Below are positions 1-64,000 of a stretch of 64,000 bases of DNA, in pieces. This stretch comes from a virus. Lineage: Duplodnaviria; Caudoviricetes. Where the stretch lies: positions 21,268 to 85,267 of the IMG/VR virus record IMGVR_UViG_2875882051_000001; one strand, written 5' to 3'. Position 1 is the first letter of the stretch; every line of letters begins with the position of its first letter. The notes under the pieces are model-generated. The model had not been told where the DNA came from. It saw only the letters and a list, made by a program, of their open reading frames with translations, and did not search any database. The position numbers were made by a program, and so were the translations under genes.

Positions 1-116
1 ATAGTTAAACCCTTCTCAAATAATTTAGCTAATGCACCATTTCCTTTTACAACATCATCTATATCTGCATCCTCTGCTAGGTCCTTTAATAATTCATTTA
101 TTTCATTCTTTTTCAT
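1..116 (-). CDS. N-terminus of probable capsid scaffolding protein (runs off window)
   Basis: Manual translation MKKNEINELLKDLAEDADIDDVV..., RBS GGAAGGAG, position after head-morphogenesis region. Confidence 0.5.
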   Translation of the reverse strand, partial: MKKNEINELLKDLAEDADIDDVVKGNGALAKLFEKGLT

Positions 117-234
117 TGTTAAACTCCTTCCCTATCCAGTTTTATTACTAACCCTGTATAGTTAACTCATTATTTATTTCTAGCCTTTTCACACCATGCT
201 GAGGGCAAAATAAAAAGCCTTAAACTCTTAAGAC

Positions 235-699
235 TTATTTAATACCTTTGTATGCTGTTTGCAATAAGAACCCCAAGTGATTCCATACTTGATTTTTAAT
301 TCTTTCCTTACATATCTCAGCTCCTATTTCCTCATTATAATTTTTAGGATCAACACATGCTGAACTTTCAACAATTGTAAATCCATTTACTAATGTTGCA
401 ACAACAATAGTGATTTTATCTTTCTTAGTAAACACTTCATAATCAACAATAAAGCTATCAACCATTTGTGCCCCTACTGAAACACCGCTAGGTAAGTTGG
501 GATTATCATCAACCTTCAAATATGACTTTTCAAATACATCCTTAGGCGACCATGAAATATAATCATCTGAATACTTAATCATATATCCTTCTGTTTGGGG
601 ATTTTCATTTTCTGGAATCGTCCAACCTTTGAATCTATTATAATCTCCTAAATTCATTTCCTTAGCTTCTATTAATTTTGTTCCAATATACTTATTCAT
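235..699 (-). CDS. Two-domain phage protein: YIGTKLIEA...SWSPKDVFE N-domain plus N4 Gp49/Sf6 gp66-like (Acb4-like) C-domain
   Basis: C-terminal TIVVATLVNGFTIVESSACVDPKNYNEEIG...VWNHLGFLL pattern typical of the Phage_gp49_66 family. Confidence 0.75.
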   Translation of the reverse strand: MNKYIGTKLIEAKEMNLGDYNRFKGWTIPENENPQTEGYMIKYSDDYISWSPKDVFEKSYLKVDDNPNLPSGVSVGAQMVDSFIVDYEVFTKKDKITIVVATLVNGFTIVESSACVDPKNYNEEIGAEICKERIKNQVWNHLGFLLQTAYKGIK

Positions 700-1274
700 T
701 ATTTTTCATTCCTCCCCAATACATTTCTTTCAATTCTATCTTCAACTCTTCTATTCATCCACATAAGAGCTTCTTCAATATGAGTTAAGGCACATGCATT
801 CTCTCTTGATGAAAACGGTCCTGCTTGAAATGCTTTTAATCTATCTCTTACTATTTCCAACAGATCAGTGTCAATTACACCATGTATTGAATCTTTTTCT
901 TTCCTAGAGCCTTTTTGTAATTGAATGACTACTACATCATTAGCAACATCTTTTTCGTTACCATTATTAATAACTATATGGTATTCATGATGCGCACCTC
1001 CTGGGCCTATTTCATCAGCTGCAAAAACTTGATTTAACTTTTCTCTCTTTTGGATTGTACTTAATTCTTTCATATTCTTGATCCCTCCTATACTATTTTC
1101 TTTTTTTATTTCCACTGTTCCTTCTAAGTCTACTTTCGTATCAATCTTCATTGTGACTTCTGCAATACCTTGCTTTTCTGGTTTATAATGTACATTCATA
1201 TCAAGAATTGTATCTACTCTTTTACCATTAAGCTCGACACAACCTTGATTAACTTTAATGTAAGGGAATTCCAT
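699..1274 (-). CDS. tad1: Thoeris anti-defence sponge Tad1 (699-1073) with in-frame 67-aa N-terminal extension
   Basis: [14 protein letters not shown]...GPGGAHHEY...[57 protein letters not shown] closely matches the Clostridium Tad1 sequence as I recall it; internal RBS TAGGAGG before ATG at 1073. Confidence 0.9.
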
Positions 1275-1346
1275 TTATACATTCCTCCTAAAATAGAAAT
1301 AAGCCTTTAACGCTGGCTTTGCGAGATATTGGATCACCTTGCCTTT

Positions 1347-1463
1347 CTAAATTTTAATTTTTCTCTTTAAAAAGCAAAAACACAATCCAAATAAATTAAT
1401 TTGAAACCATGCTTCAGCATACCAAGTCCCATTCTCTGCATATTTTGTAATGTAATGATGCAT
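1347..1463 (-). CDS. Small hypothetical protein (38 aa, MHHYITKYAENGTWYAEAWFQINLFGLCFCFLKRKIKI)
   Basis: Manual translation; start directly abuts the upstream ORF stop. Confidence 0.6.
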   Translation of the reverse strand: MHHYITKYAENGTWYAEAWFQINLFGLCFCFLKRKIKI

Positions 1464-1598
1464 TTATTTCACTTCCTTATTATCCAAAATCACTTTATAT
1501 CCATCATGCTCAATTAGTTCCTTATCACTTATTACCGCAATCACTTCATCATCCTTGGTTATAATAATTTTTTTGAATTCATTTTCTCCAATTTTCAT
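1464..1598 (-). CDS. Small hypothetical protein (44 aa, MKIGENEFKKIIITKDDEVIAVISDKELIEHDGYKVILDNKEVK)
   Basis: Manual translation; RBS GAGGA upstream. Confidence 0.6.
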   Translation of the reverse strand: MKIGENEFKKIIITKDDEVIAVISDKELIEHDGYKVILDNKEVK

Positions 1599-1662
1599 AA
1601 TATATTCCTCATTGATTTTAGGCATAATAAAAGCACCTACCTATTAACTTAAGTAAGTGCTT

Positions 1663-1833
1663 TTAGCCTTCTTTTAATTTCTTTCTCTTTTCTAGGTGTT
1701 TTAAATATTTCTCAAAGCTTTTTTTAGCTTCTTCCGGTGCTTTATCAGTTAATACAAATTGATGTGTTTCTTCATCAATATCCCACCATTCATTATTCTC
1801 TTTCCATATAAACAAATCACCTGGTGCTCTCAT
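1663..1833 (-). CDS. Small protein (56 aa), candidate immunity partner of the MuF toxin domain
   Basis: Manual translation MRAPGDLFIWKENNEWWDIDEETHQFVLTDKAPEEAKKSFEKY...; RBS AAGGAG; directly downstream of MuF. Confidence 0.6.
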   Translation of the reverse strand: MRAPGDLFIWKENNEWWDIDEETHQFVLTDKAPEEAKKSFEKYLKHLEKRKKLKEG

Positions 1834-1846
1834 ATGAATCACTCCT

Positions 1847-3256
1847 TTATTTTAGTTTATCAAGTTTTTCCATAAATTTCAATGAAAATTCTCTTGGTTT
1901 TCTTGAATCATAGAATTCTGCAAATACTTCAGATAAAATTTCAGAACCATCAGAAAAATCACTTGAATATCTTGACAATTTGCTTTCTAATAATTCAAAT
2001 AATTCCTTATTATCTTTAATTCCTAGAATATCTTTTCCAATGGAAATCGTATTAATGTTATAAGTATCGTGTACCACATGACCCATTTCATGTTTTACAA
2101 TAGCTCTATATGACGTATTTGGTGTGAACCATCCATCCTCAGATAATTTTGAATACTCATTTTCCAATAACTCTTTATTCCTAAATGCTTTTCCGTTTAT
2201 ATCAAGGATATGACCTCTAGCTTGTGCAAAATCTTCATCTTCCATATAATAATTAGGTCTTAGTGTAAGCTTATTACTTCCGTTGGATATCTTAGGATAT
2301 TTACTAACGATCTCAGACATATCATCAATAGCTTGTTTAACAAGATCAATGTCTCCATCGAAGTTTTTGAACTCTGATAATGCTATTCCTTTATCCTTTG
2401 CATAATTCTTCAAATCTTTTAATTCTTCTTTTGATATTTTAGCTCCCTTGGCTGGCCATATTGTGCTATTGGTAACTCCACTCATATTATCTTTCTTTTC
2501 ATCATTAGCAATAGTGTTAAATCCCCTGCATAATGGATGTACAACTCCAGGAGCTTTATCTAAATCGAATGGTTTTCCATCTAATGCAGCACATCTAGTA
2601 CAAGTTTTAGCATCAAGTACCTCATTACGAATGACCTTTTTAACTCCAGTTTCCTTACAGAACTTTCTAAATGCTTCATCTTCGCATCTATTTACTTCTG
2701 TTTCAACCAGTCTTCTAACTTCATAAGCATTATTATCGTAAGTATCATGAATTAACTTCTTAATTTGATTCACATTAACCTTACCTTTTAAAAAATCTTG
2801 AGTTTGGCTGTGAAGTAACTCTGCTACAGCCTGTTCATTATCCCAAACTCTACTAGAAAAGTGTTTCCCCTTATAATTGTTATCAATAATCTCTTTAACA
2901 TCTTTATGATTAGCATTATAACTATAAAATTTATAAGTGTTACTAACTGTATTATTCAGAATATCCGTTGTTGTCTTATTTGTAATAGTACCTTGGACTT
3001 TTGCATATCCAGTGATCAAATTTAGAAACTTACTACTTAGTTTATCCTGTTCATCCTTGCTAAGATTCATCACCGTGTCAGCTACTGTATAAGTAAGCAT
3101 TACATTTGCTATTTCTTTTAATAAGTTATCTCTATTTTGTTGCTGCTCCTTATAAACTTCCTTTAGTTGATCATTTGCATTATCATAAAGACCTTCAATG
3201 AAATTAGCTTCATCATCTTTACTATAGTGATCCATACTATTCACCTGCAGCTTCAT
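1847..3256 (-). CDS. Minor capsid/head morphogenesis protein (SPP1 gp7/MuF) with C-terminal zincin-like HExxH domain
   Basis: Follows portal; CxxC...HPLCR MuF motif; C-terminal HEMGH...SRY...SEVFAE. Confidence 0.8.
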   Translation of the reverse strand: MKLQVNSMDHYSKDDEANFIEGLYDNANDQLKEVYKEQQQNRDNLLKEIANVMLTYTVADTVMNLSKDEQDKLSSKFLNLITGYAKVQGTITNKTTTDILNNTVSNTYKFYSYNANHKDVKEIIDNNYKGKHFSSRVWDNEQAVAELLHSQTQDFLKGKVNVNQIKKLIHDTYDNNAYEVRRLVETEVNRCEDEAFRKFCKETGVKKVIRNEVLDAKTCTRCAALDGKPFDLDKAPGVVHPLCRGFNTIANDEKKDNMSGVTNSTIWPAKGAKISKEELKDLKNYAKDKGIALSEFKNFDGDIDLVKQAIDDMSEIVSKYPKISNGSNKLTLRPNYYMEDEDFAQARGHILDINGKAFRNKELLENEYSKLSEDGWFTPNTSYRAIVKHEMGHVVHDTYNINTISIGKDILGIKDNKELFELLESKLSRYSSDFSDGSEILSEVFAEFYDSRKPREFSLKFMEKLDKLK

Positions 3257-4505
3257 CTAAATTAATTTTTGTCTTATTTAATTCAGATTCTTTCTTTATC
3301 TTTTCGATTTCATTTTGAGGATTTTCTATAAATGATAATTGAGCTAAACCAGTTTCAGTAGATAGCTTGTCTCCAAGTTTTTGAATTATATCAGCAGTGC
3401 TGGTATCATCTTGCGGAATATTAGGTGTAAACTTAATTTTAATATCTCTATAATCATAAGTTTTGTTTTGGGTTAGATTTAAGTATATAAAGAGAAATTT
3501 TAATCTACTTTTAATGCAATCAGCTAAAGCTCTTTGATTTAATTTGCACTTTTCTTCTAAAGAAATCAATCTAGATCTTAAAGCAACTCCCGAAAGATTA
3601 CTTTGCATTTTCTCATTATGATTTATATGCGACGTCAGCTGGTACATCTTATCTTCTTGAGTAGAAAGAGTATTTTGAATAAAACTATCATTTATATTCT
3701 TTATTAACCATTCAGCTCTTCCTTTATCCGAAGGGACCTGTATAATTCCTTTCTCCTTCATTTCATCTACATCTTCATCCTCTATCTGAAATCCAAAAAG
3801 ACTTAAATATGCATTCCTAAAATCACTTATTTCATTGCTTATATCTGAAAGGTTAGTCTCATACGCATCTTGCAACCCTTTAATATCTTTATAGATTGTG
3901 TCATCTTCTTTTTCAATACTGACCTGTGCTATTGATACAGGCACTTTACCGAATCCATGAGATTCACCTTCATCATCAGTAAAGCCATTTTTATAGTGAT
4001 ACACCGAAGAATCATCATAAACGTCAATATAAACATTTGAATCGAATCTTTTATGATATATGCGCATAAAAAAAAGTATGTTCCCGAAATCATCTACGTG
4101 AGCATACCCTTCTCTTGGAGTTATTATTTTAGAGCTAAATTGTGCTTCATCATCAGTATAGTATAATTCATATGCAAATCCATAAGTAAGCATTCTTTTC
4201 ATAAGATCACTATCATGTTGTTCACTCCAGTGTTCTAAATAGTAATCTATATCATTGACTATATCTGCATTTCCTGATTTAGAAATATAGGTTACATCAT
4301 TTCCAACTGAATAACTTACTTCTTCCTTAATGAATTTTTTTAGGAAATTTACAGGAGTTTTATTATTACTTCTTTCAGTGACCATTTTATAATTTTTCAT
4401 TGCATCCGAATCACCTTTATAATAACTATACATATTATCATAAAGTGGTTTTTTAGCTTTATAGTAGCTATAAACTTTTTCAAGTAATTGTATATCTATA
4501 TCCAA
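3237..4505 (-). CDS. Portal protein, SPP1 gp6-like
   Basis: Size, position after terminase, motifs NFLKKFI, LQDAYE...D, SGVALR, FTPNIP. Confidence 0.9.
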   Translation of the reverse strand: MDIDIQLLEKVYSYYKAKKPLYDNMYSYYKGDSDAMKNYKMVTERSNNKTPVNFLKKFIKEEVSYSVGNDVTYISKSGNADIVNDIDYYLEHWSEQHDSDLMKRMLTYGFAYELYYTDDEAQFSSKIITPREGYAHVDDFGNILFFMRIYHKRFDSNVYIDVYDDSSVYHYKNGFTDDEGESHGFGKVPVSIAQVSIEKEDDTIYKDIKGLQDAYETNLSDISNEISDFRNAYLSLFGFQIEDEDVDEMKEKGIIQVPSDKGRAEWLIKNINDSFIQNTLSTQEDKMYQLTSHINHNEKMQSNLSGVALRSRLISLEEKCKLNQRALADCIKSRLKFLFIYLNLTQNKTYDYRDIKIKFTPNIPQDDTSTADIIQKLGDKLSTETGLAQLSFIENPQNEIEKIKKESELNKTKINLDEAAGE

Positions 4506-4521
4506 AGTCTCAACTCCTTTC

Positions 4522-6369
4522 TTAGATTCCTAGCTTTCTTCTACTTATAAATGTTGCTATTGGAATAACTTTTATTTCTTTCAAAGCATTTTCGCCCTCT
4601 GAAATCATATCTATAAAATCATCATGCGTAGTGTATTTTTGCCCTTGGAATTCAAGTACCTGTTTTACTGCTGCAGAGCTATCTTCACAATCAGAATTTA
4701 TAATTATCTGTCCATTATTTATTGGATCCATAACAGTGCTTATCTTTTCATCCTTGTTTGTTTTCTGCATTTTATTAATAAATTCAAGGCGTCTACTCTT
4801 TAATTTAGGTTCTTTATCGATCAATTCTTGTATTTTAAGAACATCAGCACCCATGAATGTATTTTTCTCAATAACAACATGAGTAATATCTTCATGTCTT
4901 CTAATAAAATCAATGACCTTTTCGCAATAGTCATTATATCCAAGTCTTTTCATTAGCAAATCCCGAACATAAGTAAAGTCATTTGTCGCTTTACTCATTA
5001 CACCCATAGCGGTATAGTCATTTTTCTTACTTGTGCTTGCTGCTGGATCTATAACTAAAACTGTTTTGATAAATTTGTGGTTTTCTATCTCCTCACTAGT
5101 TCTAGTAGCAACAGATTTAAACCACTTTTCGCCTATAGCTGTAGCATCGTTCATGAGCTCAGACATAAATGCAGCTCTATTTTCCCAATACTTTACCGCT
5201 AAATCATTAAAGCAATTCCATTTCTCAGGCCACCAGGTTTCAAATTGCATTTCCTTTTTATGGTCATCGTAGAATTGCTTTGCTTTCTCTTTTCTTTCAT
5301 CTTTATTTAATTTTTCATCAAAATAAATATCGTGGCATTGCAACCATAAACCGGGTTTGTATTCATCTCCAATGGTTTCTCCATATTCAAAAATATCTTC
5401 AATAGTTTGCCCATCTTGAAGTATTATTGCACGTCTTAAGATGGTATAATAATCTCCATTTCGGCTTAATCTACTCATAAGACAATCAATATGCAATACT
5501 GTTCCAATAGCAATTATTTTAGTAGCCGCTTTAATCTTCTTACCATTTCTATATACTGCTTTATCTCCAACTTCTTCAACTTCCTTAGTCCATTTATTAT
5601 ACTGCTTTTCCCTAGCAGCATCAGTTAAAATGTTCTTTTCATCCTGGAAGTCATCACCAATAAATACAGTCGGTCTAATTCCTCCCCAGTTCGCACCTCT
5701 TACAGATGTTCCTGAACCAACAGTCCTGATGTAAGTTCCATTAGTGAACTCAACCTCGTTTGCATTAACTGTATATCTTTCTCCATTTGACTTTAAGGAT
5801 TTAATATCAATTAATTTACCAAAGCATTTAATGATTTTTTGGTTTTCATTAAACACTTTCTTAATGGAATCAAGGAACTGTGTTGCGTCAGTATCAGTTT
5901 TTGCACCTAATAAAGTAAATAATGATTTTTTATAACAGTGCAGATATACGCTAACAGCTTCATCGAATATAGTTGTCTTTGCATATCCTCTAGGCTCAAT
6001 TATTGCAGCCTTATCTCTTTTATCCTCTACAAATATTTCATTTGCAATATCCCATAATTCATAGTGACCTTTAGATAATGTTCTAGCTGCATTAGGCTTA
6101 TGATCTAAAGGAACGCTTTCATCGTCATTTAACCCTTTAGGTACAAATATATCGCTCATAAAGTACAGGCAGAAAAACTCAATATCTTTTTCACCTAATG
6201 CTTTAGCAAGTTTATTCAAATCCCTACTATTCGCTCTAAGTAGCTTATCTGAAATCTCTTTGTCATAATGTTTGCCGAGGTACTTATTTAACAGATATAC
6301 CTCATATTTAAGCTCTGTATCAAATTTTAAGTTGTCAAAGTATATCATGTTATTCCTCCTTTTGGGCAT
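4522..6369 (-). CDS. terL: Terminase large subunit
   Basis: PRGYAKTT Walker A, GDDFQD, IDPAAS nuclease and HDDFIDM motifs. Confidence 0.9.
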   Translation of the reverse strand: MPKRRNNMIYFDNLKFDTELKYEVYLLNKYLGKHYDKEISDKLLRANSRDLNKLAKALGEKDIEFFCLYFMSDIFVPKGLNDDESVPLDHKPNAARTLSKGHYELWDIANEIFVEDKRDKAAIIEPRGYAKTTIFDEAVSVYLHCYKKSLFTLLGAKTDTDATQFLDSIKKVFNENQKIIKCFGKLIDIKSLKSNGERYTVNANEVEFTNGTYIRTVGSGTSVRGANWGGIRPTVFIGDDFQDEKNILTDAAREKQYNKWTKEVEEVGDKAVYRNGKKIKAATKIIAIGTVLHIDCLMSRLSRNGDYYTILRRAIILQDGQTIEDIFEYGETIGDEYKPGLWLQCHDIYFDEKLNKDERKEKAKQFYDDHKKEMQFETWWPEKWNCFNDLAVKYWENRAAFMSELMNDATAIGEKWFKSVATRTSEEIENHKFIKTVLVIDPAASTSKKNDYTAMGVMSKATNDFTYVRDLLMKRLGYNDYCEKVIDFIRRHEDITHVVIEKNTFMGADVLKIQELIDKEPKLKSRRLEFINKMQKTNKDEKISTVMDPINNGQIIINSDCEDSSAAVKQVLEFQGQKYTTHDDFIDMISEGENALKEIKVIPIATFISRRKLGI

Positions 6370-6395
6370 AATAAAAGAACCCTATTTCTAGAGTT

Positions 6396-7079
6396 CTATA
6401 AATTCATATCATTCGCATATTCCTCTGTCTTGAGTTCTAACCCTATCCATGCTAAAGTTAAATCAATTAAATTTTTTAAATCAGTTATATCTTTGTTTTC
6501 CCACTTTTTAACGTAATGTGTTTCATCATTTCCTAACCAAGTGGCTCCTTTAGCCATTTTTTTAATATTAACATTGTCAATCATTTCAATGCATTTTCCC
6601 AACAAATTTTTTTCTATTTCCTCTTTTTCATTAGGCTTTCTATATTTTAAATAATCTTTAATCAAAAATTCAAGAGCCTTCCTATATCCAATCCCTGCTA
6701 TTTGATCTAAGTTATTATCTTCTGCAGATAATGATTGATTATAAATAATAAGAAACATATTTGATATTTCAGATATTTTTTGATATATCTCAATTGTTTT
6801 TGATTTCTTAGGAAATATTGAAATAAATTCACCTTTATATCCTGCATAATAACTACGATTATAATCTTTTCTATATTTTGCAATAAAAAGTTCTTTGCAA
6901 TCCGGACATTGAAGCAGCACATATAAATGCCCAGCATTTATTTCACCTAACATGTTTGGTGATATTCTCAAATTACATATAGGACATTCAGTAATTTTTT
7001 CTACTTCTAATTTATTACAATAATCTGAATAATCTTTATAGCAATTACTCATATCTTCCATTACATTTATTTCAGCCAT
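6396..7079 (-). CDS. DUF4145-like (HEPN-like) domain protein with N-terminal zinc ribbon; moron
   Basis: CPIC/CPDC; GYRKALEFLIKDY and WLGNDETHY motifs; own TATAAT upstream and terminator hairpin at ~6373-6398. Confidence 0.8.
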   Translation of the reverse strand: MAEINVMEDMSNCYKDYSDYCNKLEVEKITECPICNLRISPNMLGEINAGHLYVLLQCPDCKELFIAKYRKDYNRSYYAGYKGEFISIFPKKSKTIEIYQKISEISNMFLIIYNQSLSAEDNNLDQIAGIGYRKALEFLIKDYLKYRKPNEKEEIEKNLLGKCIEMIDNVNIKKMAKGATWLGNDETHYVKKWENKDITDLKNLIDLTLAWIGLELKTEEYANDMNL

Positions 7080-7137
7080 AATCTCCCACCTTTCACATAA
7101 TATAATTATATAAAAGTTGCTATATTCCTTCTAAAAA

Positions 7138-7509
7138 TTACAATTCACCACCATATTTTTCTTTTAATTCAGCTTTAGTAACTTTTATTTCTTCTTGCAG
7201 TTTATCCATATTAAAAGCAGTTTCATCAACTAATATTGCAAGTTTCTTTAATTCTTCTTTACTCATTCCATCAATTACAATATCTAAAGCTTTCTTGTGC
7301 TGCTCTGACCATTTATTTAACTTGATTACTTTTTCTCTAAGCTCACGATCTGTAACATCAACCAAGTATTTAGTTCCACAGGCCTTACATCTAAAGAATC
7401 TAATTTGTATTCCATTATTTAAATGTTTAGTTTCGATTAAATTCTTAGTTTGTTTAATTTCAGCATTACATTCATCACAATATATTGTATTTTTGCCTTG
7501 CTTTATCAC
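7138..7509 (-). CDS. Hypothetical zinc-finger/coiled-coil protein
   Basis: CDEC...CKAC then coiled coil. Confidence 0.7.
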   Translation of the reverse strand: MIKQGKNTIYCDECNAEIKQTKNLIETKHLNNGIQIRFFRCKACGTKYLVDVTDRELREKVIKLNKWSEQHKKALDIVIDGMSKEELKKLAILVDETAFNMDKLQEEIKVTKAELKEKYGGEL

Positions 7510-7821
7510 TTAATCAACCCCTTTGCTTTATTTTAAGGTTCAAGTTTAAAAATTATAGCAAAATTTTATGGAGCTTGCCGACCGTATTTTTTGATTTTTC
7601 ATTTTAGAAGGTACCCCCTTCCATAGGTTTATGCTATAATATCAATATAATCACGCTATAAATATCGGGAAATAATAATTAATTTTTATTCAATAAAACA
7701 TGTATATTCCCTGCCTTATGCACTGATTATTCACTGATTTTATGCATTTCTTTATTCATAAAACGCGAAATCTATTCTGTGTCAGTAGGCAAGCCATTCT
7801 TTAAAATTCCAGTTTATGCAA

Positions 7822-7853
7822 TTATTTCGCTAAATGATGACTTTGCGAAATAA
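7822..7853. repeat. Imperfect palindrome TTATTTCGCTAAA-N7-TTTGCGAAATAA, candidate tyrosine-recombinase site
   Basis: Arms and spacer seen directly; geometry resembles Xer-type sites. Confidence 0.5.
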
Positions 7854-7878
7854 CTTTGAATATTTCAGCCTTTCGTAA

Positions 7879-8322
7879 TTATTTAGCTTGGGAAATATCT
7901 ATCACATTGTTATCACTTTTAATCTCATTAACTAACTGATCTATATCCACATCGGTATTCTTTTCATTATCATTAGTGCTAGTCTCTATCTTAGTGGTTG
8001 TGTTGCCTAGATTCCTATCGATAATGTATTTATTAGTTTCAAAGAACTTAGGATTGCTCTTATCGCTCATTATCTCAGCCAGATTACTAATAGCTAAGGG
8101 CATTAACCCTAGTATTTGCCTCCTGCTCTCCTCTGTTTGCTGAGAATTTAATTCATCTGTACGTTTCTGAAGCTCAGCCTTGAAATCCTTATTATCCAAC
8201 CAATTATAGATAGTCTTTTCTGATACTCCTACTGTTTTAGCAATGTTAGCATTTGTAAGGTTCCCCATCAACATTAGATTGATTGCTTGTATATGTTTCT
8301 CCGCTATTATCATAAATATCAC
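7879..8322 (-). CDS. terS: Terminase small subunit (HTH type)
   Basis: N-terminal HTH IAKTVGVSEKTIYNW; IIDRNLG...K motif; upstream of terL. Confidence 0.75.
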   Translation of the reverse strand: MIFMIIAEKHIQAINLMLMGNLTNANIAKTVGVSEKTIYNWLDNKDFKAELQKRTDELNSQQTEESRRQILGLMPLAISNLAEIMSDKSNPKFFETNKYIIDRNLGNTTTKIETSTNDNEKNTDVDIDQLVNEIKSDNNVIDISQAK

Positions 8323-8554
8323 CTCGTTTTATCTACTTACATATTTACAGTTTTATTTATACAAATTACATGCTAATATTACATAATTATATGCACCTCA
8401 CGCTTTCATATTTAAACTTAATTAGCTTACTTGATTACTTATTCATTTAAAATCAAATCCTCTTATATGGTCTAATAACCGCATTTAAATAGACACTATT
8501 ATTTACTCACTCAAGGGGTACGGTCACTAGGATATATATATTAATATATATGTA

Positions 8555-9208
8555 CTACTCATCGTACCCCCTGATTAAATTCATCGTGTCAATATAAAGT
8601 TTATTATCTTTGTTAACTTTATACTTCTTAACCTTGTAATAATACTTATTCTCTATGGTTTTAATTATTACGTCCAGTTCTCCTTTAGCTAGCTGCAATT
8701 CAGCAAGAGTTATTTCACTCCGTGTATATTTATCTTGGAGTTTCTTAAATGCATTCACATACGCTTTATTCTTCCAAAATGATTTGTATTCTTCAATCGT
8801 TACTTGAGCCAGTTCTCCTAGCGCTTTATCCAATTTAAAGTAATAATAACCATCCTTTGAAATTATCTTTTTATCCTGGAGCGTATTATCCCACTTAATA
8901 ACAGTGTTTTTATTTATCTTTACCTTGCTGGCTATATCGTCTATTGTGTCGGGTTCTTCGGCTGTTCTTATATTGAAATAATTAATAAAGCAATCAGTTT
9001 TGCTAATATTATAGAGCTTATTAATTATCTGCTTATCTCTGCTTATTCCCAACTCGTATATTGTCTTTTTATTCTCAATGGATTTATCCAGCAATATATA
9101 ACCTCTTTCCAATAACCTTTTTTCTAATGTATTGCGCCTTTCAATTTGCTTTAGAGCATTAAGATTAATATTGAGCAAATCTTTTAGTTCATTCCTGCAA
9201 ACTTTCAT
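8555..9208 (-). CDS. Hypothetical protein, probable DNA-binding
   Basis: 217-aa ORF with HTH-like segment IDDIASKVKINKNTVIKW. Confidence 0.65.
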   Translation of the reverse strand: MKVCRNELKDLLNINLNALKQIERRNTLEKRLLERGYILLDKSIENKKTIYELGISRDKQIINKLYNISKTDCFINYFNIRTAEEPDTIDDIASKVKINKNTVIKWDNTLQDKKIISKDGYYYFKLDKALGELAQVTIEEYKSFWKNKAYVNAFKKLQDKYTRSEITLAELQLAKGELDVIIKTIENKYYYKVKKYKVNKDNKLYIDTMNLIRGYDE

Positions 9209-9387
9209 CTTCTTTTTTCATTATTTTTAAAGCATTCCATTAGGTCTCTATTATTGAATGGATAATAATAAAAGTCCATCTTCTCACATTCTTTTTCGCA
9301 ATCTTTGCATTCATCCGGAGACTTAGCGCATATTATTTTTCCTTCTTTAAATCTAACATTCAATTTAACTTTCTTTCTTTTAGCCAT
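9205..9387 (-). CDS. Hypothetical Cys-containing protein
   Basis: 60-aa ORF, ATGA overlap with next gene. Confidence 0.65.
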   Translation of the reverse strand: MAKRKKVKLNVRFKEGKIICAKSPDECKDCEKECEKMDFYYYPFNNRDLMECFKNNEKRR

Positions 9388-9533
9388 GTTCTAAATCTCC
9401 TTTCGTTGAATCTAAGATCACATTATTTACCACGCAAAAAAGGCACCCAACTTAATGAATGCCTTCTAAAAGGGCTTTAATGAAATTCTTGACAATATTA
9501 TTATATCTCACTTTTCCAGTATTTTTTACAGAC

Positions 9534-9570
9534 TTTCTACTGTTTTCCTTCTGTTTTTCTACTGTTTTTC
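9534..9570 (-). promoter_or_regulatory. Direct repeats (TTCTACTGTTTT, 11/22-bp phasing) upstream of probable late promoter
   Basis: Repeats just after the activator gene; arrangement typical of RinA/ArpU-type activator targets. Confidence 0.55.
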
Positions 9571-9585
9571 TATAATCAATAAATT

Positions 9586-9999
9586 TTAGGGTATATATTT
9601 CTTCATTTTCCTTATTGCCTCATATTCCATTTGCTTGATCCTGGAGTAACTTAAATTTAATTTTTGTTCAACTCTCCAGTATTTCTTGCGTTCTATTAGC
9701 ACAATCTGGATTATTTCCTTTTCTTCATCAGTCAGCATTGTAAGTGCATTGTCAATTCGCCTTAATTCTCTCTTTTTAACTGCCTGTTGTCTATATAATT
9801 CTTCTTTCTTTTCCATTAACGCTTCCGCTTGTTGCTCAACACTAGAAGTTATCTTGTAGGTCTTTCCTGTTCTTTCCTCTGTACCTTGTCCACTTACTCC
9901 TAATATTTCTTCCTCAAGTTCTTGGACTTTTATATCAATCTCTTGTATGTCTGCTTTAAGCTCTTTATATTTCCGTATCCTATATACTGTGTTATCCAT
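9586..9999 (-). CDS. ArpU/RinA-like late transcriptional activator
   Basis: Coiled-coil N-terminus, C-terminal sigma-region-4-like HTH, position at early/late boundary. Confidence 0.75.
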   Translation of the reverse strand: MDNTVYRIRKYKELKADIQEIDIKVQELEEEILGVSGQGTEERTGKTYKITSSVEQQAEALMEKKEELYRQQAVKKRELRRIDNALTMLTDEEKEIIQIVLIERKKYWRVEQKLNLSYSRIKQMEYEAIRKMKKYIP

Positions 10000-10030
10000 T
10001 TACTCACCTAACCTTCAAACTATGTTTCTT

Positions 10031-10732
10031 TTATAGCGCTGATTCTTCCAAAAACAAATCTGTATCTTCTATAAATCCTTTATGAACTAATACATTTCTC
10101 ACTTCATATCTCAGAGTGTTATATATTTCGCATCCTATAAATTCCTTATCTATTGGCCTTATTTGAGTATTAAACTCACTTTGTAGGCCTTTAAGCCTTT
10201 TGTATAATCTATCTGGCTCATATTGTGATCTATAACTAGATGAATCTCTTATATTTATATCAAAATTTTTATCCTCTAAAAAAATGAAGAACTTTATATT
10301 GTATTTATTCAGGGTGGCAAATTCGTATTTTAGCCTGTTATAATCAGTCTTAAGAACCTTTTCCAGATACTTTTCTCCAAGCAACTCGATTATTTCTTTT
10401 TTTATCTCATTGATATTAGTCTTATTATCTTTTAAATTCATTGCCAACTCATCAATACAAAACTTTCTTTCAATCACTATTTCATCAGTGAAATAAATAT
10501 CCCTTGTTTGTCCCTTAAAGCTTCCTATTGGTAACATACATGAATAATCTCCATAGTCAAGTTTTTGTGTCTTAAAAGGCTTTTTCCTCTTATTTAACCA
10601 TTGAATTACATGCTGATTTGCTTGCTCTCTTGTATCTACTAATACAACCATTTTATCCAATAATTCTTTTATTTCTTTTTCTGTAAACTTATATCTCATT
10701 AGCAGCCCTCCTATGCTATTTTCTTTACACAT
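10031..10732 (-). CDS. ERCC4-domain nuclease
   Basis: VDTREQ, LDYGDYS, IERK motifs. Confidence 0.85.
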   Translation of the reverse strand: MCKENSIGGLLMRYKFTEKEIKELLDKMVVLVDTREQANQHVIQWLNKRKKPFKTQKLDYGDYSCMLPIGSFKGQTRDIYFTDEIVIERKFCIDELAMNLKDNKTNINEIKKEIIELLGEKYLEKVLKTDYNRLKYEFATLNKYNIKFFIFLEDKNFDINIRDSSSYRSQYEPDRLYKRLKGLQSEFNTQIRPIDKEFIGCEIYNTLRYEVRNVLVHKGFIEDTDLFLEESAL

Positions 10733-11418
10733 TTATAATAAAATGCTGTTCTTTTACCTTCCCAATCTACATTTATTGTTTCACCATTGTTATAAACTCT
10801 TACTACCTTACCCGTTCCTTTGATTCCTTTGTATTCAATTTCAACAAGATCATCAATTTCAAATTCTGTGATGTTTGTATGCTTTTTTGTAACTTTATCA
10901 GCCAAATCTGTGATTTCTTTAGTCATTTCTGTAACAAAAAGCTCATTTTCGTGATATTTAGGCTTTTGTTCATATTCAATGACCCATCCTTTATAATTTA
11001 TAACAACCGTTTTTTCTCCAGGTATTATGATGTTGGAATCACCTTTACGTTTAATGTATTGTGTCACCTTCATATCATTTAATTTTTTAAGCTGTAGATC
11101 ATTGAGTTCTTTATCTTTATTGACGAATAGTATTTCATCAGCTGGCATTAAACCAACATTTGCGCCTAAATCAAATTCATGCACACCTTGTCCATCAAAA
11201 TACTTTGTCTTATCTTCTAATTCAACAAGTAATGCTCCTGAAACAGTTTTTATGATTCTATTACAGCTCTCTTTATAAAGGTTTATTATCTTCTGGAAGT
11301 GATCTTCCTTCGTCTCTTGTTTATCAACTATAACTTTTTCTTTAGGCTTGATAATAGGTTCTTGAATTGGCATATTAAATAAATCAATTTGCCCTTCTAA
11401 CACAATTATTTTTTTCAA
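10711..11418 (-). CDS. Hypothetical phage protein
   Basis: 235-aa ORF with EGQIDLF N-terminus common in Firmicute phages. Confidence 0.7.
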   Translation of the reverse strand: MKKIIVLEGQIDLFNMPIQEPIIKPKEKVIVDKQETKEDHFQKIINLYKESCNRIIKTVSGALLVELEDKTKYFDGQGVHEFDLGANVGLMPADEILFVNKDKELNDLQLKKLNDMKVTQYIKRKGDSNIIIPGEKTVVINYKGWVIEYEQKPKYHENELFVTEMTKEITDLADKVTKKHTNITEFEIDDLVEIEYKGIKGTGKVVRVYNNGETINVDWEGKRTAFYYKCVKKIA

Positions 11419-11498
11419 ATTATCTCACCTTCTTTTTCACTTGATTTTCATATGATAATGAAGCTTTATAATTATAGTGTTATTTACCATATTATTAG

Positions 11499-12506
11499 TT
11501 ACACAACCAATCTTCTATATTCATTTTTAAGGTTTTCTTGAGATAGTTGCGCATATATTTGAGTTGTACTTGGGGTAGTATGTCCAAGAATGCCCTGCAC
11601 ACCTTCAATTCTCATTCCTGAATTTAATAACCTAGTTGCTTGGGTACGTCTAAATTTATGGCAATGTACCCTTTCACCTACTCCAGCTCTATCCTTTATC
11701 TTTGCTATTATTAATTGTAATGCTCTTACTTTTATATGATTATGTGAACCTCTCTCTGATATAAATAAGTATTCTGATTCTCCTTCTCTTGATTTTAAAT
11801 AGCCCTGCATGTGTAACTTAGCTCTTGTAGAAAAGAAAACTATTCTCTCCTTACTTCCTTTTCCAAATACTTTTATACTTCTCTCCTGCCAATTTATATC
11901 TTTTAATTTGATATTATCTAGTTCCGATATTCTGCACGCAGTACTGTCTAAAAGTTCAAATAGAGCTTTTTCTCTTTCAGTTATACACGCTTCTCTTAAC
12001 CTCTCCAAATTTTCTGGTTGATAAGGTTGTAATATCACACGTGGTACTTTAGTTTGTTTCAATTTAAATGCAGGATTTTTAATTATATATTCTTCTGCTT
12101 GCAACCATCCGAAAAAGCCTTTAAGCATTGTTATATATCCGTTAACTGTGGTAGCTTGTTTTTCTTTTCCCATAAAGGCCAAGAACATTCTCAAATCCAT
12201 AGTAGATATAGTAGAACATGGTTTTGTAAAAAATCGCTCTAATTTATTTAGAAATAATCTATAATTATCTAATGTCTTTTGGCTTAAACCTTCTAACTTT
12301 TTACAAGCTAAATATATAGCTGATTTTTCTTCTATATCGCTTGCCACTAGATCAGTACATTTCGATGAAACTTCATAATCATATAAAGTTTCATCAATTG
12401 TCTTTTTAACCTCTAATTGCAAACTCAAATTTTGTTCTAAAACTGGTAATAACAAAGTTAATTTTCCTAACAATCTTATACTGGCTTCTTCATTTAGGTT
12501 GCTCAT
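11499..12506 (-). CDS. XerD-like tyrosine recombinase (not the att integrase)
   Basis: Intact R-K-HxxR-H-Y: TACRISEL, GKGSKER, HKFRR, LGH, TQIY. Confidence 0.92.
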   Translation of the reverse strand: MSNLNEEASIRLLGKLTLLLPVLEQNLSLQLEVKKTIDETLYDYEVSSKCTDLVASDIEEKSAIYLACKKLEGLSQKTLDNYRLFLNKLERFFTKPCSTISTMDLRMFLAFMGKEKQATTVNGYITMLKGFFGWLQAEEYIIKNPAFKLKQTKVPRVILQPYQPENLERLREACITEREKALFELLDSTACRISELDNIKLKDINWQERSIKVFGKGSKERIVFFSTRAKLHMQGYLKSREGESEYLFISERGSHNHIKVRALQLIIAKIKDRAGVGERVHCHKFRRTQATRLLNSGMRIEGVQGILGHTTPSTTQIYAQLSQENLKNEYRRLVV

Positions 12507-12554
12507 ATTATCAAATCCTTTCTTTAGTTTTTTGTAATCTTAATAAAATCATCT

Positions 12555-12583
12555 GAATACTTGTTTTAAAATTGTACATAATA
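12555..12583 (+). promoter_or_regulatory. SigmaG-type promoter, copy 1 (GAATA-N17-CATAATA)
   Basis: Matches the forespore sigmaG consensus GHATR-N17/18-CATWHTA. Confidence 0.55.
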
Positions 12584-12589
12584 TAATTA

Positions 12590-13170
12590 GTTGTTGATTA
12601 TATTATTATTTATAGAATCCATTATGTGCCCTTTAATTAGGGCATATTTTGCGTTTAATTTTAGCATTGTGAATTAAATTATTTGAATACTTATTTTAAA
12701 ATTGTACATAATATAATTGACATTAGTTATGTTATTGTTTATAGAATCCATTAATATTACTATTTATAGAAATCCATTTTTGACTCCTTAATTGGAGTCT
12801 TTTTATATAAATAATTATAGTTGTTAGAATTATTTGTACTTATCCTTCATATAATGAAAGGAAACCTCTTGATTATTATTTTTTATCTTATAGTTACTCT
12901 CTTTTTGTAGATCTTTATACTTTTGTCCATTCACTTTTGAGCTCCTTAAATTTAAGGAGCTTTTATTATTCTTATCATGAATAATTTCATAAAATACTCA
13001 TAAGCTAAGGATGTCTTCATAATCAGATCAGTACTCCATTTTCAATCCATTTAATGTGGGAATATGATATTTTAATTACGTATTATTTAAGATATATTAA
13101 CGTATAATATAAATACCCCACATATATTAATTATCACATACATATACGCCCCTTTATTGGGGCATTTTTT
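12590..13170 (+). ncRNA. Candidate array of short non-coding transcripts, each ending in a hairpin (~12627, 12782, 12940, 13148)
   Basis: No long ORF; repeated TTTATAGAATCCAT; four hairpins followed by T-rich runs. Confidence 0.4.
12685..12713 (+). promoter_or_regulatory. SigmaG-type promoter, copy 2 (GAATA-N17-CATAATA)
   Basis: Near-identical duplicate 130 bp downstream of copy 1. Confidence 0.55.
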
Positions 13171-13195
13171 GTACTCATTTTCTACAGATTGAACA

Positions 13196-13387
13196 TTACT
13201 TATATATTATTGGTTCATTATCTTTCTTAGGATATTGTTGCAATATAATAGACTTCACATAACTGTAATTTATATGTCTATTTACATATTGCATATGGTC
13301 CACGTTGTTTTTTATAGTATAAGTTGTTTTACTCCCATCATTGCATTCTACAAATAACTTTTTCATAACCTTATTCCTTTTCCTCAT
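13196..13387 (-). CDS. Hypothetical protein
   Basis: ORF track; compact cassette region. Confidence 0.65.
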   Translation of the reverse strand: MRKRNKVMKKLFVECNDGSKTTYTIKNNVDHMQYVNRHINYSYVKSIILQQYPKKDNEPIIYK

Positions 13388-13646
13388 TTTTATTAATTTC
13401 TTCTAGATCTGTACCTTCAAACTCAACTTCTCCACTTTCGTCCTTATCAAATTCAAGTATTTTCACATTGTTATCGCTTAAATATCCCTCAATATCATCT
13501 GGATGCATACCGTCTCTTTCCAAAACATCTAACGCATACTCTACTTCAACATCTGAGTCAGCTTCAACTGTTAAAGTATGTCTGTAAACTACTTTTTCTT
13601 CTAATTCGATTTTAAATTTCATATTTCCCCACCCTTTCAAATTCAA
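13371..13646 (-). CDS. Hypothetical acidic protein
   Basis: ORF track; true start probably MKFKIE. Confidence 0.65.
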   Translation of the reverse strand: MNLKGWGNMKFKIELEEKVVYRHTLTVEADSDVEVEYALDVLERDGMHPDDIEGYLSDNNVKILEFDKDESGEVEFEGTDLEEINKNEEKE

Positions 13647-14268
13647 TTACCCATACCCAAGGATTTTCATGCCACATATATTTGACTTGAGATTTATTTA
13701 GAGTGCTATTCCATAAATCTTCAAAAGCTGATATATATTCACTTGCAGTAAATGAGTCAGTAATTTCAAAATCTAGCTTTATTCCTTCCTTTTTACATTC
13801 ACCTGCTTCAATCATTTTTAATCTTTCAGGATAAATCTTTTTTATTTTTAGAAATATCCTTGCTGCTTCTTTCGGCATAAATAATGACGGCTGCCACTTT
13901 TCTTGATCTGCAAATTTATAGAATTTATTAAATCTCTCTTTTGTAAAAGATATACAATCATTAACCTCACTATCTGCCTTATATTTAAAAGCTAGTGTAT
14001 TAACTCCTCTTGAATGCGCCAACCATGTTTCTCTAACATAAAGTATGTCTCCAATTTCAAACTTGGGTTTGCACCAATTAATAGCACTGTATATTGTTCC
14101 AGCAACTGCATTAGATCTATATCCAAATTTGTAATATTCGCCTTCATGTTCTAGTAGTTCTCTATTCCCAACATTCTTTATAATTCTTCTCGTGGTTGTT
14201 TTTCTTCCTTCAAGAATTGCCTTAACCATATCTGTATTAAATAAAATTGGTTTTTCCAATATTCTCAC
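13612..14268 (-). CDS. ASCH/PUA-like phage protein
   Basis: PILFNTDMVKAILEGRKTTTRR, GDILYVRETW, WQPSLFMPK, NPWVWVIEF. Confidence 0.8.
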   Translation of the reverse strand: MRILEKPILFNTDMVKAILEGRKTTTRRIIKNVGNRELLEHEGEYYKFGYRSNAVAGTIYSAINWCKPKFEIGDILYVRETWLAHSRGVNTLAFKYKADSEVNDCISFTKERFNKFYKFADQEKWQPSLFMPKEAARIFLKIKKIYPERLKMIEAGECKKEGIKLDFEITDSFTASEYISAFEDLWNSTLNKSQVKYMWHENPWVWVIEFERVGKYEI

Positions 14269-14284
14269 CTCAATTTATTATGTT

Positions 14285-14367
14285 GAGGGGAATAATCCCC
14301 TCTTAATTTGCAGTAACCTTAACATTAGCAATTGTAATCCCTGCTGCTAACACTCCTAGTCCTGCAA
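14285..14367 (-). ncRNA. Structured intergenic RNA-like element, homologous to 55946-56035
   Basis: Shared ~60-nt sequence with nested stems TTGCAG/CTGCAA and TTAGCA/TGCTAA plus a downstream hairpin. Confidence 0.5.
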
Positions 14368-14375
14368 GAACTCAC

Positions 14376-14801
14376 TTACCCTCTGTTCTTATTTATATCC
14401 ATGAAATTCATTTGAGGATTTATTAGTGGTTGCACTACATATTTTCCATTTATATCATCCCATACAACTTCTTTATTCTCGTCATAGCAACCTTTTGAAT
14501 TATATTGCTTCTTTAAAGTTGATGTTATCTTGTGTTCAAAAGTAGGTTTTTTATATTCATATTTATCATTTATTATATTCCCGTAATCATCTGTTGCAGG
14601 TATTTCCTTATAAGCATCTCTTATTTTTAAATCCAATTTTAAAGATATTTCCCCACTTGCAAATTCACCATTATATACACTTTTTATAACTCTTTGTATT
14701 TCCTCATTTAAATCAGTTAACATTGCATTAAATACAGGACTATCAATATCTATACTTAATACTCTCTTACTTAAATCCACTAATTCACTTGTTTTACCCA
14801 T
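14376..14801 (-). CDS. Hypothetical phage protein
   Basis: 141-aa ORF. Confidence 0.7.
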   Translation of the reverse strand: MGKTSELVDLSKRVLSIDIDSPVFNAMLTDLNEEIQRVIKSVYNGEFASGEISLKLDLKIRDAYKEIPATDDYGNIINDKYEYKKPTFEHKITSTLKKQYNSKGCYDENKEVVWDDINGKYVVQPLINPQMNFMDINKNRG

Positions 14802-15196
14802 TATCTTATTACCTCCAATTCAAATTCGACTCTTTCTAATTCTTCAGTAAATACTTTCTTAACAATCAATTCTGTGATCTGGCTATCGTCCTTATAGGCA
14901 ATTTTATTTAAACTATCCAAAATAACCTTAGCTACATTATCAATATCAGGTTTCTTCTGTGGACGCTCTATCCCCGCCCTTATCGCTTCTAACCTTTTCT
15001 TTGAATAACTCTTAGGTATTTTGTAGTAAGCTATAATTGTTGCCTTTATAGAACCTTCTAAATACCTTCTATCCTGCTGCTGATAACAAATTCTTACCCA
15101 ATTTTCATAAGTCACTGTATCTCCAGGAGTTGTTGCATGTCCATTAAAAAATCTAGGCCGTCCTTTACCTTTTATTGTTCCTTCAACTACTACCAT
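14801..15196 (-). CDS. rusA: RusA-family Holliday junction resolvase
   Basis: GKGRPRF, KKPDIDNVAKVILDSLN, YKDDSQI. Confidence 0.9.
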   Translation of the reverse strand: MVVVEGTIKGKGRPRFFNGHATTPGDTVTYENWVRICYQQQDRRYLEGSIKATIIAYYKIPKSYSKKRLEAIRAGIERPQKKPDIDNVAKVILDSLNKIAYKDDSQITELIVKKVFTEELERVEFELEVIR

Positions 15197-15207
15197 TTAT
15201 TTCTCCT

Positions 15208-16521
15208 TTACCTTAAACAATCTATATTTGCGATCTTTTGGAGCTTATCCAAGTAATAGAATTTAAGTGTTCCAACTGCTCCATCTCTTTGCTTCGCTAT
15301 TATCCATTCAATAATATTTCTGTCTTCTGTTTCTTTGTTGTAATATTCATCACGATACAAGAACATTATCAAGTCTGCATCTTGTTCAATATTCCCAGAT
15401 TCTCTTAAATCCGCCAATGTTGGTCTCTTATCTGCCCTCTCTTCAACTTTTCTAGATAATTGTGATAATACGATTACTGTTACTTCTAATTCTTTAGCCA
15501 TCATCTTTAATTGTCTTGTAACTTCACCAATATCTGACGATCTATTTCCAGTGTTAGGTATGTCCATTAACGTTAAGTGATCTACAATTACCACATCTAA
15601 ACCATGAGTTTGTTTTACTGCTTTAGTCTTAGCTTTTATAGTTAATGTGTTTTGGTAGCTGCTGCAATCTGTAAATATTCCATTTCTCTTAGATAATTTG
15701 TTAGCTGCCATAAGTATTCTTTCAAACTCTTCTGCATTAAGTTTTCCTGTTTTTAATTTCTGTGCTTCAACATTTGAATTGAAAGCCAATCTCCTATTTC
15801 CCAATGCTGTTTCTACCATTTCCATTTCAAATACAAGCACATTATTACCGTTTTTCGCTAGTCCGTCAGCTATGTTTAAAGCAGTAACTGTTTTTCCCAT
15901 TGATGGACGAGCACCGATTACAAATAAGTCTCCTTTATTCATTCCATTTGTTGCTCTATCAAAGTCATGAAATCCTGTTTTCATGCCTGGAATATCTCCA
16001 CCATTAGCATATCTTTCTTCTATCTTTGATATTGTGGCATTAAGTAACTGCGTATCATTTAGTATTTGGCTTTTGTCTTCTGTTTGGCTTAATTCATTTG
16101 ACATTTTACTAATTGAAACATCTGGTTTAATTTTATCGTCATACAATGCATTCATAGCTGAATTTAATGATTTTATCGCCTTTCTTCTGAAGGACTTATC
16201 TTTTATAATGTCCACGTATTGTTTTACATTTAATTTAAACCCACCTGTCATTAGTTCTGTGAGGTATGAAACCCCTCCGACGTATACTAGACTGTCTTTT
16301 CCTAAAACCTCTATAATGGGCGTTATTCCTATTTCTTTCCCGTCTGCAAATAATGCACACATTGCGTTAAATATTAATTGATGGCTTGATCTATAAAAAT
16401 CATTTGTTTTCAACTCATTTACTGCTTGTACTATTATCTTAGGGTTATAAAATATACCTGATAAGAGTTCTTGTTCAGCTCTTATATTTTGCGGTAGTAT
16501 TTGTAACTGTTCTGTATCCAT
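15208..16521 (-). CDS. dnaB: DnaB-like replicative helicase
   Basis: GARPSMGKT, VIVDHL, LSQLSR, DLRESGNIEQDAD. Confidence 0.95.
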   Translation of the reverse strand: MDTEQLQILPQNIRAEQELLSGIFYNPKIIVQAVNELKTNDFYRSSHQLIFNAMCALFADGKEIGITPIIEVLGKDSLVYVGGVSYLTELMTGGFKLNVKQYVDIIKDKSFRRKAIKSLNSAMNALYDDKIKPDVSISKMSNELSQTEDKSQILNDTQLLNATISKIEERYANGGDIPGMKTGFHDFDRATNGMNKGDLFVIGARPSMGKTVTALNIADGLAKNGNNVLVFEMEMVETALGNRRLAFNSNVEAQKLKTGKLNAEEFERILMAANKLSKRNGIFTDCSSYQNTLTIKAKTKAVKQTHGLDVVIVDHLTLMDIPNTGNRSSDIGEVTRQLKMMAKELEVTVIVLSQLSRKVEERADKRPTLADLRESGNIEQDADLIMFLYRDEYYNKETEDRNIIEWIIAKQRDGAVGTLKFYYLDKLQKIANIDCLR

Positions 16522-16539
16522 CTAATCACCTCTATTTAG

Positions 16540-17334
16540 CTATTCATCAAATTGAAATGCATCATATTGTTTTTTATTGTTAGATATAGTTGTCTGGTTC
16601 TTATGGTCTTCTTTAAGTTCGAATATGCCTTGCCAACAATGCTCTATGCTATTTTCTAAAATTTTAATTTGTATTTCTTCATTTTCCGATAAGCCCTTTA
16701 GCTTCTTAAGCATTATCTGTAAAGCTCTATCCGTCATAGGTTTTTTAATTGACTTTCTCATTTTTATAAAATCAACTAAAGTATTTCTCAATTCTTCATT
16801 ACTGGTATAGTTGTTAATTAAAGAATCAATCGAAGTTATTTTTCTTTTTTTAGTTTTTTTATTTATATCTATATCTTTCTCTATCTCTTTCTCTATCTCT
16901 ATCTCTGTGTAACAAAAAGTAACAGGTGGTAACTCTTCGGTAACATTGTTACCACTTTCTATTAATTTTTTATTCTTAAAGCGTTTATTTCTCATTAGTT
17001 GAGCCTTATCTGTCTCTTTTCCTATTGACGTTGGAACCTCATTCAAAAGTAACTCTGAATCTGAAATTTCTTTCAGTAATCCGCACTTTTTTAGATACAT
17101 TAATACAAAACTTACATTGTCTGAATCTTCATCTAGTTCTAAGGCTAATTCTTCCGCAAATGTTTCTTCTATTCCATCAAAATACAGCTTTCCTTCATCC
17201 TTAAGACTAAGTAATTGAAGCTTCAAATATATTATTGTGTAAGTATCTCCACCAGCTATTTTCCTTAGTTTCTTAATTTCTTTACCTTTGAAAAAATCCT
17301 TATTTAATTTAAGCCAATAGTACACTTTAGCCAT
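16540..17334 (-). CDS. Phage replisome organiser/replication initiator
   Basis: YYWLKLNKDFF N-terminal motif; IEIEKEIEKDIDI low-complexity origin segment. Confidence 0.85.
   Translation of the reverse strand: MAKVYYWLKLNKDFFKGKEIKKLRKIAGGDTYTIIYLKLQLLSLKDEGKLYFDGIEETFAEELALELDEDSDNVSFVLMYLKKCGLLKEISDSELLLNEVPTSIGKETDKAQLMRNKRFKNKKLIESGNNVTEELPPVTFCYTEIEIEKEIEKDIDINKKTKKRKITSIDSLINNYTSNEELRNTLVDFIKMRKSIKKPMTDRALQIMLKKLKGLSENEEIQIKILENSIEHCWQGIFELKEDHKNQTTISNNKKQYDAFQFDE
16862..16955. repeat. Probable origin repeats inside the initiator gene (TCTATCTC and GTAAC repeats)
   Basis: Short tandem repeats seen directly; origin-in-initiator is the usual lambdoid layout. Confidence 0.5.
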
Positions 17335-17342
17335 TCAATCAC

Positions 17343-18128
17343 CTACAATTCTTCTATTGTTAAAATTTGAGTTACCTTATTATTAGCTCTGCAATAATCA
17401 CATAAACCACACGCAATTGGATTTTCTTCTCCACTTTTAACTTTTATAATGCGCCCGATGTTGTACTCAATTTCCTCAAGCTTTGGTGTGGTGTACCTTT
17501 CATCTACTTTAATTATTGCTTTAAGCGGATTATCATTCTTTTCTATTGCAACAATGTATGGAATTAAGTCTTTGCCAAATTGTTGTTTAATTAACTCTCT
17601 ATAAATTGCCATTTGTTCAACGTATCCATAATGTTCAATGAAAGTTAATCCACCATATTTTTTATGGATCCCTTGAGTTGTTTTTAAATCTGTAAAGAAT
17701 CCTTTTTCTAAGTTCAGTACATCCACCATTCCACGCCACTTGATACCAAATAGCTCACCTTGAATAATCACTTCTTTTTTACCTTGTAAAAATTTCATAC
17801 AATTTGAATCATCTTCTAATGACTTAACCATTGTTTCAGCTACTTTGAAAGTTGATTTTAATTCCCCTTTAGTTTTGCCTTGAGTTGAATATAAGCTTGG
17901 ATTTTCTTTTTTAAAATCATCTAAAGTTCCTTCACTCCATGAATGAATATATTTGCCTAATAGGAATGCATCACTTTCACTCTGTTTATATTCCCCTTTT
18001 AGCTTTGCCATAGCCATTAATTCACATTGTTTAAATAATTTGTACTGTGATACTGACATAGTGCTTAAATCGGCTTCTAGGCTGTAATAATTCTCTTTAG
18101 TTATCACCATATTCATTAACCTCCTCAA
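17343..18128 (-). CDS. PD-(D/E)XK exonuclease (DUF3799/RecE-like)
   Basis: MSVSQYK, GMVDVL, DLKTT, QMAIY; adjacent to RecT. Confidence 0.8.
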   Translation of the reverse strand: MRRLMNMVITKENYYSLEADLSTMSVSQYKLFKQCELMAMAKLKGEYKQSESDAFLLGKYIHSWSEGTLDDFKKENPSLYSTQGKTKGELKSTFKVAETMVKSLEDDSNCMKFLQGKKEVIIQGELFGIKWRGMVDVLNLEKGFFTDLKTTQGIHKKYGGLTFIEHYGYVEQMAIYRELIKQQFGKDLIPYIVAIEKNDNPLKAIIKVDERYTTPKLEEIEYNIGRIIKVKSGEENPIACGLCDYCRANNKVTQILTIEEL

Positions 18129-18930
18129 ATGGAGTATCTACAAAATCAGTTTGTTTAACAATGTCCTCATTCTCCTCTAATTCTTTTTCAAGATCACTTT
18201 TTTCTGTAGCAGCTTCTTTGGGTTTTTCATTTTCAAATTCCATATCTGAACCTTCTTCCCATGCTTCAAGCTGCTTAATGTTATCAAAGTCAATATTTAT
18301 ATGCTTGCAAAGTCTTCTCAAAACAGTCTTTTTAGCCATTTCACCAAAGCTCTTTACCCATGCAGCAGAAAACTTCCCATACTTATCCTTTTTGCTCCAA
18401 TTGTCTCGAATATATTCAACCTCTTCCTTAGACATGGTTTCGTATTCCATTGCACCATCTTCGTAATAAACAACTGCAAAAACTCCTGTAATATCATCAT
18501 TATTAAATGGTTTTGGCTTAAAGTTTACATATGGCTTACCATGGTCAACACCTTCTTCAAACTCATCACCATAACGAACTAGCTTTGCATAAATATCTTT
18601 AATTTTTTTAGAACTAAACTTCCTAACAAGCTTGGTTTCGCCTTTGTAATCTGTCATAAATTCCGGTTTGCCCTTGTAGGTAATTACATAGCATTCATTG
18701 TTAGCAAAATCTAAATCCAGATATGCTCCACGCATTATACATTTAGCAAGGTTAAACTCCTGCCCTTTCATATTTTCTAAGTTAACAGTATTTAAAACCC
18801 TTAGAACATTTTGCTTAAACCTAAGTCCATTAAAACCTTCTGGGAGTGCCTTCTTTTCTATTTCTAACATACTAGTTAATTTCTCATTTAATGCACCTAT
18901 CACATATGCTTGTATCTGATTATTTGCCAA
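18097..18930 (-). CDS. recT: RecT-family single-strand annealing protein
   Basis: ECYVITY, DYKGE, EMAKKTVLRRLCK. Confidence 0.9.
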   Translation of the reverse strand: MANNQIQAYVIGALNEKLTSMLEIEKKALPEGFNGLRFKQNVLRVLNTVNLENMKGQEFNLAKCIMRGAYLDLDFANNECYVITYKGKPEFMTDYKGETKLVRKFSSKKIKDIYAKLVRYGDEFEEGVDHGKPYVNFKPKPFNNDDITGVFAVVYYEDGAMEYETMSKEEVEYIRDNWSKKDKYGKFSAAWVKSFGEMAKKTVLRRLCKHINIDFDNIKQLEAWEEGSDMEFENEKPKEAATEKSDLEKELEENEDIVKQTDFVDTPFEEVNEYGDN

Positions 18931-19141
18931 TTACATCAGCCTCCTTATTAAAATCTTTAGAGTCAACTTCTCTACCTTCTTTACACATCCAAAAGGAATC
19001 ATATTTATAACTGTCGCATTTTAATCCTTCAAGTTCCTCATTATCTTCTTCATAGTCAAAGCTCTTAAGTTCTATCGCAGGAGCTTTACACATTCCATCC
19101 TTGTAATTAATGCAAGTTTTCCACTGACATCTAACTAACAC
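18920..19141 (-). CDS. Small Cys-rich hypothetical protein
   Basis: C-x4-C-x7-C pattern; RBS GGAGG. Confidence 0.65.
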   Translation of the reverse strand: MLVRCQWKTCINYKDGMCKAPAIELKSFDYEEDNEELEGLKCDSYKYDSFWMCKEGREVDSKDFNKEADVIGK

Positions 19142-19201
19142 TTGAATTCCTCCCTTCTTGTGTTATAATGTTCCTGAGAATATTTATACAATCCATTCGC
19201 G

Positions 19202-19381
19202 CTATCTTGGAATACTTTGGTCGGTTTCCTTGATAGCTTTTTTGTTTTTACTGCCACATTGTCCATAGTCATCAGTTGCAATAATAAATTCAGTAATAAC
19301 AATTTTAGGTTCATCCTTAATGCAGACATAATCACCTTCGCCTATATATGTGCATTCATCACAATCTTCACATTTTTTCAT
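19202..19381 (-). CDS. Small Cys-rich protein (59 aa, MKKCEDCDECTYIGEGDYVC...), missed by the ORF track
   Basis: Manual translation; ATGA overlap with the upstream stop. Confidence 0.65.
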   Translation of the reverse strand: MKKCEDCDECTYIGEGDYVCIKDEPKIVITEFIIATDDYGQCGSKNKKAIKETDQSIPR

Positions 19382-19851
19382 AGCCTAGACCTCATTTCTA
19401 CAACAATCAATTCATCCAGTTGCTGACTTATTTTAATAGTTGTGTCAGACTGTGGTCCATTTACTGAAATACTAATATGCATCCTTTCCCTTAGTTCATC
19501 GATAGCTTGTTCAATTAATGATTTGCTTAAATCACAAGCTTTGAACTTAACCATAATTCCTTCCCTTTTGACATCTTCTAGCTCCTCAATTTCCAATGTT
19601 TCAGCTCTTCTGTAATAAGGTCCATTATTTGCTTTTATTGATTTTACCTGTACACCTTGCGCCTCTAATCTTTGCTTTAAATCCAATGCACTTGTAATAT
19701 CCTCTTTTTCAATTTTAGTGAGTAATGCATCAACTTCTTTTTCATTTAAGTTTGCTTCAATATCAATGAAGTTTAATCTGTTTACTGTCTCATCAACGTG
19801 TAATCTGTATTTTGGCATTTTATAATTCCTCCTCAACCTATGAATTTTCAA
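19378..19851 (-). CDS. Hypothetical N-domain fused in frame to a Spo0E-like aspartyl-phosphate phosphatase domain (19378-19554)
   Basis: IEQAIDELRERM...IKISQQLDELIV with the SQxLD signature; internal RBS before ATG at 19554. Confidence 0.7.
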   Translation of the reverse strand: MKIHRLRRNYKMPKYRLHVDETVNRLNFIDIEANLNEKEVDALLTKIEKEDITSALDLKQRLEAQGVQVKSIKANNGPYYRRAETLEIEELEDVKREGIMVKFKACDLSKSLIEQAIDELRERMHISISVNGPQSDTTIKISQQLDELIVVEMRSRL

Positions 19852-20239
19852 CTTCTTTAAATGATACTTGCCCTGAAAGCTCGTCTCTTCTTCTTTGAAC
19901 TTTTTTCTTAGAAATATTAAGACCTTTATATTTTTTATTTAACTGGATTTCAATGTTTTTTAATGCTTTTAAATCAGTTGTAGTTTCGATATTAAAATAT
20001 TTTGAATTTCCGCTATCATCCTTGCAGCTAAAACAAGTTCTAACACCTTTATTATCACGGTATGTTGCCATTAAGTTATTGGCTGTCCTTCTTAACGCTT
20101 GTTCCCTAAGCTTACGGATATTAAATATATAGTGTGGTCTTAATAGCTCTACAACGTCATCTGTAGTTATTTCTCCGCCAAGCTCGTCCATCTGTTCTAG
20201 TATCTTTTCTTTGGCCTTTTTTTCTAATGCTTCACTCAT
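19838..20239 (-). CDS. Hypothetical protein
   Basis: 133-aa ORF directly downstream of the ParB-N gene. Confidence 0.7.
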   Translation of the reverse strand: MSEALEKKAKEKILEQMDELGGEITTDDVVELLRPHYIFNIRKLREQALRRTANNLMATYRDNKGVRTCFSCKDDSGNSKYFNIETTTDLKALKNIEIQLNKKYKGLNISKKKVQRRRDELSGQVSFKEVENS

Positions 20240-20240
20240 A

Positions 20241-21323
20241 TTACTTGCCTCCTTTAAAATAGTTCTGTATCTTAATTAAATTTTGGATAGCTGAATTAAT
20301 ATCTTGTAGCTCTATTTCTACAATATCTGGAGTATTGGCTATTGCTCCCCATGCCATTAATGCCTCTATATCTGTACTTAATAATGCAACTTTACTAATT
20401 GCATCACGATATTTTTTAGAATGCTTTATACAATCATTAAATTGATCCATTGTTAGGTTATTGAAGTCTTCAATTCCAAAAATATGAGCTTCTTTTGGTT
20501 TCCTGAATTTATCTAATACAACTGCATTTTCTGGAAGGTTCTTTTGAATTTCTTCTAACTTCTTCTTTTCTTCATTCTCTTGCTGTTCTTTTTCCAACTG
20601 CTCCTGGTACTCTTTTTCATATTCAGCATTCTTTTTGTCTGCCTCTATAGCTGACTTAGTAAGAACATAAGCACTATTAATTGTTATGTCTCCCTTTTTC
20701 ACCTGCTGCTTAATTTCTTCTGGAGCTTTTTCTTCGATAACTTCAACCTTATGAATTGTATCCTCTGAAACTCCTGCTATTTTTGCTATTTCTTTTCTAG
20801 TATTTATTGGAGTTATTTCTTTTTCTTTAAGGTTTGATGATTTCAGCAAACCTTTTTCAAAGTTTTCGTCACTCATTTTTAAATTTTCTTCATTATTCGT
20901 TTTTGATGGTTTCATCAAAATGGTATTTTGATGAAGGTTAGACAATGTTGACATACCTTTTTCAGGTCTACCTTCTGATAATTTTTGATTTTCCTTAGCT
21001 CTAGCTTCTATTACTGGCTTAAACTTCAGTGCTATTTGTGCTAACTCATATTTAGTTAAATTCCTTCTATTCTTTTGATTCATCCAAATCCATTCCATAG
21101 CCTCGAGCCTGTCCTTAAATTCCATTTCAACTATATCGAATTGAATATTATTTCTTGTACATATCTCATGTCTGTGATGACCATCTATTAAAATGTTCTT
21201 CCATACAGTTAGTGAATTTATGCAACCATTTTTAATTATGTCTTTTTCAAGCTCTTCTTTTTGTTCCTCCGATAATGGAGGTAGTAAGTCTTTAAACTCA
21301 TTGTCAATAATTAAACCATTCAT
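20241..21323 (-). CDS. ParB/Srx N-terminal-domain protein
   Basis: LLPPLSEEQ...LIDGHHRHEIC...NQKNRRNL; later HTH IAKIAGVSEDTIHK. Confidence 0.75.
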   Translation of the reverse strand: MNGLIIDNEFKDLLPPLSEEQKEELEKDIIKNGCINSLTVWKNILIDGHHRHEICTRNNIQFDIVEMEFKDRLEAMEWIWMNQKNRRNLTKYELAQIALKFKPVIEARAKENQKLSEGRPEKGMSTLSNLHQNTILMKPSKTNNEENLKMSDENFEKGLLKSSNLKEKEITPINTRKEIAKIAGVSEDTIHKVEVIEEKAPEEIKQQVKKGDITINSAYVLTKSAIEADKKNAEYEKEYQEQLEKEQQENEEKKKLEEIQKNLPENAVVLDKFRKPKEAHIFGIEDFNNLTMDQFNDCIKHSKKYRDAISKVALLSTDIEALMAWGAIANTPDIVEIELQDINSAIQNLIKIQNYFKGGK

Positions 21324-21439
21324 TTTTATAATTTCCTCACTTCCTTCTATACTTGAATTTAATATTTACTCTTCGCAGAAAATTACTGGATGTAATTGCT
21401 TTGAGTTGTGAGATATGATAAATAAGATTTATTATGTTA

Positions 21440-21679
21440 TTAAATTGTTCTATGTTCTTCTGTTATTTTTTCAAGCCATCTATCTAGAGCTCTTTTGTCA
21501 ATCGCTGTTCTTGTACCAATTTTAAAATAAGGAAAATCTGTATTTTTCTTATCAACAAGTTCCCTGACTTTTTCATGGCCAATTCCCATATACAAAGCAG
21601 CATCTTGAATTGAAAAAGTTATTTTTTTAGGTCTTTCAGATTTTAAAGTCTCTAATATTTCTCTTAACAATTCTTCCAT
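21440..21679 (-). CDS. Excisionase-like HTH protein
   Basis: FSIQDAALYMGIG...FPYFKIG winged HTH; paralogue at 60529. Confidence 0.8.
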   Translation of the reverse strand: MEELLREILETLKSERPKKITFSIQDAALYMGIGHEKVRELVDKKNTDFPYFKIGTRTAIDKRALDRWLEKITEEHRTI

Positions 21680-21718
21680 TTAGTTGTTTCCTCCGAATTT
21701 TGCTGCATGATATTCTAT

Positions 21719-21973
21719 TTACTTCTTAATCCTTTCTTTATCAAGTTCTTCAGATTTTTTCATTAATTCTGACAGCGGTATTCCAAGTCCATTTGCAATC
21801 TTTTCTAATGTATCAATAGTTGGATTAGTTTTTTTTTCATTTACTATTTCGCCTAGAGTGGTTTGAGAAATATTACTCTCTTTAGAGATTCTATATCTAG
21901 TTAATCTTTTCTCTTTTGCAAATGCCGCAATTGCTTGACCTATCGACATTTTTTTCACTTCCCTTCTTCGCAT
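21719..21973 (-). CDS. Cro-like XRE regulator
   Basis: HTH; divergent from the repressor. Confidence 0.85.
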   Translation of the reverse strand: MRRREVKKMSIGQAIAAFAKEKRLTRYRISKESNISQTTLGEIVNEKKTNPTIDTLEKIANGLGIPLSELMKKSEELDKERIKK

Positions 21974-22134
21974 TACTGCGTTGAATAAATATTATTATTT
22001 TATCGCAGTAATTTCAAGCGCATTACTGCGATAAAATTTACCATTATATGAAAATAGCTGTCGCTTTCTGCTTTTTTCTCTAAATATCTTGACATATCTA
22101 AGTATTTTAAATATACTAAATTATATCGCAGTAA
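21972..22134. promoter_or_regulatory. Switch operators (ATTACTGCGATA half-sites x4) and sigmaA promoter TTGACA-N17-TATACT (22089-22117) for the repressor
   Basis: Perfect inverted repeat 22001-22033; further copies at 21972 and 22124. Confidence 0.8.
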
Positions 22135-22150
22135 AAAGGAGTGATATAAT

Positions 22151-22579
22151 ATGTTTAGTAAAGATAAATTACTTTATGAAATAAATAAAAAAGGTTGGAG
22201 CAGGTATAGGCTTTCAAAGGAATCTGGAGTTGCACAAACTACATTACGAGATATTTTTGGCGAAAAGCAAGTTACGCCTAGTACTCGAACATTGGAAAAA
22301 ATAGCATCTGCTTTAGGAATACCTATAAGTCTGCTTTTTGATGATGAGCCAATCGAGGAAATAAAAAAAGAAAGAGATTATTCTCTTTCAATCAAAGAAC
22401 AGGAAAATATTGATGATGAAGCAAAAAAAATTATTGAGGATCTATCAATTTCATTTTCTAAAGATAAAGATTCTTTGAGCGAAGAAGATTATTTTGCTGT
22501 TGAAAACGCCATTAGAACCACATTAGAAGCTATAAAAATAAAAAACAAAAAGAAATTTACACCGAAAAAATATAGATAG
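22151..22579 (+). CDS. CI/ImmR-like XRE repressor
   Basis: N-terminal HTH; next to an ImmA-like protease and the integrase. Confidence 0.88.
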   Translation: MFSKDKLLYEINKKGWSRYRLSKESGVAQTTLRDIFGEKQVTPSTRTLEKIASALGIPISLLFDDEPIEEIKKERDYSLSIKEQENIDDEAKKIIEDLSISFSKDKDSLSEEDYFAVENAIRTTLEAIKIKNKKKFTPKKYR

Positions 22580-22598
22580 CTTAATTTTTTTTAATTTA

Positions 22599-23039
22599 AT
22601 GGTTATGGGGGTGAGCACTTTGAGTATGATTTCATACATAAAAGGTGTTGCAGATGGGGTAATTAATGAAAATGATGATCTAGATCCTATTCGCATAGTT
22701 AAAAGTTTAAAAAGAGTTGAGTACAATACTCAACCGTTGACAAAAAATATAAATGGTTTTTATAAGTATATATCTCCAAACAGACAAATGATTGTTGTCA
22801 ATGAGAATTTAAGTGTTGAGGATTCATATATGACACTATTCCACGAACTATCTCATTACTTTTTGGAACACAAAAACAATCTTCTTTTGAATTCAAGACT
22901 AACCATGCATTTAAAAGAGGAATATGAAGCTGATTTATGTGCAACCTGTTTATATTTAGCATATATAAAAAAACATAGATGTTGTGATGATATTGTATAT
23001 CCTAAAAGAGTTTGTGAATTAATACGATATTTGAAATAG
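22599..23039 (+). CDS. ImmA/IrrE-family metallopeptidase (antirepressor)
   Basis: HELSH...EYEAD motif. Confidence 0.85.
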   Translation: MVMGVSTLSMISYIKGVADGVINENDDLDPIRIVKSLKRVEYNTQPLTKNINGFYKYISPNRQMIVVNENLSVEDSYMTLFHELSHYFLEHKNNLLLNSRLTMHLKEEYEADLCATCLYLAYIKKHRCCDDIVYPKRVCELIRYLK

Positions 23040-23068
23040 CAAATATCGTATTTTTTTAAATATAAAAA

Positions 23069-23080
23069 GAACATATATTC
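23069..23080. promoter_or_regulatory. LexA-box-like GAACATATATTC upstream of integrase A
   Basis: One mismatch to GAAC-N4-GTTC; same position in prophage B. Confidence 0.45.
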
Positions 23081-23097
23081 GAAGAAAGGGCGATTTT

Positions 23098-24270
23098 ATG
23101 GCAAGTAAAACCAATTATACTATGAATGGGAAAGAATACTTTAGAATTTCTGCAAGTTTTGGCAGAGATGCAAATGGAAAATTAATAAGAAAATATTTTT
23201 ATGGTAAAAATGAAAAAGATGCTAAAAAAAAGGTTGAGGAGTACAAAGATAACTTAAAACAAGGGTTAATTGTAGATAAAAACGCTTATTTAAGCCTTAC
23301 AATGGATACATGGTTGTTTGAGGTAGTAAATATATCTAACAAAGTTAAGCCAACTACATTTGAACGATATGAGGGTATATTCAGAAATTATATTAAAAAC
23401 TCTTCTATTGCTCCATTACAACTAAAGGATATAAAATCCTTACAAATTCAAAAATATTATAATGATCTATATGAAAAAGGTAAAACTACAAGTCAAATTT
23501 TTAATCTAAATAAATTATTAAAACACTTTTTTAATTATGCAGTAAATGAAGGCTATTTATTAAAAAATCCTTGTATAGGTCAAATTGTTATTCCAGGAGA
23601 AGTAGAACATAAAGAAAGTGAGGTTGAAGTATTTACTGATGATGAATTAAAAGCTATTTTAAGTTACCCTAAAGAATCACAAATAAAAGATATAGCAACT
23701 ATATGTCTTGCTACTGGAATGCGACGTGGTGAATGCCTAGCTCTAAAATGGAAGGATTTAAATACTAATACTATGGAAATCTCTATAGACGAAACTGTCT
23801 CTACTGTTGCCATTATAAGTAAAGATAGTTCTAGAGAAAATAAAACCATAATTCAAATTCCTAAAACAAAAGGATCCATAAGAACTATTCCTCTCCCAAT
23901 AACATTAAAACCTATATTTGATAAAATTAAAATCAAACAGAATGAAAATAAATTAAAAATTGGAGAAAGTTATAATAAAGAAAATGAAGGTTATATATTC
24001 CTGACTGAAAATGGTAACTTAATCAATAGCAGTAACTTAAGCAGAAGCTGGAAAAGATATTTGAAGAAAGTCGGTGTAAGATATATAAAACTCCATGCAT
24101 TAAGACACACATATGCAACTCGTCAGTTTGAAGCTGGTTTAAAATTAAAAACCGTATCAGTTTTATTAGGTCATAGCAGCACAGAGATAACCTCAAATAC
24201 TTATACCCATGTGTTAAAGAAAGAAAAAGAAAAAAGCATTGATATTCTTAATGTGTTAAAAATGTGTTAA
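23098..24270 (+). CDS. int: Phage tyrosine integrase (prophage A)
   Basis: TGMRRGE, LHALRHTYAT, LLGHS, TYTHV; abuts att. Confidence 0.95.
   Translation: MASKTNYTMNGKEYFRISASFGRDANGKLIRKYFYGKNEKDAKKKVEEYKDNLKQGLIVDKNAYLSLTMDTWLFEVVNISNKVKPTTFERYEGIFRNYIKNSSIAPLQLKDIKSLQIQKYYNDLYEKGKTTSQIFNLNKLLKHFFNYAVNEGYLLKNPCIGQIVIPGEVEHKESEVEVFTDDELKAILSYPKESQIKDIATICLATGMRRGECLALKWKDLNTNTMEISIDETVSTVAIISKDSSRENKTIIQIPKTKGSIRTIPLPITLKPIFDKIKIKQNENKLKIGESYNKENEGYIFLTENGNLINSSNLSRSWKRYLKKVGVRYIKLHALRHTYATRQFEAGLKLKTVSVLLGHSSTEITSNTYTHVLKKEKEKSIDILNVLKMC
24250..24270. repeat. Arm-type site pair AATGTGTTAA x2 (11-bp period)
   Basis: Direct repeats seen left of the att core. Confidence 0.6.
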
Positions 24271-24324
24271 TACAGCTAAATATTAATTCAAACATTTATA
24301 CAACTCCAGTAGTATCAACGCTTA

Positions 24325-24366
24325 TGGTGCACTTGGTGAGATTCGAACTCACGACTTCTGGATTAG
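24325..24366 (-). tRNA. 3' fragment of a tRNA (probably tRNA-Arg, UCU or CCU); att core duplication at the prophage junction, not a full gene
   Basis: Reverse complement CTAATCCAG-AAGTC-GTGAG-TTCGAAT-CTCAC-CAAGTGC-A-CCA; no D-arm or 5' half. Confidence 0.85.
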
Positions 24367-24468
24367 TTTTTTTATAATTTATTACGCTTTATATTGGTTT
24401 ACATTGTTTACAGATCTAGATTCTTAACTTATATAATATCTTCTCATATTACATAAATTTATAACTTT

Positions 24469-24487
24469 TGTGGGAAAAGTGTGGGAA
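24469..24487. repeat. Arm-type site pair TGTGGGAA x2 (11-bp period)
   Basis: Direct repeats seen right of the att core. Confidence 0.6.
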
Positions 24488-24514
24488 CGATAAAATCTAT
24501 ATGTCAAATCCAAT

Positions 24515-24748
24515 CTATATTTTCATTTTTCTATAAGGAGCTAATTCTTTTTGTTCTTCTAAGCGTAATTCATCTAATACTTTTCCTAATTCTGCATCAA
24601 GTATATTTCTTTCGTCAATAAATGCTTTATGTGCTAAATTCCAATACTTCCATCTTATTTCTCTTACTTCATTATTTTCAATTCTGCTTATTTCTTCTTG
24701 ATTTAGTATATCCTTAAATTGATCTTCATAACTCAAATATTTTTTCAT
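24515..24748 (-). CDS. Hypothetical protein
   Basis: 77-aa ORF with GGAGG RBS. Confidence 0.65.
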   Translation of the reverse strand: MKKYLSYEDQFKDILNQEEISRIENNEVREIRWKYWNLAHKAFIDERNILDAELGKVLDELRLEEQKELAPYRKMKI

Positions 24749-24940
24749 TCATTCTAATTCCTCCATAAATATAATTTTACTATTAACCTTTATGTATCTA
24801 TCTTTTTAAGAATTTGAAGTTTTATTAAATAAATGTTAGTAAAATCTATTTTTATAGTTATAAGTTAGTTATACAAATACTCATATAAATATTAAACTAG
24901 CCTAATATTATTTAGAGAATTTACATATACTCTAGAACTT

Positions 24941-26551
24941 CTATTTACCATACTCTAAATAATCATATATTCTTATCAATCTTCTATAGGCGCTCGCAGT
25001 TGATAAATATTTTTTTTCTTCAAATATATCAGGTATATCGTTTAAAACTTTTTTAAGAAAAATATGCAATTCTTCTTTGTCTATTTCTTCCTCCTTAAGA
25101 TAGCTTATTTTTAAAATTGCCATTTGAGTATTATTATTTTTAATTATTTCACTTATTGATCTTTCATTTAAGTAGCCACTTTTTTGTTTTTCTCTTATAT
25201 TGTAATTTAATAAATCAGAATATTTTTTAATTTTTTTATCATTTATCTTACTTGATAATACTCCATCATATTGATTTATGTATTTATAAATTGGCATTTT
25301 AGAATTACTTCTAAAAATTTGAGGTAATGCTTTTTCCACCATGTTTTTTATTATAAAATTCCTATCATCAAATACTATGTCTAAATAAACTTCGTTTGCG
25401 TTTAACCCCTCATATCCTGTTTCTGATAATTTGTCCATTATTCCTACACCAATTAATGCTTCTACCTCATTTAATCTATCATCATCAATATCCATTAATA
25501 CATTGATTGATTTAGATGGTTTAGATTCTAATACAACTTTGTAAATATCATCTTTTAAATTTCTTAATACTCTAGGATTGTATTTTACTCTATTGCTTAA
25601 AAGAGCTTCATATACTATCGAAAAATCTTTAACTAAAACTCTTGTCATTACTATACTTCTGTCCATTTTATCTATGGAGTAATTCTCAGTATATATCGCA
25701 TCTTCAAGTCCTTTATTATTCCACTCAATAAATATAAACCTATCTCTTAATTTCTCTAAATTTTTTTTAGATAGACATTTGGTTATCGAAAGCAATATTT
25801 CTTTTATATTTGCATCTCCTAAATTATATCCCATAAATACAATAGGATGTTCTAAAAATATTGTCATTAGTTTTGCCGCTAAATAAGCATTTTTTTCACT
25901 AAATTTATTATAATCCTTATCATTAATAACTATGCTGTTAGGGTTTGTACAACATCCATGAATTTTGTATATTTCACTAATTCCTGTTATTGGCGCAAAT
26001 AGTAATTCTTCTTGACCAATAAATACATTATACTTATACTTTTCAAGTATTTTCTCTATAACACAATCATAATTTGTTGTTATGATACCAGCAATGCTTC
26101 TATTTCCAACCTTTTCAAGTAACTTAATTTCTTCAATCATTTCTTCTGAGAATTGATTTTTACTAGCATTGAAGAAATATTCTGAGATTTCAATCTTTAA
26201 CGGTTCTCCTCCATTTTTAATTAAATCTTCATACTTTTTACGACTATCCTCAAATTGTGGCGAATTAAACCAAATTGGTATTAAATCGTTCTGTATTAGT
26301 TCAGCTATTTTAGGTTCTACACCATTTTTTAATTCATATGTTCTTGCTGTATTTAAATACATCTCATAAGCTAAATCATTTTTGTTACAAATTGCAGCAA
26401 AATGTTTTAATAAGCCAATCCAAGTAGGTGATTTTATATACCTTTGAGATATCCCAGATCCAATAAATAAAAATGGGAGTGATGGTGTTTTCTTTAATTT
26501 TTTTTCAATCTCCTCTTTTATGTTCATATTAATCCCTCCACCGGAATCCAT
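24941..26551 (-). CDS. SIR2-like (SIR2_2) domain protein, probable NADase defence effector
   Basis: FIGSGIS, ITTNYD, KIHG, FMGYNLGD motifs; extended C-terminal region. Confidence 0.88.
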   Translation of the reverse strand: MDSGGGINMNIKEEIEKKLKKTPSLPFLFIGSGISQRYIKSPTWIGLLKHFAAICNKNDLAYEMYLNTARTYELKNGVEPKIAELIQNDLIPIWFNSPQFEDSRKKYEDLIKNGGEPLKIEISEYFFNASKNQFSEEMIEEIKLLEKVGNRSIAGIITTNYDCVIEKILEKYKYNVFIGQEELLFAPITGISEIYKIHGCCTNPNSIVINDKDYNKFSEKNAYLAAKLMTIFLEHPIVFMGYNLGDANIKEILLSITKCLSKKNLEKLRDRFIFIEWNNKGLEDAIYTENYSIDKMDRSIVMTRVLVKDFSIVYEALLSNRVKYNPRVLRNLKDDIYKVVLESKPSKSINVLMDIDDDRLNEVEALIGVGIMDKLSETGYEGLNANEVYLDIVFDDRNFIIKNMVEKALPQIFRSNSKMPIYKYINQYDGVLSSKINDKKIKKYSDLLNYNIREKQKSGYLNERSISEIIKNNNTQMAILKISYLKEEEIDKEELHIFLKKVLNDIPDIFEEKKYLSTASAYRRLIRIYDYLEYGK

Positions 26552-26579
26552 TTAATAACAATTAGACTATTTTAATGCT

Positions 26580-26608
26580 ATTATAATATAAACATATCCA
26601 TTTTCCAA
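26580..26608 (-). promoter_or_regulatory. SigmaA promoter TTGGAA-N17-TATAAT for the SIR2 gene
   Basis: Consensus spacing seen directly. Confidence 0.65.
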
Positions 26609-26672
26609 CAAATAAAATATTATATGGATTATATTATATTTTTAAAAATATAAGTACGCTTCTAGTACGTTT

Positions 26673-27218
26673 TTATTTTTTTAAGCTTTGATTTAATCCA
26701 AAACTCTCCAGTGCATCTTTTATTCCATCTATTTTCATGTCATCAAACTTACACTTAGCTAGATCATCACCTTTAGCAAGTGCTGTAGCGTAATTCATGT
26801 CCACTGCATTACCACTCTTATCTTTCCCTGGTCCTTTAGCTTCAAAGAAAAATTCATTGCCTTGAACTAATGATGCGTCTGATAAAACCTGACTAATCTG
26901 TTCTATTTCTTCTAATATATTCTTTTCATAATAACTATCACTTGCAACTTCTCTTACTTTAAAATCTATTGTATAATAATTATCTCCACTTTTCGATATA
27001 TTAATTATTTTTACTTTTTTGTCACTCAACTTGGATTCTATATAATCCTTAGTTATTCTTGCATCTACTTCTTTTTTGGGTTCTTCAGTTTTAGCAGTTT
27101 CTTGTTTAATACTTTCCTTTGTTTCTGATTTAGTAGCTTTATTACTATTGCTACACCCAATCAAACTACTTAACGCAAAGAAAGAAACTAATAAAATAGC
27201 TATTGTACTCTTTTTCAT
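26673..27218 (-). CDS. Lipoprotein of unknown function
   Basis: Signal peptide with lipobox LIGC and an S/K/E-rich linker. Confidence 0.8.
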   Translation of the reverse strand: MKKSTIAILLVSFFALSSLIGCSNSNKATKSETKESIKQETAKTEEPKKEVDARITKDYIESKLSDKKVKIINISKSGDNYYTIDFKVREVASDSYYEKNILEEIEQISQVLSDASLVQGNEFFFEAKGPGKDKSGNAVDMNYATALAKGDDLAKCKFDDMKIDGIKDALESFGLNQSLKK

Positions 27219-27254
27219 TAATATTCCCCCTATTTTGTAATTTATATTTTTATA

Positions 27255-27473
27255 TTAATAGAAAATATCTTCTATATTATTATTTTGATCTAAATTTATC
27301 TGATTCTTAGTTTTGCAGTTTGTACATTCGATTAATTCTTCTTTCAATATATATATCTTAGTTTTATTTATAAATCCACATTTTGCACAATTCCACTCTT
27401 TTAATTCATTATCTGGTGTCTCATTTAATTCCGCTTGCTTTTTCAAGAAATATTTATCTATATAATCACTCAC
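27255..27473 (-). CDS. Small zinc-ribbon protein
   Basis: CAKC...CTNC. Confidence 0.7.
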   Translation of the reverse strand: MSDYIDKYFLKKQAELNETPDNELKEWNCAKCGFINKTKIYILKEELIECTNCKTKNQINLDQNNNIEDIFY

Positions 27474-27675
27474 TGTTTTTCTTCACTCCATTTCAAATAA
27501 ATTATCTTTTAGGACTATCTTCGTCATCATACCTTACCCTAATAAAAGCATTTGATTAATAATCATTTTTACTTCATATATTACTATATTTTTCTATATA
27601 TTTCTATATTTCTCTAAGAAAAAAGGGCAATATAGAAAACTTAATCCCCATACTGCCCTTTATCTTAAACCTATT

Positions 27676-27958
27676 CTATTGTATCCATGCTCCTGATTCA
27701 TCAACTTTATATCCATCTGGTGTTGTACAATTAGCATACATAGCACCATCTGATCTAAAAGAATAACATTCTCCATCTATCCACGCCCATCTATTGTAAA
27801 CCATAGAACAATCAGAGGTTAAGTAATACCATTTATCTTTGTATTTAGTCCATAAATTGATAGTAAGCATTAGTAACATCTATCTCATTTAAAATATCTT
27901 CAGCACATCCATCTGCACCAGTTCTTTGATGTCCTCTTCTTATTGCATATTTACTCAT
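27676..27958 (-). pseudogene. Internally deleted amidase endolysin with cell-wall-binding repeats
   Basis: MSKYAIRRGHQRTGADGCA...* (27845-27958) then out-of-frame KWYYL/WAWIDGECYSF/GYKVDESGAW repeats. Confidence 0.7.
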
Positions 27959-28056
27959 TTACGCTACATCCTTTCTTAAAAGGTAGACTAAGTATATCTA
28001 CATAATCTACCTTTACAACAGAGTATATGCAATTTAGCAATACTCAGTATATCATA

Positions 28057-28845
28057 TTACTTTATATCATAAAACCAGCTTCCTAAAGTCTCTTTTAATT
28101 CTAGACATTTGCTAATAGGTAAGTTTTGAGTTTCAATCCAAATTCCTTTTTCATCTGAATTAGCATAAATACGAATATATTTAAAATATTCTTGTACATA
28201 CTCCATATCCACTCCTACAAAGCTTCCATCGCCTCTATATCCATTTGGAAGATAAGTAGTTATTACATATCCAGTTGTTTTATTTAATACTCCTTCATTA
28301 AACTCATTCACATCACAATCAGTATTTATACCAGGTACAGACCCTGTTTCACTATATTGATGCCCTACTCTATTAGTAAAGAAATTAGAATTTAATTTCC
28401 ATGGATTATTATTATAGTTTGCTTCCCATAATGGATAATCAGCGATTCTGTTATCTAGGTTATCCATGAAACTAGTGTAAGTATAAATACCTATAGACAT
28501 ATTAGATATCTCTTTAAATTTAGTAATGAATCTTAAAACGTAATCCATTAGTCCATCAAAATTAGTCTCTATATCTAGCATCGGAATGAGGTCACTGGTT
28601 TTATCTTTTATGGCATTATAAAAACTATTGGCCTGAGTTTCTGGCTCAGTAGTTCCAACTAAGAAATGATAGAACCCTGTTTTTAATCCTGCGTAATGTG
28701 CGTTAGAATAATTTGTATCTAAATAGCTATCTTTAAACGTTGTTCCTTCTGTAGCTTTAATATAAACAGCTTCTACTCCTGCTGTTTTTACCTGGTTAAA
28801 ATTTATATTCCCGTTATGATTACTTATATCTATACCTTTAAACAT
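28057..28845 (-). CDS. GH25 muramidase endolysin
   Basis: GIDISNHNG, YIKATEG, GFYHF, LDIE, DCDVN. Confidence 0.92.
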   Translation of the reverse strand: MFKGIDISNHNGNINFNQVKTAGVEAVYIKATEGTTFKDSYLDTNYSNAHYAGLKTGFYHFLVGTTEPETQANSFYNAIKDKTSDLIPMLDIETNFDGLMDYVLRFITKFKEISNMSIGIYTYTSFMDNLDNRIADYPLWEANYNNNPWKLNSNFFTNRVGHQYSETGSVPGINTDCDVNEFNEGVLNKTTGYVITTYLPNGYRGDGSFVGVDMEYVQEYFKYIRIYANSDEKGIWIETQNLPISKCLELKETLGSWFYDIK

Positions 28846-28909
28846 TTAGTATCATCCTTTCTTACTTTAAATAAAAAAATAAGAGTACCCTATAAAGACT
28901 ACTCTAAAA

Positions 28910-29359
28910 TCACGCTTGTACTGTTTGATACTCATCTGCTGGCTTTACAACCAAAGCTTGAACTTTGCTTAATTGATCTGTTAATGCTGCTAATTCAGCT
29001 TTTAAATTCGTGTTATAATCTTGCAACTGTTTAAGTAAAGTAGAATTATCTACAACTGCAGCTTTCCCTTGATTTATTTCTCCTGCTATTGCTTGCCTGA
29101 TTTCTGCCACGTCATCTTGGCTTAGTTCTGGAAACCTAGCTAATAGTAATTTATCAAACTGATCCGCTTTAGATAGCACCTTTTCCTCTACAGTTTTACT
29201 TATTCTAAAGCTTTCATCTACGATATTCCAAATAGCCTTACCTACAGTAATATAATTTTTATTCTTTAGGATTTGCTCTTCAACTCCACTTTTAACTAAT
29301 TTACTTTCTAATACCTTAATTATTAACTTTAATGCTGTTTTTATCATTTTACATACCAC
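28910..29359 (-). CDS. Lysis-module hypothetical protein
   Basis: Between holin and endolysin; C-terminal coiled coil. Confidence 0.6.
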   Translation of the reverse strand: MVCKMIKTALKLIIKVLESKLVKSGVEEQILKNKNYITVGKAIWNIVDESFRISKTVEEKVLSKADQFDKLLLARFPELSQDDVAEIRQAIAGEINQGKAAVVDNSTLLKQLQDYNTNLKAELAALTDQLSKVQALVVKPADEYQTVQA

Positions 29360-29364
29360 CTTTT

Positions 29365-29613
29365 CTAAATTAATTTTTCAATGGAATAAATAAAGAATCC
29401 AAGTAACGTTGTTACCCAGATTCCTATAAACCACTTCATTACACTTGTAAGAGCTTTTAAGTTATCGCATAAACTTCTTAATTCAGCTTTGAAGCTAGCA
29501 TTATCCTGTTCTAGACTATCCAGCTTTTCACCGTGAGCATTAAGTCTCTTTTCATGTGTCTCTAACTTCTCTTCTAGTCTTTTGTGCTTTTCTAAGCATA
29601 ATTCCTCATTCAT
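29365..29613 (-). CDS. XhlA-like holin/haemolysin
   Basis: Coiled coil plus C-terminal TM helix WFIGIWVTTLLGFFIY. Confidence 0.8.
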   Translation of the reverse strand: MNEELCLEKHKRLEEKLETHEKRLNAHGEKLDSLEQDNASFKAELRSLCDNLKALTSVMKWFIGIWVTTLLGFFIYSIEKLI

Positions 29614-29651
29614 GTGTCACCTTCCTTACTTCAGATTTTGTATAAATGATC

Positions 29652-29679
29652 AACAAAAAAGAACTCCTAAAGAGCTCTT
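29652..29679 (-). terminator. Intrinsic terminator downstream of the two-gene moron
   Basis: AAGAGCTCT-TTA-GGAGTTCTT then T-run on the minus strand. Confidence 0.65.
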
Positions 29680-29792
29680 ACAGTTGCTTTGATTTTTTAT
29701 TCATTTTGCTACGTCATTTTTCCCTATGCTTTTACTTCATATTTTTTAGTAATATAGAACGATTCTAATTTCCTAAACTCTTAAAAATTTAA

Positions 29793-30653
29793 TTATTCTT
29801 TTATCCAAATTCCTAAATCATAGTTCATTCCAGTCTTTGCCTTTATATTAGCTAAAGCTATAGCTATCCCTACACTTGTAAGAGTTGAATTGCGCATTTT
29901 TGAATTCCCCCACATATCAGACATAAGTGATAATTCCATGTTTCCATTAATTATACTCTTAGCTTCTTCAAGACTTTTTATCTGTGGAAATTTATTCTCT
30001 ATAATTGAAGCATAATCAATACTTCCAATACTAACATTCAGACATGATGCATATTCAAGATGTTGAAATATACTATTATTATTTTTATCAATTTGAATAT
30101 TAGACCTTATAATTTTACTTAAATTACTATAAGCATCTATTGGATATTCCACTAAATAATTAAGATATCTATTGATAAATATTAATGTTAAAATAACTAT
30201 CTGCCTATGTGTAATTTTAGGTATTATTTCTAACGCCTCATTTAAAACCAATTCCTGAATAGAATTTCCTTGTACAATAGTTCTATTAACTAAAGTTTCA
30301 ACTAATAATTTTTCGGTAAACTTTTCTCCTCGCCTAGCATAATTCTTTTGAGCTTCATAAATAACATATCTAATATCAGGGTCCTGTGTATTATTTATAC
30401 ATTCAGGATTTTTAGAACATAACTTTTCTAAATAATCGTCAAGTATCTTTTCAGCACGCTCTTGAACTATCTTTTCAGCTTTTTCCCCTAAATCATAAAA
30501 ATTACTTTTAAACACGCTCATAGCTATGTCTTTAACCTCAAAATATGATAATCCTGGATTATTCTGAATTACCTTAACTTTTTTCCCCTGAATGTTAGTA
30601 GAATTATCCCCACTATCTATTGTTTGACCATTAAACACCATCTTTCCCTCCAA
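29793..30653 (-). CDS. Uncharacterised protein (resembles LPO_1073/Vpar_1526 family) with N-terminal QTIDSGDNSTNIQG motif
   Basis: Motif seen directly; family recognised from memory; likely start 30641 overlapping the upstream stop. Confidence 0.75.
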   Translation of the reverse strand: MEGKMVFNGQTIDSGDNSTNIQGKKVKVIQNNPGLSYFEVKDIAMSVFKSNFYDLGEKAEKIVQERAEKILDDYLEKLCSKNPECINNTQDPDIRYVIYEAQKNYARRGEKFTEKLLVETLVNRTIVQGNSIQELVLNEALEIIPKITHRQIVILTLIFINRYLNYLVEYPIDAYSNLSKIIRSNIQIDKNNNSIFQHLEYASCLNVSIGSIDYASIIENKFPQIKSLEEAKSIINGNMELSLMSDMWGNSKMRNSTLTSVGIAIALANIKAKTGMNYDLGIWIKE

Positions 30654-30828
30654 TATTCACATTTACGTTTTTGCCACCTTGAATATTGGTAGAATTATTT
30701 CCCGAATTAATAGTTTGTACATTTTTACTATCTAATTTTTTCTTAAAAAATAATCCTCCAATTATTAATATTATAGTAACGCCTATGCCACTAAATATCC
30801 AATCAGCATTCTCAATGATCCATTTCAA
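30631..30828 (-). CDS. 65-aa single-TM protein with C-terminal QTINSGNNSTNIQGGKNVNVNIG motif
   Basis: TM helix aa 10-28; TTG start after AAAGGGG; 3' end overlaps the next gene. Confidence 0.75.
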   Translation of the reverse strand: MKWIIENADWIFSGIGVTIILIIGGLFFKKKLDSKNVQTINSGNNSTNIQGGKNVNVNIGGKDGV

Positions 30829-30864
30829 TTACAACACCCCTTTTATGTAAATATTATACTTTAC

Positions 30865-30893
30865 ATTTTAAGAAATATTACGATATTTGTCAA
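30865..30893 (-). promoter_or_regulatory. Consensus sigmaA promoter TTGACA-N17-TAAAAT driving the two-gene moron
   Basis: Seen directly. Confidence 0.75.
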
Positions 30894-30918
30894 AATTTAT
30901 ATATTAATATATAGCTTT

Positions 30919-31101
30919 TTATCTAATTATCATATGTTTATTATTTAATAATTTTTCTTCCCACAATTTAATACACATGTGATTAAATTTGGTTAGATTT
31001 TATGGCCATTGATTTTCCCTTATAGTCATAATTTCTCCTTCATTACAACAATCGCATATATACTTTACTCCAACTGGTTTTACAGTAAATTCTTTTTCCA
31101 T
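30919..31101 (-). pseudogene. Degenerate zinc-ribbon gene
   Basis: MEKEFTVKPVGVKYICDCC...QWP* then in-frame continuation NLTKFNHMC. Confidence 0.45.
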
Positions 31102-31210
31102 ATGTTTTTTCCTTTTTAATAATTTCAAGCAATAAAAAAGACCTATTACAGTCGATATTATTGTTATATTTATTAAATTATTTTATATTTGCTATCTACA
31201 TCCTATTTTC

Positions 31211-31426
31211 CTATGATGCAGTACTTTCTGTGGTTGTATCTTCCATAGCTCCCATATCTACAAGGACTAATTTTACCTGTTCTTGTAAATCCAAAAGATT
31301 AGGAACATCCTTATATTCGTAAGTGCCTCCTACGATTAATGTAACCCATACTTTTACACATCCACTGTTTTTATTAAATTGCATTCTAAACACTCTCCTT
31401 AAAATTAGATTTATTATGTTAAACAT
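31211..31426 (-). CDS. Small tail-associated protein (CD1375-like); likely start 31384
   Basis: FNKNSGCVKVWVTLI...VPNL pattern after the tail fibre genes. Confidence 0.6.
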   Translation of the reverse strand: MFNIINLILRRVFRMQFNKNSGCVKVWVTLIVGGTYEYKDVPNLLDLQEQVKLVLVDMGAMEDTTTESTAS

Positions 31427-31697
31427 TGGTTTTTCCCATTGCTACTATACTTGTTAACTCTGCATTTGCTTGTGTTAAATCTTCTACTTTTTCTTTTAAA
31501 AGCTCTAATTCCGATTTAGGTATATCTTCATATACAGGCTCATGCGGTGTTTTAGTAGTATCTATTTTAGATACCATTTTCCCTTCTGGAATTTCGGTTT
31601 CTAAATACTGAATACCTCCCTGTGGAACTGAATAAGTACCAGATATTTCCCTATAAATGTAACCAATATCATCATAAATTATTAATGTTTTATTCAT
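31419..31697 (-). CDS. Tail fibre assembly/chaperone-like protein
   Basis: Position after the fibre; ELLKEKVEDL C-terminus. Confidence 0.6.
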   Translation of the reverse strand: MNKTLIIYDDIGYIYREISGTYSVPQGGIQYLETEIPEGKMVSKIDTTKTPHEPVYEDIPKSELELLKEKVEDLTQANAELTSIVAMGKTNV

Positions 31698-31729
31698 TAA
31701 TTATCAATCCTTTCTTCAACTAATCATTT

Positions 31730-33124
31730 CTATGCCCATGCAAAGTAGTAAGTTGGCCCACTATATGCGGATGTAACTATAATTGTATTGGTGTTTTCAG
31801 TATGAGAATAACCACTTACTGCACTTCTATCACTAAGATAATAAAAAGTCGTACTACTTGTTTGATTACTATTGCTTATCCAATAAGCTGCCTTTTGTGC
31901 TCCTGCACTAAATCCTATTATTATTACTGATGGAATAAATGGTAATGTAATAGTATCTGTAGTGTTTGCAGTATGATTTACTACTCCACTAGTATATTGT
32001 CTTCCACCTAAACTTTCTATTGTTGCATTGCCAGTAATTTTATTGCCATTCACATATGCAGTTTTACCATTTATGATGTCAGCTGCGACTGCGGTTGCAT
32101 CTGACGTAAATGTGCCAAGTATCCCCCCCACAGTCGTACCAGCTTTTATAACTGAAGCTGCTAAATTTGTTATTATGGCCTTAATTTTTCCTAATCCATT
32201 ATGAAATCCTGCTGGTATTATATATTCCTGATTATTATTTGTTAAAGTAAATGAAACAGCTCCATTATTAGGCATTGTCCCAGTTAACCCTGTATCATTA
32301 TCATTACTGAATTTTTTAGTTGCTAGTACATGAGAAACATCAGCGTCACCCTCTGCACTAGCTTTGATAAAAAAACAATCACCTATTGAGTTATACCAAA
32401 CCGTATACGCCTTTCCTGATATTAGGTTGGGTGATGTTGTTGTTCCTGGTTTATATAATTTTTTCCCATTTATAGTGGTTGCTGCTCCGCCATTGTTTGC
32501 ACTTGCTATAAAAGTTATTGGATATCCATTTACTAACGTTCCTTTGATTGCAAGTGTTATCGCTGTAGCAGATCCACCTGCTATCTGATACACCATATCT
32601 GACAATTGAGTATTAATATTATTAATGCTCACACTTAATTGGTCTACCCTAGTACTCACTTCATCAACATCTTTTTTCTTAGCAAAAAGTATTGTTGGAT
32701 CTATTTTAAGCGTAATGCTTGATGTATTAGATACTGCTATTATCATTTTCATGTTTATTTCTTTTGTACTTCCATCTGCTGGCAAGGGCTTATATGTCTC
32801 CGCACATTTTGCTACAGCTAACATATTGTTATTTGCATCAAATATTCCATATTCACGAATAAAAAAACCACCTACATCTGGCGGAATCAGAACTTCTATA
32901 TTAATCCAATTAGAATTATTTTCATCTACTGCTACATGACCTATAGCCCCTTCCCATACTGTATGAACTAGATCTGTTTGACTTTCAGTTGGATTATAAT
33001 AGCTTCCATTACCATCTCCAACCTTCATTTTGACAAAATCAATTTTATTTCCTAAGCCAATAGCATTAGCTATTTGGGCTTTTCCTACATTAGTTAAAAT
33101 AGAATAATAACTTTCTGCCATCAA
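31730..33124 (-). CDS. Tail fibre protein (P2 gpH-like N-terminus)
   Basis: LTNVGKAQIANA, VGGFFIREYGIFD; DATAVAADIINGKTAYVNG repeat. Confidence 0.88.
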   Translation of the reverse strand: MMAESYYSILTNVGKAQIANAIGLGNKIDFVKMKVGDGNGSYYNPTESQTDLVHTVWEGAIGHVAVDENNSNWINIEVLIPPDVGGFFIREYGIFDANNNMLAVAKCAETYKPLPADGSTKEINMKMIIAVSNTSSITLKIDPTILFAKKKDVDEVSTRVDQLSVSINNINTQLSDMVYQIAGGSATAITLAIKGTLVNGYPITFIASANNGGAATTINGKKLYKPGTTTSPNLISGKAYTVWYNSIGDCFFIKASAEGDADVSHVLATKKFSNDNDTGLTGTMPNNGAVSFTLTNNNQEYIIPAGFHNGLGKIKAIITNLAASVIKAGTTVGGILGTFTSDATAVAADIINGKTAYVNGNKITGNATIESLGGRQYTSGVVNHTANTTDTITLPFIPSVIIIGFSAGAQKAAYWISNSNQTSSTTFYYLSDRSAVSGYSHTENTNTIIVTSAYSGPTYYFAWA

Positions 33125-33780
33125 ATCGCCTCCTTCGGATATGTTGTTATAGTTTCATTACCTGCACTCTGTGCTAAAGGAATTGTATAGTTTATCACTG
33201 AATTAATATCTTTTGGTGACCATGGATAAACTGCTATTTCCTCTGCATCTATTGCAATAGCGCCAATACTTAAAGTGCCTATTGTTGTTAGAAATATATT
33301 AAGTATTTCAAGCCAGGAACGCTTATTTTTATATGCATTTATTAAAGTATCTAATTTTCTCAATTGTTCTGGTGACGCTCCCGTTTCCGTAACATCAACA
33401 TCTAAGCTAAAATAAAATGGTTCAGAGTTATACTCAAACCATTCTTTTAATTTTGTCCTTCCAAACACTGTTGTTGACGCATCTATTACAGCTTGTGGAG
33501 TCCCCTTTATTCTGTGTAATCTTATTGCACTTTTAACTAGTTGTCGCTTTTTCTCTAGTGTTAAAGTATAATCATAAAAATCAACATGAAATTGCCATGC
33601 TAGCGAATCAATAGTATCTTCGTCTAATTTATCAACTCTTCCATAAATATATGTTAATATAGTGGCTTCATCTAATATTTTTATATAAGGCTCAAGAGCC
33701 TTACATAGAGCTTTCACAAAGGAATCTTGTTGCATATAGGAAGTTTGTAAACTCAACAAATCAATATTATTAAGTTCCAT
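33121..33780 (-). CDS. Baseplate/tail protein, P2 gpI-like
   Basis: LAWQFHVDFY, HRIKGTPQAV, EWFEY. Confidence 0.88.
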   Translation of the reverse strand: MELNNIDLLSLQTSYMQQDSFVKALCKALEPYIKILDEATILTYIYGRVDKLDEDTIDSLAWQFHVDFYDYTLTLEKKRQLVKSAIRLHRIKGTPQAVIDASTTVFGRTKLKEWFEYNSEPFYFSLDVDVTETGASPEQLRKLDTLINAYKNKRSWLEILNIFLTTIGTLSIGAIAIDAEEIAVYPWSPKDINSVINYTIPLAQSAGNETITTYPKEAI

Positions 33781-34931
33781 TACTCCATCCCTCCATATGT
33801 TACAGTTATGCTTCCAACCTTTGCAATTTCATTTTCTCCAATTGTCTTATGGATCGGTGATGTTAATTCAATCCTTCTTACTCCTGAGATTTTTCTATTA
33901 TCAACTTCATATGCTGCAACATCTTGAATTTGATATTTTAATTCATCTGGATTTACTGACTTACCAATTTCACTTTGCTGCCATTTAATAAATTCTCTTA
34001 TAGCTCCATCAGCAAAATCTAAGTTCTCTCCTTCAATGGCTTTTCTCCATTTGCCCTCATTAGTTGGAAAATTTTTATCTAAATAATATGTCAATTCAAT
34101 ATTGTAACTACTAACTGTCGGTGAACCTGTTTCAACTTTATCTGTAAGTGGCCGCACATCTCTTGGTGAACATTTGTTATACACCTTATCTAAAATTTCC
34201 TGTGATGGAATTTCTCCACCATCTACTACAACAAATATTTTTACTACTCCTGGTGATGGTGATGTTATTTTAACACCTGATATAGAATTATCAGCTGAAT
34301 ATGCGAAATATTCATAAGCTCCATCTGGTCCTGCTGTGCTTTTACTTTCCATTGCTAACCTAGCTCTTTCTCTGTAAGATTTATCATCTTCAATATCTGA
34401 TCCAGATTTAGATATTTCAGTATTAACTATTTCCGATACAAATGGTATAGGATCAACAATATAATTAATTTTACCTGGATCAAATCCATTGTATTTAGTT
34501 CCAGTTGATGCTGCTATAAGAACAAGATCACATTCTAAGCTACCTTTAGGAATAACAGCATCCTCTCTAACTTTAAACATTACTATTCCATCTGGTGTTA
34601 CTTTAGTTCCGGCTTTTATTGGTATATCCTGTTTTTGAATTGCAGATAGCTTTGCTTTTCCCTTGCAAAAAGAATATGTTGATTGCAATCTACTTGTACT
34701 ATGATAATCCGTAGCAATTGCATCAAGCTTCTCATCCCTTGCATTTTCTAATAAATTTTGGTTTGCAGTATCATTTATTTTATTTGCTATTCCAACAAAT
34801 ATTGGCATTAATGATTTTATAAAAAGTTTTCTTTCATCACCTTCATGCAATTCTTCATCCAATTCTGTTTGAACAGTATTTACTATGTCTGAAAAGATTG
34901 TTTCTGGATTAATTTCTACAAATTTAATCAA
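33780..34931 (-). CDS. Baseplate J-like protein
   Basis: STAGPDGAYEYFA, VRPLTDKV. Confidence 0.92.
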   Translation of the reverse strand: MIKFVEINPETIFSDIVNTVQTELDEELHEGDERKLFIKSLMPIFVGIANKINDTANQNLLENARDEKLDAIATDYHSTSRLQSTYSFCKGKAKLSAIQKQDIPIKAGTKVTPDGIVMFKVREDAVIPKGSLECDLVLIAASTGTKYNGFDPGKINYIVDPIPFVSEIVNTEISKSGSDIEDDKSYRERARLAMESKSTAGPDGAYEYFAYSADNSISGVKITSPSPGVVKIFVVVDGGEIPSQEILDKVYNKCSPRDVRPLTDKVETGSPTVSSYNIELTYYLDKNFPTNEGKWRKAIEGENLDFADGAIREFIKWQQSEIGKSVNPDELKYQIQDVAAYEVDNRKISGVRRIELTSPIHKTIGENEIAKVGSITVTYGGME

Positions 34932-35244
34932 TGGAGATCACCACCTTTATTACTGGAATTTTTATATTTTTGTTATCCTCACTTTCTTTATACTCAATTG
35001 TTACGCTTTTAACTGTTGCCCTTGTTTCATAATCGTTTATTAAATCATAAGTCTCTTCAATAAGTACTGCTTTATTTTTTTCAAAATCACCATCCAAGTT
35101 TTTAGGATTTCTTCCCATTAATCTGTCGTATGGAACTTCATATTGCATTGTATTTAAAATATTATTTACATTTTGGAGTATTCTAGCATTTCCTTTAGCA
35201 TTCCAGTCTATTAATCTTTGATCTGAACTTATTGTATAATCCAT
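34924..35244 (-). CDS. Baseplate wedge gpW/gp25-like
   Basis: ILNTMQYEVPYDRLMG, YETRA. Confidence 0.75.
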   Translation of the reverse strand: MDYTISSDQRLIDWNAKGNARILQNVNNILNTMQYEVPYDRLMGRNPKNLDGDFEKNKAVLIEETYDLINDYETRATVKSVTIEYKESEDNKNIKIPVIKVVISID

Positions 35245-35246
35245 AA

Positions 35247-35801
35247 TTACTCTTCTCCAAACACACTATCTTCTAAAGCTGTCACTCTTGCATTATCTTC
35301 ATCTGACATAGAATCAGCAGATGAAGAACTTTTTTTCTTCTGGGATGTTTTCTTACTTGCAGCTTTTTTAGCTTCGCTTGACGTTCCTTCTTCTTTTTTT
35401 ACACCAGCTCTTACATATTCTTTAAATGTCAACTTTAATGTACTTTTAACTTGATCCCCTTTAATTGAGTAATTATTATCACTTAAACTAACACCAGTTA
35501 ATAGATATTTATTATTTGAGACAGGATTATTACCAATGAATAACATATAAGGAGTAGCAGCTTCACAAATACTTTTCCAATCATTAATTTCTGTTTCAAC
35601 ATTAATGCTACTAGATTGAATTAATTTAATATTGAAGCTTATTTGTTCAAGATTTGTGCCTTTTATATAAGTTGAAGGTTTATCCCCATCAACTTCTTGA
35701 TCCTCTACATTAAGTGCAATTTCCCTTGAATATTCATCAAATGTATATATCTTGTTTTGACTTACTTCAAAAGTCTTACTGCTAAAACTTCCTAAGGACA
35801 T
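35247..35801 (-). CDS. P2 gpU-like tail protein
   Basis: LGSF, LTFKEYV; position. Confidence 0.75.
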   Translation of the reverse strand: MSLGSFSSKTFEVSQNKIYTFDEYSREIALNVEDQEVDGDKPSTYIKGTNLEQISFNIKLIQSSSINVETEINDWKSICEAATPYMLFIGNNPVSNNKYLLTGVSLSDNNYSIKGDQVKSTLKLTFKEYVRAGVKKEEGTSSEAKKAASKKTSQKKKSSSSADSMSDEDNARVTALEDSVFGEE

Positions 35802-35805
35802 TTAA

Positions 35806-36006
35806 TCACCTCATTCTAGCCATAATTATTCCGCTATCTAAATTCTTATTATAAAAACATACTAATACTTCTTCTCCTACAATAAAATTTTCCATACTTA
35901 CATGATCTGCTATCTGTAATTCATAAGAAACACTATCATCTAACTCGGGGAACTTTACCCTTGCTGTATTTGTTCCTATAGTTGAGATAACTCCCTTCAT
36001 ATTCAT
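35806..36006 (-). CDS. Short baseplate spike (gpV-like OB fold)
   Basis: ARVKFPELD, GEEVLVCF, GIIM. Confidence 0.7.
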   Translation of the reverse strand: MNMKGVISTIGTNTARVKFPELDDSVSYELQIADHVSMENFIVGEEVLVCFYNKNLDSGIIMARMR

Positions 36007-36008
36007 TT

Positions 36009-36941
36009 CTATCCCTCCAGTATTTTTCTAACTGTCACCTTAGATTTACTCAAAATCGAATCATGCATAATATTTTCAATAATATACCTTCCATTAAAAC
36101 TATCTAGATTTTCAATTCTAAGCACATTACCTGCTGCAATTGAAGTATTTTTATTTATTGTAAATACTCCTGAGATTTCACCTTTATTTAAATACATTAA
36201 AATATTCTTTGCAAATCTATTAGCTTCCCCTATTGAACTAATCGGAATATCCGCTATTCTTATTATGTCTCCATTTAATTTATCAGAGATATAACTGCTT
36301 CTTATAAATGTTTTAGAGTTTGAAATTATCTCACAACCACCATATATATGATTTGAAGTACATTTAAAATTATATTTTCCTACAAATGATGATGGTTCTA
36401 ATGTTAAAACTTCATTTTGATTTTTCAGAAATTCTTCTGAAATAACTAATGCCTTCCCATTGCTTATTTTCAAATTATAGCCTTCAAGCATGCATCTATA
36501 ATTTAAAAACTCAATATTATTCTTTTGAATTTGGTCAACTCTTAAATATTGAAAATTATTAACTCCGTAAGTTTCTAATTTCAACTCAAGATCCTCAAGA
36601 AGATCTTGAGCTAAATCTAAAAATTTTACGTTTTCCCAGGTGCGTGTTCTTTTTGTTTTGAAACTCTTTTTTATTGAAAGTGCTTCTACAGTATAAGAAC
36701 CACTACTACAACAAAAGCCATCTACATACATAACTCCAGTACTAAACGGCTCTTTTATAATCTCTATCGTATGCCCTTTTATAAAATCCCATTTTCTACA
36801 TTCTTTTTTTATGTCCGCAAATGAAATAGTTAGGCTATCAGCCTTCCCTCCCATATTATCGTTAATTCTACAATCAGATACTTCAAGATTAACCTCGGAA
36901 CCTTCATAAATTACTTTCATAAAGCACCTCACTTTTTCCAT
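36009..36941 (-). CDS. Baseplate hub, P2 gpD/late control D-like
   Basis: DSLTISF, FNGRYIIENIMH; position. Confidence 0.8.
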   Translation of the reverse strand: MEKVRCFMKVIYEGSEVNLEVSDCRINDNMGGKADSLTISFADIKKECRKWDFIKGHTIEIIKEPFSTGVMYVDGFCCSSGSYTVEALSIKKSFKTKRTRTWENVKFLDLAQDLLEDLELKLETYGVNNFQYLRVDQIQKNNIEFLNYRCMLEGYNLKISNGKALVISEEFLKNQNEVLTLEPSSFVGKYNFKCTSNHIYGGCEIISNSKTFIRSSYISDKLNGDIIRIADIPISSIGEANRFAKNILMYLNKGEISGVFTINKNTSIAAGNVLRIENLDSFNGRYIIENIMHDSILSKSKVTVRKILEG

Positions 36942-37141
36942 GGTGGAAGTGTGGATGTATTTTTAATATTTATATCTGGAATTATAAGGCTTACTCCATA
37001 ATCAAATATTATAGTATCAATGTACTTTGGATTAAGCTGAATAATAAAAATAGAATATTTTTCTTCTCCATAAAATTCAAGGGCAATACTATCAAATGTA
37101 TCCCCCTGTTGAGTTAAATATTTATAACACTGTCTCTCCAA
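36929..37141 (-). CDS. P2 gpX-like (LysM-like) tail protein
   Basis: YLTQQGDTFDSIA...LNP...LPPWKK. Confidence 0.85.
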   Translation of the reverse strand: MERQCYKYLTQQGDTFDSIALEFYGEEKYSIFIIQLNPKYIDTIIFDYGVSLIIPDINIKNTSTLPPWKK

Positions 37142-39203
37142 AACTTATCCTCTCCTCATCATCTAAAGCAGACATTACCATGGCTTTGAAATCTTCAAAT
37201 TGTTGCTTTAATAAACTTAATGTTTGTGCATCTACATTTCCTGATATTTGAGGTGCAAATATAAATGTTGGAGAATCACCGCTTTTATTTCCTTCATATC
37301 CAATAGCAGATGCTGTTTTTTCTAATAAAGAAATACTTCTAGGATTATTTCGCTTAAGTGGTATAGCTGCTTCTGGACCAGCCTCTCCAAAAATAGAGGG
37401 AACATTTGTAAATCCCCCATATTTAAACTGTGGAATAGTTGGTATATTAATTCCAAAGTGCTGACCACCAAATTCTGGTACCCAATCAGGAATATCTAAA
37501 CTTATTGAATTTATTCCTCCAATAACAGCATTAATCATTCCAATAATTGCATTAAGCGGTGCTGTCATATATGTTTCGATACCACCTACTATTCCTGAAA
37601 ATATCTCAACAATACCTTGCCATGCCAATCCCCAATTTCCTGCAAATACACCACTAATAAAGTCTGTAATGCCTTGAAATACTAATTTAATAGCATCCCA
37701 ATACCCTCCAATAATAAAGAAAAAACTATTTAAAATTGATCCTAGTGCACCAAATGTGGTGGTCCAATCTGTAGCCATTGCAGTAGTAATCCAAAGATCA
37801 AATGCTTGTATTCCTGCTTGTATATTGGTCCACATATTTATAAAGAAGTTTCTAAACCCCTCACAATTATTCCATAGCCAAACAATTCCTGCTACTAAAG
37901 CAGCAATTCCAATAATAACCAAAGCTATAGGATTTGCACTCATTGCTGCATTTAATGCCCATTGTGCCGCCGTCTGTGCTCCAGTTGCTACTGTAGAAAT
38001 TCCCTTTACCACTGCATCTTTAGCATAAAGAGCTTGTAAATATCCTGTTGTTGCTAAATCTTTTAATTTTACCGCACTTAATGCTAAGTATCCTGACTTT
38101 AATAACATTAATGAACTATATACTCCATGTATAGCTTGAATACCAGATGATATCCCAGATATAGCTCTCCATACTAGAAATGCTTTGCCAATAAAGCTTG
38201 CTATTTGTAATATTTGTGGCCCATTATCTTGAATATAACTAAATAGATTACTAACTTTAGGGGTTATATAATCAATTCCATTTATGATATTCTGAACGAA
38301 TCCAGTAAATTTATCTGCTATTGAATCAATAGTACCATCTGATTGCATTTGTGTTAATTTATCAGCTAATGACGAAACCTTTTGTTTTACTAAATCAAAC
38401 GCTGAACCGTCTATAATGTCTCCTTTTGAAGATATTCCAGCTATCTGAGCAAGTCCGTTTTTAGTAACTCCTGTTATTGTTGACATTAATCCATTAAAAC
38501 TTTTGGATTGAATATCCATTGAGCCTGCATATCTTTCCTTCATAAGAGAAAACATTGAAGCATTAAAGGCTTTTTGATTTGTAATTTGACCTTTATTGTT
38601 AACAAGTTCTATACCTGCTAATGTCTTTGCACCTTGTGCAACAATCATATCTTTTGTAATACCAAATTCTTTTAATCTTTCCAACTCTCCAGTTTGTGCA
38701 TCAGCCACAGCTTCCACAGCTTGGTCAATTGATTTTCCCATTGCTGCTGCCATATCACCAGTAAGTGGAAGTACTTTTTTTGCCTCAAGTCCATAAGATG
38801 TCAATTTAACAGTAGCATCAACTATTTCTCCAGTTTCAAATGGAGTTTTATTTGCATAGTCATTCGCCCACGCAAATGTTTCTGCTGCTTTTGTATTATC
38901 TTTCATAACAACATTTAAAGTATTTCTATACTGCTCTAAACTTGCTGCTTGGCTTAACATTGATTTGCCAACCATAGCTCCTGATGTTGCAATTGTACCT
39001 GTTACTAATGCTGCTTTAATTTTCCCTGAAATACCCTGCACCTGAGTACCTGCATTTTGTGCAAGTGCTATGCTTCTTGAATTTACTTGGGATATAGAGC
39101 TTGATGCTCTGCTAGCAAATTGGGCTACACTTGCAAATGCTTTCTGAAGACTTGGATTTAATTTCCCCCCAATAGCGATACTTGTTTGTAATATCTTTGA
39201 CAT
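37122..39203 (-). CDS. Tape measure protein
   Basis: TPFETGEI, ANPIALVIIGIAAL repeats; follows the tail chaperone. Confidence 0.92.
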   Translation of the reverse strand: MSKILQTSIAIGGKLNPSLQKAFASVAQFASRASSSISQVNSRSIALAQNAGTQVQGISGKIKAALVTGTIATSGAMVGKSMLSQAASLEQYRNTLNVVMKDNTKAAETFAWANDYANKTPFETGEIVDATVKLTSYGLEAKKVLPLTGDMAAAMGKSIDQAVEAVADAQTGELERLKEFGITKDMIVAQGAKTLAGIELVNNKGQITNQKAFNASMFSLMKERYAGSMDIQSKSFNGLMSTITGVTKNGLAQIAGISSKGDIIDGSAFDLVKQKVSSLADKLTQMQSDGTIDSIADKFTGFVQNIINGIDYITPKVSNLFSYIQDNGPQILQIASFIGKAFLVWRAISGISSGIQAIHGVYSSLMLLKSGYLALSAVKLKDLATTGYLQALYAKDAVVKGISTVATGAQTAAQWALNAAMSANPIALVIIGIAALVAGIVWLWNNCEGFRNFFINMWTNIQAGIQAFDLWITTAMATDWTTTFGALGSILNSFFFIIGGYWDAIKLVFQGITDFISGVFAGNWGLAWQGIVEIFSGIVGGIETYMTAPLNAIIGMINAVIGGINSISLDIPDWVPEFGGQHFGINIPTIPQFKYGGFTNVPSIFGEAGPEAAIPLKRNNPRSISLLEKTASAIGYEGNKSGDSPTFIFAPQISGNVDAQTLSLLKQQFEDFKAMVMSALDDEERISFGETVL

Positions 39204-39207
39204 AGTA

Positions 39208-39414
39208 TCACCTCTTCTCTTTATTCATTAACTTCTTATATTCTGAATTTCTTCTATCTGCTTCATCTACTAAAGCGTCATAATATTCAAATAAATTAAG
39301 CAAACTCATTTCATAACAATCTTTTCTGGAATTTGAAGTCTCAAGAGTTATTTGGGCTACTATTTCTTTTAACTGTTTTCTTCTTGGTCTCCAACCAAGC
39401 CTTGCATAAAAAAA
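39208..39414 (-). other. -1 programmed frameshift extension of the tail assembly chaperone (slippery T-TTT-TTT at 39408-39414)
   Basis: The -1 frame stays open to TGA at 39208, just before the tape measure start; P2 gpE/E' and lambda G/GT paradigm. Confidence 0.75.
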
Positions 39415-39989
39415 TCCCTAGCACATGATGCCGCCTTTGCATAATCTGCTAGCGATAGCCTTTTTATATCTATATATTCCATATTGGCTGATTCAGCAAA
39501 CATTCTAGCACCTATAATAGGATCTAATTCATAGCTAGATGAAACAACATATTTACTTCTTGTTGCTTCATTAAAAACTTTTTCTATGCTGTTTCCACTT
39601 AAGTTATCAAAGTCGTAATTGATTTCTTTAATTTCTTCTCCTTTAACTAATATCGGCTTGCTTAATATTAATGCATTTTCTTTTTCACTCTCCTCATCTG
39701 ATAGTTTTTTAAAGAAATATTCTCTTCCAAGTGATGCAGCTTTAGAATAATCAGCTAATCCAAATCTTTGTACATCCATGTATGCATTATTACTAGCCTC
39801 TGCAAACATCATAGCTCCTATGACTGGATCTAATTCATAATTTGCTGAAATTATATGTCCACTCTTTATTGCTTCCTTAAATGCTTCTTCAAGATTCTCT
39901 CCAATTAAACTTTCAAAATCATAAGAAATTTCTTTAGCTTCTTCTCCGTCTATCATTATTGGTTTTTTCAATATTAATTTATTTTCCAT
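39369..39989 (-). CDS. Tail assembly chaperone with internally duplicated domain
   Basis: Two ~95-aa repeats (L.KPI...YDF...YELDP.IGA.MFAE...LADY.KAAS). Confidence 0.8.
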   Translation of the reverse strand: MENKLILKKPIMIDGEEAKEISYDFESLIGENLEEAFKEAIKSGHIISANYELDPVIGAMMFAEASNNAYMDVQRFGLADYSKAASLGREYFFKKLSDEESEKENALILSKPILVKGEEIKEINYDFDNLSGNSIEKVFNEATRSKYVVSSSYELDPIIGARMFAESANMEYIDIKRLSLADYAKAASCARDFFMQGLVGDQEENS

Positions 39990-40058
39990 GATTGTTTTCC
40001 TCCCAAATTAATAAGCTAGGATAATTTAATAATCCTAGCTTGATTTCTATTCTATTTA

Positions 40059-40577
40059 TTAAAGGTTTGAAGATACGCTCTCCAATAAATTCACACCATT
40101 AATTGCATATATACCATTTAACTTATCCACATTTAATATCTCATTTCCATTAATAATTCTCTTGTATGCTAATACTTCATATGTTACTTTACCATCTTGT
40201 GCGGCTCCTGATTCAAGTTTTCCTTCTTCATGCTTCTTTGGTATTACTTTTAGGAATGCTTTGTGAGAAACAGTAGATACTTTTCCTGTTGAAGGATCAA
40301 GAACGTCTGTTACCCATCTATATTCAAGCTCATTAGCTGAAACTAGAGTGCCATATTTTTCATTACTAACTCTAATAGCAATTTCTGTTTCCATTGAACC
40401 TATTTGCCCAAGTGTTGGAACATCTATTTCACCAGATATTCCAGAACCTTTTATAGTATCTGTAAGCATCTCTATACTTGGAAGTGTTACTGATGTTGTA
40501 TCTCCCATTTTAGTAGCTTTTCCATTGTCTCTTACATAAACACTATAGTCTATTACTTTATTTGATACTCCATCCAT
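40059..40577 (-). CDS. Tail tube protein (P2 FII-like)
   Basis: VTLPSIE, GSGISGEIDVP, IDKLN-like motif. Confidence 0.88.
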   Translation of the reverse strand: MDGVSNKVIDYSVYVRDNGKATKMGDTTSVTLPSIEMLTDTIKGSGISGEIDVPTLGQIGSMETEIAIRVSNEKYGTLVSANELEYRWVTDVLDPSTGKVSTVSHKAFLKVIPKKHEEGKLESGAAQDGKVTYEVLAYKRIINGNEILNVDKLNGIYAINGVNLLESVSSNL

Positions 40578-42016
40578 TATTCTTCTTCACCTCCATATAA
40601 GTTATCTATTCCAGCTGATGTATACTGAACTTTGTTAGTAATCGACTTAGCTAGTGGTGTATTCGTAACTAATGTATTAAATGCAAAATCACCATTGATT
40701 ATATCTGATGTTGCATTATTCTCCCTATTAAAAACTATTTTCCCTAATAGCATCTTTCCACCACTTACTAATGCATCTAATCTCATTTGTTCTGAATTTA
40801 CAAGAGCATCAATTTCATTTCTTGTCATTGCCTGATCTATTAAGTCCCCATTTCTAGATTGAAAATCATTTAATAAGTATTTATTTACCATTATGTTTAC
40901 GTCAAAAATCTCATCTGGCTTATCTGTAACTCCAAATTCATAATTAGCCATATGTGGACCCCATAAAACATACTTACCACCAGAATATATTGCTGTAGTG
41001 ATTCCTTTTTCATTAAGTTCATTCGCTCTTGACTGACTTATTTTTATTTTATTTCCATTTACAATTAAACCACTTATATCAATTTGCTTATTTGATGGAC
41101 TCTCACATGGAATATTATCATTTTTAACATCAGTTTGTAACTTAGCAACAATAGCACAAATTGATAGCCACATTTCCTTTCCCGCAATAACTCCTTTAGG
41201 CCAACATACTTTTTCAGAATTTGAATTATAATTGTTGTTTTTCTTCCACTCAATAGCTTTCTCTATTGTATTAGTAGCTGAACTGCAATCTAAGTCTGTA
41301 AAACATATTGCTTCCCACTTATCAGATATTTTACTTGTTATAGCTACAAGTGCTTGTTCAACCTTTGGAATATGATTAAAACCTGGAGCACTTGTGATAG
41401 ATGGAATTAAATTTAATTCTTCATATACATCTGCTATAGCTTTTATTCCTGTTCTTTCATCACTTTCGGCAATATAACTTCCTACAATATCTGTATCTGT
41501 TACTTTGCTCGGATCAATTTTTCTACATGAAACTGTTATTGTATCACCAAGACCATCTGTTGAAACATCTGTTATCTTTAAATATCCTTCATTTGTATAA
41601 TCTAATTTATAATCAACACCTTCATGCTTATCAGCTATAGCTATTGAATCAATGCAAACATGTTCTTTTATTAATCCAACTTTATTAATAATTTGAACCG
41701 TTTCTGTTATAGCTTCACCATGTTTTGATGGATCTAATGTATTAATAATTACAATCGGTCCAATTGGTTTTATTTTATTTTGAAAATGTGCATATATTGC
41801 AGCTGAAAGTGTAAATTCTTTATAATCATCATCTTCTTTGTAACCAGTTTTAATTTCAGCTTCTTGTAAGCTTCTGATTAACTGAGGTTTATTAATAATT
41901 GCATCTCTTACTCTATGAATTGGAGCTGTTCCAATATAGATGGGTACATTCTTACAATTTGTTATTGTTTCCGTGCTGGCTACTATTTCGCCATATATAC
42001 CATGTTTATATCCCAT
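40577..42016 (-). CDS. Tail sheath protein
   Basis: YKHGIY, APGF, ESPSNK, LWGP. Confidence 0.9.
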   Translation of the reverse strand: MGYKHGIYGEIVASTETITNCKNVPIYIGTAPIHRVRDAIINKPQLIRSLQEAEIKTGYKEDDDYKEFTLSAAIYAHFQNKIKPIGPIVIINTLDPSKHGEAITETVQIINKVGLIKEHVCIDSIAIADKHEGVDYKLDYTNEGYLKITDVSTDGLGDTITVSCRKIDPSKVTDTDIVGSYIAESDERTGIKAIADVYEELNLIPSITSAPGFNHIPKVEQALVAITSKISDKWEAICFTDLDCSSATNTIEKAIEWKKNNNYNSNSEKVCWPKGVIAGKEMWLSICAIVAKLQTDVKNDNIPCESPSNKQIDISGLIVNGNKIKISQSRANELNEKGITTAIYSGGKYVLWGPHMANYEFGVTDKPDEIFDVNIMVNKYLLNDFQSRNGDLIDQAMTRNEIDALVNSEQMRLDALVSGGKMLLGKIVFNRENNATSDIINGDFAFNTLVTNTPLAKSITNKVQYTSAGIDNLYGGEEE

Positions 42017-42028
42017 TTTTTCATCTCC

Positions 42029-42553
42029 TTATAAGAAATCATCTTTTATATTAAATGGTAATGAAGCTATAGAAACAGTAAAGCTTATATTAGCTGTCCA
42101 ATATGGATAACTTTGTTGACTGTCCATGCTCCATTTAATGGGTTTGTTTATATTAACTTTTTCTAGAATAATTGGATTTTTAGCAAACTCCAATCTTATT
42201 TTTGTTATTAGATTTAGTAAATCCATATAACCTTTTCCATTTAAATTAACTATTCCATCCTCTTGTGTTTCTCCTGGATCAAAAGTAACGATTTTAAGGC
42301 GCATACTAAGATTTGAGTCACTATTATCATCCACTCCTTCATCAATCATTACTACAATAGATGGTATAGAATACTCATATTCGTTTAAACTTCCTAATGG
42401 CATCCAACCTTTATATACTGAAGGATTGACCAATTCATAACTTCCACACTTATTAATGGCCCCTTTTTCAGGTGGTTTTTCTAATTTAATCTCGTTAGCA
42501 ATATTATTTTTTATAAATATAGATAATCCATTTAGCACTTCAATATCCGTCAT
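42029..42553 (-). CDS. Tail completion/terminator-like protein
   Basis: Position; SYPYW motif. Confidence 0.6.
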   Translation of the reverse strand: MTDIEVLNGLSIFIKNNIANEIKLEKPPEKGAINKCGSYELVNPSVYKGWMPLGSLNEYEYSIPSIVVMIDEGVDDNSDSNLSMRLKIVTFDPGETQEDGIVNLNGKGYMDLLNLITKIRLEFAKNPIILEKVNINKPIKWSMDSQQSYPYWTANISFTVSIASLPFNIKDDFL

Positions 42554-42562
42554 ATACCTCTC

Positions 42563-43135
42563 CTACTTTGATAATTTATCTAGTCTGTATTCAACTTCGT
42601 GTCCAATTCTCTTTTGCAATTGCTCTCCAGCATTTTTCATAACTTTTTCGCTTATTTCTGTATTACTTATCATTTGAGGTATTGATAATGTTCTTAATAC
42701 TTCAATTGGATATGATTTTGAAGTTTTTCTTTTAACTATATGCAGATTTCCACCAAGTGAAGCTACAAAAGCACCTGGTGTAGTATTTACTTGTTTATAC
42801 CCTGATCTCTTTACTTTTACTTTAACAGGTGCTTTTCCAGCCCACCCTGATTTTAAATTTGATGGAAAATGGCTTAATGTTAAGACTTGTCCTCTAGAAT
42901 CAATTATTGCTGATAAACTACCATTACTTGCTTTTCTTATCTTAAAAGTTTTAGCTACTTCTCCAGACTTTATTGAATATTTACTTGTAACTTCTTTTTT
43001 TATAGCCTTAGTTACAGATGTTATTGTTCTATTTAGTGCAGCTGATGTTGCTTTTGGAATTTCCTTTGGAAAACCGCTTAATTTTGCAACTGCTTTTTTT
43101 AATTCCTTATCATCAATTCTAATATTTACAGACAT
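42563..43135 (-). CDS. Neck/minor tail protein (lambda gpZ-like)
   Basis: AALNRT, YPIEVLRTLSIPQM. Confidence 0.75.
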   Translation of the reverse strand: MSVNIRIDDKELKKAVAKLSGFPKEIPKATSAALNRTITSVTKAIKKEVTSKYSIKSGEVAKTFKIRKASNGSLSAIIDSRGQVLTLSHFPSNLKSGWAGKAPVKVKVKRSGYKQVNTTPGAFVASLGGNLHIVKRKTSKSYPIEVLRTLSIPQMISNTEISEKVMKNAGEQLQKRIGHEVEYRLDKLSK

Positions 43136-43446
43136 TAATTTTTACTTGCTTGAAGTATTACTTCATATACTCCTTCATCAAGTTTCGCATCAAAAATAAT
43201 ATAAGGAATTCCATCAAACATCTGTACACTTTCAGGTATAGGCTCTTTTAATAAATCCTCTTTTTTTGCAAAGTATAATATTTCAGCTTGAACAATCCCA
43301 TCATATTCTTTTCTATTTCTATCTTTTAATGTTTCATTATCAACTATGATATTAACAATTTTATTATCAATAATGTGATCTTCTCCATATTCGTCAGGAT
43401 TAAAAATTATATTTAAATCTTTTTGGATCTGCTCCTTAAAATTCAT
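43135..43446 (-). CDS. Head closure protein
   Basis: FNPDEYGEDH; position. Confidence 0.65.
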   Translation of the reverse strand: MNFKEQIQKDLNIIFNPDEYGEDHIIDNKIVNIIVDNETLKDRNRKEYDGIVQAEILYFAKKEDLLKEPIPESVQMFDGIPYIIFDAKLDEGVYEVILQASKN

Positions 43447-43460
43447 ATTTTATACCAAAC

Positions 43461-43814
43461 TTATGCTGATATTGTAACAGCATCTAATATTTTAACCATT
43501 ACAGTTCCATCTGTATTTGCTGCTTTTGATGATAATGCAAACCCTGCTATAGTTGTAAGAATTCCTTTATCACTTGTTACTAGATCATTTGTTGTGTCGT
43601 AATAAACTATGCTCCCAACTTTAATCTCTGGCGCTTTCGCTGCATTAAACTCAAACACACCATTAGTTCTTAACCCACCAGTTGCTCCAATCTTAATGTC
43701 TTCTGCTGCAACACAAACATGATTTCCTAGTACCACTACTTGCCCATATGCAATATCTTTATCAGTAGCATTTGGAAAATCAATTATATCTCCCTTTTGT
43801 ATAAAATTAGCCAT
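43461..43814 (-). CDS. DUF2190/capsid cement-like protein
   Basis: FIQKGDIID, GQVVVLG, GVFEF. Confidence 0.8.
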   Translation of the reverse strand: MANFIQKGDIIDFPNATDKDIAYGQVVVLGNHVCVAAEDIKIGATGGLRTNGVFEFNAAKAPEIKVGSIVYYDTTNDLVTSDKGILTTIAGFALSSKAANTDGTVMVKILDAVTISA

Positions 43815-43843
43815 ATTTTAATACCTCCTAATTTTCAATTAAG

Positions 43844-43860
43844 GTGTTCATAACGAACAC
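43844..43860. repeat. GTGTTC-N5-GAACAC palindrome, copy 1 of 4 (others 52407-52423, 53476-53492, 62719-62735)
   Basis: Seen directly. Confidence 0.8.
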
Positions 43861-43988
43861 CCTTATTTTTATAAGAACAAAGTGGCTGCGCCACGCTCTT
43901 TCTTGATACCACTTTTTACAAGCCAATATCCTTATAACCATTGGTATCACTGACTTTCAAAATCAAAAAATTCTATACTTTCCTAGAC

Positions 43989-44017
43989 AATAAAAAAGAC
44001 TTAAACTACTAAGCCCC
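43989..44017 (-). terminator. Intrinsic terminator after the major capsid gene
   Basis: GGCTTAG-TAGT-TTAAGTC followed by TTTTTT. Confidence 0.55.
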
Positions 44018-45919
44018 TGCATTCATTCCAAGTCCTCTGTAATCAAGAACTGTTACTCCATAATCGATATAAATTCTATACTCAATACCTAAGAAATCGA
44101 AGCCTAGTCTAGATTCCAATTTTGGCATATCATCGCCATTAAGATAAGTAACTTCAATCGTATCTATATCAGCTGGATTTGCTGCAACATAGTAAGGCAA
44201 TGCTCCACTAGTTGGATCTAATTCTGCATCAACGACTAAGTCAAATGAGTTTCTCCATATATTACTTACTCCAGCATTATCTTGACCTGGTAATGCTGTT
44301 GAATTTAAGAATTTCATTGCTGTTGTTTCAAGCCCAGCTGGAACTAGTAAAAACTGTGGTGAAATGTTTAATGTTTCCTTACCTCTTAAGTTCTTTTGCT
44401 TTCTCATATTTGTTCTTAGTTGTGACAATGTTGCATCTGACATAGTTCCAGCAGTTCCAATGTTGTTATGCGCAGCATGGAATAACTCTTTTCCATCATA
44501 GATCTTAACATTCTCTTTTAAATTCTTATAAACAAGTTTATTAACTCCTCTATCTGCTGCTCTTACATATGCTGCTGGAATCTTAGTTAGTACATCTATA
44601 TCATCATTGATAAGAGCCTGCCTAGTTATACCAAAAGTTCTACCAAATGTCGCAATAGATTTTTTAACTCCTTGATCTTTCATTTCATCAAACTTAAATT
44701 CACCAGATTGAGTCATTTTTTCAAGTTCCCCAGCTTCGCTTATTTGGTATACTGTTGCGTCCTTAAAATCTGTATTACTTCCTATTCCTGTCCACGCTCT
44801 ATAGGTCGTATTTGCCACCTTATAAGCTGTAGCCATTGATTTATTAACCGAGCTATCTAATATCGCTGCAAATTGGCTATCTGGACTTAGTGCTCTTTTA
44901 AACAGCTCTTCATTACTTAATCTTTGAGCATTAGTAACTCCACCTCTTTGCAAACATTCTATAGCTAAATCTCTAAGCCTCATCCCCCTTAAATCTCTAG
45001 CACCTTCTGCTATATTTTGAACTTTAATTCCACCTCTAAGTTGAATTGAATCAACTGCCGCACTTCTAAACTTATCCATTTCATCTTTTGTAACTGAAAT
45101 ATCTGATGAACCACTGGAAAGTGGTTTTCTTTGAGCTCTAAGTTGCTCTAAAATTTGAGCTCTAACTTCCTCTATAGTGTTTCCGCTACTAATATAACTT
45201 GATGAATCAACCTCAAATTCTCTACAAATAGTTGTTATATCTGATACTCTTTGTCTTTCTGCCTGTACAGCCGCTTGTCTTTCCGCATTAACATCTATTG
45301 CATCTGTAGTATTCATTGTACTATTAATTGGATTTGGCATATATCTTTCATCTCCCTCATTATTTTCTTTTTCGTTTTCTATAGATCTATCAACGCCAAC
45401 TGAATCATCAGCTGGAACTGAAACAATTGAAACTTCATAAGGTGTCCATGAAGTTGCTACTTCACACGGTCCCATAAATCTACCATTTGAAGATTGCGCG
45501 CCTGCCTTAACTTCTTCCCAGCAATCGACACCATATCCAACTGATACACCTTTTAATGTTTTATTTTTTACTTTCTGAAAAATTCTCTCTGATTCTTCGT
45601 CTTCGTCAAATACTATGTCACAATAACATCTCTTTTCACTATCATCACATCTTGCATTCTCAATTTTTCCTATTACTACATTTCTATCATGATTCCATAG
45701 TGCAACACCGATATTATTTAATCTATCCATATTACAGCATCCTGCATCATGACATAAAATTTCTTGTCCATACCATCTCTGTACAGCCTGTTCACTTGAA
45801 AAAGAAACTGTTATACGTCTTTCCTCTTCATTAATTTCTCTAACAGCTAAATCAATTGTTCTTTTCTGGTGAACTCCCTGTTTGGGCTTCGTCTTTTTTG
45901 CTAACGGCACTATTTCCAC
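44009..45919 (-). CDS. Prohead protease-major capsid fusion protein
   Basis: LWNHD, SVGY, EVSIVSVPAD protease motifs, then lambda/Gifsy-type capsid (TFGRTFGITRQALINDD). Confidence 0.9.
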   Translation of the reverse strand: MEIVPLAKKTKPKQGVHQKRTIDLAVREINEEERRITVSFSSEQAVQRWYGQEILCHDAGCCNMDRLNNIGVALWNHDRNVVIGKIENARCDDSEKRCYCDIVFDEDEESERIFQKVKNKTLKGVSVGYGVDCWEEVKAGAQSSNGRFMGPCEVATSWTPYEVSIVSVPADDSVGVDRSIENEKENNEGDERYMPNPINSTMNTTDAIDVNAERQAAVQAERQRVSDITTICREFEVDSSSYISSGNTIEEVRAQILEQLRAQRKPLSSGSSDISVTKDEMDKFRSAAVDSIQLRGGIKVQNIAEGARDLRGMRLRDLAIECLQRGGVTNAQRLSNEELFKRALSPDSQFAAILDSSVNKSMATAYKVANTTYRAWTGIGSNTDFKDATVYQISEAGELEKMTQSGEFKFDEMKDQGVKKSIATFGRTFGITRQALINDDIDVLTKIPAAYVRAADRGVNKLVYKNLKENVKIYDGKELFHAAHNNIGTAGTMSDATLSQLRTNMRKQKNLRGKETLNISPQFLLVPAGLETTAMKFLNSTALPGQDNAGVSNIWRNSFDLVVDAELDPTSGALPYYVAANPADIDTIEVTYLNGDDMPKLESRLGFDFLGIEYRIYIDYGVTVLDYRGLGMNAGA

Positions 45920-47381
45920 CTCCTAAATTAATCCCTAGATCTTTAGCAAATTCCAATTCCTTTGCTCTTTGCTTTAATACTTCTTTCCAATCAAGTCCTC
46001 TAGCTCCACAAATATTAGCTAATGTATCCATTCCTTCTGCAATTGCAGCTTTATTTGCATTAACTTCTTTAAGCGGATCTATCCAACTCCACCCTGAAGT
46101 AATCCATTCATGCCTTAAGTATTTTCTCTTATTTGCCCAAAAATCTTTTATATCAAGTGTTCCAGAAAGAACTGCCGATATAATAAATTCTGAATATACT
46201 TCATCACATAAATTATCCTTAATATAATCTTGCCAAGCTGAATATGTTCTTTGATCTTCTAGCAAGCCTTGCCTTGCACTTGAATAATTTACTTGCGACA
46301 TATCCCTTGATGTCGTTTCATAACTTAGCCCTTGCCCAGAACCCGCAAGCCTTTGTTGAGTCATTATAAAATCTTTCGCATTACTAGATTGTCCACTTGG
46401 ATTTACCGCCGAAACAGATTCTCCCGGTTGAAGTTCGTGTATCATACCTGGAGATATAGTTTTCATTTGATATCCACTTTGTTTGTCCATGGAATTTCCT
46501 CTTCCAATTCCTCCTGGATTCTGTTTTGTTATAAACACTGAAAGACATGCCAATATTCTTTCTTTAACAGATATTGCTTCAACAAATTCATTAACTTCTT
46601 TTATTCTTGGCATTGTCTTAGCTAATGGGGATATTTCTCTTATCTGTGTAGGTCTTGTTTTCTTCCATAAAAATATTACCCTTTGTGCATCAACTCGCTC
46701 ACTCTGTCCTGTGTAAAATCCATCAGGAGAATATGTTTTTAAATAATAAGCGACTGGCTTATTATATTCATTTAATTCAATGCCTCCAACTATTCTATTC
46801 CCTTTGTTCCTCAAACTCGGTAGTGTATTTCTACTAGTATCCAAGTCATCAACTTCTCTTGCTTGCAATGAAAAAGGAACTATTCCATCTTTGGTGTATG
46901 TTTTAATAAAAATTATTCCACCGTCTATGATCAGTCTTCTCATAGCCATAGTCTGCATTTCACTAAAACTCTGCTGCCCTGTAACGTCACAATTACGTGC
47001 TTTACACCATTCTTTCCATAGTTCCTCTATACTTTTATTTAATTTTTCATCTTCATTATCTTCATCTTTTAAAATTTTAGCTTGAAGATTAATTCCTGTA
47101 CCTATCACATTACGTTCAAATGAACCAACAATCGCTTCACTTATATCACTATTTCTTTCAAGATCCCTAGCTCTAGCTCTTATGATATCTCTTTGAGCTC
47201 TATCTGCTTGCTCTGCACTTGCATTTGTAGCATTCCAGTTTGAATTAAGTCTATCCCTCCCACCTGAATCATAGAAACTTCTTAATGATTGTCTCCATGT
47301 GGCTCTTTCGTATGCTCGCTTTGGTGAAATAACTCCTATAGCTTTATCTAATAAATTCACAATCTTTTCACCCCCTTTCAA
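45852..47381 (-). CDS. Portal protein, lambda family
   Basis: RARDLERN, GIELNEYNKPVAY, NYSSARQ, WIDPLKE. Confidence 0.93.
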   Translation of the reverse strand: MKGGEKIVNLLDKAIGVISPKRAYERATWRQSLRSFYDSGGRDRLNSNWNATNASAEQADRAQRDIIRARARDLERNSDISEAIVGSFERNVIGTGINLQAKILKDEDNEDEKLNKSIEELWKEWCKARNCDVTGQQSFSEMQTMAMRRLIIDGGIIFIKTYTKDGIVPFSLQAREVDDLDTSRNTLPSLRNKGNRIVGGIELNEYNKPVAYYLKTYSPDGFYTGQSERVDAQRVIFLWKKTRPTQIREISPLAKTMPRIKEVNEFVEAISVKERILACLSVFITKQNPGGIGRGNSMDKQSGYQMKTISPGMIHELQPGESVSAVNPSGQSSNAKDFIMTQQRLAGSGQGLSYETTSRDMSQVNYSSARQGLLEDQRTYSAWQDYIKDNLCDEVYSEFIISAVLSGTLDIKDFWANKRKYLRHEWITSGWSWIDPLKEVNANKAAIAEGMDTLANICGARGLDWKEVLKQRAKELEFAKDLGINLGGGNSAVSKKDEAQTGSSPEKNN

Positions 47382-47390
47382 TTAACAATT

Positions 47391-47603
47391 CTATCTTCTA
47401 TCAAATCTAGCTACATATACGCCACCATTGTTTCTTTCATTTTCCAATTGATTATTTAGCCTCAATCTTTCTGAATATAATGTACTTAAACTTGCTTTAG
47501 TAATACGTCTAGATCCTATCTGATATTCTTGAGCTCCATTTTCAATGCTACTAATAGCTTCATTCAATTGTTCCAATTGCTCTTCTGTTGTCACTTTAAC
47601 CAA
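47391..47603 (-). CDS. gpW-like head-tail joining protein
   Basis: GAQEYQIGSRRITKA. Confidence 0.8.
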   Translation of the reverse strand: MVKVTTEEQLEQLNEAISSIENGAQEYQIGSRRITKASLSTLYSERLRLNNQLENERNNGGVYVARFDRR

Positions 47604-49450
47604 CTCCCACCTTTAGTATTTAGCCAATTTTCACTGGCCTTTAAATATTCATTTTCAATAACTTGTTTCTGTTGTGGCTCTTGTATTCTTTCTTCTGGTT
47701 GAAGATATCTTACATGTAATAAATCAGCTGCAACTGCTGCATATACTTCACAATCTAAATAGTGATTATCAGCATGACTAGTTTTAGTTTTCCAAACTGA
47801 AACACTTCTCCCATTCTTTCTTTCTATAACTTTTTCTTCTGATACAATTTGCTCTGCATAATCTCTGTCACAACCTTTATAAACCATCCATGAACCTGAA
47901 CCATTCGGCCTTTGTACTCTTGCTGATATCATATCTTTATATTGAGCTCCATCAACTATATATAGAATCATACCAATGGCCTTACTGCCTGTCTTATCAA
48001 TAACACTTGCTCTGTATCTTGATAATAATGGGCTTGATGATCCTTTTACTGGCACAGCCCAATCTTGATTTATAACGCAAAATTCATATACATCATCTGT
48101 TTGATCTCCTGAATCCACGCATGCTAGATTAACCTGAAACGCCTTCCCACTTAAATCATAATAAGGTAAATTCATTATATATTCTACTTGATCCCAAGTT
48201 TCCGCCATGCCATGAGTTATATTCCAGCTTGTCATTCCAGTTCCCCATGCTCTTATTGTGTAATAAAAATAATGTTTCTGTACATCAACTCCAGCTGTTA
48301 ATAATAAAGTTCCATCTGGAACAACAGTTTCCTCATATTCGGATTCCCTTTTTAAGACAAGATCACTGTCCATTTTTATCTCTGTTTGTTCCCATGGTTC
48401 TGCAAGCCATGAATTTATAAAATTCATTAATAAATCTGGATAATCCTTAGATTTTACAAATTCCTTTGCTACATCTCCAAACCTTACCCAAGGAGAATAT
48501 ATGGCATTTATATGAAAAGCAGTTCTTTTGCAGCCACTTTCTTTTATACTTCTCCATTCTCCATTTCTTATCATTTCAGGTTTATGGTTATCCGTAATCA
48601 TGCCTCTACATTCTTCACATTCATAATAAGCAGTATTGGCTGCCTCTTCTGGTGTTGAATGTTCTTTCCATTTAATATTTTTAAACTTTAAGAGCTGATA
48701 GTGCCCACAATGAGGGCAAGGCACATAATATTTTTTTTGGCAATCAGCATTTTCCCAATCTGACCATATAGGACCATTCTTTAATGTGGGTGTTGATGCT
48801 TCAAATATTTTTTTATTATGCGCAAAAGTTTTTGTACGTTCTCTAGCCAGTGAACGAGGATCTGCTTCTTTTCCTGAATTGCTTGGATACTTATCTATTT
48901 CATCCATAAACAAATACCTTATAGGTCTGCTTGCTAATGATGATGGCGAATTAGCACCTGATAGAACCACATACATTCCATCAAATTGTAATTCAAGTAT
49001 GCTGCTATCCAGTTCCATAAACCTTTCGCTTAAAACTTTTGAAAGGCCTATCATGGGCTTTAATCTATTTTTACTTGTATATTTAGCCAATGTGTCAGTA
49101 GGATATACAATTAATGATGGTGAAGGATCTTGCGCAATTACATATCCCAACATGTTATTAAGAGTTTCTGTTCCACCAACTTGAGTTGGTTTAACAAATA
49201 TTATTTCTTCAATATCAACATCATTGAACGAATCCATTATTCCTTGCAAATATGGAGTTCTCATTGTTTGCCATCTTCCTGGTTCTGCTGATGTTTTAGT
49301 ATCTAAGATTCTATATTTATCTGCCCATTCAGATACGGTAAGTCTTTCAGGTGGTTTTAGTACTTTTAATGAAGTTCTAATCCAATCAGGCCATTCATTA
49401 CTTTTGTTTTGATTTGTATACTCCGTTGATGCTAAGTTGTTCAAGTGCAT
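47591..49450 (-). CDS. terL: Terminase large subunit, lambda GpA family
   Basis: TVSEWAD, KPTQVGGTE, DEIDKY, ASTPT, CPHC, AGVDVQ. Confidence 0.95.
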   Translation of the reverse strand: MHLNNLASTEYTNQNKSNEWPDWIRTSLKVLKPPERLTVSEWADKYRILDTKTSAEPGRWQTMRTPYLQGIMDSFNDVDIEEIIFVKPTQVGGTETLNNMLGYVIAQDPSPSLIVYPTDTLAKYTSKNRLKPMIGLSKVLSERFMELDSSILELQFDGMYVVLSGANSPSSLASRPIRYLFMDEIDKYPSNSGKEADPRSLARERTKTFAHNKKIFEASTPTLKNGPIWSDWENADCQKKYYVPCPHCGHYQLLKFKNIKWKEHSTPEEAANTAYYECEECRGMITDNHKPEMIRNGEWRSIKESGCKRTAFHINAIYSPWVRFGDVAKEFVKSKDYPDLLMNFINSWLAEPWEQTEIKMDSDLVLKRESEYEETVVPDGTLLLTAGVDVQKHYFYYTIRAWGTGMTSWNITHGMAETWDQVEYIMNLPYYDLSGKAFQVNLACVDSGDQTDDVYEFCVINQDWAVPVKGSSSPLLSRYRASVIDKTGSKAIGMILYIVDGAQYKDMISARVQRPNGSGSWMVYKGCDRDYAEQIVSEEKVIERKNGRSVSVWKTKTSHADNHYLDCEVYAAVAADLLHVRYLQPEERIQEPQQKQVIENEYLKASENWLNTKGGSWLK

Positions 49451-49940
49451 CCATACTCAACTCCGTTATCATTTTTTCTATTCTTCTAGCAACATCACTT
49501 TCTACATATGGTGAAACTTCATTAGCCACTTTTCTGCTATACCCTAACATAGATCTCTTTAAAACTGTAAGAAATCTCTTAACCTCAATAATTATTTCAT
49601 GTTTATTTATATACTCACCTCTAGCAATTGCATTCTCAAATGATGCTTCTTCAGCTTTTTGTTTTTTATACTCTGTCTCATATTTTAATTTCTTTAAATT
49701 TAAAGAATACTCATCTGTACCTTTCATATTTGATTCAGAAATATTTTCTTCGGTTGTTAGAATTCCACGCCATGCAAGCACTTCCCAAACAGGCCACCAA
49801 CCTCTTGCAGCTTTTGGGCATCCTTTATCACTCCATTCTGCAAGTGTCTTTCTGGAAATATCTAATCTACTACATATCTCTGATGTGGTTATGCATAACT
49901 TATCATCTATAAATTTATAATCCTTTTCCATATTTCCCAC
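49398..49940 (-). CDS. terS: Terminase small subunit (Nu1-like)
   Basis: N-terminal HTH, GCPK...W motif, coiled coil. Confidence 0.85.
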   Translation of the reverse strand: MGNMEKDYKFIDDKLCITTSEICSRLDISRKTLAEWSDKGCPKAARGWWPVWEVLAWRGILTTEENISESNMKGTDEYSLNLKKLKYETEYKKQKAEEASFENAIARGEYINKHEIIIEVKRFLTVLKRSMLGYSRKVANEVSPYVESDVARRIEKMITELSMDALEQLSINGVYKSKQK

Positions 49941-49993
49941 ACTCCTTTCATGGATTTGTTACCCTATTTTTAAAAATCATACTCGATTAAATT

Positions 49994-50040
49994 CCGGGCT
50001 TCGCTAGACCCGCATATCCCCCACCCCCTAGGAAGTACCT
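49994..50040. other. Probable cos/packaging initiation site
   Basis: GC-rich island (minus strand GGTACTTCC...GCGGGTC) just upstream of a GpA-type terS. Confidence 0.6.
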
Positions 50041-50485
50041 TGCTTACCTTATGCATTGAAAACACTGCCTTTCGCTCTTATAAAAAAAGTTAAATATTTT
50101 AGTATTTAAAGCCTTAAAATGGATTCAAATGTAACAAAAATACCACTCAAACTTGTTAAGTGGTAACATTCCTTTATCTTCCATAATGTATTTGATGCAT
50201 TAGTTCATTATTAATAACAACATACTTTCATTTGATTGATCAGTATTTTTATACACCCAAATATCTGTATTTCCCAGCCTAAAAATTACTATCAAAATAC
50301 AGCCTTATACTATCAATTAATATATTGCGCTATAACCATTGATATAACTAGTGTTATGATGTATTTATCTCTTTGTATGTAATAGGTAATAACATGGAGG
50401 ATTACTGATATCTTTTTTAAGGCACATATATTAGTAGACATTTTTTCAAACCACGTCAAATAAGTACCAGTTTATTTTTTACGCA

Positions 50486-51136
50486 TTATATATCTTCATC
50501 AGCAATTTTAGCTGCATCCTCTTTCATCTTTTCCTTAATGCCTAAATACCTTTTTGTTTCTTCTATTGATTGATGATTTAATGCAATTCTAACCTTTTCT
50601 AAATCTCCACCAGATCTTTCATATATTCTAGTAGCATAAGTTTTTCTAGGACTATGACCACTTATATGCTTTAATCCAATAATCTTTCCAACCTCAGTAA
50701 GTATTCTGCTATATGATTTCTGTTCTATTGGTTCAATACCATTTCTAGATTTATTTGAAGGAAAAGCATATTCTGCTCTTTTTTTGCCTTTGACATAGTC
50801 TCTTAAATATTTCTCTAAGTTGTTGCCAATATATACTTTTCGCTTTTCAGGCTTCTTTCTGTTAGGATATCTATTTAAATTAGCTAGCCATTGATTGTAT
50901 TGTTTGGATTCCTGAATTAAAAAATATCCATTATCTAATGAATCTTTTATTTCTCCTATTGTAAGTTCTACAAGATCTTGCATTCTATAGCCTGTTGCTC
51001 TGGCTAATATAAATAGCATCAGATTTCTTTCAGCATACCTTTTACTATGTTCAATTAATTCTTCTTTAAATCTTTCATACTTATTTTGTGGTATTGGTGC
51101 TGCTGTGCCCTTTTCCCAATCTCTTACTCTTTCCAT
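50486..51136 (-). CDS. Short tyrosine recombinase (catalytic domain only)
   Basis: TGYRMQDL, HSPRKT, LNH, TKRY. Confidence 0.88.
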   Translation of the reverse strand: MERVRDWEKGTAAPIPQNKYERFKEELIEHSKRYAERNLMLFILARATGYRMQDLVELTIGEIKDSLDNGYFLIQESKQYNQWLANLNRYPNRKKPEKRKVYIGNNLEKYLRDYVKGKKRAEYAFPSNKSRNGIEPIEQKSYSRILTEVGKIIGLKHISGHSPRKTYATRIYERSGGDLEKVRIALNHQSIEETKRYLGIKEKMKEDAAKIADEDI

Positions 51137-51138
51137 AA

Positions 51139-51327
51139 TTATTTCACCTGCTTTATCGCTCCTTTGTGCCTTTTATAACAAGAATGAGACATTAATTCTC
51201 TAATATCACGTTCATTCAATTTTTCGTTTTTCTTTTTATCTTTCATTTCCATAAGCTTTTTATAATTTCCAATATCATTTTCTCTCAATACATCTTTTAC
51301 CCTCATAAACTCCCTCCTAAAATGCAA
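51139..51327 (-). CDS. Hypothetical protein
   Basis: ORF; likely start MRVKDV. Confidence 0.6.
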   Translation of the reverse strand: MHFRREFMRVKDVLRENDIGNYKKLMEMKDKKKNEKLNERDIRELMSHSCYKRHKGAIKQVK

Positions 51328-51351
51328 TTAAAAAGAGCTGTTATATTACCG

Positions 51352-51750
51352 CTAATATAACAACTCATCTTTTCTATAACCACTTTTAATTATCTTCCGA
51401 TTTATTTCTTTTTTACTATTTTCATTTACAAATCTCTTTGGAGTGTCAAATGTAATTATTGGTGCTACGCTTATATCAACTACTAAATCTCCATCATCAT
51501 TAGTTTTATAAATAGATCTATTCTTTTTTATAAATGTTGCATCACTCATAAACTGTTTTGATTCATATCTTGTAATTCTATCTATTTCTTTATTCCTAAT
51601 TTTATTAGCCAAATGTGAGCTTCTAAAATGCTTTAAATTTCGTTCTATGCACTTCCGAACTTTTTCAGGTTTACAATTCAAAACATTAGATATTTGATAT
51701 GCTGCATAACCTTTTAAATATAATTCTTTTACTCTCTCTTTATCTAACAA
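51352..51750 (-). CDS. HTH DNA-binding protein
   Basis: VKELYLKGYAAYQISNVL HTH. Confidence 0.7.
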   Translation of the reverse strand: MLDKERVKELYLKGYAAYQISNVLNCKPEKVRKCIERNLKHFRSSHLANKIRNKEIDRITRYESKQFMSDATFIKKNRSIYKTNDDGDLVVDISVAPIITFDTPKRFVNENSKKEINRKIIKSGYRKDELLY

Positions 51751-51975
51751 AGTGTAACCTCCTAAAAATAGATATAATTATTCCATACCAAAAACGTGAC
51801 ATTTTCTACTAAATGAGAAATATAAAATTTAGTTTTGGGTTTATTACTTATTTATGTACCTATATTATCATTATTCAAGTTACAAATGTGAGAAATTTTC
51901 GAGAAATTTTTGCTACAAAAAAAGAACAAAATCAAGACAAAATTGTAACAAAAAAGTGCCAAAAATATGACACTT

Positions 51976-52317
51976 TCATTCTATAAACCCTTTTGAAATT
52001 GTTCTTAACGCTTTGTTTATACTGTAATCTATTTGTCTCTTTGATCTATCTAATTCCCTTGCAACTTTCTTCTTTTCTTTCCCCTGTATATAAATAAGAC
52101 TAATAACTTTATAATCTTTTTCTGGAAGCAGCCTTAATATATTATCTATTTTCCTATTTTCTAGCTCTAATCTTTTTATATCTAATTTTAGTTTTTTGAT
52201 TCTTTCATCATCTTCTTCAATTCCGTTTATAATTAAATTTTCTATTTCAATATTCTTATTATCTATCTTACAAATTCTTTCTCTATATAATTCAAATTGA
52301 TTTTTTATTTCTCCCAT
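51976..52317 (-). CDS. RinA/ArpU-like late activator
   Basis: Coiled coil plus C-terminal HTH; ACAAAA repeats downstream at ~51916-51965. Confidence 0.7.
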   Translation of the reverse strand: MGEIKNQFELYRERICKIDNKNIEIENLIINGIEEDDERIKKLKLDIKRLELENRKIDNILRLLPEKDYKVISLIYIQGKEKKKVARELDRSKRQIDYSINKALRTISKGFIE

Positions 52318-52341
52318 TTATATCACCTATCCTTTAAAATA

Positions 52342-52430
52342 TGGTATAATTTAGATAGGTTGATTAGAGAACTTACGTTCCAAGGTGTATTCTCTAATCT
52401 GGTGAGGTGTTCGTAACGAACACTTTTTCT
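52342..52430 (+). ncRNA. Candidate ~70-nt sRNA with extended -10 (TGgTATAAT), hairpin, perfect SOS box (52369-52380) and terminator
   Basis: Elements seen directly; expression not shown. Confidence 0.4.
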
Positions 52431-52432
52431 GT

Positions 52433-53440
52433 TTACATGACTAATTTTCTATATTCATTTCTTAAATTCTCTTGAGACAACTGTGCATATATTTGAGTTG
52501 TTGATGGAGTAGTATGTCCCAAAATCCCTTGAACTCCTTCTATTCTCATACCACTATTTAGTAATATTGTAGCTCTAGTTCTTCTAAATTTATGGCAATG
52601 TACTCTTTCATTTACACCAGATCTCTTCTTGATTTTAGATAGAATCAATTGTAGTGCTCTAACTTTAATATGTTGGTGCATACCTTTATCTGATATAAAA
52701 AGCCATTCTGATTCTCCAACCCTTGAACTTATATACTCCTGCATGTGCAATTTAGCTTTTGTAGAAAAGTAAACTATCCTTTCTTTACTTCCTTTTCCAA
52801 AGACCTTTATACTTCGTTCTTGCCAGTTTATATCTTCCAATTTAATATTATCTAACTCTGATATTCTGCATGCAGTGCTATCTAAAATCTCAAATAAACA
52901 TTTTTCCTTTTCTGTCCTGCAAGCTTCTCTAAGTTTTTCTAAATTATCTGCTTTATATGGTTGTAATATTACACGTGGCACTTTAGTTTGCTTCAACTTA
53001 AAAGCTGGATTTTTAAATATATATTCTTCACTTTGCAGCCATCCGAAGAAACCTTTAAGCATTGTTATATATCCATTAACTGTAGTAGCTTGTTTCCCTT
53101 TTCCCATAAGAGCTAGGAACATACGCAAATCCATTGTCTCTATAGTGGAACATGGTTTTGTGAAAAATTGATCTAGTTTATTTAAGAATAATCTATAATT
53201 ATCTAATGTCTTTAGGCTTAAACCTTCTAGTTTTTTGCAAGCTAGGTATATAGTGGCCTTTTCTTCTATGTCACTTGTAATTAGATCCGTGCATTTTGAT
53301 TGTACTTCATAGTCGTAAAGTGTTTCATCAATTATCTTCTTAACTTCTAGCTGCAAACTTAAATTTTGTTCTAGTATTGGTAATAACAATGTTAATTTGC
53401 CTAATAATTTTATACTGGCTTCTTCATTTAGGTTGCTCAT
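52433..53440 (-). CDS. XerD-like tyrosine recombinase, closely similar to 11499-12506
   Basis: Same length (335 aa), intact catalytic residues, shared upstream 27 bp. Confidence 0.92.
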   Translation of the reverse strand: MSNLNEEASIKLLGKLTLLLPILEQNLSLQLEVKKIIDETLYDYEVQSKCTDLITSDIEEKATIYLACKKLEGLSLKTLDNYRLFLNKLDQFFTKPCSTIETMDLRMFLALMGKGKQATTVNGYITMLKGFFGWLQSEEYIFKNPAFKLKQTKVPRVILQPYKADNLEKLREACRTEKEKCLFEILDSTACRISELDNIKLEDINWQERSIKVFGKGSKERIVYFSTKAKLHMQEYISSRVGESEWLFISDKGMHQHIKVRALQLILSKIKKRSGVNERVHCHKFRRTRATILLNSGMRIEGVQGILGHTTPSTTQIYAQLSQENLRNEYRKLVM

Positions 53441-53512
53441 ATTATCAAATCCTTTCTTTAGTTTTTTATATTAAGGTGTTCTTGATGAACACCTTATTAG
53501 TTTTGCGTAGGA

Positions 53513-53860
53513 TCACATATCAATTTCAATTAACTTATCTGCTTCATAAGCTATATTTGAACTTCTTGATAATATCCTATCAAATATAATTTGTAGATCA
53601 TTTATATCCTCTTGGGTGATATCTGATTGTATAGATTCATCCCAATCCTCATACATTCCATTTTCTTGTTGATTTTCTATTGCATCATCTAGAATTCTTC
53701 TAGCATCAAATTTTGCATGATACCCTGTTGTTGTATATATTTTTTTAGTTTTATAATTTTCTAAATCCTCTAAAATATCTTCTACAGTATCGACAATGCT
53801 ATATCCATCCACTAAAACAATAGTATCTTTGGGTAATGTTGATAATTTTACTCTTTTCAT
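53513..53860 (-). CDS. Hypothetical protein
   Basis: 115-aa ORF. Confidence 0.7.
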   Translation of the reverse strand: MKRVKLSTLPKDTIVLVDGYSIVDTVEDILEDLENYKTKKIYTTTGYHAKFDARRILDDAIENQQENGMYEDWDESIQSDITQEDINDLQIIFDRILSRSSNIAYEADKLIEIDM

Positions 53861-54006
53861 TTCTCTACCTCACTTTCTAATGCTTTTATTGCTATATTTA
53901 AAGCACATATTTCATCTTCATAAGCACCACCAAAAACTTTAGCAGTAAGACTTTCTTTACTCTTTTTCATGTTTTTTAATTCTTGTATAGCTTGTTTATT
54001 ATCCAT
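53857..54006 (-). CDS. Hypothetical protein (49 aa, MDNKQAIQELKNM...ALNIAIKALESEVEK)
   Basis: Manual translation; GGAGG RBS; ATGA overlap. Confidence 0.65.
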   Translation of the reverse strand: MDNKQAIQELKNMKKSKESLTAKVFGGAYEDEICALNIAIKALESEVEK

Positions 54007-54068
54007 GATCTACCTCCATTCTACAGAGCAAGAACGCCATGGCGTACTCGCTATTTTAGAATTGCGTA

Positions 54069-54218
54069 CTAATCTTCTGTACATAAATCAGTCCATCTAT
54101 CTCCTGCTATTGTGTTATTAATACCTTGTAATTCTTCTTGTAACTCAGTTACTTCTTGAAGTGTTTCACATTTCTTATATAAATTTTCTATAATTTTTTG
54201 AACCTCATATGAAACCAT
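54069..54218 (-). CDS. Hypothetical protein (49 aa) flanked by 20-bp direct repeats
   Basis: MVSYEVQK...; repeats at 54053-54072 and 54244-54263. Confidence 0.65.
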   Translation of the reverse strand: MVSYEVQKIIENLYKKCETLQEVTELQEELQGINNTIAGDRWTDLCTED

Positions 54219-54386
54219 TGTTATTTCACCCTTTCTTTGTACAATTTTAGAATTGCGCACTAAAAAATACCGTATATTCTTTTTTCAATAATACGGTATT
54301 CTCTTTAAGTTATATTTAATTTTATCTTCGTAATATTTTAAAATTAGTTCTTTAACTTACTCCACAAACTGGTATTTGCAACTTTA

Positions 54387-54926
54387 TTACATCCCAACTA
54401 TCTTTCTAACTGTGTTCGCTGTTCTGATTGTCAGCTTGCTACTAATGTTTGCGTTAGCTGTCTTTGACCACCAATTTGTCTTTTGATAATCCTTTCGACT
54501 AAAAGACCAGAATACTGCTTTTTTGTAGTTCTTTATCTTTTCAAATTCTTCCTTAGGCTCTCCTATTTCACTAAATACATCAGTAAATGTTGTCGGCAAC
54601 ATTATAAAAATCAGATTATCGTATATTTCCTTGTTTTCATTTCCCCACCAGTCAGGGGCATTATGTAATATATCTTTCAGTTCTTCTTTTAATATGACAA
54701 AAACCGGTATTTCCAAATTAAACCTGTCTTTTATCATTGTTTCAAGCTGACCGGAAAAATCCTCTTTGTAATCCTCATCACTTGAAAAGATGACATTGCC
54801 GCTGTTCAGATATGTCTTAACTTCTAAAAAACCAAGTTCTTCAAAACCTGCCTTTAATCCAGCCATTGGAATCTTATTTTTGCCACTTATATTGATGCCC
54901 CTTAAAAATGCAATATATCTTTTCAT
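54387..54926 (-). CDS. DUF1697-family protein
   Basis: YIAFLRGINISGKNKIPMA...VKTYLNSGNVIF...TIRTANTV. Confidence 0.9.
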   Translation of the reverse strand: MKRYIAFLRGINISGKNKIPMAGLKAGFEELGFLEVKTYLNSGNVIFSSDEDYKEDFSGQLETMIKDRFNLEIPVFVILKEELKDILHNAPDWWGNENKEIYDNLIFIMLPTTFTDVFSEIGEPKEEFEKIKNYKKAVFWSFSRKDYQKTNWWSKTANANISSKLTIRTANTVRKIVGM

Positions 54927-55093
54927 ATAACAAAGTCACCTCATCAAATTCTAATTTATTGCTTAGTAAAAAACTATAAACTCATATAATAATACAATTA
55001 TGAGTTTATTATAGCATATTTTTATAACACCGTATTATTCAATTTTCAAAGATCATTTTTAAAATTTACTACGTCAAATCTACACATTCAGCA

Positions 55094-55261
55094 TTAATCT
55101 ATTGCTAAATATTTATCATCTTTATCTCTTTCCTCTACCCAAATATGTTCATTTATATCTTCTATAAAATCATCAGTCCATTCACGAACTTCCAAATCCC
55201 CATGCTCCTCTTTTATTTTCTCAAGTCTTTTTATTACATCACTAATATAAATATTATCCAT
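55094..55261 (-). CDS. Hypothetical protein
   Basis: MDNIYISDVIKRLEKIKEEHGDLEV...; GGAGG RBS. Confidence 0.65.
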   Translation of the reverse strand: MDNIYISDVIKRLEKIKEEHGDLEVREWTDDFIEDINEHIWVEERDKDDKYLAID

Positions 55262-55280
55262 GCTTTTTCCCTCCTTAAAT

Positions 55281-55673
55281 CTACAGGTTCTGAGCTTTAC
55301 AATCATTTGATAATTCATCTAGATAGTTACACCATTCAATAAAAGCATTAATTATTGGAACTGAATTTGTTCCTCCTGCCCATCCACAGAATCCTATGAA
55401 ACCATCTTTATTAAAACTGATACATTCTCGTTGAGTGAAATAATGACTGTTCATGAATAAATAACATTCTATTAACTCCCCATTTGATTTATATTTACTT
55501 TTAACCTTTTCACTCATTCTCATTGTATTTACTGATGTTATTCCATCCTTGTTAGCTTGTCTTATATGTTTATTTAGCAACATTATCAGAACACATATAT
55601 CTCCTGAATTAATTCATCTATAACTTAAACCCTTATTTCTGAAATATGATCTTGCTTCATCGTTGTTCATCAT
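55281..55673 (-). pseudogene. Hypothetical phage gene with an in-frame TGA at 55614-55616 (3' part 55281-55583 open)
   Basis: MMNNDEARSYFRNKGLSYR*INSGDICVLIMLLNK... in one frame, RBS before 55673. Confidence 0.55.
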
Positions 55674-55689
55674 CTATATTCCCCTTCAA

Positions 55690-55926
55690 CTATTCTATGG
55701 TTACATACCACACATCAAATATCTCTTCTGGCAACACATAAGTGCATGACTGCCAATTAGCTATTACTGGATTATAAAACTTTAATTTATTTTGCTTTTC
55801 TGATATATCAATTTTGTAGCTTTCGCCACTTTTTTTGCTAGTAATTATCACATTTTTATCATCTATTCCTTTTTCCCATGCTTCTAGGAATTTATATTCA
55901 ATTGTTTTATCTATCTTAATATCCAT
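55690..55926 (-). CDS. Hypothetical protein
   Basis: 78-aa ORF. Confidence 0.7.
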   Translation of the reverse strand: MDIKIDKTIEYKFLEAWEKGIDDKNVIITSKKSGESYKIDISEKQNKLKFYNPVIANWQSCTYVLPEEIFDVWYVTIE

Positions 55927-55945
55927 ACTTACACCTTATTTACTA

Positions 55946-56035
55946 CAAGAGGATTGCTCCCCTTGCATATTTTTTTATTGCAGTAACCTTAACATTAACA
56001 ATTCGTAACCCCTGCCAACGCTCCTAGTCCTGCAA
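55946..56035 (-). ncRNA. Structured intergenic RNA-like element, homologous to 14285-14367
   Basis: Nested stems with G-U substitutions; GCAA-tetraloop hairpin downstream. Confidence 0.5.
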
Positions 56036-56040
56036 GTACT

Positions 56041-56196
56041 TCAATTTACTATTTCTTTTATTTTTTTATAGAAAGATCTTCTTTTATCATCCGAAAATCC
56101 TTTTGTATATTCCTTAAAAATTTCTTCTAAAGTTTTATCAGGCTTTTCAAAATATGCTTTAACAACTTTATCTATAATTTCATTCTTCTTATCCAT
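56041..56196 (-). CDS. Hypothetical protein (51 aa, MDKKNEIIDKVVKAYFEKPD...)
   Basis: Manual translation; AGGAG RBS. Confidence 0.65.
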   Translation of the reverse strand: MDKKNEIIDKVVKAYFEKPDKTLEEIFKEYTKGFSDDKRRSFYKKIKEIVN

Positions 56197-56200
56197 CACA

Positions 56201-57520
56201 CTATCTCCTTATAACATCTAGAGAACCGAATCTTTGATAATGACCTAACCATGCAAGTTTTGTAGTTCCAGTTCTTCCATTTCTATTTTTTGCTGTAATA
56301 ACTTCAGCTATATTCTTATCTTCTGATTCCTTATTGTAATATTCATCCCTATATAAAAAGTGAATTACATCTGCATCCTGTTCTATTGATCCTGATTCTC
56401 TTAAATCCGATAATATAGGTCTATGGTCTGCCCTTTGCTCTGGAGCTCTAGACAATTGCGATAATGCAATAATGTTAATTCCTAATTCTTTGGCCAATCC
56501 TTTTATTTCTCTTGATATATAAGCTACTTCCTGTTCCCTGCTGCTTGTATTCAATGTAGTTCTTATGAGCTGAAGGTAATCTATTAATACAAGATCCAAT
56601 CCATTCTGTATTTTTAGTTTCCTACATTTAGCTTTAATATCTCCAAGCAATGATGAAGTGTCATCTATAAATAACTTTCTTCTCATCAAATCATTTGAAC
56701 CTACAAAAACCTTGCTGAATTCTTTATCATCTAATTGACCAGTTGATATTTTAGAAAAATCAATCAAGCATTTTGCGCTTAAAAGTCTATCCATAAGTTG
56801 TTCCCTAGGCATTTCTAACGAAAAAATTGCTACATTAGCATCTTTTGAAACTGATTGTCCTATGTTTAAGGCTAACGCTGTTTTCCCCATTGATGGTCTT
56901 GCTGCAATCACTACAAAATCCGATTTCTTTAGTCCAGATGTTATTCTATCTAGCTCATTAAAACCAGTGCTTAATCCTGCTAATTGTCCTCCGTTCTTGC
57001 ATCTTTCTTCTAATGTCATAAGTGTTTGTTCAACTGCGTCAGTAATTGGCACTATATCACTTGTAGTTTGACTTGATGAAACTTTGTATAATTCATTTTC
57101 TGTGTAATCAATGATATTCTTTATATTTTCCTCATCATAAGCTTTTTGTAATAAATTCTTACTTGTCTTTATTAGTCTGCGTCTATTAGCTTTTTCTTTT
57201 ATTATCTCCGCATAAGCAATAACATTGCTGCTTTCAAAGTATGAAGTAGATAGCTCTGTTATATAAGTCACTCCTCCACATCTGTCGAGTAATTCCTTTT
57301 TCCTAATCTCTTCAATTACAGTTATAAGATCTACACCTATACCTCTATTAACAAGCGATATTACAACCTCATAAATTTTTTTATGCTTGTCTACATAAAA
57401 ATCATCGCTACTCAATATAGATTCAATATTTATAACCTTATCAATATTGCTGATTATGCAACCTAATACGGATTGTTCAGCTTCTATGTTATTGGGTAAT
57501 ATTCTTTCTAAAATTTCCAT
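56201..57520 (-). CDS. dnaB: DnaB-like replicative helicase
   Basis: AARPSMGKT, IDYLQL, LSQLSR, DLRESGSIEQDAD. Confidence 0.95.
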   Translation of the reverse strand: MEILERILPNNIEAEQSVLGCIISNIDKVINIESILSSDDFYVDKHKKIYEVVISLVNRGIGVDLITVIEEIRKKELLDRCGGVTYITELSTSYFESSNVIAYAEIIKEKANRRRLIKTSKNLLQKAYDEENIKNIIDYTENELYKVSSSQTTSDIVPITDAVEQTLMTLEERCKNGGQLAGLSTGFNELDRITSGLKKSDFVVIAARPSMGKTALALNIGQSVSKDANVAIFSLEMPREQLMDRLLSAKCLIDFSKISTGQLDDKEFSKVFVGSNDLMRRKLFIDDTSSLLGDIKAKCRKLKIQNGLDLVLIDYLQLIRTTLNTSSREQEVAYISREIKGLAKELGINIIALSQLSRAPEQRADHRPILSDLRESGSIEQDADVIHFLYRDEYYNKESEDKNIAEVITAKNRNGRTGTTKLAWLGHYQRFGSLDVIRR

Positions 57521-57521
57521 A

Positions 57522-58364
57522 CTACAAATCTCCTAACTTTTCTGTATCAAATTTAACTTCATTTTGTTCATTGTTTTTTGTTGGCATTTGAATTACATTG
57601 CTTTGTTTTCTGCTGTAATTACCTTCTAAAACCTTTATATAATTGCTCTCTTTGATTACCCAATCAAAGCTACAATTTAGCCACTTATCATTTCTACCTG
57701 AAAGATAATCACTACTCTCTACTAAGGCAAATAGCTCTTTAACTCTTTCAGAACCAAGTGCTTTATACATAGTCTTTATATGCTTGTCTCTAGTCTTGTT
57801 CCTAGCCTTGACTCTTGGTAAGGACTTACAGATGCTATTAAACAAATCAATAATAATTTCATAAGGCACTTTATCCGTGGAATCAGATTTCTCTGTTCCA
57901 CAAGATATATATGATTTAGTAGATGGATTAGTAGATGGGTTTTTTGTTCCGACCTTTGAGTCGTATTCTTCCGACTTTTTAGTCGCATCCTTCCGACTTT
58001 CTGGTCGTATACCTTCCGACTTTTGAGTCGTATCATCAGTAACTAACTTATAATAGTTTTCTCCGACTGCATAAAATGCAAATCTTCCACCAACTTTAAC
58101 ATGTTCATGTTCTAATACTTTACATTCAGTTAATTTATTTAATCTACGTTTTAATACATCATTGCTGCTAATCTTCATTATTGGCAATTCTTCTAATAAA
58201 GATGCTGATTTTAGCCAATAGAAAGGCTTATTATTAATTATTTTCATTGACATCTTCCCACTATCTTTAAAATCTATAAAATATCTTAAAATTAGTGCAT
58301 CCTTTTCATCTAGATTAAAGTCAATCAATGCTTGCTGTGAAAAACCTTCTATGGTATATTTCAT
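57522..58364 (-). CDS. Replication initiator (HTH) containing iterons
   Basis: Upstream of dnaB; FDWVIKESNYIKVLEGNY C-terminal motif. Confidence 0.8.
   Translation of the reverse strand: MKYTIEGFSQQALIDFNLDEKDALILRYFIDFKDSGKMSMKIINNKPFYWLKSASLLEELPIMKISSNDVLKRRLNKLTECKVLEHEHVKVGGRFAFYAVGENYYKLVTDDTTQKSEGIRPESRKDATKKSEEYDSKVGTKNPSTNPSTKSYISCGTEKSDSTDKVPYEIIIDLFNSICKSLPRVKARNKTRDKHIKTMYKALGSERVKELFALVESSDYLSGRNDKWLNCSFDWVIKESNYIKVLEGNYSRKQSNVIQMPTKNNEQNEVKFDTEKLGDL
57947..58035. repeat. Four ~22-bp iterons TTCCGACTTTTGAGTCGTATCC (probable origin)
   Basis: Units at 57947, 57969, 57991 and 58014, each with an internal CGAC..GTCG dyad. Confidence 0.8.
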
Positions 58365-59506
58365 TGAGCATATCCTCCTTCTGAATAATCATTTCCAAAC
58401 AATAAATAAGTATCAAATGTAATTTTAAACGCTACGCTCGTCTTTATTTTGACTTTTCCATAATATATTTCATTAACTCTTCTGAATTGGTTAGGGTCAC
58501 TATCCTGAAAATATACCTTGCATATATTAGGTTGTCCCTCTAAATAAAACTCAAGCGTTCTATAATTAATTGAAAATTCTTTTATATTCAATCTCACAGT
58601 ATGCTGAAAATCATCAATTAATAGTTGAGCCTTACTATATCCACTTGCCAATTCTTTTAGGCAATCTAACCTAGATTCAAAAGATTCTATATTAATTTCA
58701 TTCTTTTTAACTTTAGTTAAATACTTCTCCGATAAAGATTGTTTTTTCTCTTCTTCCTTGTCATTAGCGTTCTTATTCAAATACATTTCATCAAGCAATT
58801 CTTTGTCTAAGTTACTTTCTATTGGTTGCTTAATCCCATTTACAAGCGTCTCTATCTCTTCCTTTGACTCTTTAGCATTCAAGTCCTTAATTTCTTCATG
58901 TATAATCTCTTGTTCATCTTTAGTTAAACTGCTAAGTGTATGAGCTTGAGTGAGCGTTATTTCCTCCTTATCAAGCTTTTCTTTAAGCTCTGGTATTAAA
59001 TCCTTATCTACTTTCTTATAACGCCCAACTTGGACGCCTGAAAGTCCTAAATCTTTTCCTATAAGATCTCTTGTCTTTCCTTGAAGCTTTTCTCCATTAT
59101 TTCTCTTTTGCTTATAAATGACTTCAAGCCTTTTAATCCCTTCCATTTTTTCGCTTGGTGTCAATTCTCTTTGCTCTGCATTTGCTTGTATTAGCATAAG
59201 CTCTGCATCTAAATCACTAAGATTTTCTTTAACCTGGCATGGTATTTTTTCATACCCAAGGCTTTTCAACGCTCTATATCTTCTTTCACCAGATATAATT
59301 TCATATGTTCCATCATCTTTTTTTCTTACTACAAGGTTATGCATAAGACCATTTTCATTAATAGATTCTGCAAGTTCTTCTATCTCTCTGATGCCATAAA
59401 AATTATTTTGTGAAGGAACTAAGCTATTTATATCTAGTTCCTTTGTAAAACTCTTATTCTCTACTCCATTAATCTTATTGGCTAACCCCTTTAAATAAGA
59501 CGACAT
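58361..59506 (-). CDS. parB: ParB/Spo0J-family partition protein
   Basis: LAESINENGLMHNLVV, IISGERRYRA, ANAEQRELTPSE, HTH. Confidence 0.9.
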   Translation of the reverse strand: MSSYLKGLANKINGVENKSFTKELDINSLVPSQNNFYGIREIEELAESINENGLMHNLVVRKKDDGTYEIISGERRYRALKSLGYEKIPCQVKENLSDLDAELMLIQANAEQRELTPSEKMEGIKRLEVIYKQKRNNGEKLQGKTRDLIGKDLGLSGVQVGRYKKVDKDLIPELKEKLDKEEITLTQAHTLSSLTKDEQEIIHEEIKDLNAKESKEEIETLVNGIKQPIESNLDKELLDEMYLNKNANDKEEEKKQSLSEKYLTKVKKNEINIESFESRLDCLKELASGYSKAQLLIDDFQHTVRLNIKEFSINYRTLEFYLEGQPNICKVYFQDSDPNQFRRVNEIYYGKVKIKTSVAFKITFDTYLLFGNDYSEGGYAQ

Positions 59507-60243
59507 TGTAGCTCACTTACTAATGATTTATAATCTTTAGATGCAGCAGCTCTGTTATTAAAGTAAATTAATGGAGTAGATTCAAAAGTACTCTTAATAA
59601 CATCTACATTTTCTCTTATACTCTGCTTAAAAAGTAAATCTCCTAGTTCTTCCCTAAGTTCTTCTTTAACTTCTCTATTTATCCTTGTTGCTCTATCCAT
59701 AGTTATAAATACACCTAGAAGCTCCAGTTTTTCGTTAAACTCATTTCTAACTGAATTGACACTATCAATTAAATATTCAAAACCATCTAATGAGAATTTA
59801 TCAATCTTAAGCGGAACCAAAACATAGTCGCTAGCAGCTAGAGCGTTTATTGAAATCATACCTAATGATGGTGGGCAGTCTATTAGAACATAATCGAATC
59901 CTTCTTCGGACTTATCTAACCACTTTTTAAGTCTTGTTTCTCTAGCTCTTTTAGTATCTGCCAATATTTCTGACTCACTTGCAATAAGGTCTATATTGGC
60001 AGGAACAAGCCATACATTACTATATTGAGTTATAGTAACACTTACATCTTCACCATTAAGTAGGTGATATGACCCCAATGAATTTGGATAATACAATCCT
60101 AAATACTTAGTTGAATTACTTTGAGGATCAAGATCTATAATTAAAACCTTTTTCCCTTGTCTTCCCAACTCTGCTGCTACATTTACACATGAAGTTGTTT
60201 TAGCAACTCCACCTTTTATATTTAAAAAACTTATAACTTTCAT
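59491..60243 (-). CDS. parA: ParA/Soj-family ATPase
   Basis: KGGVAKTT, DLDPQSN, DCPPSLG. Confidence 0.95.
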   Translation of the reverse strand: MKVISFLNIKGGVAKTTSCVNVAAELGRQGKKVLIIDLDPQSNSTKYLGLYYPNSLGSYHLLNGEDVSVTITQYSNVWLVPANIDLIASESEILADTKRARETRLKKWLDKSEEGFDYVLIDCPPSLGMISINALAASDYVLVPLKIDKFSLDGFEYLIDSVNSVRNEFNEKLELLGVFITMDRATRINREVKEELREELGDLLFKQSIRENVDVIKSTFESTPLIYFNNRAAASKDYKSLVSELQCRLI

Positions 60244-60528
60244 ATCTTTACATCTCCAATCAAATAATTTATAATGGAGATACGGATTGCAGTCCGTATC
60301 TCAAAGAACGTAAATCAAAACTTATTGAACCTTTTCTTGAGGTTCTTTTTTATTGCCATCAATTAAAGACATAATATGTTTCTTACATTTCTCCATCTAA
60401 ATCCTCCTTACACAAATTACATATTGTATGGCTGCCACAACAAAACTTAAGCAAATATATTTGTCTAATATCCTTATCCTCAATCTTAATTCGCAATTTA
60501 TGGCTATTGTTTATAAAGTGTGGACATT

Positions 60529-60834
60529 TTATCTTACACATTTTAATTTCTCCCCTCTTAGTTCAGTATGATTTTCAGCCATATCCTCTAGCCATCTTTC
60601 AAATTTAGATCTATTAACCTGTATCTTTCGGCCTACTTTAAAATAAGGAAATGTTGTATCCTCTTTGTATGTTTCCTCTAACAAAGTGTTTTTCCCTATT
60701 CCAGAAATAGCTGCACATTCATCAAGTGTATATGTCAATTTCTCTTTCATTTTGCCATTAGAATTTTTTAATTCTTGTAATACACAAAGTATCTCTTCTA
60801 AAATTTTTTCCATATGTCTATACCTCCTACTCAA
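60529..60834 (-). CDS. Excisionase-like HTH protein
   Basis: YTLDECAAISGIG...FPYFKVG. Confidence 0.8.
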   Translation of the reverse strand: MSRRYRHMEKILEEILCVLQELKNSNGKMKEKLTYTLDECAAISGIGKNTLLEETYKEDTTFPYFKVGRKIQVNRSKFERWLEDMAENHTELRGEKLKCVR

Positions 60835-61315
60835 CTTGCATTTTTTCTAAAGCTATAACTAAATCATTAGTAAGTCCTGAAAGTTTTTTTAAATTATCTA
60901 CTATATAATTTACTTTAGGTTTTTCATCTTCTGTTATTTTTCCATCTTCAACAACATCAAGTAATGTTGTACTCATTTCATTACCTGCACCAAGCAAATT
61001 GAAAATACTAATTGAAAGTTTATAAATATTTTCGATATTATCTTGATTTATTGGACTTACAGTACGTTGTCCTATCGGGCACTCATGGCAACAATAATGA
61101 TTTAATAATTCTGGAGAATTGTATATATCTGCCATTTTACAAACTATATCTACAGGCACTTGTTTACAAAGACCCAGCTCATAATTTAAAAGTGAATCTT
61201 TACTTACGCCTAGAACCTCACTAGCTCCTTCCATGCTTTTAAACTTATCATTAAATTCTGAAGCTTGTTTCCTTGCCATCCTATAAGCAGACTCTTTATT
61301 TCTCTCATTTTTCAT
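60827..61315 (-). CDS. HTH/CII-like phage regulator
   Basis: ASEVLGVSKDSLLNYELG, YCCHECPIG, DGKITEDE. Confidence 0.75.
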   Translation of the reverse strand: MKNERNKESAYRMARKQASEFNDKFKSMEGASEVLGVSKDSLLNYELGLCKQVPVDIVCKMADIYNSPELLNHYCCHECPIGQRTVSPINQDNIENIYKLSISIFNLLGAGNEMSTTLLDVVEDGKITEDEKPKVNYIVDNLKKLSGLTNDLVIALEKMQVE

Positions 61316-61427
61316 GTTTCCACCTCTCTTTCTATTAAACCTTGGAATAATATTACATGTTCTTGTTTTAAAGTTGGACTAGCTATCCATTTCACTTTTA
61401 AGGCCCATATACTATAATTAATTTAGT

Positions 61428-61774
61428 TGATTTTAAATCACATTTTTAGTTAAAAAAAATTTTGATGAACTCTAGGTCTTCAATATTAAAAATTTTTTTA
61501 ATTTCCTTCAGCTCATCAATATTAAATGGGTTGATTCCATTTTCTTTCTTAGTATAGCTACTAGTTGCTATACCTAGTTTGTCAGCCACATTTTTCTGCG
61601 TTAACTTTTTTTTGACTCTAAGTATTTTTAAATATTCTGATAACAATTTACAGCTCACCTCCATGTGACTTTAAATCACTTAACTTATCTTTATTATAGT
61701 GATTCAAAATCACAAAGTCAAGTAATTTTTTAAAAAATATTGATTATAAATCACATTTATTGATTAAGAGTCAC
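61428..61774. promoter_or_regulatory. Five operators TGAYT-N3-ARTCAC (61428, 61665, 61699, 61741, 61761)
   Basis: Palindromic repeats around cro and the divergent promoters. Confidence 0.8.
61446..61664 (-). CDS. Cro-like XRE regulator
   Basis: HTH; divergent from the repressor. Confidence 0.85.
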   Translation of the reverse strand: MEVSCKLLSEYLKILRVKKKLTQKNVADKLGIATSSYTKKENGINPFNIDELKEIKKIFNIEDLEFIKIFFN

Positions 61775-61809
61775 ATTAGAGTTAATATTTAGATAAGGAG
61801 GGTTGATTT

Positions 61810-62250
61810 ATGGTCACATTTGCTGAACGTTTAAAAAATGAAAGATTAAATAAAAATTTAAAACAAAGTGAACTAGCTGATTCTTTATTTTTAGATAGAA
61901 CTTCTATCTCCAAATATGAAACTGGAAAACAGATTCCTGAAACTCCTACCTTAGAAAAATTAGCTCATTTTTTTGGAGTTTCTATAGATTATCTTCTTGG
62001 AAAAAGTGACATAAGAAATTATGAGATAATAAATTCTGATTCCAATATTGAAATTAAGATTCCAAACGAATACTCTGATAAATATAAAGTTAATTCAAGA
62101 GATAAGAGACAATATGTAGAAGAAATGAAAAAAGCTAATGAAGCTTTCTTTATGAATGATGATTTTGATGAGGAAGCAAAAAAAGAAATGCTTGATTTAA
62201 TGTCAGAGTTATTTTGGGATGCTAAAGTTAAAAATAAAAGAAAAAAATAA
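61810..62250 (+). CDS. CI/ImmR-like XRE repressor
   Basis: HTH_3 pattern ISKYETGKQIP...VSIDYLLG. Confidence 0.9.
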   Translation: MVTFAERLKNERLNKNLKQSELADSLFLDRTSISKYETGKQIPETPTLEKLAHFFGVSIDYLLGKSDIRNYEIINSDSNIEIKIPNEYSDKYKVNSRDKRQYVEEMKKANEAFFMNDDFDEEAKKEMLDLMSELFWDAKVKNKRKK

Positions 62251-62716
62251 TAGGTGGCGGGTTCATATGGTTAATTATAGAAAGAAGGTTCAAAGCCTCG
62301 TTAAAAAATGCAAAACTAGAGACCCATACAAAATTGCTATGGAGGAAAAGGTTGAAGTAAAATTCAAGCATTTATCTCCTAGCTCTCCTGAGGGTATATT
62401 TAAGAAAATATTGAGAAGAAAATACATTATTATAAATTTAACTAGAATAACTAGTAAACCTCATCTTAATATGGTTTTAGCTCATGAATTAGGACATGCT
62501 ATGATGCATTCCAGTGATAAGGCATTCTTTTTGCACGACCACACTTTTTATGATAGAGGTCGCTTTGAAATAGAAGCAAATAAATTTGCTGCTGAATTAT
62601 TAATTGATGAAGAAAAAGTTGATACTATATATTTAGAAGACCTTTCAATTGAACAATTAGCATGTAGTTATGAGGTTTCTGTTCAATTAATTAAATATAA
62701 ATTTACTTGCAAATAA
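62219..62716 (+). CDS. ImmA/IrrE-family metallopeptidase
   Basis: LAHELGH...EIEANKFAAELL. Confidence 0.92.
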   Translation: MLKLKIKEKNNRWRVHMVNYRKKVQSLVKKCKTRDPYKIAMEEKVEVKFKHLSPSSPEGIFKKILRRKYIIINLTRITSKPHLNMVLAHELGHAMMHSSDKAFFLHDHTFYDRGRFEIEANKFAAELLIDEEKVDTIYLEDLSIEQLACSYEVSVQLIKYKFTCK

Positions 62717-62812
62717 ATGTGTTCTTCACGAACACATTAAATAATACTTTTCATAACTAATCCTTAGTAATCCAGTTATATGATATAGCTGGTTAATTTT
62801 AGAACGCAAAAA

Positions 62813-62824
62813 GAACATACATTC
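62813..62824. promoter_or_regulatory. LexA-box-like GAACATACATTC upstream of integrase B
   Basis: Same variant and position as in prophage A. Confidence 0.45.
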
Positions 62825-62842
62825 GTAAAGGAAGTGGCTTAA

Positions 62843-64000
62843 ATGGCTGTAAAAACCAATTGTGTCAAAAACGGAAAAAAATATTATAGATTATCTGTTA
62901 CTCTTGGGCGTAATTCTAATGGTAAGCTAATAAGAAAAGAATTCTATGGCAATTCAAAATCAGACGCTGAAGAAAAACGTGATGAATATTTAAATAAAAT
63001 TAATTCTGGCATAACAAAAGATTTTGATAAACTTTATTTAGGAAAAACTATTAACAGTTGGTTGATTGAAGTTGTAAAACAATCCACAAAACCATCCACA
63101 TTTGATAGATATTATGGAATCTACAAAAATTACATTGAGGATACTACCCTATCCTTTCTTAAACTTAACGATGTACATCCTAGTGATATTCAAAAATATT
63201 ATAATGCTCTTAAGAAAAAAGGGAAAAGTAGTTCTACAATATTTAATCTAAATAAATTATTACGTTCTTTCTTTAATTATGCAGTTTTACAGGATTATAT
63301 AGTGAAAAATCCTTGTCTTGCAAATAAAATAAAAATACCTGGTAATTTAAGAAAAGAGAAAAAGAAAATTGAGGTCTTTAATGACAAGGAAATAAAATTG
63401 ATTTTAAGTTCTCCAGAAGACTCTCTAATAAAGTTTATAGCATTGACGTGTGTTTCTACTGGAATACGTCGAGGGGAATGTATAGGTCTTAAATGGAGCG
63501 ATATAGACTATAATAATAATGAAATACATATTCGTCGTTCAGCTAAGACTATTGCAACCTATGATGAAAACATGGAAAAACATTACTCTCCTACTATTCA
63601 AACTACTAAAACCTATAATAGTGAGCGTGATATTCCGCTTCAGACTAGTTTAATTAATATATTTGATAAGATAAAACAGCAGCAAGAAATTCAAAAAGCA
63701 AAAGCTGGTGATAGTTATAAAGATAATGATTTAATTTTCTGTAATGAAGTTGGTGAGCTATTAGATGATAGCAATTTAACAAGATCCTTTTCTAGATTCT
63801 TAAAGAGAATTGGTGTTGAATACAAACATATACATTGTCTAAGACACACTTATGCTACTAAGCAATTTGAAAATGATATTCCTCTAAAAACTGTTTCTAA
63901 ATTATTGGGACATAGCACTATAAATATGACAGCTGATACCTATACACATGTTTTAAAAAGACACAAAGATAAAACTATTGATATCTTAAGCATTGTCTAA
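62843..64000 (+). CDS. int: Phage tyrosine integrase (prophage B)
   Basis: TGIRRGE, HCLRHTYAT, LLGHS, TYTHV. Confidence 0.95.
   Translation: MAVKTNCVKNGKKYYRLSVTLGRNSNGKLIRKEFYGNSKSDAEEKRDEYLNKINSGITKDFDKLYLGKTINSWLIEVVKQSTKPSTFDRYYGIYKNYIEDTTLSFLKLNDVHPSDIQKYYNALKKKGKSSSTIFNLNKLLRSFFNYAVLQDYIVKNPCLANKIKIPGNLRKEKKKIEVFNDKEIKLILSSPEDSLIKFIALTCVSTGIRRGECIGLKWSDIDYNNNEIHIRRSAKTIATYDENMEKHYSPTIQTTKTYNSERDIPLQTSLINIFDKIKQQQEIQKAKAGDSYKDNDLIFCNEVGELLDDSNLTRSFSRFLKRIGVEYKHIHCLRHTYATKQFENDIPLKTVSKLLGHSTINMTADTYTHVLKRHKDKTIDILSIV

Follow-up and report, generated by a model that had tools for sequence, protein, structure and literature searches.

A Tad1 gene joined in frame to a small orphan module in a putative phage accessory cassette

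Results

The window, the whole stretch of 64,000 nucleotides that was analysed, carries on its minus strand a single open reading frame of 191 codons. In this frame a short N-terminal module (hereafter the N-module) runs through a five-codon linker into a complete homologue of the sponge protein Tad1 (Table 1). No stop codon separates the two parts. The N-module has no stop codon of its own, the TAG of the Shine–Dalgarno (SD) motif in front of Tad1 is out of frame with it, and the frame continues through this SD and its spacer into Tad1. A preliminary description of the locus had reported a continuous frame with its own ribosome-binding site and a second start at 1073, and the single 191-aa ORF with its two TAGGAGG motifs bears this out. 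The spacing between the internal SD and the Tad1 ATG matches the spacing seen in relatives. Since both SD/ATG pairs are present, long and short isoforms are expected, as had been suggested earlier, and, judging from these start signals, proteins of 191 and 124 aa are probably both made. The 124-aa form fits the usual size of a standalone Tad1 (~115–145 aa), which the 191-aa ORF exceeds.

Table 1. Positions of the fused reading frame, its start signals and the neighbouring cassette features in the window
Feature	Position	Strand	Details or basis
Long ORF: N-module, linker and Tad1	699..1274, stop included	-	191 aa, ATG start; ORF listing
N-module, codons 1–62; beta-rich orphan family with six known members	1089..1274	-	homologues P0002, P0003, P0009, P0010
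Linker, codons 63–67; translated former Tad1 5'UTR (SD and spacer)	1074..1088	-	junction compared with L089
Internal SD TAGGAGG for the Tad1 start	1084..1090	-	10 nt before ATG at 1073
Canonical Tad1, short form, 124 aa, ATG at 1073	699..1073, stop included	-	homology and shared start Met
A7 run within N-module codons 57–59	1101..1107	-	sequence
N-module SD TAGGAGG, last part of the conserved leader	1284..1290	-	9 nt before ATG at 1274
Conserved leader heading the accessory cassette	1275..1338	-	comparison with Clostridium-type prophages
Downstream two-domain gene, 154 aa: N-domain and Acb4-family (PF13876) domain	235..699	-	Pfam, PHROGs
Cassette 3' boundary: conserved hairpin, then T-run	205..241	-	common to relatives

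The identity of residues 68–191, already named as Tad1 in the preliminary description, was confirmed by several comparisons. Residues 67/68–191 cover the whole of cbTad1 without gaps (PDB 7uav, E = 1.8e-51, and likewise 8kbe–8kbh; chain residues 1–125), and the Tad1 part is ~75% identical to this crystallised protein. It also matches the Pfam family PF24729 (Acb2/Tad1 hairpin domain; 34.2 bits against a cut-off of 27) and, end to end, phrog_2428 (E = 8.5e-33). All 13 published ligand and hexamer residues of cbTad1 are kept. The gcADPR pocket, as listed by Leavitt et al. (10.1101/2022.05.03.490397), is identical at 11/11 positions with an offset of +67 (H29, G55, R57, R78, F82, F87, N92, R109, R113, G120 and N122), and residues R90 and T97 of the cbTad1 hexamer/cyclic-trinucleotide site (Li et al., PMC10680739) have their counterparts in R157 and T164. 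In an AlphaFold model built with 40 homologues, the Tad1 part (pLDDT 70–85) contains strands at residues 69–71, 81–85, 97–102 and 114–119 and two long helices at 135–151 and 157–186; this predicted four-stranded sheet with two long helices corresponds to the published cbTad1 topology. Because the PDB, Pfam and PHROG matches, the pocket residues and the modelled topology all agree, the assignment as Tad1 is secure at the level of sequence comparison, and the protein is a canonical Tad1, apparently functional, that has start signals of its own.

The start of this Tad1 is conserved as well: 59/59 unique Tad1 homologue proteins share the conserved N-terminus and have their first residue at the position that corresponds to Met68. 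cbTad1 itself, from a Clostridium botulinum prophage (PDB 7UAV/7UAW, 8KBE–8KBH), has its start Met and its leader in common with these relatives. Unlike in cbTad1 and all other Tad1 proteins examined, however, the Tad1 frame described here is open for 67 codons further upstream and is joined to a second module. In the same structural comparisons, phiKZ gp184 (PDB 8y6v chain I, 230 aa, phrog_22140), a capsid-structure protein, weakly matches residues 116–185 (E = 8e-5), and a Tad1-type hairpin domain therefore also seems to occur at the C-terminus of longer, virion-associated proteins.

The ATG of the next gene overlaps the Tad1 stop codon (TAATG). Residues 75–149 of its 154-aa product match PF13876 (91.3 bits against a cut-off of 27, E = 5.8e-26), the Acb4 family, whose members have been described as anti-CBASS sponges (PMC11722364). 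Compared with SPO1 Acb4 (PDB 9E4W), direct similarity is weak (E = 0.25), and the neighbour has an additional N-domain of 70 aa, which shows no similarity to Tad2-like proteins or to PDB entries. The two-domain architecture of 154–156 aa nevertheless recurs, both in phrog_9467, which is matched over its full length, and in the related loci L001, L003, L005 and L089. In L005 (IMGVR_UViG_3300047321_000238, a 248-kb contig), a Tad1 gene followed by an Acb4-like gene (2793–3842; 75% nucleotide identity over 896 nt) sits between the anaerobic ribonucleotide reductase gene NrdD and the gene for the activase of NrdD. This placement shows that the two sponge genes travel together, as one unit, from one phage backbone to another, unrelated one. 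Another arrangement, with two Thoeris sponges in tandem, is seen in L009 and L011: Tad1 is immediately preceded by a Tad2-like gene (C-terminus ...EDWVFAE) whose TAG stop falls inside the Tad1 SD.

We then asked whether the open frame is genuine. The exact 191-aa product, encoded by 100% identical DNA, also occurs in GCA_013407255.1 and in the Logan assembly of SRR10541603, although the three assemblies may not represent independent strains. The critical site is the A7 run near the end of the N-module. If this run were one A shorter or longer, a TAG would end the frame immediately ahead of the Tad1 ATG. In relatives, the TAG or TAA of the SD often serves as the stop of the gene that precedes Tad1, as would be the case if two genes had been joined here by a sequencing or assembly artefact or by a very recent one-nucleotide slip. 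Such an origin is highly improbable, given the agreement of the three assemblies, the dense packing of ORFs elsewhere in the window, where nothing points to widespread frameshifts, and the finding that in two further loci, L085 and L086, the frame stays the same across the A7 site, in L085 with a synonymous AAA>AAG substitution rather than a change in length. Because the DNA is identical in three assemblies and L085 carries a synonymous change in the A-run, the fusion frame is, on sequence grounds, authentic and not a sequencing artefact. The preliminary description had allowed that the upstream segment might always be a separate gene, the join then being due to loss of the stop in recent times or to an error of sequencing. 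A separate small gene is indeed its usual form (P0003, P0009 and P0010), but recent stop loss and sequencing error are all but ruled out here.

The same A_AAA_AAA heptamer lies in X_XXY_YYZ phase, and a shift in either direction leads to a stop after no more than 2–4 codons, so programmed ribosomal or transcriptional slippage could in principle make an N-module-only product beside the fusion. We regard this as scarcely credible. Seven A residues are short for efficient slippage, and a terminator scan and a fold analysis in which a stimulatory structure was looked for found none. Moreover, the heptamer is not a conserved slippery site, since L085 reads AAA AAG and the synonymous G breaks the run.

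The first 62 residues constitute a real, selected protein module, as judged from the substitutions among its homologues. A HMMER search of 1.8 billion representatives identified two true homologues, P0003 (61 aa) and P0002 (137 aa), each 55–60% identical to the N-module over residues 1–58. Three other matches (P0001, P0004 and P0005) were set aside as low-complexity repeat proteins that matched by composition. Two closer copies of 67 aa each, P0009 from Clostridium beijerinckii (CP107022) and P0010 from Clostridium sp. YIM B02569, were found within the 90% cluster of the 191-aa protein. These 90%-identical copies and a GC content of ~30% suggest that the host is a Clostridium of the C. beijerinckii type. 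The family thus recovered amounts to six proteins among billions, to which further copies may have to be added that clustering conceals, as it had concealed P0009 and P0010 behind a Tad1 representative, or that are near-identical records missing from the sequences searched. Comparison of the N-module with the two distant copies showed 35 and 28 third-position changes, as against 15–16 at first and 8–9 at second positions. The pN/pS ratio is 0.17–0.18 between the N-module in the window and P0009/P0010, and 0.03 between P0009 and P0010 (8 synonymous changes, 1 non-synonymous). Because the homologues show this coding-type substitution pattern and low pN/pS, the upstream frame is not open by chance.

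Searches for further relatives of the N-module gave little. There was no match in Pfam (E up to 10), and PHROGs returned weak matches to unannotated families alone. Nothing was found by tblastn against phages, by pattern scans of IMG/VR, or in GTDB genome contigs and JGI metagenome contigs; word-based protein searches likewise returned nothing, and a profile search recovered P0003 alone. No relatives were found for the C-terminal half of P0002, and a relationship of this half to a 53-aa ORF of the window was rejected, as the two show no similarity.

The upstream segment had been called beta-rich, and structure prediction with nucleotide ligands had been proposed for it. Modelled by AlphaFold without ligands, the N-module is predicted to form five short strands, which agrees with the first point, but at low confidence (pLDDT 59.6). 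A fold search with this low-confidence model gave a best Z of 3.0, and ESM Atlas contained nothing above 0.85. In the model of the full-length protein, the N-part, for which the alignment is shallow, is unstructured with pLDDT below 50, and this model carries no information on contacts between the domains. Altogether, the N-module shows no detectable similarity to any sponge family in Pfam or PHROGs or to a solved fold.

To see how widespread the join is, we examined the upstream flanks of Tad1 relatives. Among the best 80 of 127 IMG/VR relatives, an in-frame stop lies at most 39 codons upstream in 80/80, most start at the equivalent of Met68, and none has an N-module in its flanks. A search of 5.8 billion protein clusters restricted to residues 1–70 returned no fused homologue, and the exact junction pattern gave nothing in three collections. 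The fused ORF was found in one lineage only, and at the other N-module loci (L083–L086) the module is not fused to Tad1. The proposal that the segment be sought on its own or joined to other sponges therefore had a divided outcome: the 61-aa P0003 stands alone, but fusion to Tad1 is confined to a single lineage.

The origin of the join can be followed in the boundaries of the cassette. A leader of ~65 nt that ends in the SD, with TTTTAGGAGGAAT as its terminal sequence, heads the cassette whichever gene comes first, be it the N-module, Tad1 or the Acb4-like gene. The leader in the window is 94–97% identical to those of L003 (2471–2533) and L004, and it is also present in L006, L027, L028, L036, L040, L041 (the locus of cbTad1 itself) and L089 (650–725). 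It may be a promoter, a regulatory site or a recombination boundary; a structured RNA was considered and rejected, the leader having no Rfam match and a fold z-score of -0.3. At the other end, the hairpin and T-run that close the cassette are common to L003 (3397–3460), L006, L027, L028, L085 (4202–4236) and L086, and the terminator scan did not call the copy in the window. Gene order between these boundaries varies among relatives. Tad1 precedes the Acb4-like gene in the window, L005, L040 and L089; the order is Acb4-like gene and then Tad1 in L003, L028 and phage vB_CpeS-1181, and the genes are also swapped in L001.

The closest Tad1, P0008, belongs to the same 90% cluster as the Tad1 described here and is encoded in L089, where the leader is followed by Tad1 and the Acb4-like gene, without an N-module. 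Of the 20 nt that precede the start codon of Tad1 in the window, 17 are identical to the leader-SD segment that lies directly upstream of Tad1 in L089. This identity at the junction, together with the shared leader, indicates that the N-module is flanked on either side by a copy of the SD segment and that linker codons 63–67 are former 5'UTR. The genes for P0009 and P0010 are equally informative. After codon 62 they contain five more codons, a stop and the hairpin, 50 nt in all that match the 3' end of an L003-type Tad1 gene without a difference; in L085 and L086 the hairpin comes directly after the five codons of the 67-aa gene that stem from Tad1. The 67-aa forms therefore arose by deletion from an arrangement of N-module and Tad1, with the loss of nearly all of Tad1. 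It follows that the adjacency of the two modules is older than this genome and existed with another, L003-type Tad1 allele, and that purifying selection still acts on the N-module when Tad1 is gone. The locus shows how such a cassette is rebuilt: between leader and hairpin, repeated SD segments are the sites at which genes are exchanged, added or removed. The products of this rebuilding are a read-through chimera, as in the 191-aa frame, or chimeric tails, as in the 67-aa forms with the last five codons of Tad1.

In 5/5 contexts, the N-module occupies the slot just upstream of the scaffold gene, with at most sponge genes and, in L084, an 18-aa ORF in between. It stands alone before the scaffold gene in L083 (P0003), and it is what remains after the deletion of Tad1 in L085 and L086. 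In L084 the 137-aa form (P0002) is followed by the 18-aa ORF and then by a Tad2-like PF11195 gene; in the window it is followed by Tad1 and then by the Acb4-family gene. Thoeris sponge genes thus adjoin the N-module in three of four independent contexts (the window, the inferred parent of L085/L086, and L084). In L083, L085 and L086 no sponge gene lies beside it, yet the N-module persists.

This constant slot, and the retention of the module at three loci that lack a sponge gene, are what a head-module accessory or morphogenetic protein would show, one with no link to defence and only incidentally joined to Tad1. We consider such a role distinctly unlikely, because a family as rare as this one, absent from closely related heads (L003, L089 and phage vB_CpeS-1181), is not expected of a structural or assembly component. 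The association with sponge genes makes the N-module a plausible anti-defence candidate, by analogy with its neighbours, and we tentatively entertain the broader possibility that it is a small accessory or anti-defence protein. The earlier suggestion of a candidate new anti-defence domain thus holds in so far as the module is real, selected and found beside Thoeris sponges in three of four contexts, but there is no sign of a selected, recurrent fusion.

Discussion

We lean towards the view that the long chain arose through cassette shuffling and is tolerated, with independent modules and canonical Tad1 still made, and that it does not represent a selected bifunctional design. The locus would be an accessory, presumably counter-defence, cassette situated between the head-morphogenesis and scaffold genes of a Clostridium-type prophage. 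Recombination at the repeated SD segments would have placed an autonomous module of ~60 aa between the leader and Tad1. As the module came without a stop, the frame would now read the former SD and spacer of Tad1 as a linker and then the complete Tad1. Tad1 would have kept its native SD, spacing and ATG, so that the ordinary 124-aa protein could still be made, with the 191-aa chain produced alongside it. By analogy with characterised Tad1, the 124-aa protein would form hexamers that sequester gcADPR and cyclic oligonucleotides, thereby blocking Thoeris and some CBASS systems. The two parts are likely to act independently, and the N-module does not seem to need Tad1, since purifying selection on it persists after the deletion of Tad1. 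The varying gene order of the cassette, and L089 in which the leader is joined straight to Tad1, are in keeping with shuffling. Against it, one may argue that a young functional fusion would look alike at birth, its linker also being drawn from intergenic DNA. The adjacency, which the parent of L085/L086 probably already had, predates a single genome and may have been kept, and published sponge fusions show that phages do make use of such joins.

The preliminary description had related the fusion to a tendency of phage sponges to fuse to other anti-defence domains, and for this there is published precedent. Tad2 is fused to Acb4 in Pasteurella phage Pm86, and the PF21825 domain ('Sequestin') is joined to Tad2 or to Acb4; such fusions have been found repeatedly, in tens of genomes, and each of their halves is a validated sponge (10.1101/2025.07.12.664507). 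The present frame resembles them in that a known sponge and a second small phage domain share one frame and the partner also occurs standalone. It differs from them in that it is found in one lineage, its candidate partner is unrelated to theirs, and the sponge half keeps its own start.

These fusions bear on a second reading, in which the 191-aa chain is a functional bifunctional protein: the N-module would be a new anti-defence domain, either a sponge or an inhibitor, a Tad1 hexamer would display six N-modules, and a single particle would neutralise two pathways, in the manner of Tad2-Acb4 fusions. That sponge fusions have led to new sponge families (10.1101/2025.07.12.664507) speaks in its favour, as do the continuous frame in three assemblies, the purifying selection on the N-module and its position beside Tad1 (here and in the L085/L086 parent) or beside a Tad2-like gene (L084). 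Crystals of cbTad1 have been obtained with 13 additional residues at the N-terminus (8kbe), which indicates that an N-terminal extension is at least tolerated. We nevertheless judge a bifunctional protein to be rather unlikely: there is a single fused lineage, Tad1 retains a full SD and ATG, the linker is unaltered 5'UTR sequence, and the N-module, which has no detectable similarity to sponge families or solved folds, survives and is still selected once Tad1 is lost. A selected, recurrent architecture, in particular, is contradicted by the confinement to one lineage, by a linker that is the old SD and spacer, and by the absence of the extension from 80 other Tad1 loci. Thus, a selected bifunctional sponge is not demonstrated by these comparisons, in which the fusion shows no sign of recurrence.

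A more far-reaching version, which we consider unlikely, is that the N-module founds a rare counter-defence family, so that the Tad1 hexamer would bear a second anti-defence activity as the first Tad1-based fusion sponge, with the short isoform tuning the stoichiometry. If the N-module proved active, the locus would provide both a new anti-defence family and the first Tad1 fusion; new anti-defence families have been discovered before through domains fused to known sponges. Should the long chain, on the other hand, lack a function of its own, the lesson is one of annotation, in that a 191-aa gene call masks a canonical Tad1 of 124 aa and clustering concealed standalone copies of the N-module in a Tad1 cluster.

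Returning to the tolerated product of cassette shuffling as the preferred reading, the proposed cassette is set in a larger arrangement that merits brief description. A head-morphogenesis protein of 469 aa (MuF/SPP1 gp7-like), whose C-terminal region carries an HExxH-type motif, is encoded at 1847..3256 on the minus strand, and small ORFs of 59, 53 and 38 aa lie between this gene and the cassette. The 85-kb 'provirus' record from which the window derives seems to contain two different prophages in tandem (window positions 1..24300 and 24500..64000), with one integrase-like gene apiece (23098..24270 and 62843..64000, both on the plus strand).

Follow-up and report, generated by a model that had tools for sequence, protein, structure and literature searches.

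Genomic setting of the gap

The provirus record is 85,267 bp long with 31% G+C, and the window, by which we mean the whole 64,000-nucleotide stretch of DNA that was analyzed (positions 21,268 to 85,267 of the record), contains two Clostridium-type prophages. Within the first of these lies a gap at 12507-13195 in which no ORF is longer than 34 aa. The genes surrounding it are all on the minus strand and run leftward. Left of the recombinase gene that borders the gap are an ERCC4 nuclease gene and the gene for a sigma-70 region-4 (late) regulator, which places the gap between the replication genes and the late-regulator side. The flanks and the sequence between them are:

11499 to 12506, minus strand: gene for a 335-aa Xer/integron-type tyrosine recombinase (Pfam PF00589, 122 bits), transcribed away from unit 1
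12536 to 13176, no strand assigned: the whole cassette, a probable host-derived mosaic inserted with the recombinase leader on one side and the end of the upstream early gene on the other; homology stops near 13176
13196 to 13387, minus strand: the final small early gene, phrog_32497

The second prophage has a paralogous recombinase gene at 52433-53440, also for a product of 335 aa and, as in the first prophage, in the middle of the prophage genome, but the two leaders have only about 27 nt in common (12507-12535 in the first phage), and where the first phage has 690 bp the second has a single hairpin and no array. The DNA just upstream of the recombinase gene also differs among nearly all of 34 related phage loci (L001-L034), as would be expected of a cassette-capture site.

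Organization of the array

The original prediction had described two near-identical promoters 130 bp apart, four hairpins and six occurrences of TCCAT in this gap, and all three descriptions were borne out. The promoter repeats belong to units at 12529-12588 and 12659-12718 that are 85% identical over 60 nt, and the 33-nt promoter-like stretch has exactly two copies in the window (12555 and 12685) as against none in 100 shuffles. The hairpins (12624-12647, 12782-12799, 12939-12962 and 13148-13163) are terminator-like on the plus strand, where four intrinsic terminators were seen in the gap and 0.1 expected; a search for terminators on the minus strand of the gap found none. The six TCCAT sites (12618, 12747, 12773, 12926, 13035 and 13046) are all on the plus strand and all read TCCATT, with zero TCCAT on the minus strand of the gap. 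Six or more in the gap has a P of 0.003 in a first-order Markov simulation, and TCCATT occurs 1.0 times per 689 nt window-wide. The units, as we delimit them, are:

12555 to 12587, plus strand: predicted promoter of unit 1, with a -35 box GAATA (12555-12559), a 17-nt spacer, a -10 box CATAATA (12577-12583) and an overlapping TATAAT (12582-12587)
12593 to 12655, plus strand: predicted RNA of unit 1, about 60 nt, with a seed (12609-12622) and a terminator (12624-12647) plus U tail
12685 to 12717, plus strand: predicted promoter of unit 2, with boxes identical to those of unit 1
12723 to 12806, plus strand: predicted RNA of unit 2, about 80 nt, with tandem seeds (12735-12751 and 12763-12777) and a terminator (12782-12799)
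12827 to 12970, plus strand: unit 3 (module B), with GAATT-N16-CATATAAT (12827-12855), a predicted RNA of about 100 nt and a 10-bp terminator (12939-12962)
13018 to 13171, plus strand: units 4/5 (module C), with a -10 box CATAATCA (13018-13025), an internal GTATT-N18-TATAATA (13080-13109) and a terminator (13148-13163)

Units 1 and 2 share one plan, in which GAATA-N17-CATAATA is followed by an AU-rich stretch of about 30-55 nt with UCCAUU at its end and then by a terminator; in unit 2 the seed is doubled. In module C the CATAATCA box lies about 7 nt ahead of the module's conserved start, and the internal box, which reads GyATT-N17/18-yATrrTA in the alignment, precedes an almost invariant 3' part of about 55 nt and the last terminator. 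When the units were folded, the 5' parts were open and the terminators stable, with the seeds outside stable hairpins; the fold of the unit 1 RNA, an open 5' part plus the terminator, has a z of -3.7. A longer hairpin at 13057-13124 in module C was rejected because homologues do not keep it. A search of 10000-16000 with the Rfam covariance models gave 0 matches at E <= 1. A ToxI-like type III toxin-antitoxin system does not fit either: the 25-nt repeats number only two, both within unit 2, and the downstream side has no plus-strand gene.

Promoter class

The B. subtilis sigmaG consensus is GHATR, a spacer of 17-18 nt and CATXHTA, and GAATA-N17-CATAATA fits it in two exact copies. The claim that these are sigmaG promoters stands as far as the fit of the boxes goes, but the label was over-stated, since sigmaE and sigmaK fit equally well and the SASP genes examined in the closest host genome differ. 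The same bases can be read as ATA-N17-CATAATAT for sigmaE and as AC-N16-CATAATATA for sigmaK, which makes sigmaG indistinguishable from the other two. The corresponding C. difficile patterns are ATA-N17-CATA for sigmaE and AC-N16-CATAnnnTA for sigmaK, and the mother-cell sigma -10 boxes of that organism are CATATTAT and CATATAAT (PMC3789822). Across the 15 aligned copies of the unit 1/2 type the AC varies (C, T or A) and GAATA is almost always retained. For calibration, the ten SASP genes examined in the Clostridium genome G008, the closest host genome, have a promoter that differs from the unit boxes, and nothing could be read from the sequences upstream of spoVAC and spoIVA. Nine of these ten SASP genes (L156-L165) have a conserved upstream motif with a GGTTAA[T/G]ATATT-type -10 region, which may help to define forespore promoters in that species.

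In G008 the exact promoter pattern was found 18 times, compared with 10 times for the control, and seven copies of one subtype lie 35-80 nt upstream of paralogous genes for signal-peptide proteins of about 105 aa. The recurrence before these secreted-protein paralogues indicates that the motif is a real promoter class that is reused. Judged by its sequence it is a genuine class with the CATA hallmark of sporulation sigma factors, for which sigmaG is not established. The 85-kb record holds four occurrences of this promoter type, three of them within the gap; the fourth, at window position 1575, is in apparent minus-strand coding sequence, looks like chance and was discarded.

The secreted family of about 105 aa has no Pfam or NCBIfam model. 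It comprises at least seven paralogues in G008 (L181-L188, G008:C1, 3.48-4.37 Mb), is present also at L036:344-682, L067:1690-2007 and L058:1101-1430, and is often flanked by small-RNA-like units. The core of the unit 5 promoter (GTATTATTTAAGATATATTA type) precedes a gene in two other Clostridium species as well (L060 in G114 and L062 in G029), the product of which has an N-terminus that we take to resemble RecD2-type helicases. This occurrence suggests that the unit 5 promoter is older and more widespread than the RNA body.

Readings of the minus strand

ATGGA minigenes had been proposed on the minus strand of the gap, several with a Shine-Dalgarno-like sequence buried in the adjacent hairpin. 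The readings are as listed except that the minigene at 12751 is 25 aa long, and AAGGAG does lie within a terminator arm, 6-10 nt upstream of two of the minus-strand ATG codons. Peptides of this kind, or hydrophobic peptides of 24-29 aa encoded on the plus strand, could make the array a type I toxin-antitoxin system or a set of translated minigenes, a reading that we consider very improbable. The minus-strand peptides are only 2-25 aa long and polar, and their ends differ between copies; the plus-strand ORFs have TTG starts without a Shine-Dalgarno sequence; and the indels among copies are not multiples of three. Small ORFs are not conserved across the 15 copies of the unit 1/2 type. In module B the ATG of the hydrophobic ORF is ATT in eight of the nine homologues that cover it, and an 18-aa peptide (MKGNLL...) of that module was rejected as not conserved. 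The toxin-antitoxin-like array is not supported, no peptide being conserved.

The minus strand would also carry six A-U-GGA motifs if it were transcribed as a CsrA sponge, and the other strand of the gap has none. AUGGA is, however, common on the coding-sense strand of the window (TCCAT occurs 217 times on the plus strand), the promoters and terminators of the homologues are on the plus strand, and AUGGA lies beside the hairpins, not in their loops. The CsrA-binding RNA that had been suggested found no support in these comparisons, and it is hardly to be credited.

Occurrence in other genomes and host origin

Strong matches to the gap were found in four of the 130 Clostridium species genomes (G008, G009, G026 and G122), all of about 6 Mb, and each module of the gap recurs in them separately and in several loci. 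The homologues of a neighboring protein are labelled Clostridium beijerinckii or Clostridium sp. MF28 by their sources. R1, a covariance model trained on 15 copies of the unit 1/2 type, found 1-5 copies in each of the four genomes and none in the other 126 genomes of the genus; its match at 13083-13171, in module C, was weak (E = 0.49). The stretch 12828-13174 is 91% identical to a chromosomal locus of G008 (L056), with module C at 98%. Arrays that lie downstream of a DUF6143 gene in three genomes match 12749-13169 at 80% identity and are syntenic with the whole block of unit, module B and module C (L057, L065 and L066). Module B also stands alone between minus-strand genes (L072, L073, L075 and L076), and the 3' half of module C is found by itself at L067 and L068. 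Because the modules recur separately in four host-group genomes and the identity to L056 is high, the gap appears to be a host-derived mosaic, best read not as phage-specific DNA but as DNA acquired from, or exchanged with, the chromosome of a host of the Clostridium beijerinckii group.

Among phages, the GenBank phage collection gave no DNA match to the gap, and only two (L001 and L006) of the 34 IMG/VR loci with the same recombinase have such a unit. The L001 phage has one unit, 92% identical, and is the sole BLAST match to part of the gap among the 34 loci. The L006 phage has a unit with a different body sequence, detected by R1, at the equivalent place and in the equivalent orientation and followed by a 116-aa moron gene. 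This moron gene recurs in G009, on an island of the chromosome where small genes are interspersed with three units, which suggests that the site next to the recombinase collects material from host sporulation islands. The exact promoter pattern had no match in the GTDB species genomes; elsewhere it matched one IMG/VR entry, the L001 phage, and one metagenome contig of 1.7 kb (L036), where two units follow a small secreted-protein gene in surroundings that are not those of a phage. The seed patterns were found on no other contig in IMG/VR. The protein encoded by the moron gene (116-118 aa; L006:2778-3128, minus strand, and L089, G009:C37:1-10000) has an acidic middle and an arginine-rich tail, RRPRRRFRRF, and may be spore-associated.

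Conservation of the units

Three alignments were made, of module C (A1, 11 copies), of module B (A2, 11 copies) and of the unit 1/2 type (A3, 15 copies). The best-kept columns of A3 are the -35 box, the -10 box and the single-stranded seed. Its terminator stem has 13 double-change cells, compared with 7.1 in shuffles, and a covariation score of 0.327, compared with 0.219 in shuffles; this score was reached by 1 of 500 shuffles, and slid controls gave 0.09-0.19. In A2 the -10 region and the first 20 transcribed nt are invariant across the 11 copies, and the module B terminator shows compensatory U-A/C-G swaps.

This pattern bears on whether the array does anything in the phage. It could instead be a patchwork of host intergenic DNA, made up of the promoters and terminators that flank the secreted-protein paralogues, which recombined into the variable cassette site and is carried along without function. 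The modules do often flank the family of about 105 aa, which has the same promoter type, the unit family is small and confined to four species genomes, the insertion site is variable among relatives, and some chromosomal copies are partly decayed (L074b is without a -10 box, and L036b and L091 have broken terminators). Both phage units, however, keep perfect boxes, seeds and terminators, the unit was duplicated in the phage and has three seeds there, and the stems vary by compensatory substitution. In addition, tblastn detected no remnant of the 105-aa family in the gap, and the complementarity to one start codon described below is unique. We consider an inert passenger unlikely.

Independence of the units from neighboring genes

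Most of the chromosomal loci (L036, L056, L057, L065, L066, L070 and L072-L076) have a convergent gene after the unit or array. In L067 and L183 a same-strand gene follows, with its own promoter between the terminator of the unit and the start of the gene. From the convergent neighbors and the separate promoters of the same-strand genes, we favor stand-alone small transcription units over leaders of a downstream gene. Three features of a trans-acting small-RNA gene are present, namely a promoter of its own, at the level of sequence; an intrinsic terminator kept by selection, as indicated by the terminator excess and the covariation; and, in 5 of the 15 family members, an accessible seed complementary to the start region of a candidate target, described below.

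Stand-alone units could also act in cis. All of them face the phage genes. Firing against the leftward early transcript at the junction that precedes the genes for the recombinase, ERCC4 nuclease and sigma-like late regulator, they could act as an antisense brake, in which converging transcription and RNA duplex formation would keep read-through out of the late region, for instance in sporulating cells. The position of the gap between the replication genes and the late-regulator side suits this reading; read-through RNA would be fully complementary to the units, as the gap has no minus-strand terminator; and a search of the 85-kb phage record for partners of the unit RNAs gave no strong ones other than their own antisense strands. 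On the other hand, the same modules are found in chromosomes with nothing transcribed through them, the sister prophage and 31 of the 34 related phage loci are without a unit at this junction, and the four plus-strand terminators limit how far an antisense RNA could reach. A brake of this kind is compatible with trans-acting RNAs and the two are not mutually exclusive, but we think it improbable.

Sequencing runs with the same species label contain the prophage, and in RNA-seq assemblies, which show neither the strand nor the ends of transcripts, the gap is covered at a low depth, about half that of the recombinase. One contig of 577 nt, derived from a paralogous copy, starts precisely at 12593. 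We did not accept this as a transcription start site, since the upstream promoter is a repeat, assembly graphs break at repeats, and the contig start may be such a break. In raw reads from a prophage-free strain, coverage of the chromosomal locus of the L056 type is low and the strand signal is not consistent.

A candidate target at a Spo0E-like start codon

The consensus anti-seed was searched with up to two mismatches in the four host-group genomes. Among the matches examined, a single one is at a real start with AAGGAG 8 nt upstream, and it belongs to a 54-aa gene that is conserved in all four genomes and scores 25.8 bits with the Pfam SpoOE-like model (cut-off 23). A search with the seed has thus provided a concrete candidate target start, in a Spo0E-like gene. 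All 17 nt of the unit 2 seed at 12735-12751 are perfectly complementary to the beginning of this gene, namely its start codon and first five codons. The complementary 17-mer occurs once in each of the four genomes, at the Spo0E-like start, although a match of an AU-rich 17-mer is less improbable here than it would be in a balanced genome; allowing one mismatch adds only a unit copy and one other site.

Other contiguous pairings with the target are 14 nt for the unit 1 seed, 14 for L092, 11 for L083a and 13 for the L036 metagenome units. Five of the 15 family members have a contiguous complement of at least 13 nt, beginning at base 1 or 2 of the start codon, compared with a maximum of 12 nt among 241 background start regions, of which 0-1.7% reach 10. 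The remaining ten members have 11 nt or less (most of them 8 or less), including L001, L070 and L065, the only full copy in G008; with seeds diverged in these ten, the target is not a constant of the whole family. Cofolding gave a ddG of -13 to -15 kcal/mol, compared with -5.8 +/- 2.4 to 3.0 for shuffled targets, and both duplex and cofold energies surpass those of background or shuffled targets by about 3 sd.

The pairing spans positions +1 to +17, which fall within the ribosome footprint, and occlusion of translation would be its expected effect. It counts against this target that conservation in the seed peaks in the AU-only stretch 5' of AUAGAAUCC, whereas the best pairing with this mRNA lies in another part. 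The 5' end of the target is identical in all four genomes and so offers no variation with which changes in the seed could be matched. The host genomes have 9-13 Spo0E-like paralogues each. When units 3-5 were compared with these paralogues, the duplex and k-mer screens gave nothing above background, and an anti-seed search with unit 5 returned only its own copies and one site inside an ORF.

Proposed function of the array

Among the alternatives first put forward, small RNAs that block translation starts gained support, from conserved sRNA-like units and from a concrete target start in the host. Our best explanation, which we find quite possible but hold tentatively, is that the gap holds small-RNA genes of host origin, arrayed as a moron, with units 1 and 2 aimed at the start codon of a Spo0E-type phosphatase. 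The cassette would hold four or five small-RNA genes, independent of one another and opposite in strand to the phage genes, each with a CATA-type promoter of the sporulation-sigma kind, an unstructured AU-rich body ending in UCCAUU and an intrinsic terminator. The three seed copies of units 1 and 2 would pair with the AUG and first codons of the 54-aa Spo0E-family mRNA and occlude ribosome binding. The protein is a presumed phosphatase of Spo0A~P and, as such, a presumed brake on sporulation. The analysis shows how the units are laid out, their homology to host modules, the way they are conserved, the covariation in the terminator and the uniqueness of the complementarity. That the units are transcribed, when and by which sigma factor, that they repress the target and that the phage gains from it is what we infer: when the units fire, the lysogen would make less of the brake, commitment to sporulation would be favored, and the prophage would be carried into the spore. 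If the small-RNA reading holds, the minus-strand 'minigenes' are then the mirror image of the anti-start-codon seeds and not genes.

The same phage has an early gene that touches on the same pathway:

19378 to 19851, minus strand: phage early gene whose product has a Spo0E-like domain at its C-terminus (PF09388, 40.3 bits against a cut-off of 23)

Its product is 157 aa long, and the gene adjoins RecT and PDDEXK recombination genes. It gives the array-bearing phage a possible second handle on the host phosphorelay, at the level of protein; no complementarity was found between the small RNAs of the array and this gene. A wider proposal, which we put forward as doubtful, is that the temperate phage rewires sporulation with a duplicated, sporulation-timed sRNA that silences a chromosomal Spo0E paralogue by covering its start codon, while its early operon supplies a Spo0E-domain protein of the phage's own, and that the host clade has a previously unrecognized family of sRNAs in its sporulation regulon which phages sample as cassettes. 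Were this so, the phage and not the cell would set both the brake and the accelerator of entry into the spore.

Phages of spore-formers interfere with sporulation through proteins, including sigma factors, Rap-Phr and arbitrium-linked systems. Our literature searches turned up no regulatory RNA that is carried by a phage and directed at the Spo0A phosphorelay. Should the pairing prove real, it would offer a testable handle on how prophages secure their passage into spores and on the separate control of each of the many Spo0E paralogues in solventogenic clostridia; since Spo0A drives both sporulation and solvents, such control bears on solvent production. The analysis also defines a small clade-specific sRNA family and a promoter class that it has in common with an expanded secreted-protein family.

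Comparison with known systems

CsfG is a sigmaF/sigmaG-dependent sporulation sRNA of Bacillaceae, encoded by a single-copy chromosomal gene. It resembles the predicted RNAs of the units in being short, in its forespore-type promoter and in ending at a terminator of its own, and its sequence is unrelated to the array. DicF and AsxR/AgvB are trans-acting sRNAs of enterobacterial prophages. A further prophage-encoded trans-acting sRNA is known from EHEC (PMC13502914). These resemble the proposed array in being moron-type small-RNA genes that reprogram host mRNAs, but they belong to Gram-negative hosts, use sigma70 promoters and Hfq, and none is known to concern sporulation; the array, unlike them, has several units copied from host paralogues. 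The antisense RNAs of type I toxin-antitoxin systems in clostridial and Bacillus prophages are likewise short, terminated, intergenic in a prophage and antisense to a start region. The array differs from them in having no toxin ORF and in that the complementary start is elsewhere in the host genome, in trans and not in cis.

The closest parallels to the proposed function are base-pairing sRNAs that act on translation initiation, namely SpoX and SpoY of Clostridioides difficile (PMC10267692) and SR1 of Bacillus subtilis, which acts on kinA (PMC8501984). As is proposed for the array, they are small base-pairing RNAs that set the level of the Spo0A phosphorelay or of Spo0A. They are chromosomal, belong to the vegetative or transition phase and target spo0A or kinA, whereas the array is phage-borne, has a sporulation-like promoter of the CATA type, has a Spo0E-type phosphatase as its candidate target and shows no sequence similarity to them. 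In C. beijerinckii, 336 intergenic sRNA candidates have been predicted computationally (PMC3025663) by the same logic of an intergenic promoter plus a rho-independent terminator, with no family, seed, target or phage link assigned; the chromosomal homologues of the units may be among these 336.

Follow-up and report, generated by a model that had tools for sequence, protein, structure and literature searches.

Between the tail and lysis genes of a prophage, the 64,000-nt stretch of viral DNA analysed here (the window) carries two overlapping genes for a small membrane peptide and a larger protein, and a motif at the end of the first protein recurs at the start of the second. An earlier note had read this arrangement as a candidate amyloid-signalling (prion-like) abortive-infection (Abi) pair. 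We asked whether the shared motif is a genuine and conserved feature, what roles the two proteins are likely to have, and how far the likeness to established amyloid-signalling systems extends.

The whole cassette, comprising a promoter, the two genes and a terminator, lies on the minus strand, and all coordinates below refer to that strand. A sigma-70-type promoter (30865..30893, read from 30893 to 30865) combines the -35 element TTGACA, a 17-nt spacer and the -10 element TAAAAT; with 11/12 consensus matches it is near-consensus and the top-scoring site within 29300-31500 in a promoter scan. The small gene (30631..30828; 65 aa) begins at a TTG codon behind AAAGGGGTG. The open reading frame (ORF) list gives the large gene as a 286-aa form starting at TTG 30653 (29793-30653), but ATG 30641 (29793..30641; 282 aa) is the likelier start; it is preceded by GGAGGG, and the 282-aa form is entry P0001 in the protein collection. 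This Shine-Dalgarno sequence lies inside the last codons of the small gene, and the two genes share 11 nt (23 nt counted from the TTG). The sequence scan also found an intrinsic-terminator-like hairpin of 9 pairs followed by the T-run TTTTTGTT (29650..29679; reported by the scan as 29679 to 29659).

The flanking genes place this cassette at the junction of two late modules. Upstream is a tail-collar fibre protein (31730..33124; PF12571, E 2e-59), and downstream is a lysis region defined by Pfam and phrog matches (28057..29613) and made up of an XhlA-like gene (29365-29613; PF10779), a gene for a 149-aa phrog_9492 protein (28910-29359) and a GH25 endolysin gene (28057-28845). The GC content falls to 0.23-0.26 inside the cassette, compared with 0.30-0.36 in the flanks. 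The gene arrangement and the insertion between tail and holin described in the earlier note are thus both present, and the autonomous promoter and terminator, the position between late modules and the deviating GC content agree with its description of the pair as a prophage moron, which would make the cassette dispensable to the phage. It is relevant to this description that the same gene pair is also found outside phages.

Comparison with related prophages revealed a small zinc-ribbon-like gene immediately ahead of the promoter (30919..31101) that has decayed, with an in-frame TAA at 31000-31002 and the second CxxC lost. In related Firmicute prophages the pair is preceded by an intact copy of this gene, encoding 63-85 aa. 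If this gene encodes a required third component, its decay means that the window copy of the pair could be inactive. In three RNA-seq runs that carry the same species label, only 5-23 reads aligned, and these partly, to the lysis genes next to the cassette, and 0 to the cassette itself; the strain behind these runs evidently lacks the prophage, and the runs therefore say nothing about expression of the cassette.

The small protein reads MKWIIENADW-IFSGIGVTIILIIGGLFF-KKK..., a single hydrophobic helix, followed by QTINSGNNSTNIQGGKNVNVNIGGKDGV. It consists of a short N-terminal stub, one transmembrane (TM) helix that contains small-xxx-small packing motifs (residues about 10-28, WIFSGIGVTIILIIGGLFF; 30745..30801), the lysines KKK and an N/Q/G-rich tail. 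This tail is predicted to be cytoplasmic from the lysines that follow the TM helix (positive-inside rule). The protein has no significant Pfam match (best E 0.0035, short of the cut-off), and with one TM helix and a tail its 65 residues leave no room for a helical membrane-targeting domain of the HeLo, HeLo-like, Bell or Babybell type. Both the ORF reading and the Pfam scan thus support the original description of a single helix without a Bell/HeLo domain. The C. perfringens homologue is a called gene, and homologous ORFs of 61-86 aa align (alignment A2) with the consensus W-I-x-x-N-K-E-W-x-F-S-G-I-G. A single-sequence search for longer (fused) relatives found none, and a profile search with the small-protein family then recovered them.

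The N-terminal module of the small protein matches the PADLOC model PDC-M43A (E 1e-8). PDC-M43A begins with an M-x-W-I-x-x-N-K-E-W-x-F-S-G-I-G TM module followed by an N/Q/T-rich 'VNVNIG'-like linker, and differs from the small protein in that its chain also includes a receiver-like domain (about 120 aa); the match covers only M43A positions 1-52 of 203 and does not extend to the full-length system. The large protein is unrelated to true PDC-M43B (hhalign probability 0.2%). The TM module forms the N-terminus both of PDC-M43A and of other, unrelated C-terminal domains, which indicates that it is a mobile effector-like module.

The large protein matches all 257 positions of the NF045477 profile with 279.7 bits, where the curated cut-off is 45 (E 2.4e-83), and also matches phrog_19542 (E 5e-21), and PF28206 is precomputed on all 120 homologues among the matches listed. 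As had been suspected, it belongs to a family that is uncharacterised, LPO_1073/Vpar_1526 (here LPO). Searching with phmmer retrieved 1,692 clusters, counted as representatives at 50% identity, at E<=0.001, of which 1,028 were at E<=1e-10. A short N-terminal head with a G-D/N-x-S-T-N-x-Q motif is present in about 245 of 254 sampled members (an automatic rule flagged 223, and the other 22 were added, every listed sequence showing the motif). A tblastn search of 50,697 deposited phage genomes gave no match at E<=1e-5.

We used structural and profile searches to look for relatives of the LPO domain (29796..30554), which is all-helical in the AF2 model of the window protein (pLDDT 83, pTM 0.79). 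Foldseek searches of the PDB and BFVD with this model and with that of the 376-aa relative P0196 (pLDDT 84) returned no match at E<=0.001. The best scores in a wide VIA-align search (Z 7.6-8.0) were to designed or generic helical bundles and CMV IE1 and are within the stated noise for helical models. The VIA output also contains weak winged-helix-like rows at Z about 5.2-5.7 over residues 146-276. A profile search against the sequences in the PDB gave no match below E 0.77, scanning 20 members of the family with Pfam gave no consistent result, and the LPO protein matched no PADLOC model. NTPase, TPR and PIN domains were sought in the large protein with Pfam and NCBIfam and none was found, the LPO_1073 domain being the only match, and a HEPN-type Rx4-6H motif, sought by eye in the conserved columns of alignment A1, was not seen. 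Thus, we recognise no relative of the LPO domain beyond its own family, and in place of a receptor domain of the kind found in amyloid-signalling pairs the large protein offers this domain alone, with no informative structural match. Because the searches revealed no recognisable sensing, NTPase or oligomerisation fold, a sensor role for LPO can be argued only from its place in domain architectures.

The feature that links the two proteins is the shared motif, which occupies residues 38-61 of the small protein (QTINSGNNSTNIQGGKNVNVNIGG; 30646..30717) and residues 10-32 of the large protein in 286-aa numbering (QTIDSGDNSTNIQGKKVKVIQNN; 30558..30626), within a head that reads (MVFNG)QTIDSGDNSTNIQGKKVKV. 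Tail and head are identical at 12 of the first 14 residues, as originally reported, and at 13 of 19 aligned residues. Only 5 of these 13 identical residues use the same codon (for example Ser TCG vs AGT). Residues 1-32 of the large protein are disordered in the AF2 model (pLDDT under 50), as are residues 1-54 of P0196, a protein with two tandem motif copies that was modelled for an intramolecular beta-arch. Across loci, the tail cores contain 59% N/Q/G/S/T and 0.1% Pro, compared with 27% and 2.9% in the LPO domains. The motif as a whole is terminal, about 20-25 aa long, 51-59% N/Q/G/S/T, essentially proline-free and disordered in monomer models, properties that, by analogy, match those of known amyloid signalling motifs (10.1101/2020.01.06.895854; 10.1101/2024.11.07.622273). 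The suggested resemblance of NIQGGKNV to the RHIM core proved to be only loose. A central phi-Q-x-G in a G/N-rich setting is shared with the RHIM, PP and BASS3 motifs, and G-I/V-Q-A-G-G in relatives L016-L018, L040 and L042 is a partial fit, whereas the window has N-I-Q-G-G in the tail and N-I-Q-G-K in the head and so lacks the G-phi-Q-phi-G signature (10.1101/2020.01.06.895854).

We extended the analysis of the motif to 41 fetched loci, which were drawn by three peptide patterns as a non-exhaustive sample and correspond to 33 non-redundant pairs. A small membrane ORF with a matching tail lies directly upstream of the LPO gene in 31 of these 33 loci, across at least eight phyla; the upstream ORFs in the fetched loci are 61-116 aa long, have one or two TM segments and end at or overlap the LPO start. 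The sampled taxa include Bacillota, Pseudomonadota, Cyanobacteriota, Actinomycetota, Bacteroidota and Kiritimatiellia, together with an exception in Treponema (L012), where the LPO head motif is present but the upstream TM protein has no matching tail. The arrangement is variable in other respects. At least four unrelated TM modules occur with the same LPO domain, one small protein serves two tandem LPO paralogues in locus L040, in actinobacterial locus L022 the effector has two repeats of the motif and the receptor one, and L026 has another natural motif type, 'TQIGVQNNY'.

Tails and heads co-vary between loci. Cognate tails and heads score 53.4, whereas non-cognate combinations score 32.8 (0/10,000 permutations), and with one representative for each of nine clades, set apart at below 40% domain identity, the values are 54.6 and 30.3 (0/20,000 permutations), the cognate head ranking first in 7/9. 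A tail is closer to the head of its own partner (55.5) than to the orthologous tails of distant clades (38.4). Among 368 identical degenerate tail/head residues, 195 share a codon compared with 185 expected from codon usage, and this lack of an excess indicates that the likeness is kept at the protein level rather than by recent duplication. The permutation tests rule out a chance origin of the motif match, and together with the codon evidence they rule out recent duplication or a DNA-level artefact as its source. The match in the window is likewise not due to chance, because the same pairing recurs and co-varies in related loci. The proposed check on homologues has therefore been run, and upstream small membrane ORFs with a matching, co-varying motif are almost always present. 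We are highly confident that the two genes form a conserved motif-coupled pair.

The genomic surroundings of the pair vary widely. In three taxa it lies between HsdM-HsdS and HsdR of type I restriction-modification (R-M) operons, and in a fourth it is beside HsdS and GIY-YIG. In Streptomyces the pair is chromosomal and adjacent to ScoMcrA_N-HNH, in Bacteroidota it is cargo of an integrative element, and in C. perfringens prophages it is inside the tail module, in the orientation of the late genes. In E. coli and in one viral contig it is found between P2 gpA and the portal gene gpQ, an interval that is the defence hotspot of Rousset et al. 2022 and for which Table S5 of that study enters both E. 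coli proteins as 'hypothetical' (PMC9122126). The E. coli representative (WP_000687980 with WP_000490525) is present in 6/5,426 complete genomes. By guilt by association, the R-M operons, the P2 hotspot, the McrA-HNH neighbour and the modules shared with PADLOC effectors point to defence, and from these surroundings we judge a role of the pair in conflict or defence to be probable. Because the pairing recurs across many phyla in phage-defence hotspots, it is probably an undescribed tag-coupled immune module; by analogy, this module is possibly an amyloid-signalling one.

Natural fusions bear on the division of labour between the two proteins. TM, motif and LPO are joined in single chains in P0092, P0202, P0204, P0215, P0255, P0065 and P0243, and TM and LPO are joined with no or only a vestigial motif in P0083 and P0139. 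In P0135 and P0220 the LPO domain is instead preceded by an HNH part that matches CBASS, SAVED and SduA-type nuclease effector models. These architectures suggest that LPO is the constant element, a sensor or regulator, and that the N-terminal part is the effector. The TM-LPO fusions show that a peptide bond can take the place of the motif, and they fit a constitutive tether without signalling equally well.

Animal necroptosis and fungal NLR systems are established cases of amyloid or prion-like signalling, and the one bacterial defence system for which, to our knowledge, it has so far been established is Bab/Agp. This system of E. coli ECOR25 is the BASS11 amyloid signalling Abi system, for which amyloid formation and defence have been demonstrated (Ibarlosa et al., bioRxiv 10.1101/2024.11.07.622273; cited in PMC13601566 as Nat Microbiol 2025). 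Like Bab/Agp, the LPO pair comprises adjacent co-oriented genes in a prophage defence hotspot; the smaller product targets the membrane and carries at its C-terminus a motif of about 20-25 aa that recurs at the N-terminus of the larger product. In both systems this motif is rich in G/N/Q, and membrane damage is the proposed output. The two systems differ in that the effector in the window is a 65-aa single-pass peptide and nothing more, lacking the 'Babybell' helical domain, and in that its partner has an LPO_1073 domain whereas Agp is a TPR-GreA/B-C-PIN (TGP) protein.

The likeness to the Bell/NLR pairs BASS1-10 and to the fungal HeLo or HeLo-like/NLR pairs such as HET-S/NWD2 is of the same kind. 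Effector C-terminus and receptor N-terminus share a motif encoded by adjacent genes, the motif is conserved and co-varies among homologous pairs (31/33 loci here), 'all-in-one' fusions exist alongside split pairs (10.1101/2020.01.06.895854), and the two effector repeats facing one receptor repeat in L022 resemble HET-S/NWD2. However, the LPO pair has neither an NB-ARC/NACHT NTPase nor a Bell/HeLo domain. BASS pairs are also reported to be specific to multicellular bacteria (Actinobacteria and Cyanobacteria; Dyrka et al., bioRxiv 10.1101/2020.01.06.895854), whereas LPO proteins are frequent among unicellular Bacillota and Proteobacteria and are phage-carried. Other Abi systems with small TM effectors, such as the Rousset 2022 hotspot systems with TM partners, share with the LPO pair a minimal membrane protein with a larger cytoplasmic partner, a location in phage-borne hotspots and suicide via membrane damage as the presumed output, but their coupling is by second messengers or is unknown, whereas the LPO pair has a duplicated co-evolving peptide motif (PMC9122126). 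Thus, the window pair is laid out like the Bell/NLR and Bab/Agp systems and, by domain architecture, is not a member of either. The interpretation of this layout in the earlier note consequently stands in part: the co-varying pairs, the defence contexts and the fusions back the split into sensor and effector, and the strict RHIM test and membership of Bell/NLR or Bab/Agp do not hold.

We propose the following model. Gene 1 encodes the 65-aa single-pass peptide, which would expose a cytoplasmic C-terminal tail with a proline-free N/Q/G/S/T-rich motif of about 24 residues, and gene 2, translationally coupled to it, encodes a putatively cytoplasmic LPO protein whose disordered N-terminal head bears the same motif. 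The motif would provide a homotypic beta-type contact that joins the membrane peptide, as effector, to LPO, as constant sensor or regulator. On a phage cue, LPO proteins would assemble and their heads would nucleate a cross-beta stack, which would recruit or template the peptide tails; the TM helices would then cluster and breach the membrane. The outcome may be abortive infection or exclusion of superinfecting phage, sparing the lysogen population. We give this model, in which the moron is a member of a widespread, uncharacterised two-gene conflict module, a probability of roughly 55% up to but excluding the amyloid step. We lean slightly towards LPO being the sensor and the TM peptide the effector. 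True amyloid or prion-like templating rather than a discrete beta-contact is less likely than not. The broadest version, in which LPO_1073/Vpar_1526 and its membrane partners would be a large unrecognised Abi family, phage- and island-borne, with an NTPase-free sensor of new fold, a single helix as the smallest effector yet and prion-like templating of the 24-residue motif, is rather unlikely. It counts against the model that the effector would be a bare helix, with no regulated domain of the Bell/HeLo type to hold it harmless before activation.

The same pair could instead act as a constitutive membrane tether, in which the motif forms a discrete, stable beta-sheet contact that anchors LPO at the inner membrane face and the peptide serves only as the anchor. 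The LPO domain would then be the active part, for example by blocking DNA entry (superinfection exclusion) or by acting on a target close to the membrane. The TM-motif-LPO and TM-LPO single chains are in keeping with this explanation, in that covalent anchoring is an accepted alternative, and the unrelated TM modules found with one LPO domain suggest that being in the membrane is what is conserved. The pair is also carried by a prophage and has a promoter of its own, both typical of exclusion genes, and Vpar_1526 is among the proteins detected in Veillonella envelope-fraction proteomics (PMC5491611). However, if the peptide were no more than an anchor, there would be no obvious need for a split gene and a duplicated, co-evolving motif in eight phyla, and one small protein can serve two tandem LPO paralogues. 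The HNH-LPO proteins lack a membrane part and have, where the TM module would be, a nuclease of the classical suicide or defence type, and the same TM module heads unrelated proteins, including PDC-M43A, in the manner of a swappable effector. On balance we consider tethering alone unlikely.

The compact, overlapping and translationally coupled genes, their carriage on mobile elements and the combination of a small hydrophobic peptide with a larger soluble partner could also describe an addiction module resembling a toxin-antitoxin pair. The peptide would then be a constitutive membrane toxin (holin-like or type-I-toxin-like) whose tail is captured by the LPO head, and it would be set free when LPO disappears or decays as a result of element loss or host shut-off. 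A fused TM-motif-LPO protein would on this account be a permanent toxin-antitoxin chimera, and the HNH-LPO fusions are better explained as 'sensor plus effector'; moreover, the coupling runs from toxin to antitoxin, the less usual order. Many Abi systems behave as toxin-antitoxin pairs, and this explanation, which we consider improbable, overlaps with the main model. Less probable still is that the pair is an accessory to lysis or morphogenesis that regulates holin timing or tail assembly of the prophage itself. Its position between tail fibre and XhlA in the window, and within the tail gene block and co-oriented with late genes in C. perfringens, would suit such a role, but the pair has its own promoter and terminator, is found in R-M operons, beside McrA-HNH on a Streptomyces chromosome and on a Bacteroidota integrative element, and has no tblastn match among the deposited phage genomes.

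In summary, a conflict module remains the preferred reading of the pair, which shares the genetic logic of known amyloid-signalling systems but has a different sensor family and a minimal effector, in a family of 1,692 clusters at 50% identity that ranges from Clostridium prophages and the E. coli P2 hotspot to Streptomyces, cyanobacteria and Bacteroidota. Because an E. coli pair exists (WP_000687980 and WP_000490525), the question is directly testable with standard coliphage panels. If the motif only tethers, the pair would still be a clear natural example of a split membrane protein joined by a co-evolving peptide zipper. Should the motif template its partner, tag-coupled assembly would be a general wiring principle of bacterial immunity, a large 'hypothetical' family would gain a function, and a very small swappable tag and effector would become available for mechanistic and synthetic work. 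If the family proves to be a prion-like Abi family, amyloid signalling would be common in unicellular bacteria and prophages, across at least eight phyla, and would not be confined to multicellular lineages or to Bell/NLR architectures.

The cassette occupies the minus strand of the window and begins with a promoter, TTGACA-17 nt-TAAAAT (30893->30865), that matches at 11 of 12 positions and is the top site in the region. The small gene (30631-30828) is a 65-aa ORF with a TTG start behind AAAGGGGTG, and the large gene (29793-30653) comprises 286 codons when read from its TTG. For the large gene, translation more likely starts at ATG 30641, because GGAGGG precedes it at the proper distance and a 282-aa form (protein P0001) is on record; counted from this ATG, the genes overlap by 11 nt. 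A 9-bp hairpin with a T-run (29679-29659, minus strand) follows. The flanking genes, also on the minus strand, encode a tail-collar fibre protein (PF12571) upstream and XhlA (PF10779), a phrog_9492 protein and a GH25 endolysin downstream. The GC content of the cassette is 0.23-0.26, compared with 0.30-0.36 in its surroundings, and the source record is an 85-kb provirus in IMG/VR. The small protein consists of an 8-9-residue stub, a single hydrophobic helix WIFSGIGVTIILIIGGLFF, three lysines and the tail QTINSGNNSTNIQGGKNVNVNIGGKDGV, and the large protein starts with the head (MVFNG)QTIDSGDNSTNIQGKKVKV. Tail and head are identical at 12 of the first 14 residues and at 13 of 19. The description of the cassette in the earlier note, as a promoter, two overlapping genes and a terminator between tail and holin, with one TM helix in the 65-aa protein and 12/14 identity, is accurate, since every feature that it lists is present.

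The large protein, likened in that note to an uncharacterised family, matches NF045477 over its full length (279.7 bits; cut-off 45) and is a member of the LPO_1073/Vpar_1526 (LPO) family, for which our literature search found no characterising paper. All its homologues carry the PF28206 annotation, and it also matches phrog_19542. The family is large: at 50% identity, a search yielded 1,692 representative clusters at E<=0.001, of which 1,028 reach E<=1e-10. The AlphaFold2 model shows a confident all-helical domain (pLDDT 83, pTM 0.79) preceded by a disordered motif (residues 1-32). Foldseek, an exhaustive VIA-align pass and a profile search of PDB sequences returned no informative relative of this domain. 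PADLOC has no model for the LPO protein, which is also unrelated to PDC-M43B. The small protein falls into no dedicated family; its residues 1-51 match the N-terminus of PDC-M43A, a candidate defence protein in PADLOC (E 1e-8).

Homologous loci, sampled by a few peptide patterns, were fetched from species-representative genomes (28 loci) and viral contigs (13 loci). Once duplicates are removed, 33 informative loci remain. In 31 of these, an ORF of 61-116 aa that encodes one or two TM helices runs up to or into the LPO start, and its C-terminal tail resembles the adjacent LPO head. Such pairs occur, for example, in the Bacillota (Clostridium, Bacillaceae, Desulfosporosinus, Carnobacteriaceae, Lachnospiraceae and Faecalibacterium), in Neptuniibacter, Vibrio, Aquirhabdus, Paraburkholderia, two cyanobacteria, Chitinophaga and a Kiritimatiellia MAG, and in Cryobacterium, Microbacterium and Mycobacterium. 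An exception comes from a Treponema MAG (L012 3575-5020), in which the motif is retained in the LPO head (KQINGKNSINQQAEE) and the upstream gene encodes a 125-aa TM/coiled-coil protein without a matching tail. The motif differs among clades, with tail and head shifting together: NSTNIQGG and NSTNIQGK in the window, KQVQKGGKNSTNIQVGG and KQVQKGGANSTNFQVEE in Vibrio, NVQAGRDA and NAQAGRDV in Paraburkholderia, and NNTQIGVQNNF and TATQIGQQNNYY in Faecalibacterium. The co-varying motif that the earlier note had proposed looking for in the upstream TM ORFs of homologues is thus found, with a mean local-alignment score of 53.4 for cognate tail-head pairs versus 32.8 for non-cognate pairs; the observed cognate value is reached in none of 10,000 permutations. 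For single representatives of nine clades that share <40% domain identity, cognate pairs score 54.6 and non-cognate pairs 30.3 (0/20,000 permutations), and the own head ranks first for seven of the nine.

Tails are closer to their own partner's head (55.5) than to orthologous tails of distant clades (38.4), a pattern that independent drift after a single ancient duplication would not generate. The same codon is used at 195 of 368 identical degenerate tail/head residues (5 of 13 identical residues in the window, with Ser encoded as TCG versus AGT). Because local codon usage predicts 185, the likeness is maintained at the protein level. At one locus (L041 4802-5100) codons are identical at 15 of 16 identical residues versus 8.2 expected, an excess absent from the other loci, suggesting that the motif DNA was recently gene-converted or duplicated.

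The pair lies between hsdM-hsdS and hsdR in three taxa, adjoins hsdS and a GIY-YIG gene in Treponema, follows a ScoMcrA_N-HNH gene in Streptomyces and is cargo of an integrase/RteC element in Bacteroidota. In C. perfringens it lies within the tail module of prophages that recur in many genomes. In E. coli (plasmid NZ_CP148400.1, 4752-5864, locus L052; chromosomes NZ_CP028732.1 and NZ_CP121151.1) and one viral contig it sits between P2 gpA and the portal gene, an interval defined as an anti-phage hotspot by Rousset et al. 2022 (PMC9122126), whose Table S5 labels WP_000687980 and WP_000490525 as 'hypothetical' only. The E. coli allele, present in 6 of 5,426 complete genomes, encodes an 81-aa 2-TM protein ending in SQSVGDNSTAVQARGDIKI and an LPO protein starting with KQQIGNNSYAIQAGNNVNV. 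Beside it, the other strand carries three 'hypothetical' genes (227, 359 and 333 aa), all co-oriented, that may be another system.

In related Firmicute prophages the pair is preceded by a small zinc-ribbon-like gene, with intact copies of 63-85 aa (CxxC...CxxCG...YPLIRY) at L001, L003, L005, L007, L009, L010, L013 and L047. This gene could be a third component or merely a conserved phage gene. The window copy (MEKEFTVKPVGVKYICDCCNEGE...; 30919-31101, minus strand), directly upstream of the cassette promoter, is a pseudogene with an in-frame TAA (31000-31002) and CIKLW in place of the second CxxC, a decay that matters solely if the gene is a required third component. A second strain, seen in run X2, has one extra base behind 31104. 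Reads from RNA-seq of another strain that bears the same species label fit 28696-29391 (lysis genes) only partly, at 95-99% identity, and then continue into unlike sequence; the prophage lysis module of that strain, which lacks the window's prophage, is therefore related to this one but not the same.

A short motif head is present in about 245 of 254 sampled LPO family members (223 by automatic rule; all listed sequences of the other 22 show it too). A minority are natural fusions, either of TM helix, motif and LPO (P0092, P0202, P0204, P0215, P0243, P0065 and P0255), of TM helices and LPO with the motif absent or vestigial (P0083 and P0139), or of LPO with an HNH nuclease domain in place of the N-terminal motif (P0135 and P0220). 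The HNH part matches PADLOC nuclease effector models of CBASS, SAVED-HNH and SduA, and PDC-M68A. The membrane parts linked to LPO fall into at least four unrelated types, namely two single helices, one of 'NKEWLFSGIG' and one of clostridial type, and two 2-TM forms, one proteobacterial/cyanobacterial and one actinobacterial. The first of these, the conserved N-terminal TM module of the small protein (M-x-W-I-x-x-N-K-E-W-x-F-S-G-I-G), also forms the N-terminus of PDC-M43A (P0258, P0260, P0262, P0264, P0265 and P0268; L051 6001-7646), where a 'VNVNIG' linker rich in N/Q/T and then a receiver-like domain come after it, and of other unrelated proteins (P0256, P0257 and P0269). The module thus has the look of a mobile unit that serves as membrane effector or anchor. 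At L040 (1200-3370), two tandem LPO paralogues follow a single 2-TM small protein (tail GGVGIQAGGDVKM), and both of their heads match that tail (GAGAIALQAKGNI and GEGAVALQAGGNI), apparently a one-effector/two-sensor arrangement. The tail at the actinobacterial locus L022 has two motif repeats versus one in the LPO head. In conflict systems a constant domain is usually read as sensor or regulator and a swappable part as effector. Because the C-terminal LPO domain is constant and the N-terminal part swappable, we infer from this architecture that LPO acts as sensor or regulator, with the membrane helix or nuclease as effector.

At the sequence level, a conserved and co-evolving homotypic motif links a membrane peptide to a cytoplasmic protein in defence-type genomic settings, and this link is interchangeable with a covalent one. 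The motif is terminal, spans about 24 residues, is 51-59% N/Q/G/S/T with nearly no proline, has alternating hydrophobic residues (NVNVNIGG, KVKVIQNN) and is disordered in monomer models; in these respects it has the general character of amyloid signalling motifs. In the mechanism that we favour, a phage cue would drive LPO assembly, the clustered heads would nucleate a cross-beta stack that recruits or templates the peptide tails, and the TM helices would then cluster and breach the membrane. In the main rival explanation, the motif would be a constitutive tether that holds LPO to the membrane through the peptide. This would account for the fusions as well as the signalling model does, but less well for the LPO proteins fused to HNH, for the promiscuous TM module and for the locus with one effector and two sensors. 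We favour a conflict or defence role for the pair, at a probability of about 0.65; true prion-like templating by the motif seems somewhat less likely than not.

The likeness to amyloid-signalling pairs drawn in the earlier note holds for the layout, which is that of the Bell/NLR and Bab/Agp pairs (bioRxiv 10.1101/2020.01.06.895854; 10.1101/2024.11.07.622273), but does not extend to the components. As that note had said, the single-helix small protein lacks a Bell/HeLo domain; the LPO protein is neither an NLR nor a TGP receptor; and the resemblance of NIQGGKNV to the RHIM core is loose, as the window motif lacks the strict G-phi-Q-phi-G core of RHIM/BASS3. Judged by effector domain, receptor type and the RHIM/BASS3 core, the LPO pair would work like an amyloid-signalling pair while belonging to none of the described families. 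Our literature search turned up no account of LPO_1073 pairs, although papers beyond its reach may contain one. What is new in the LPO pair is its sensor family, its minimal effector and its broad spread among unicellular bacteria and prophages.
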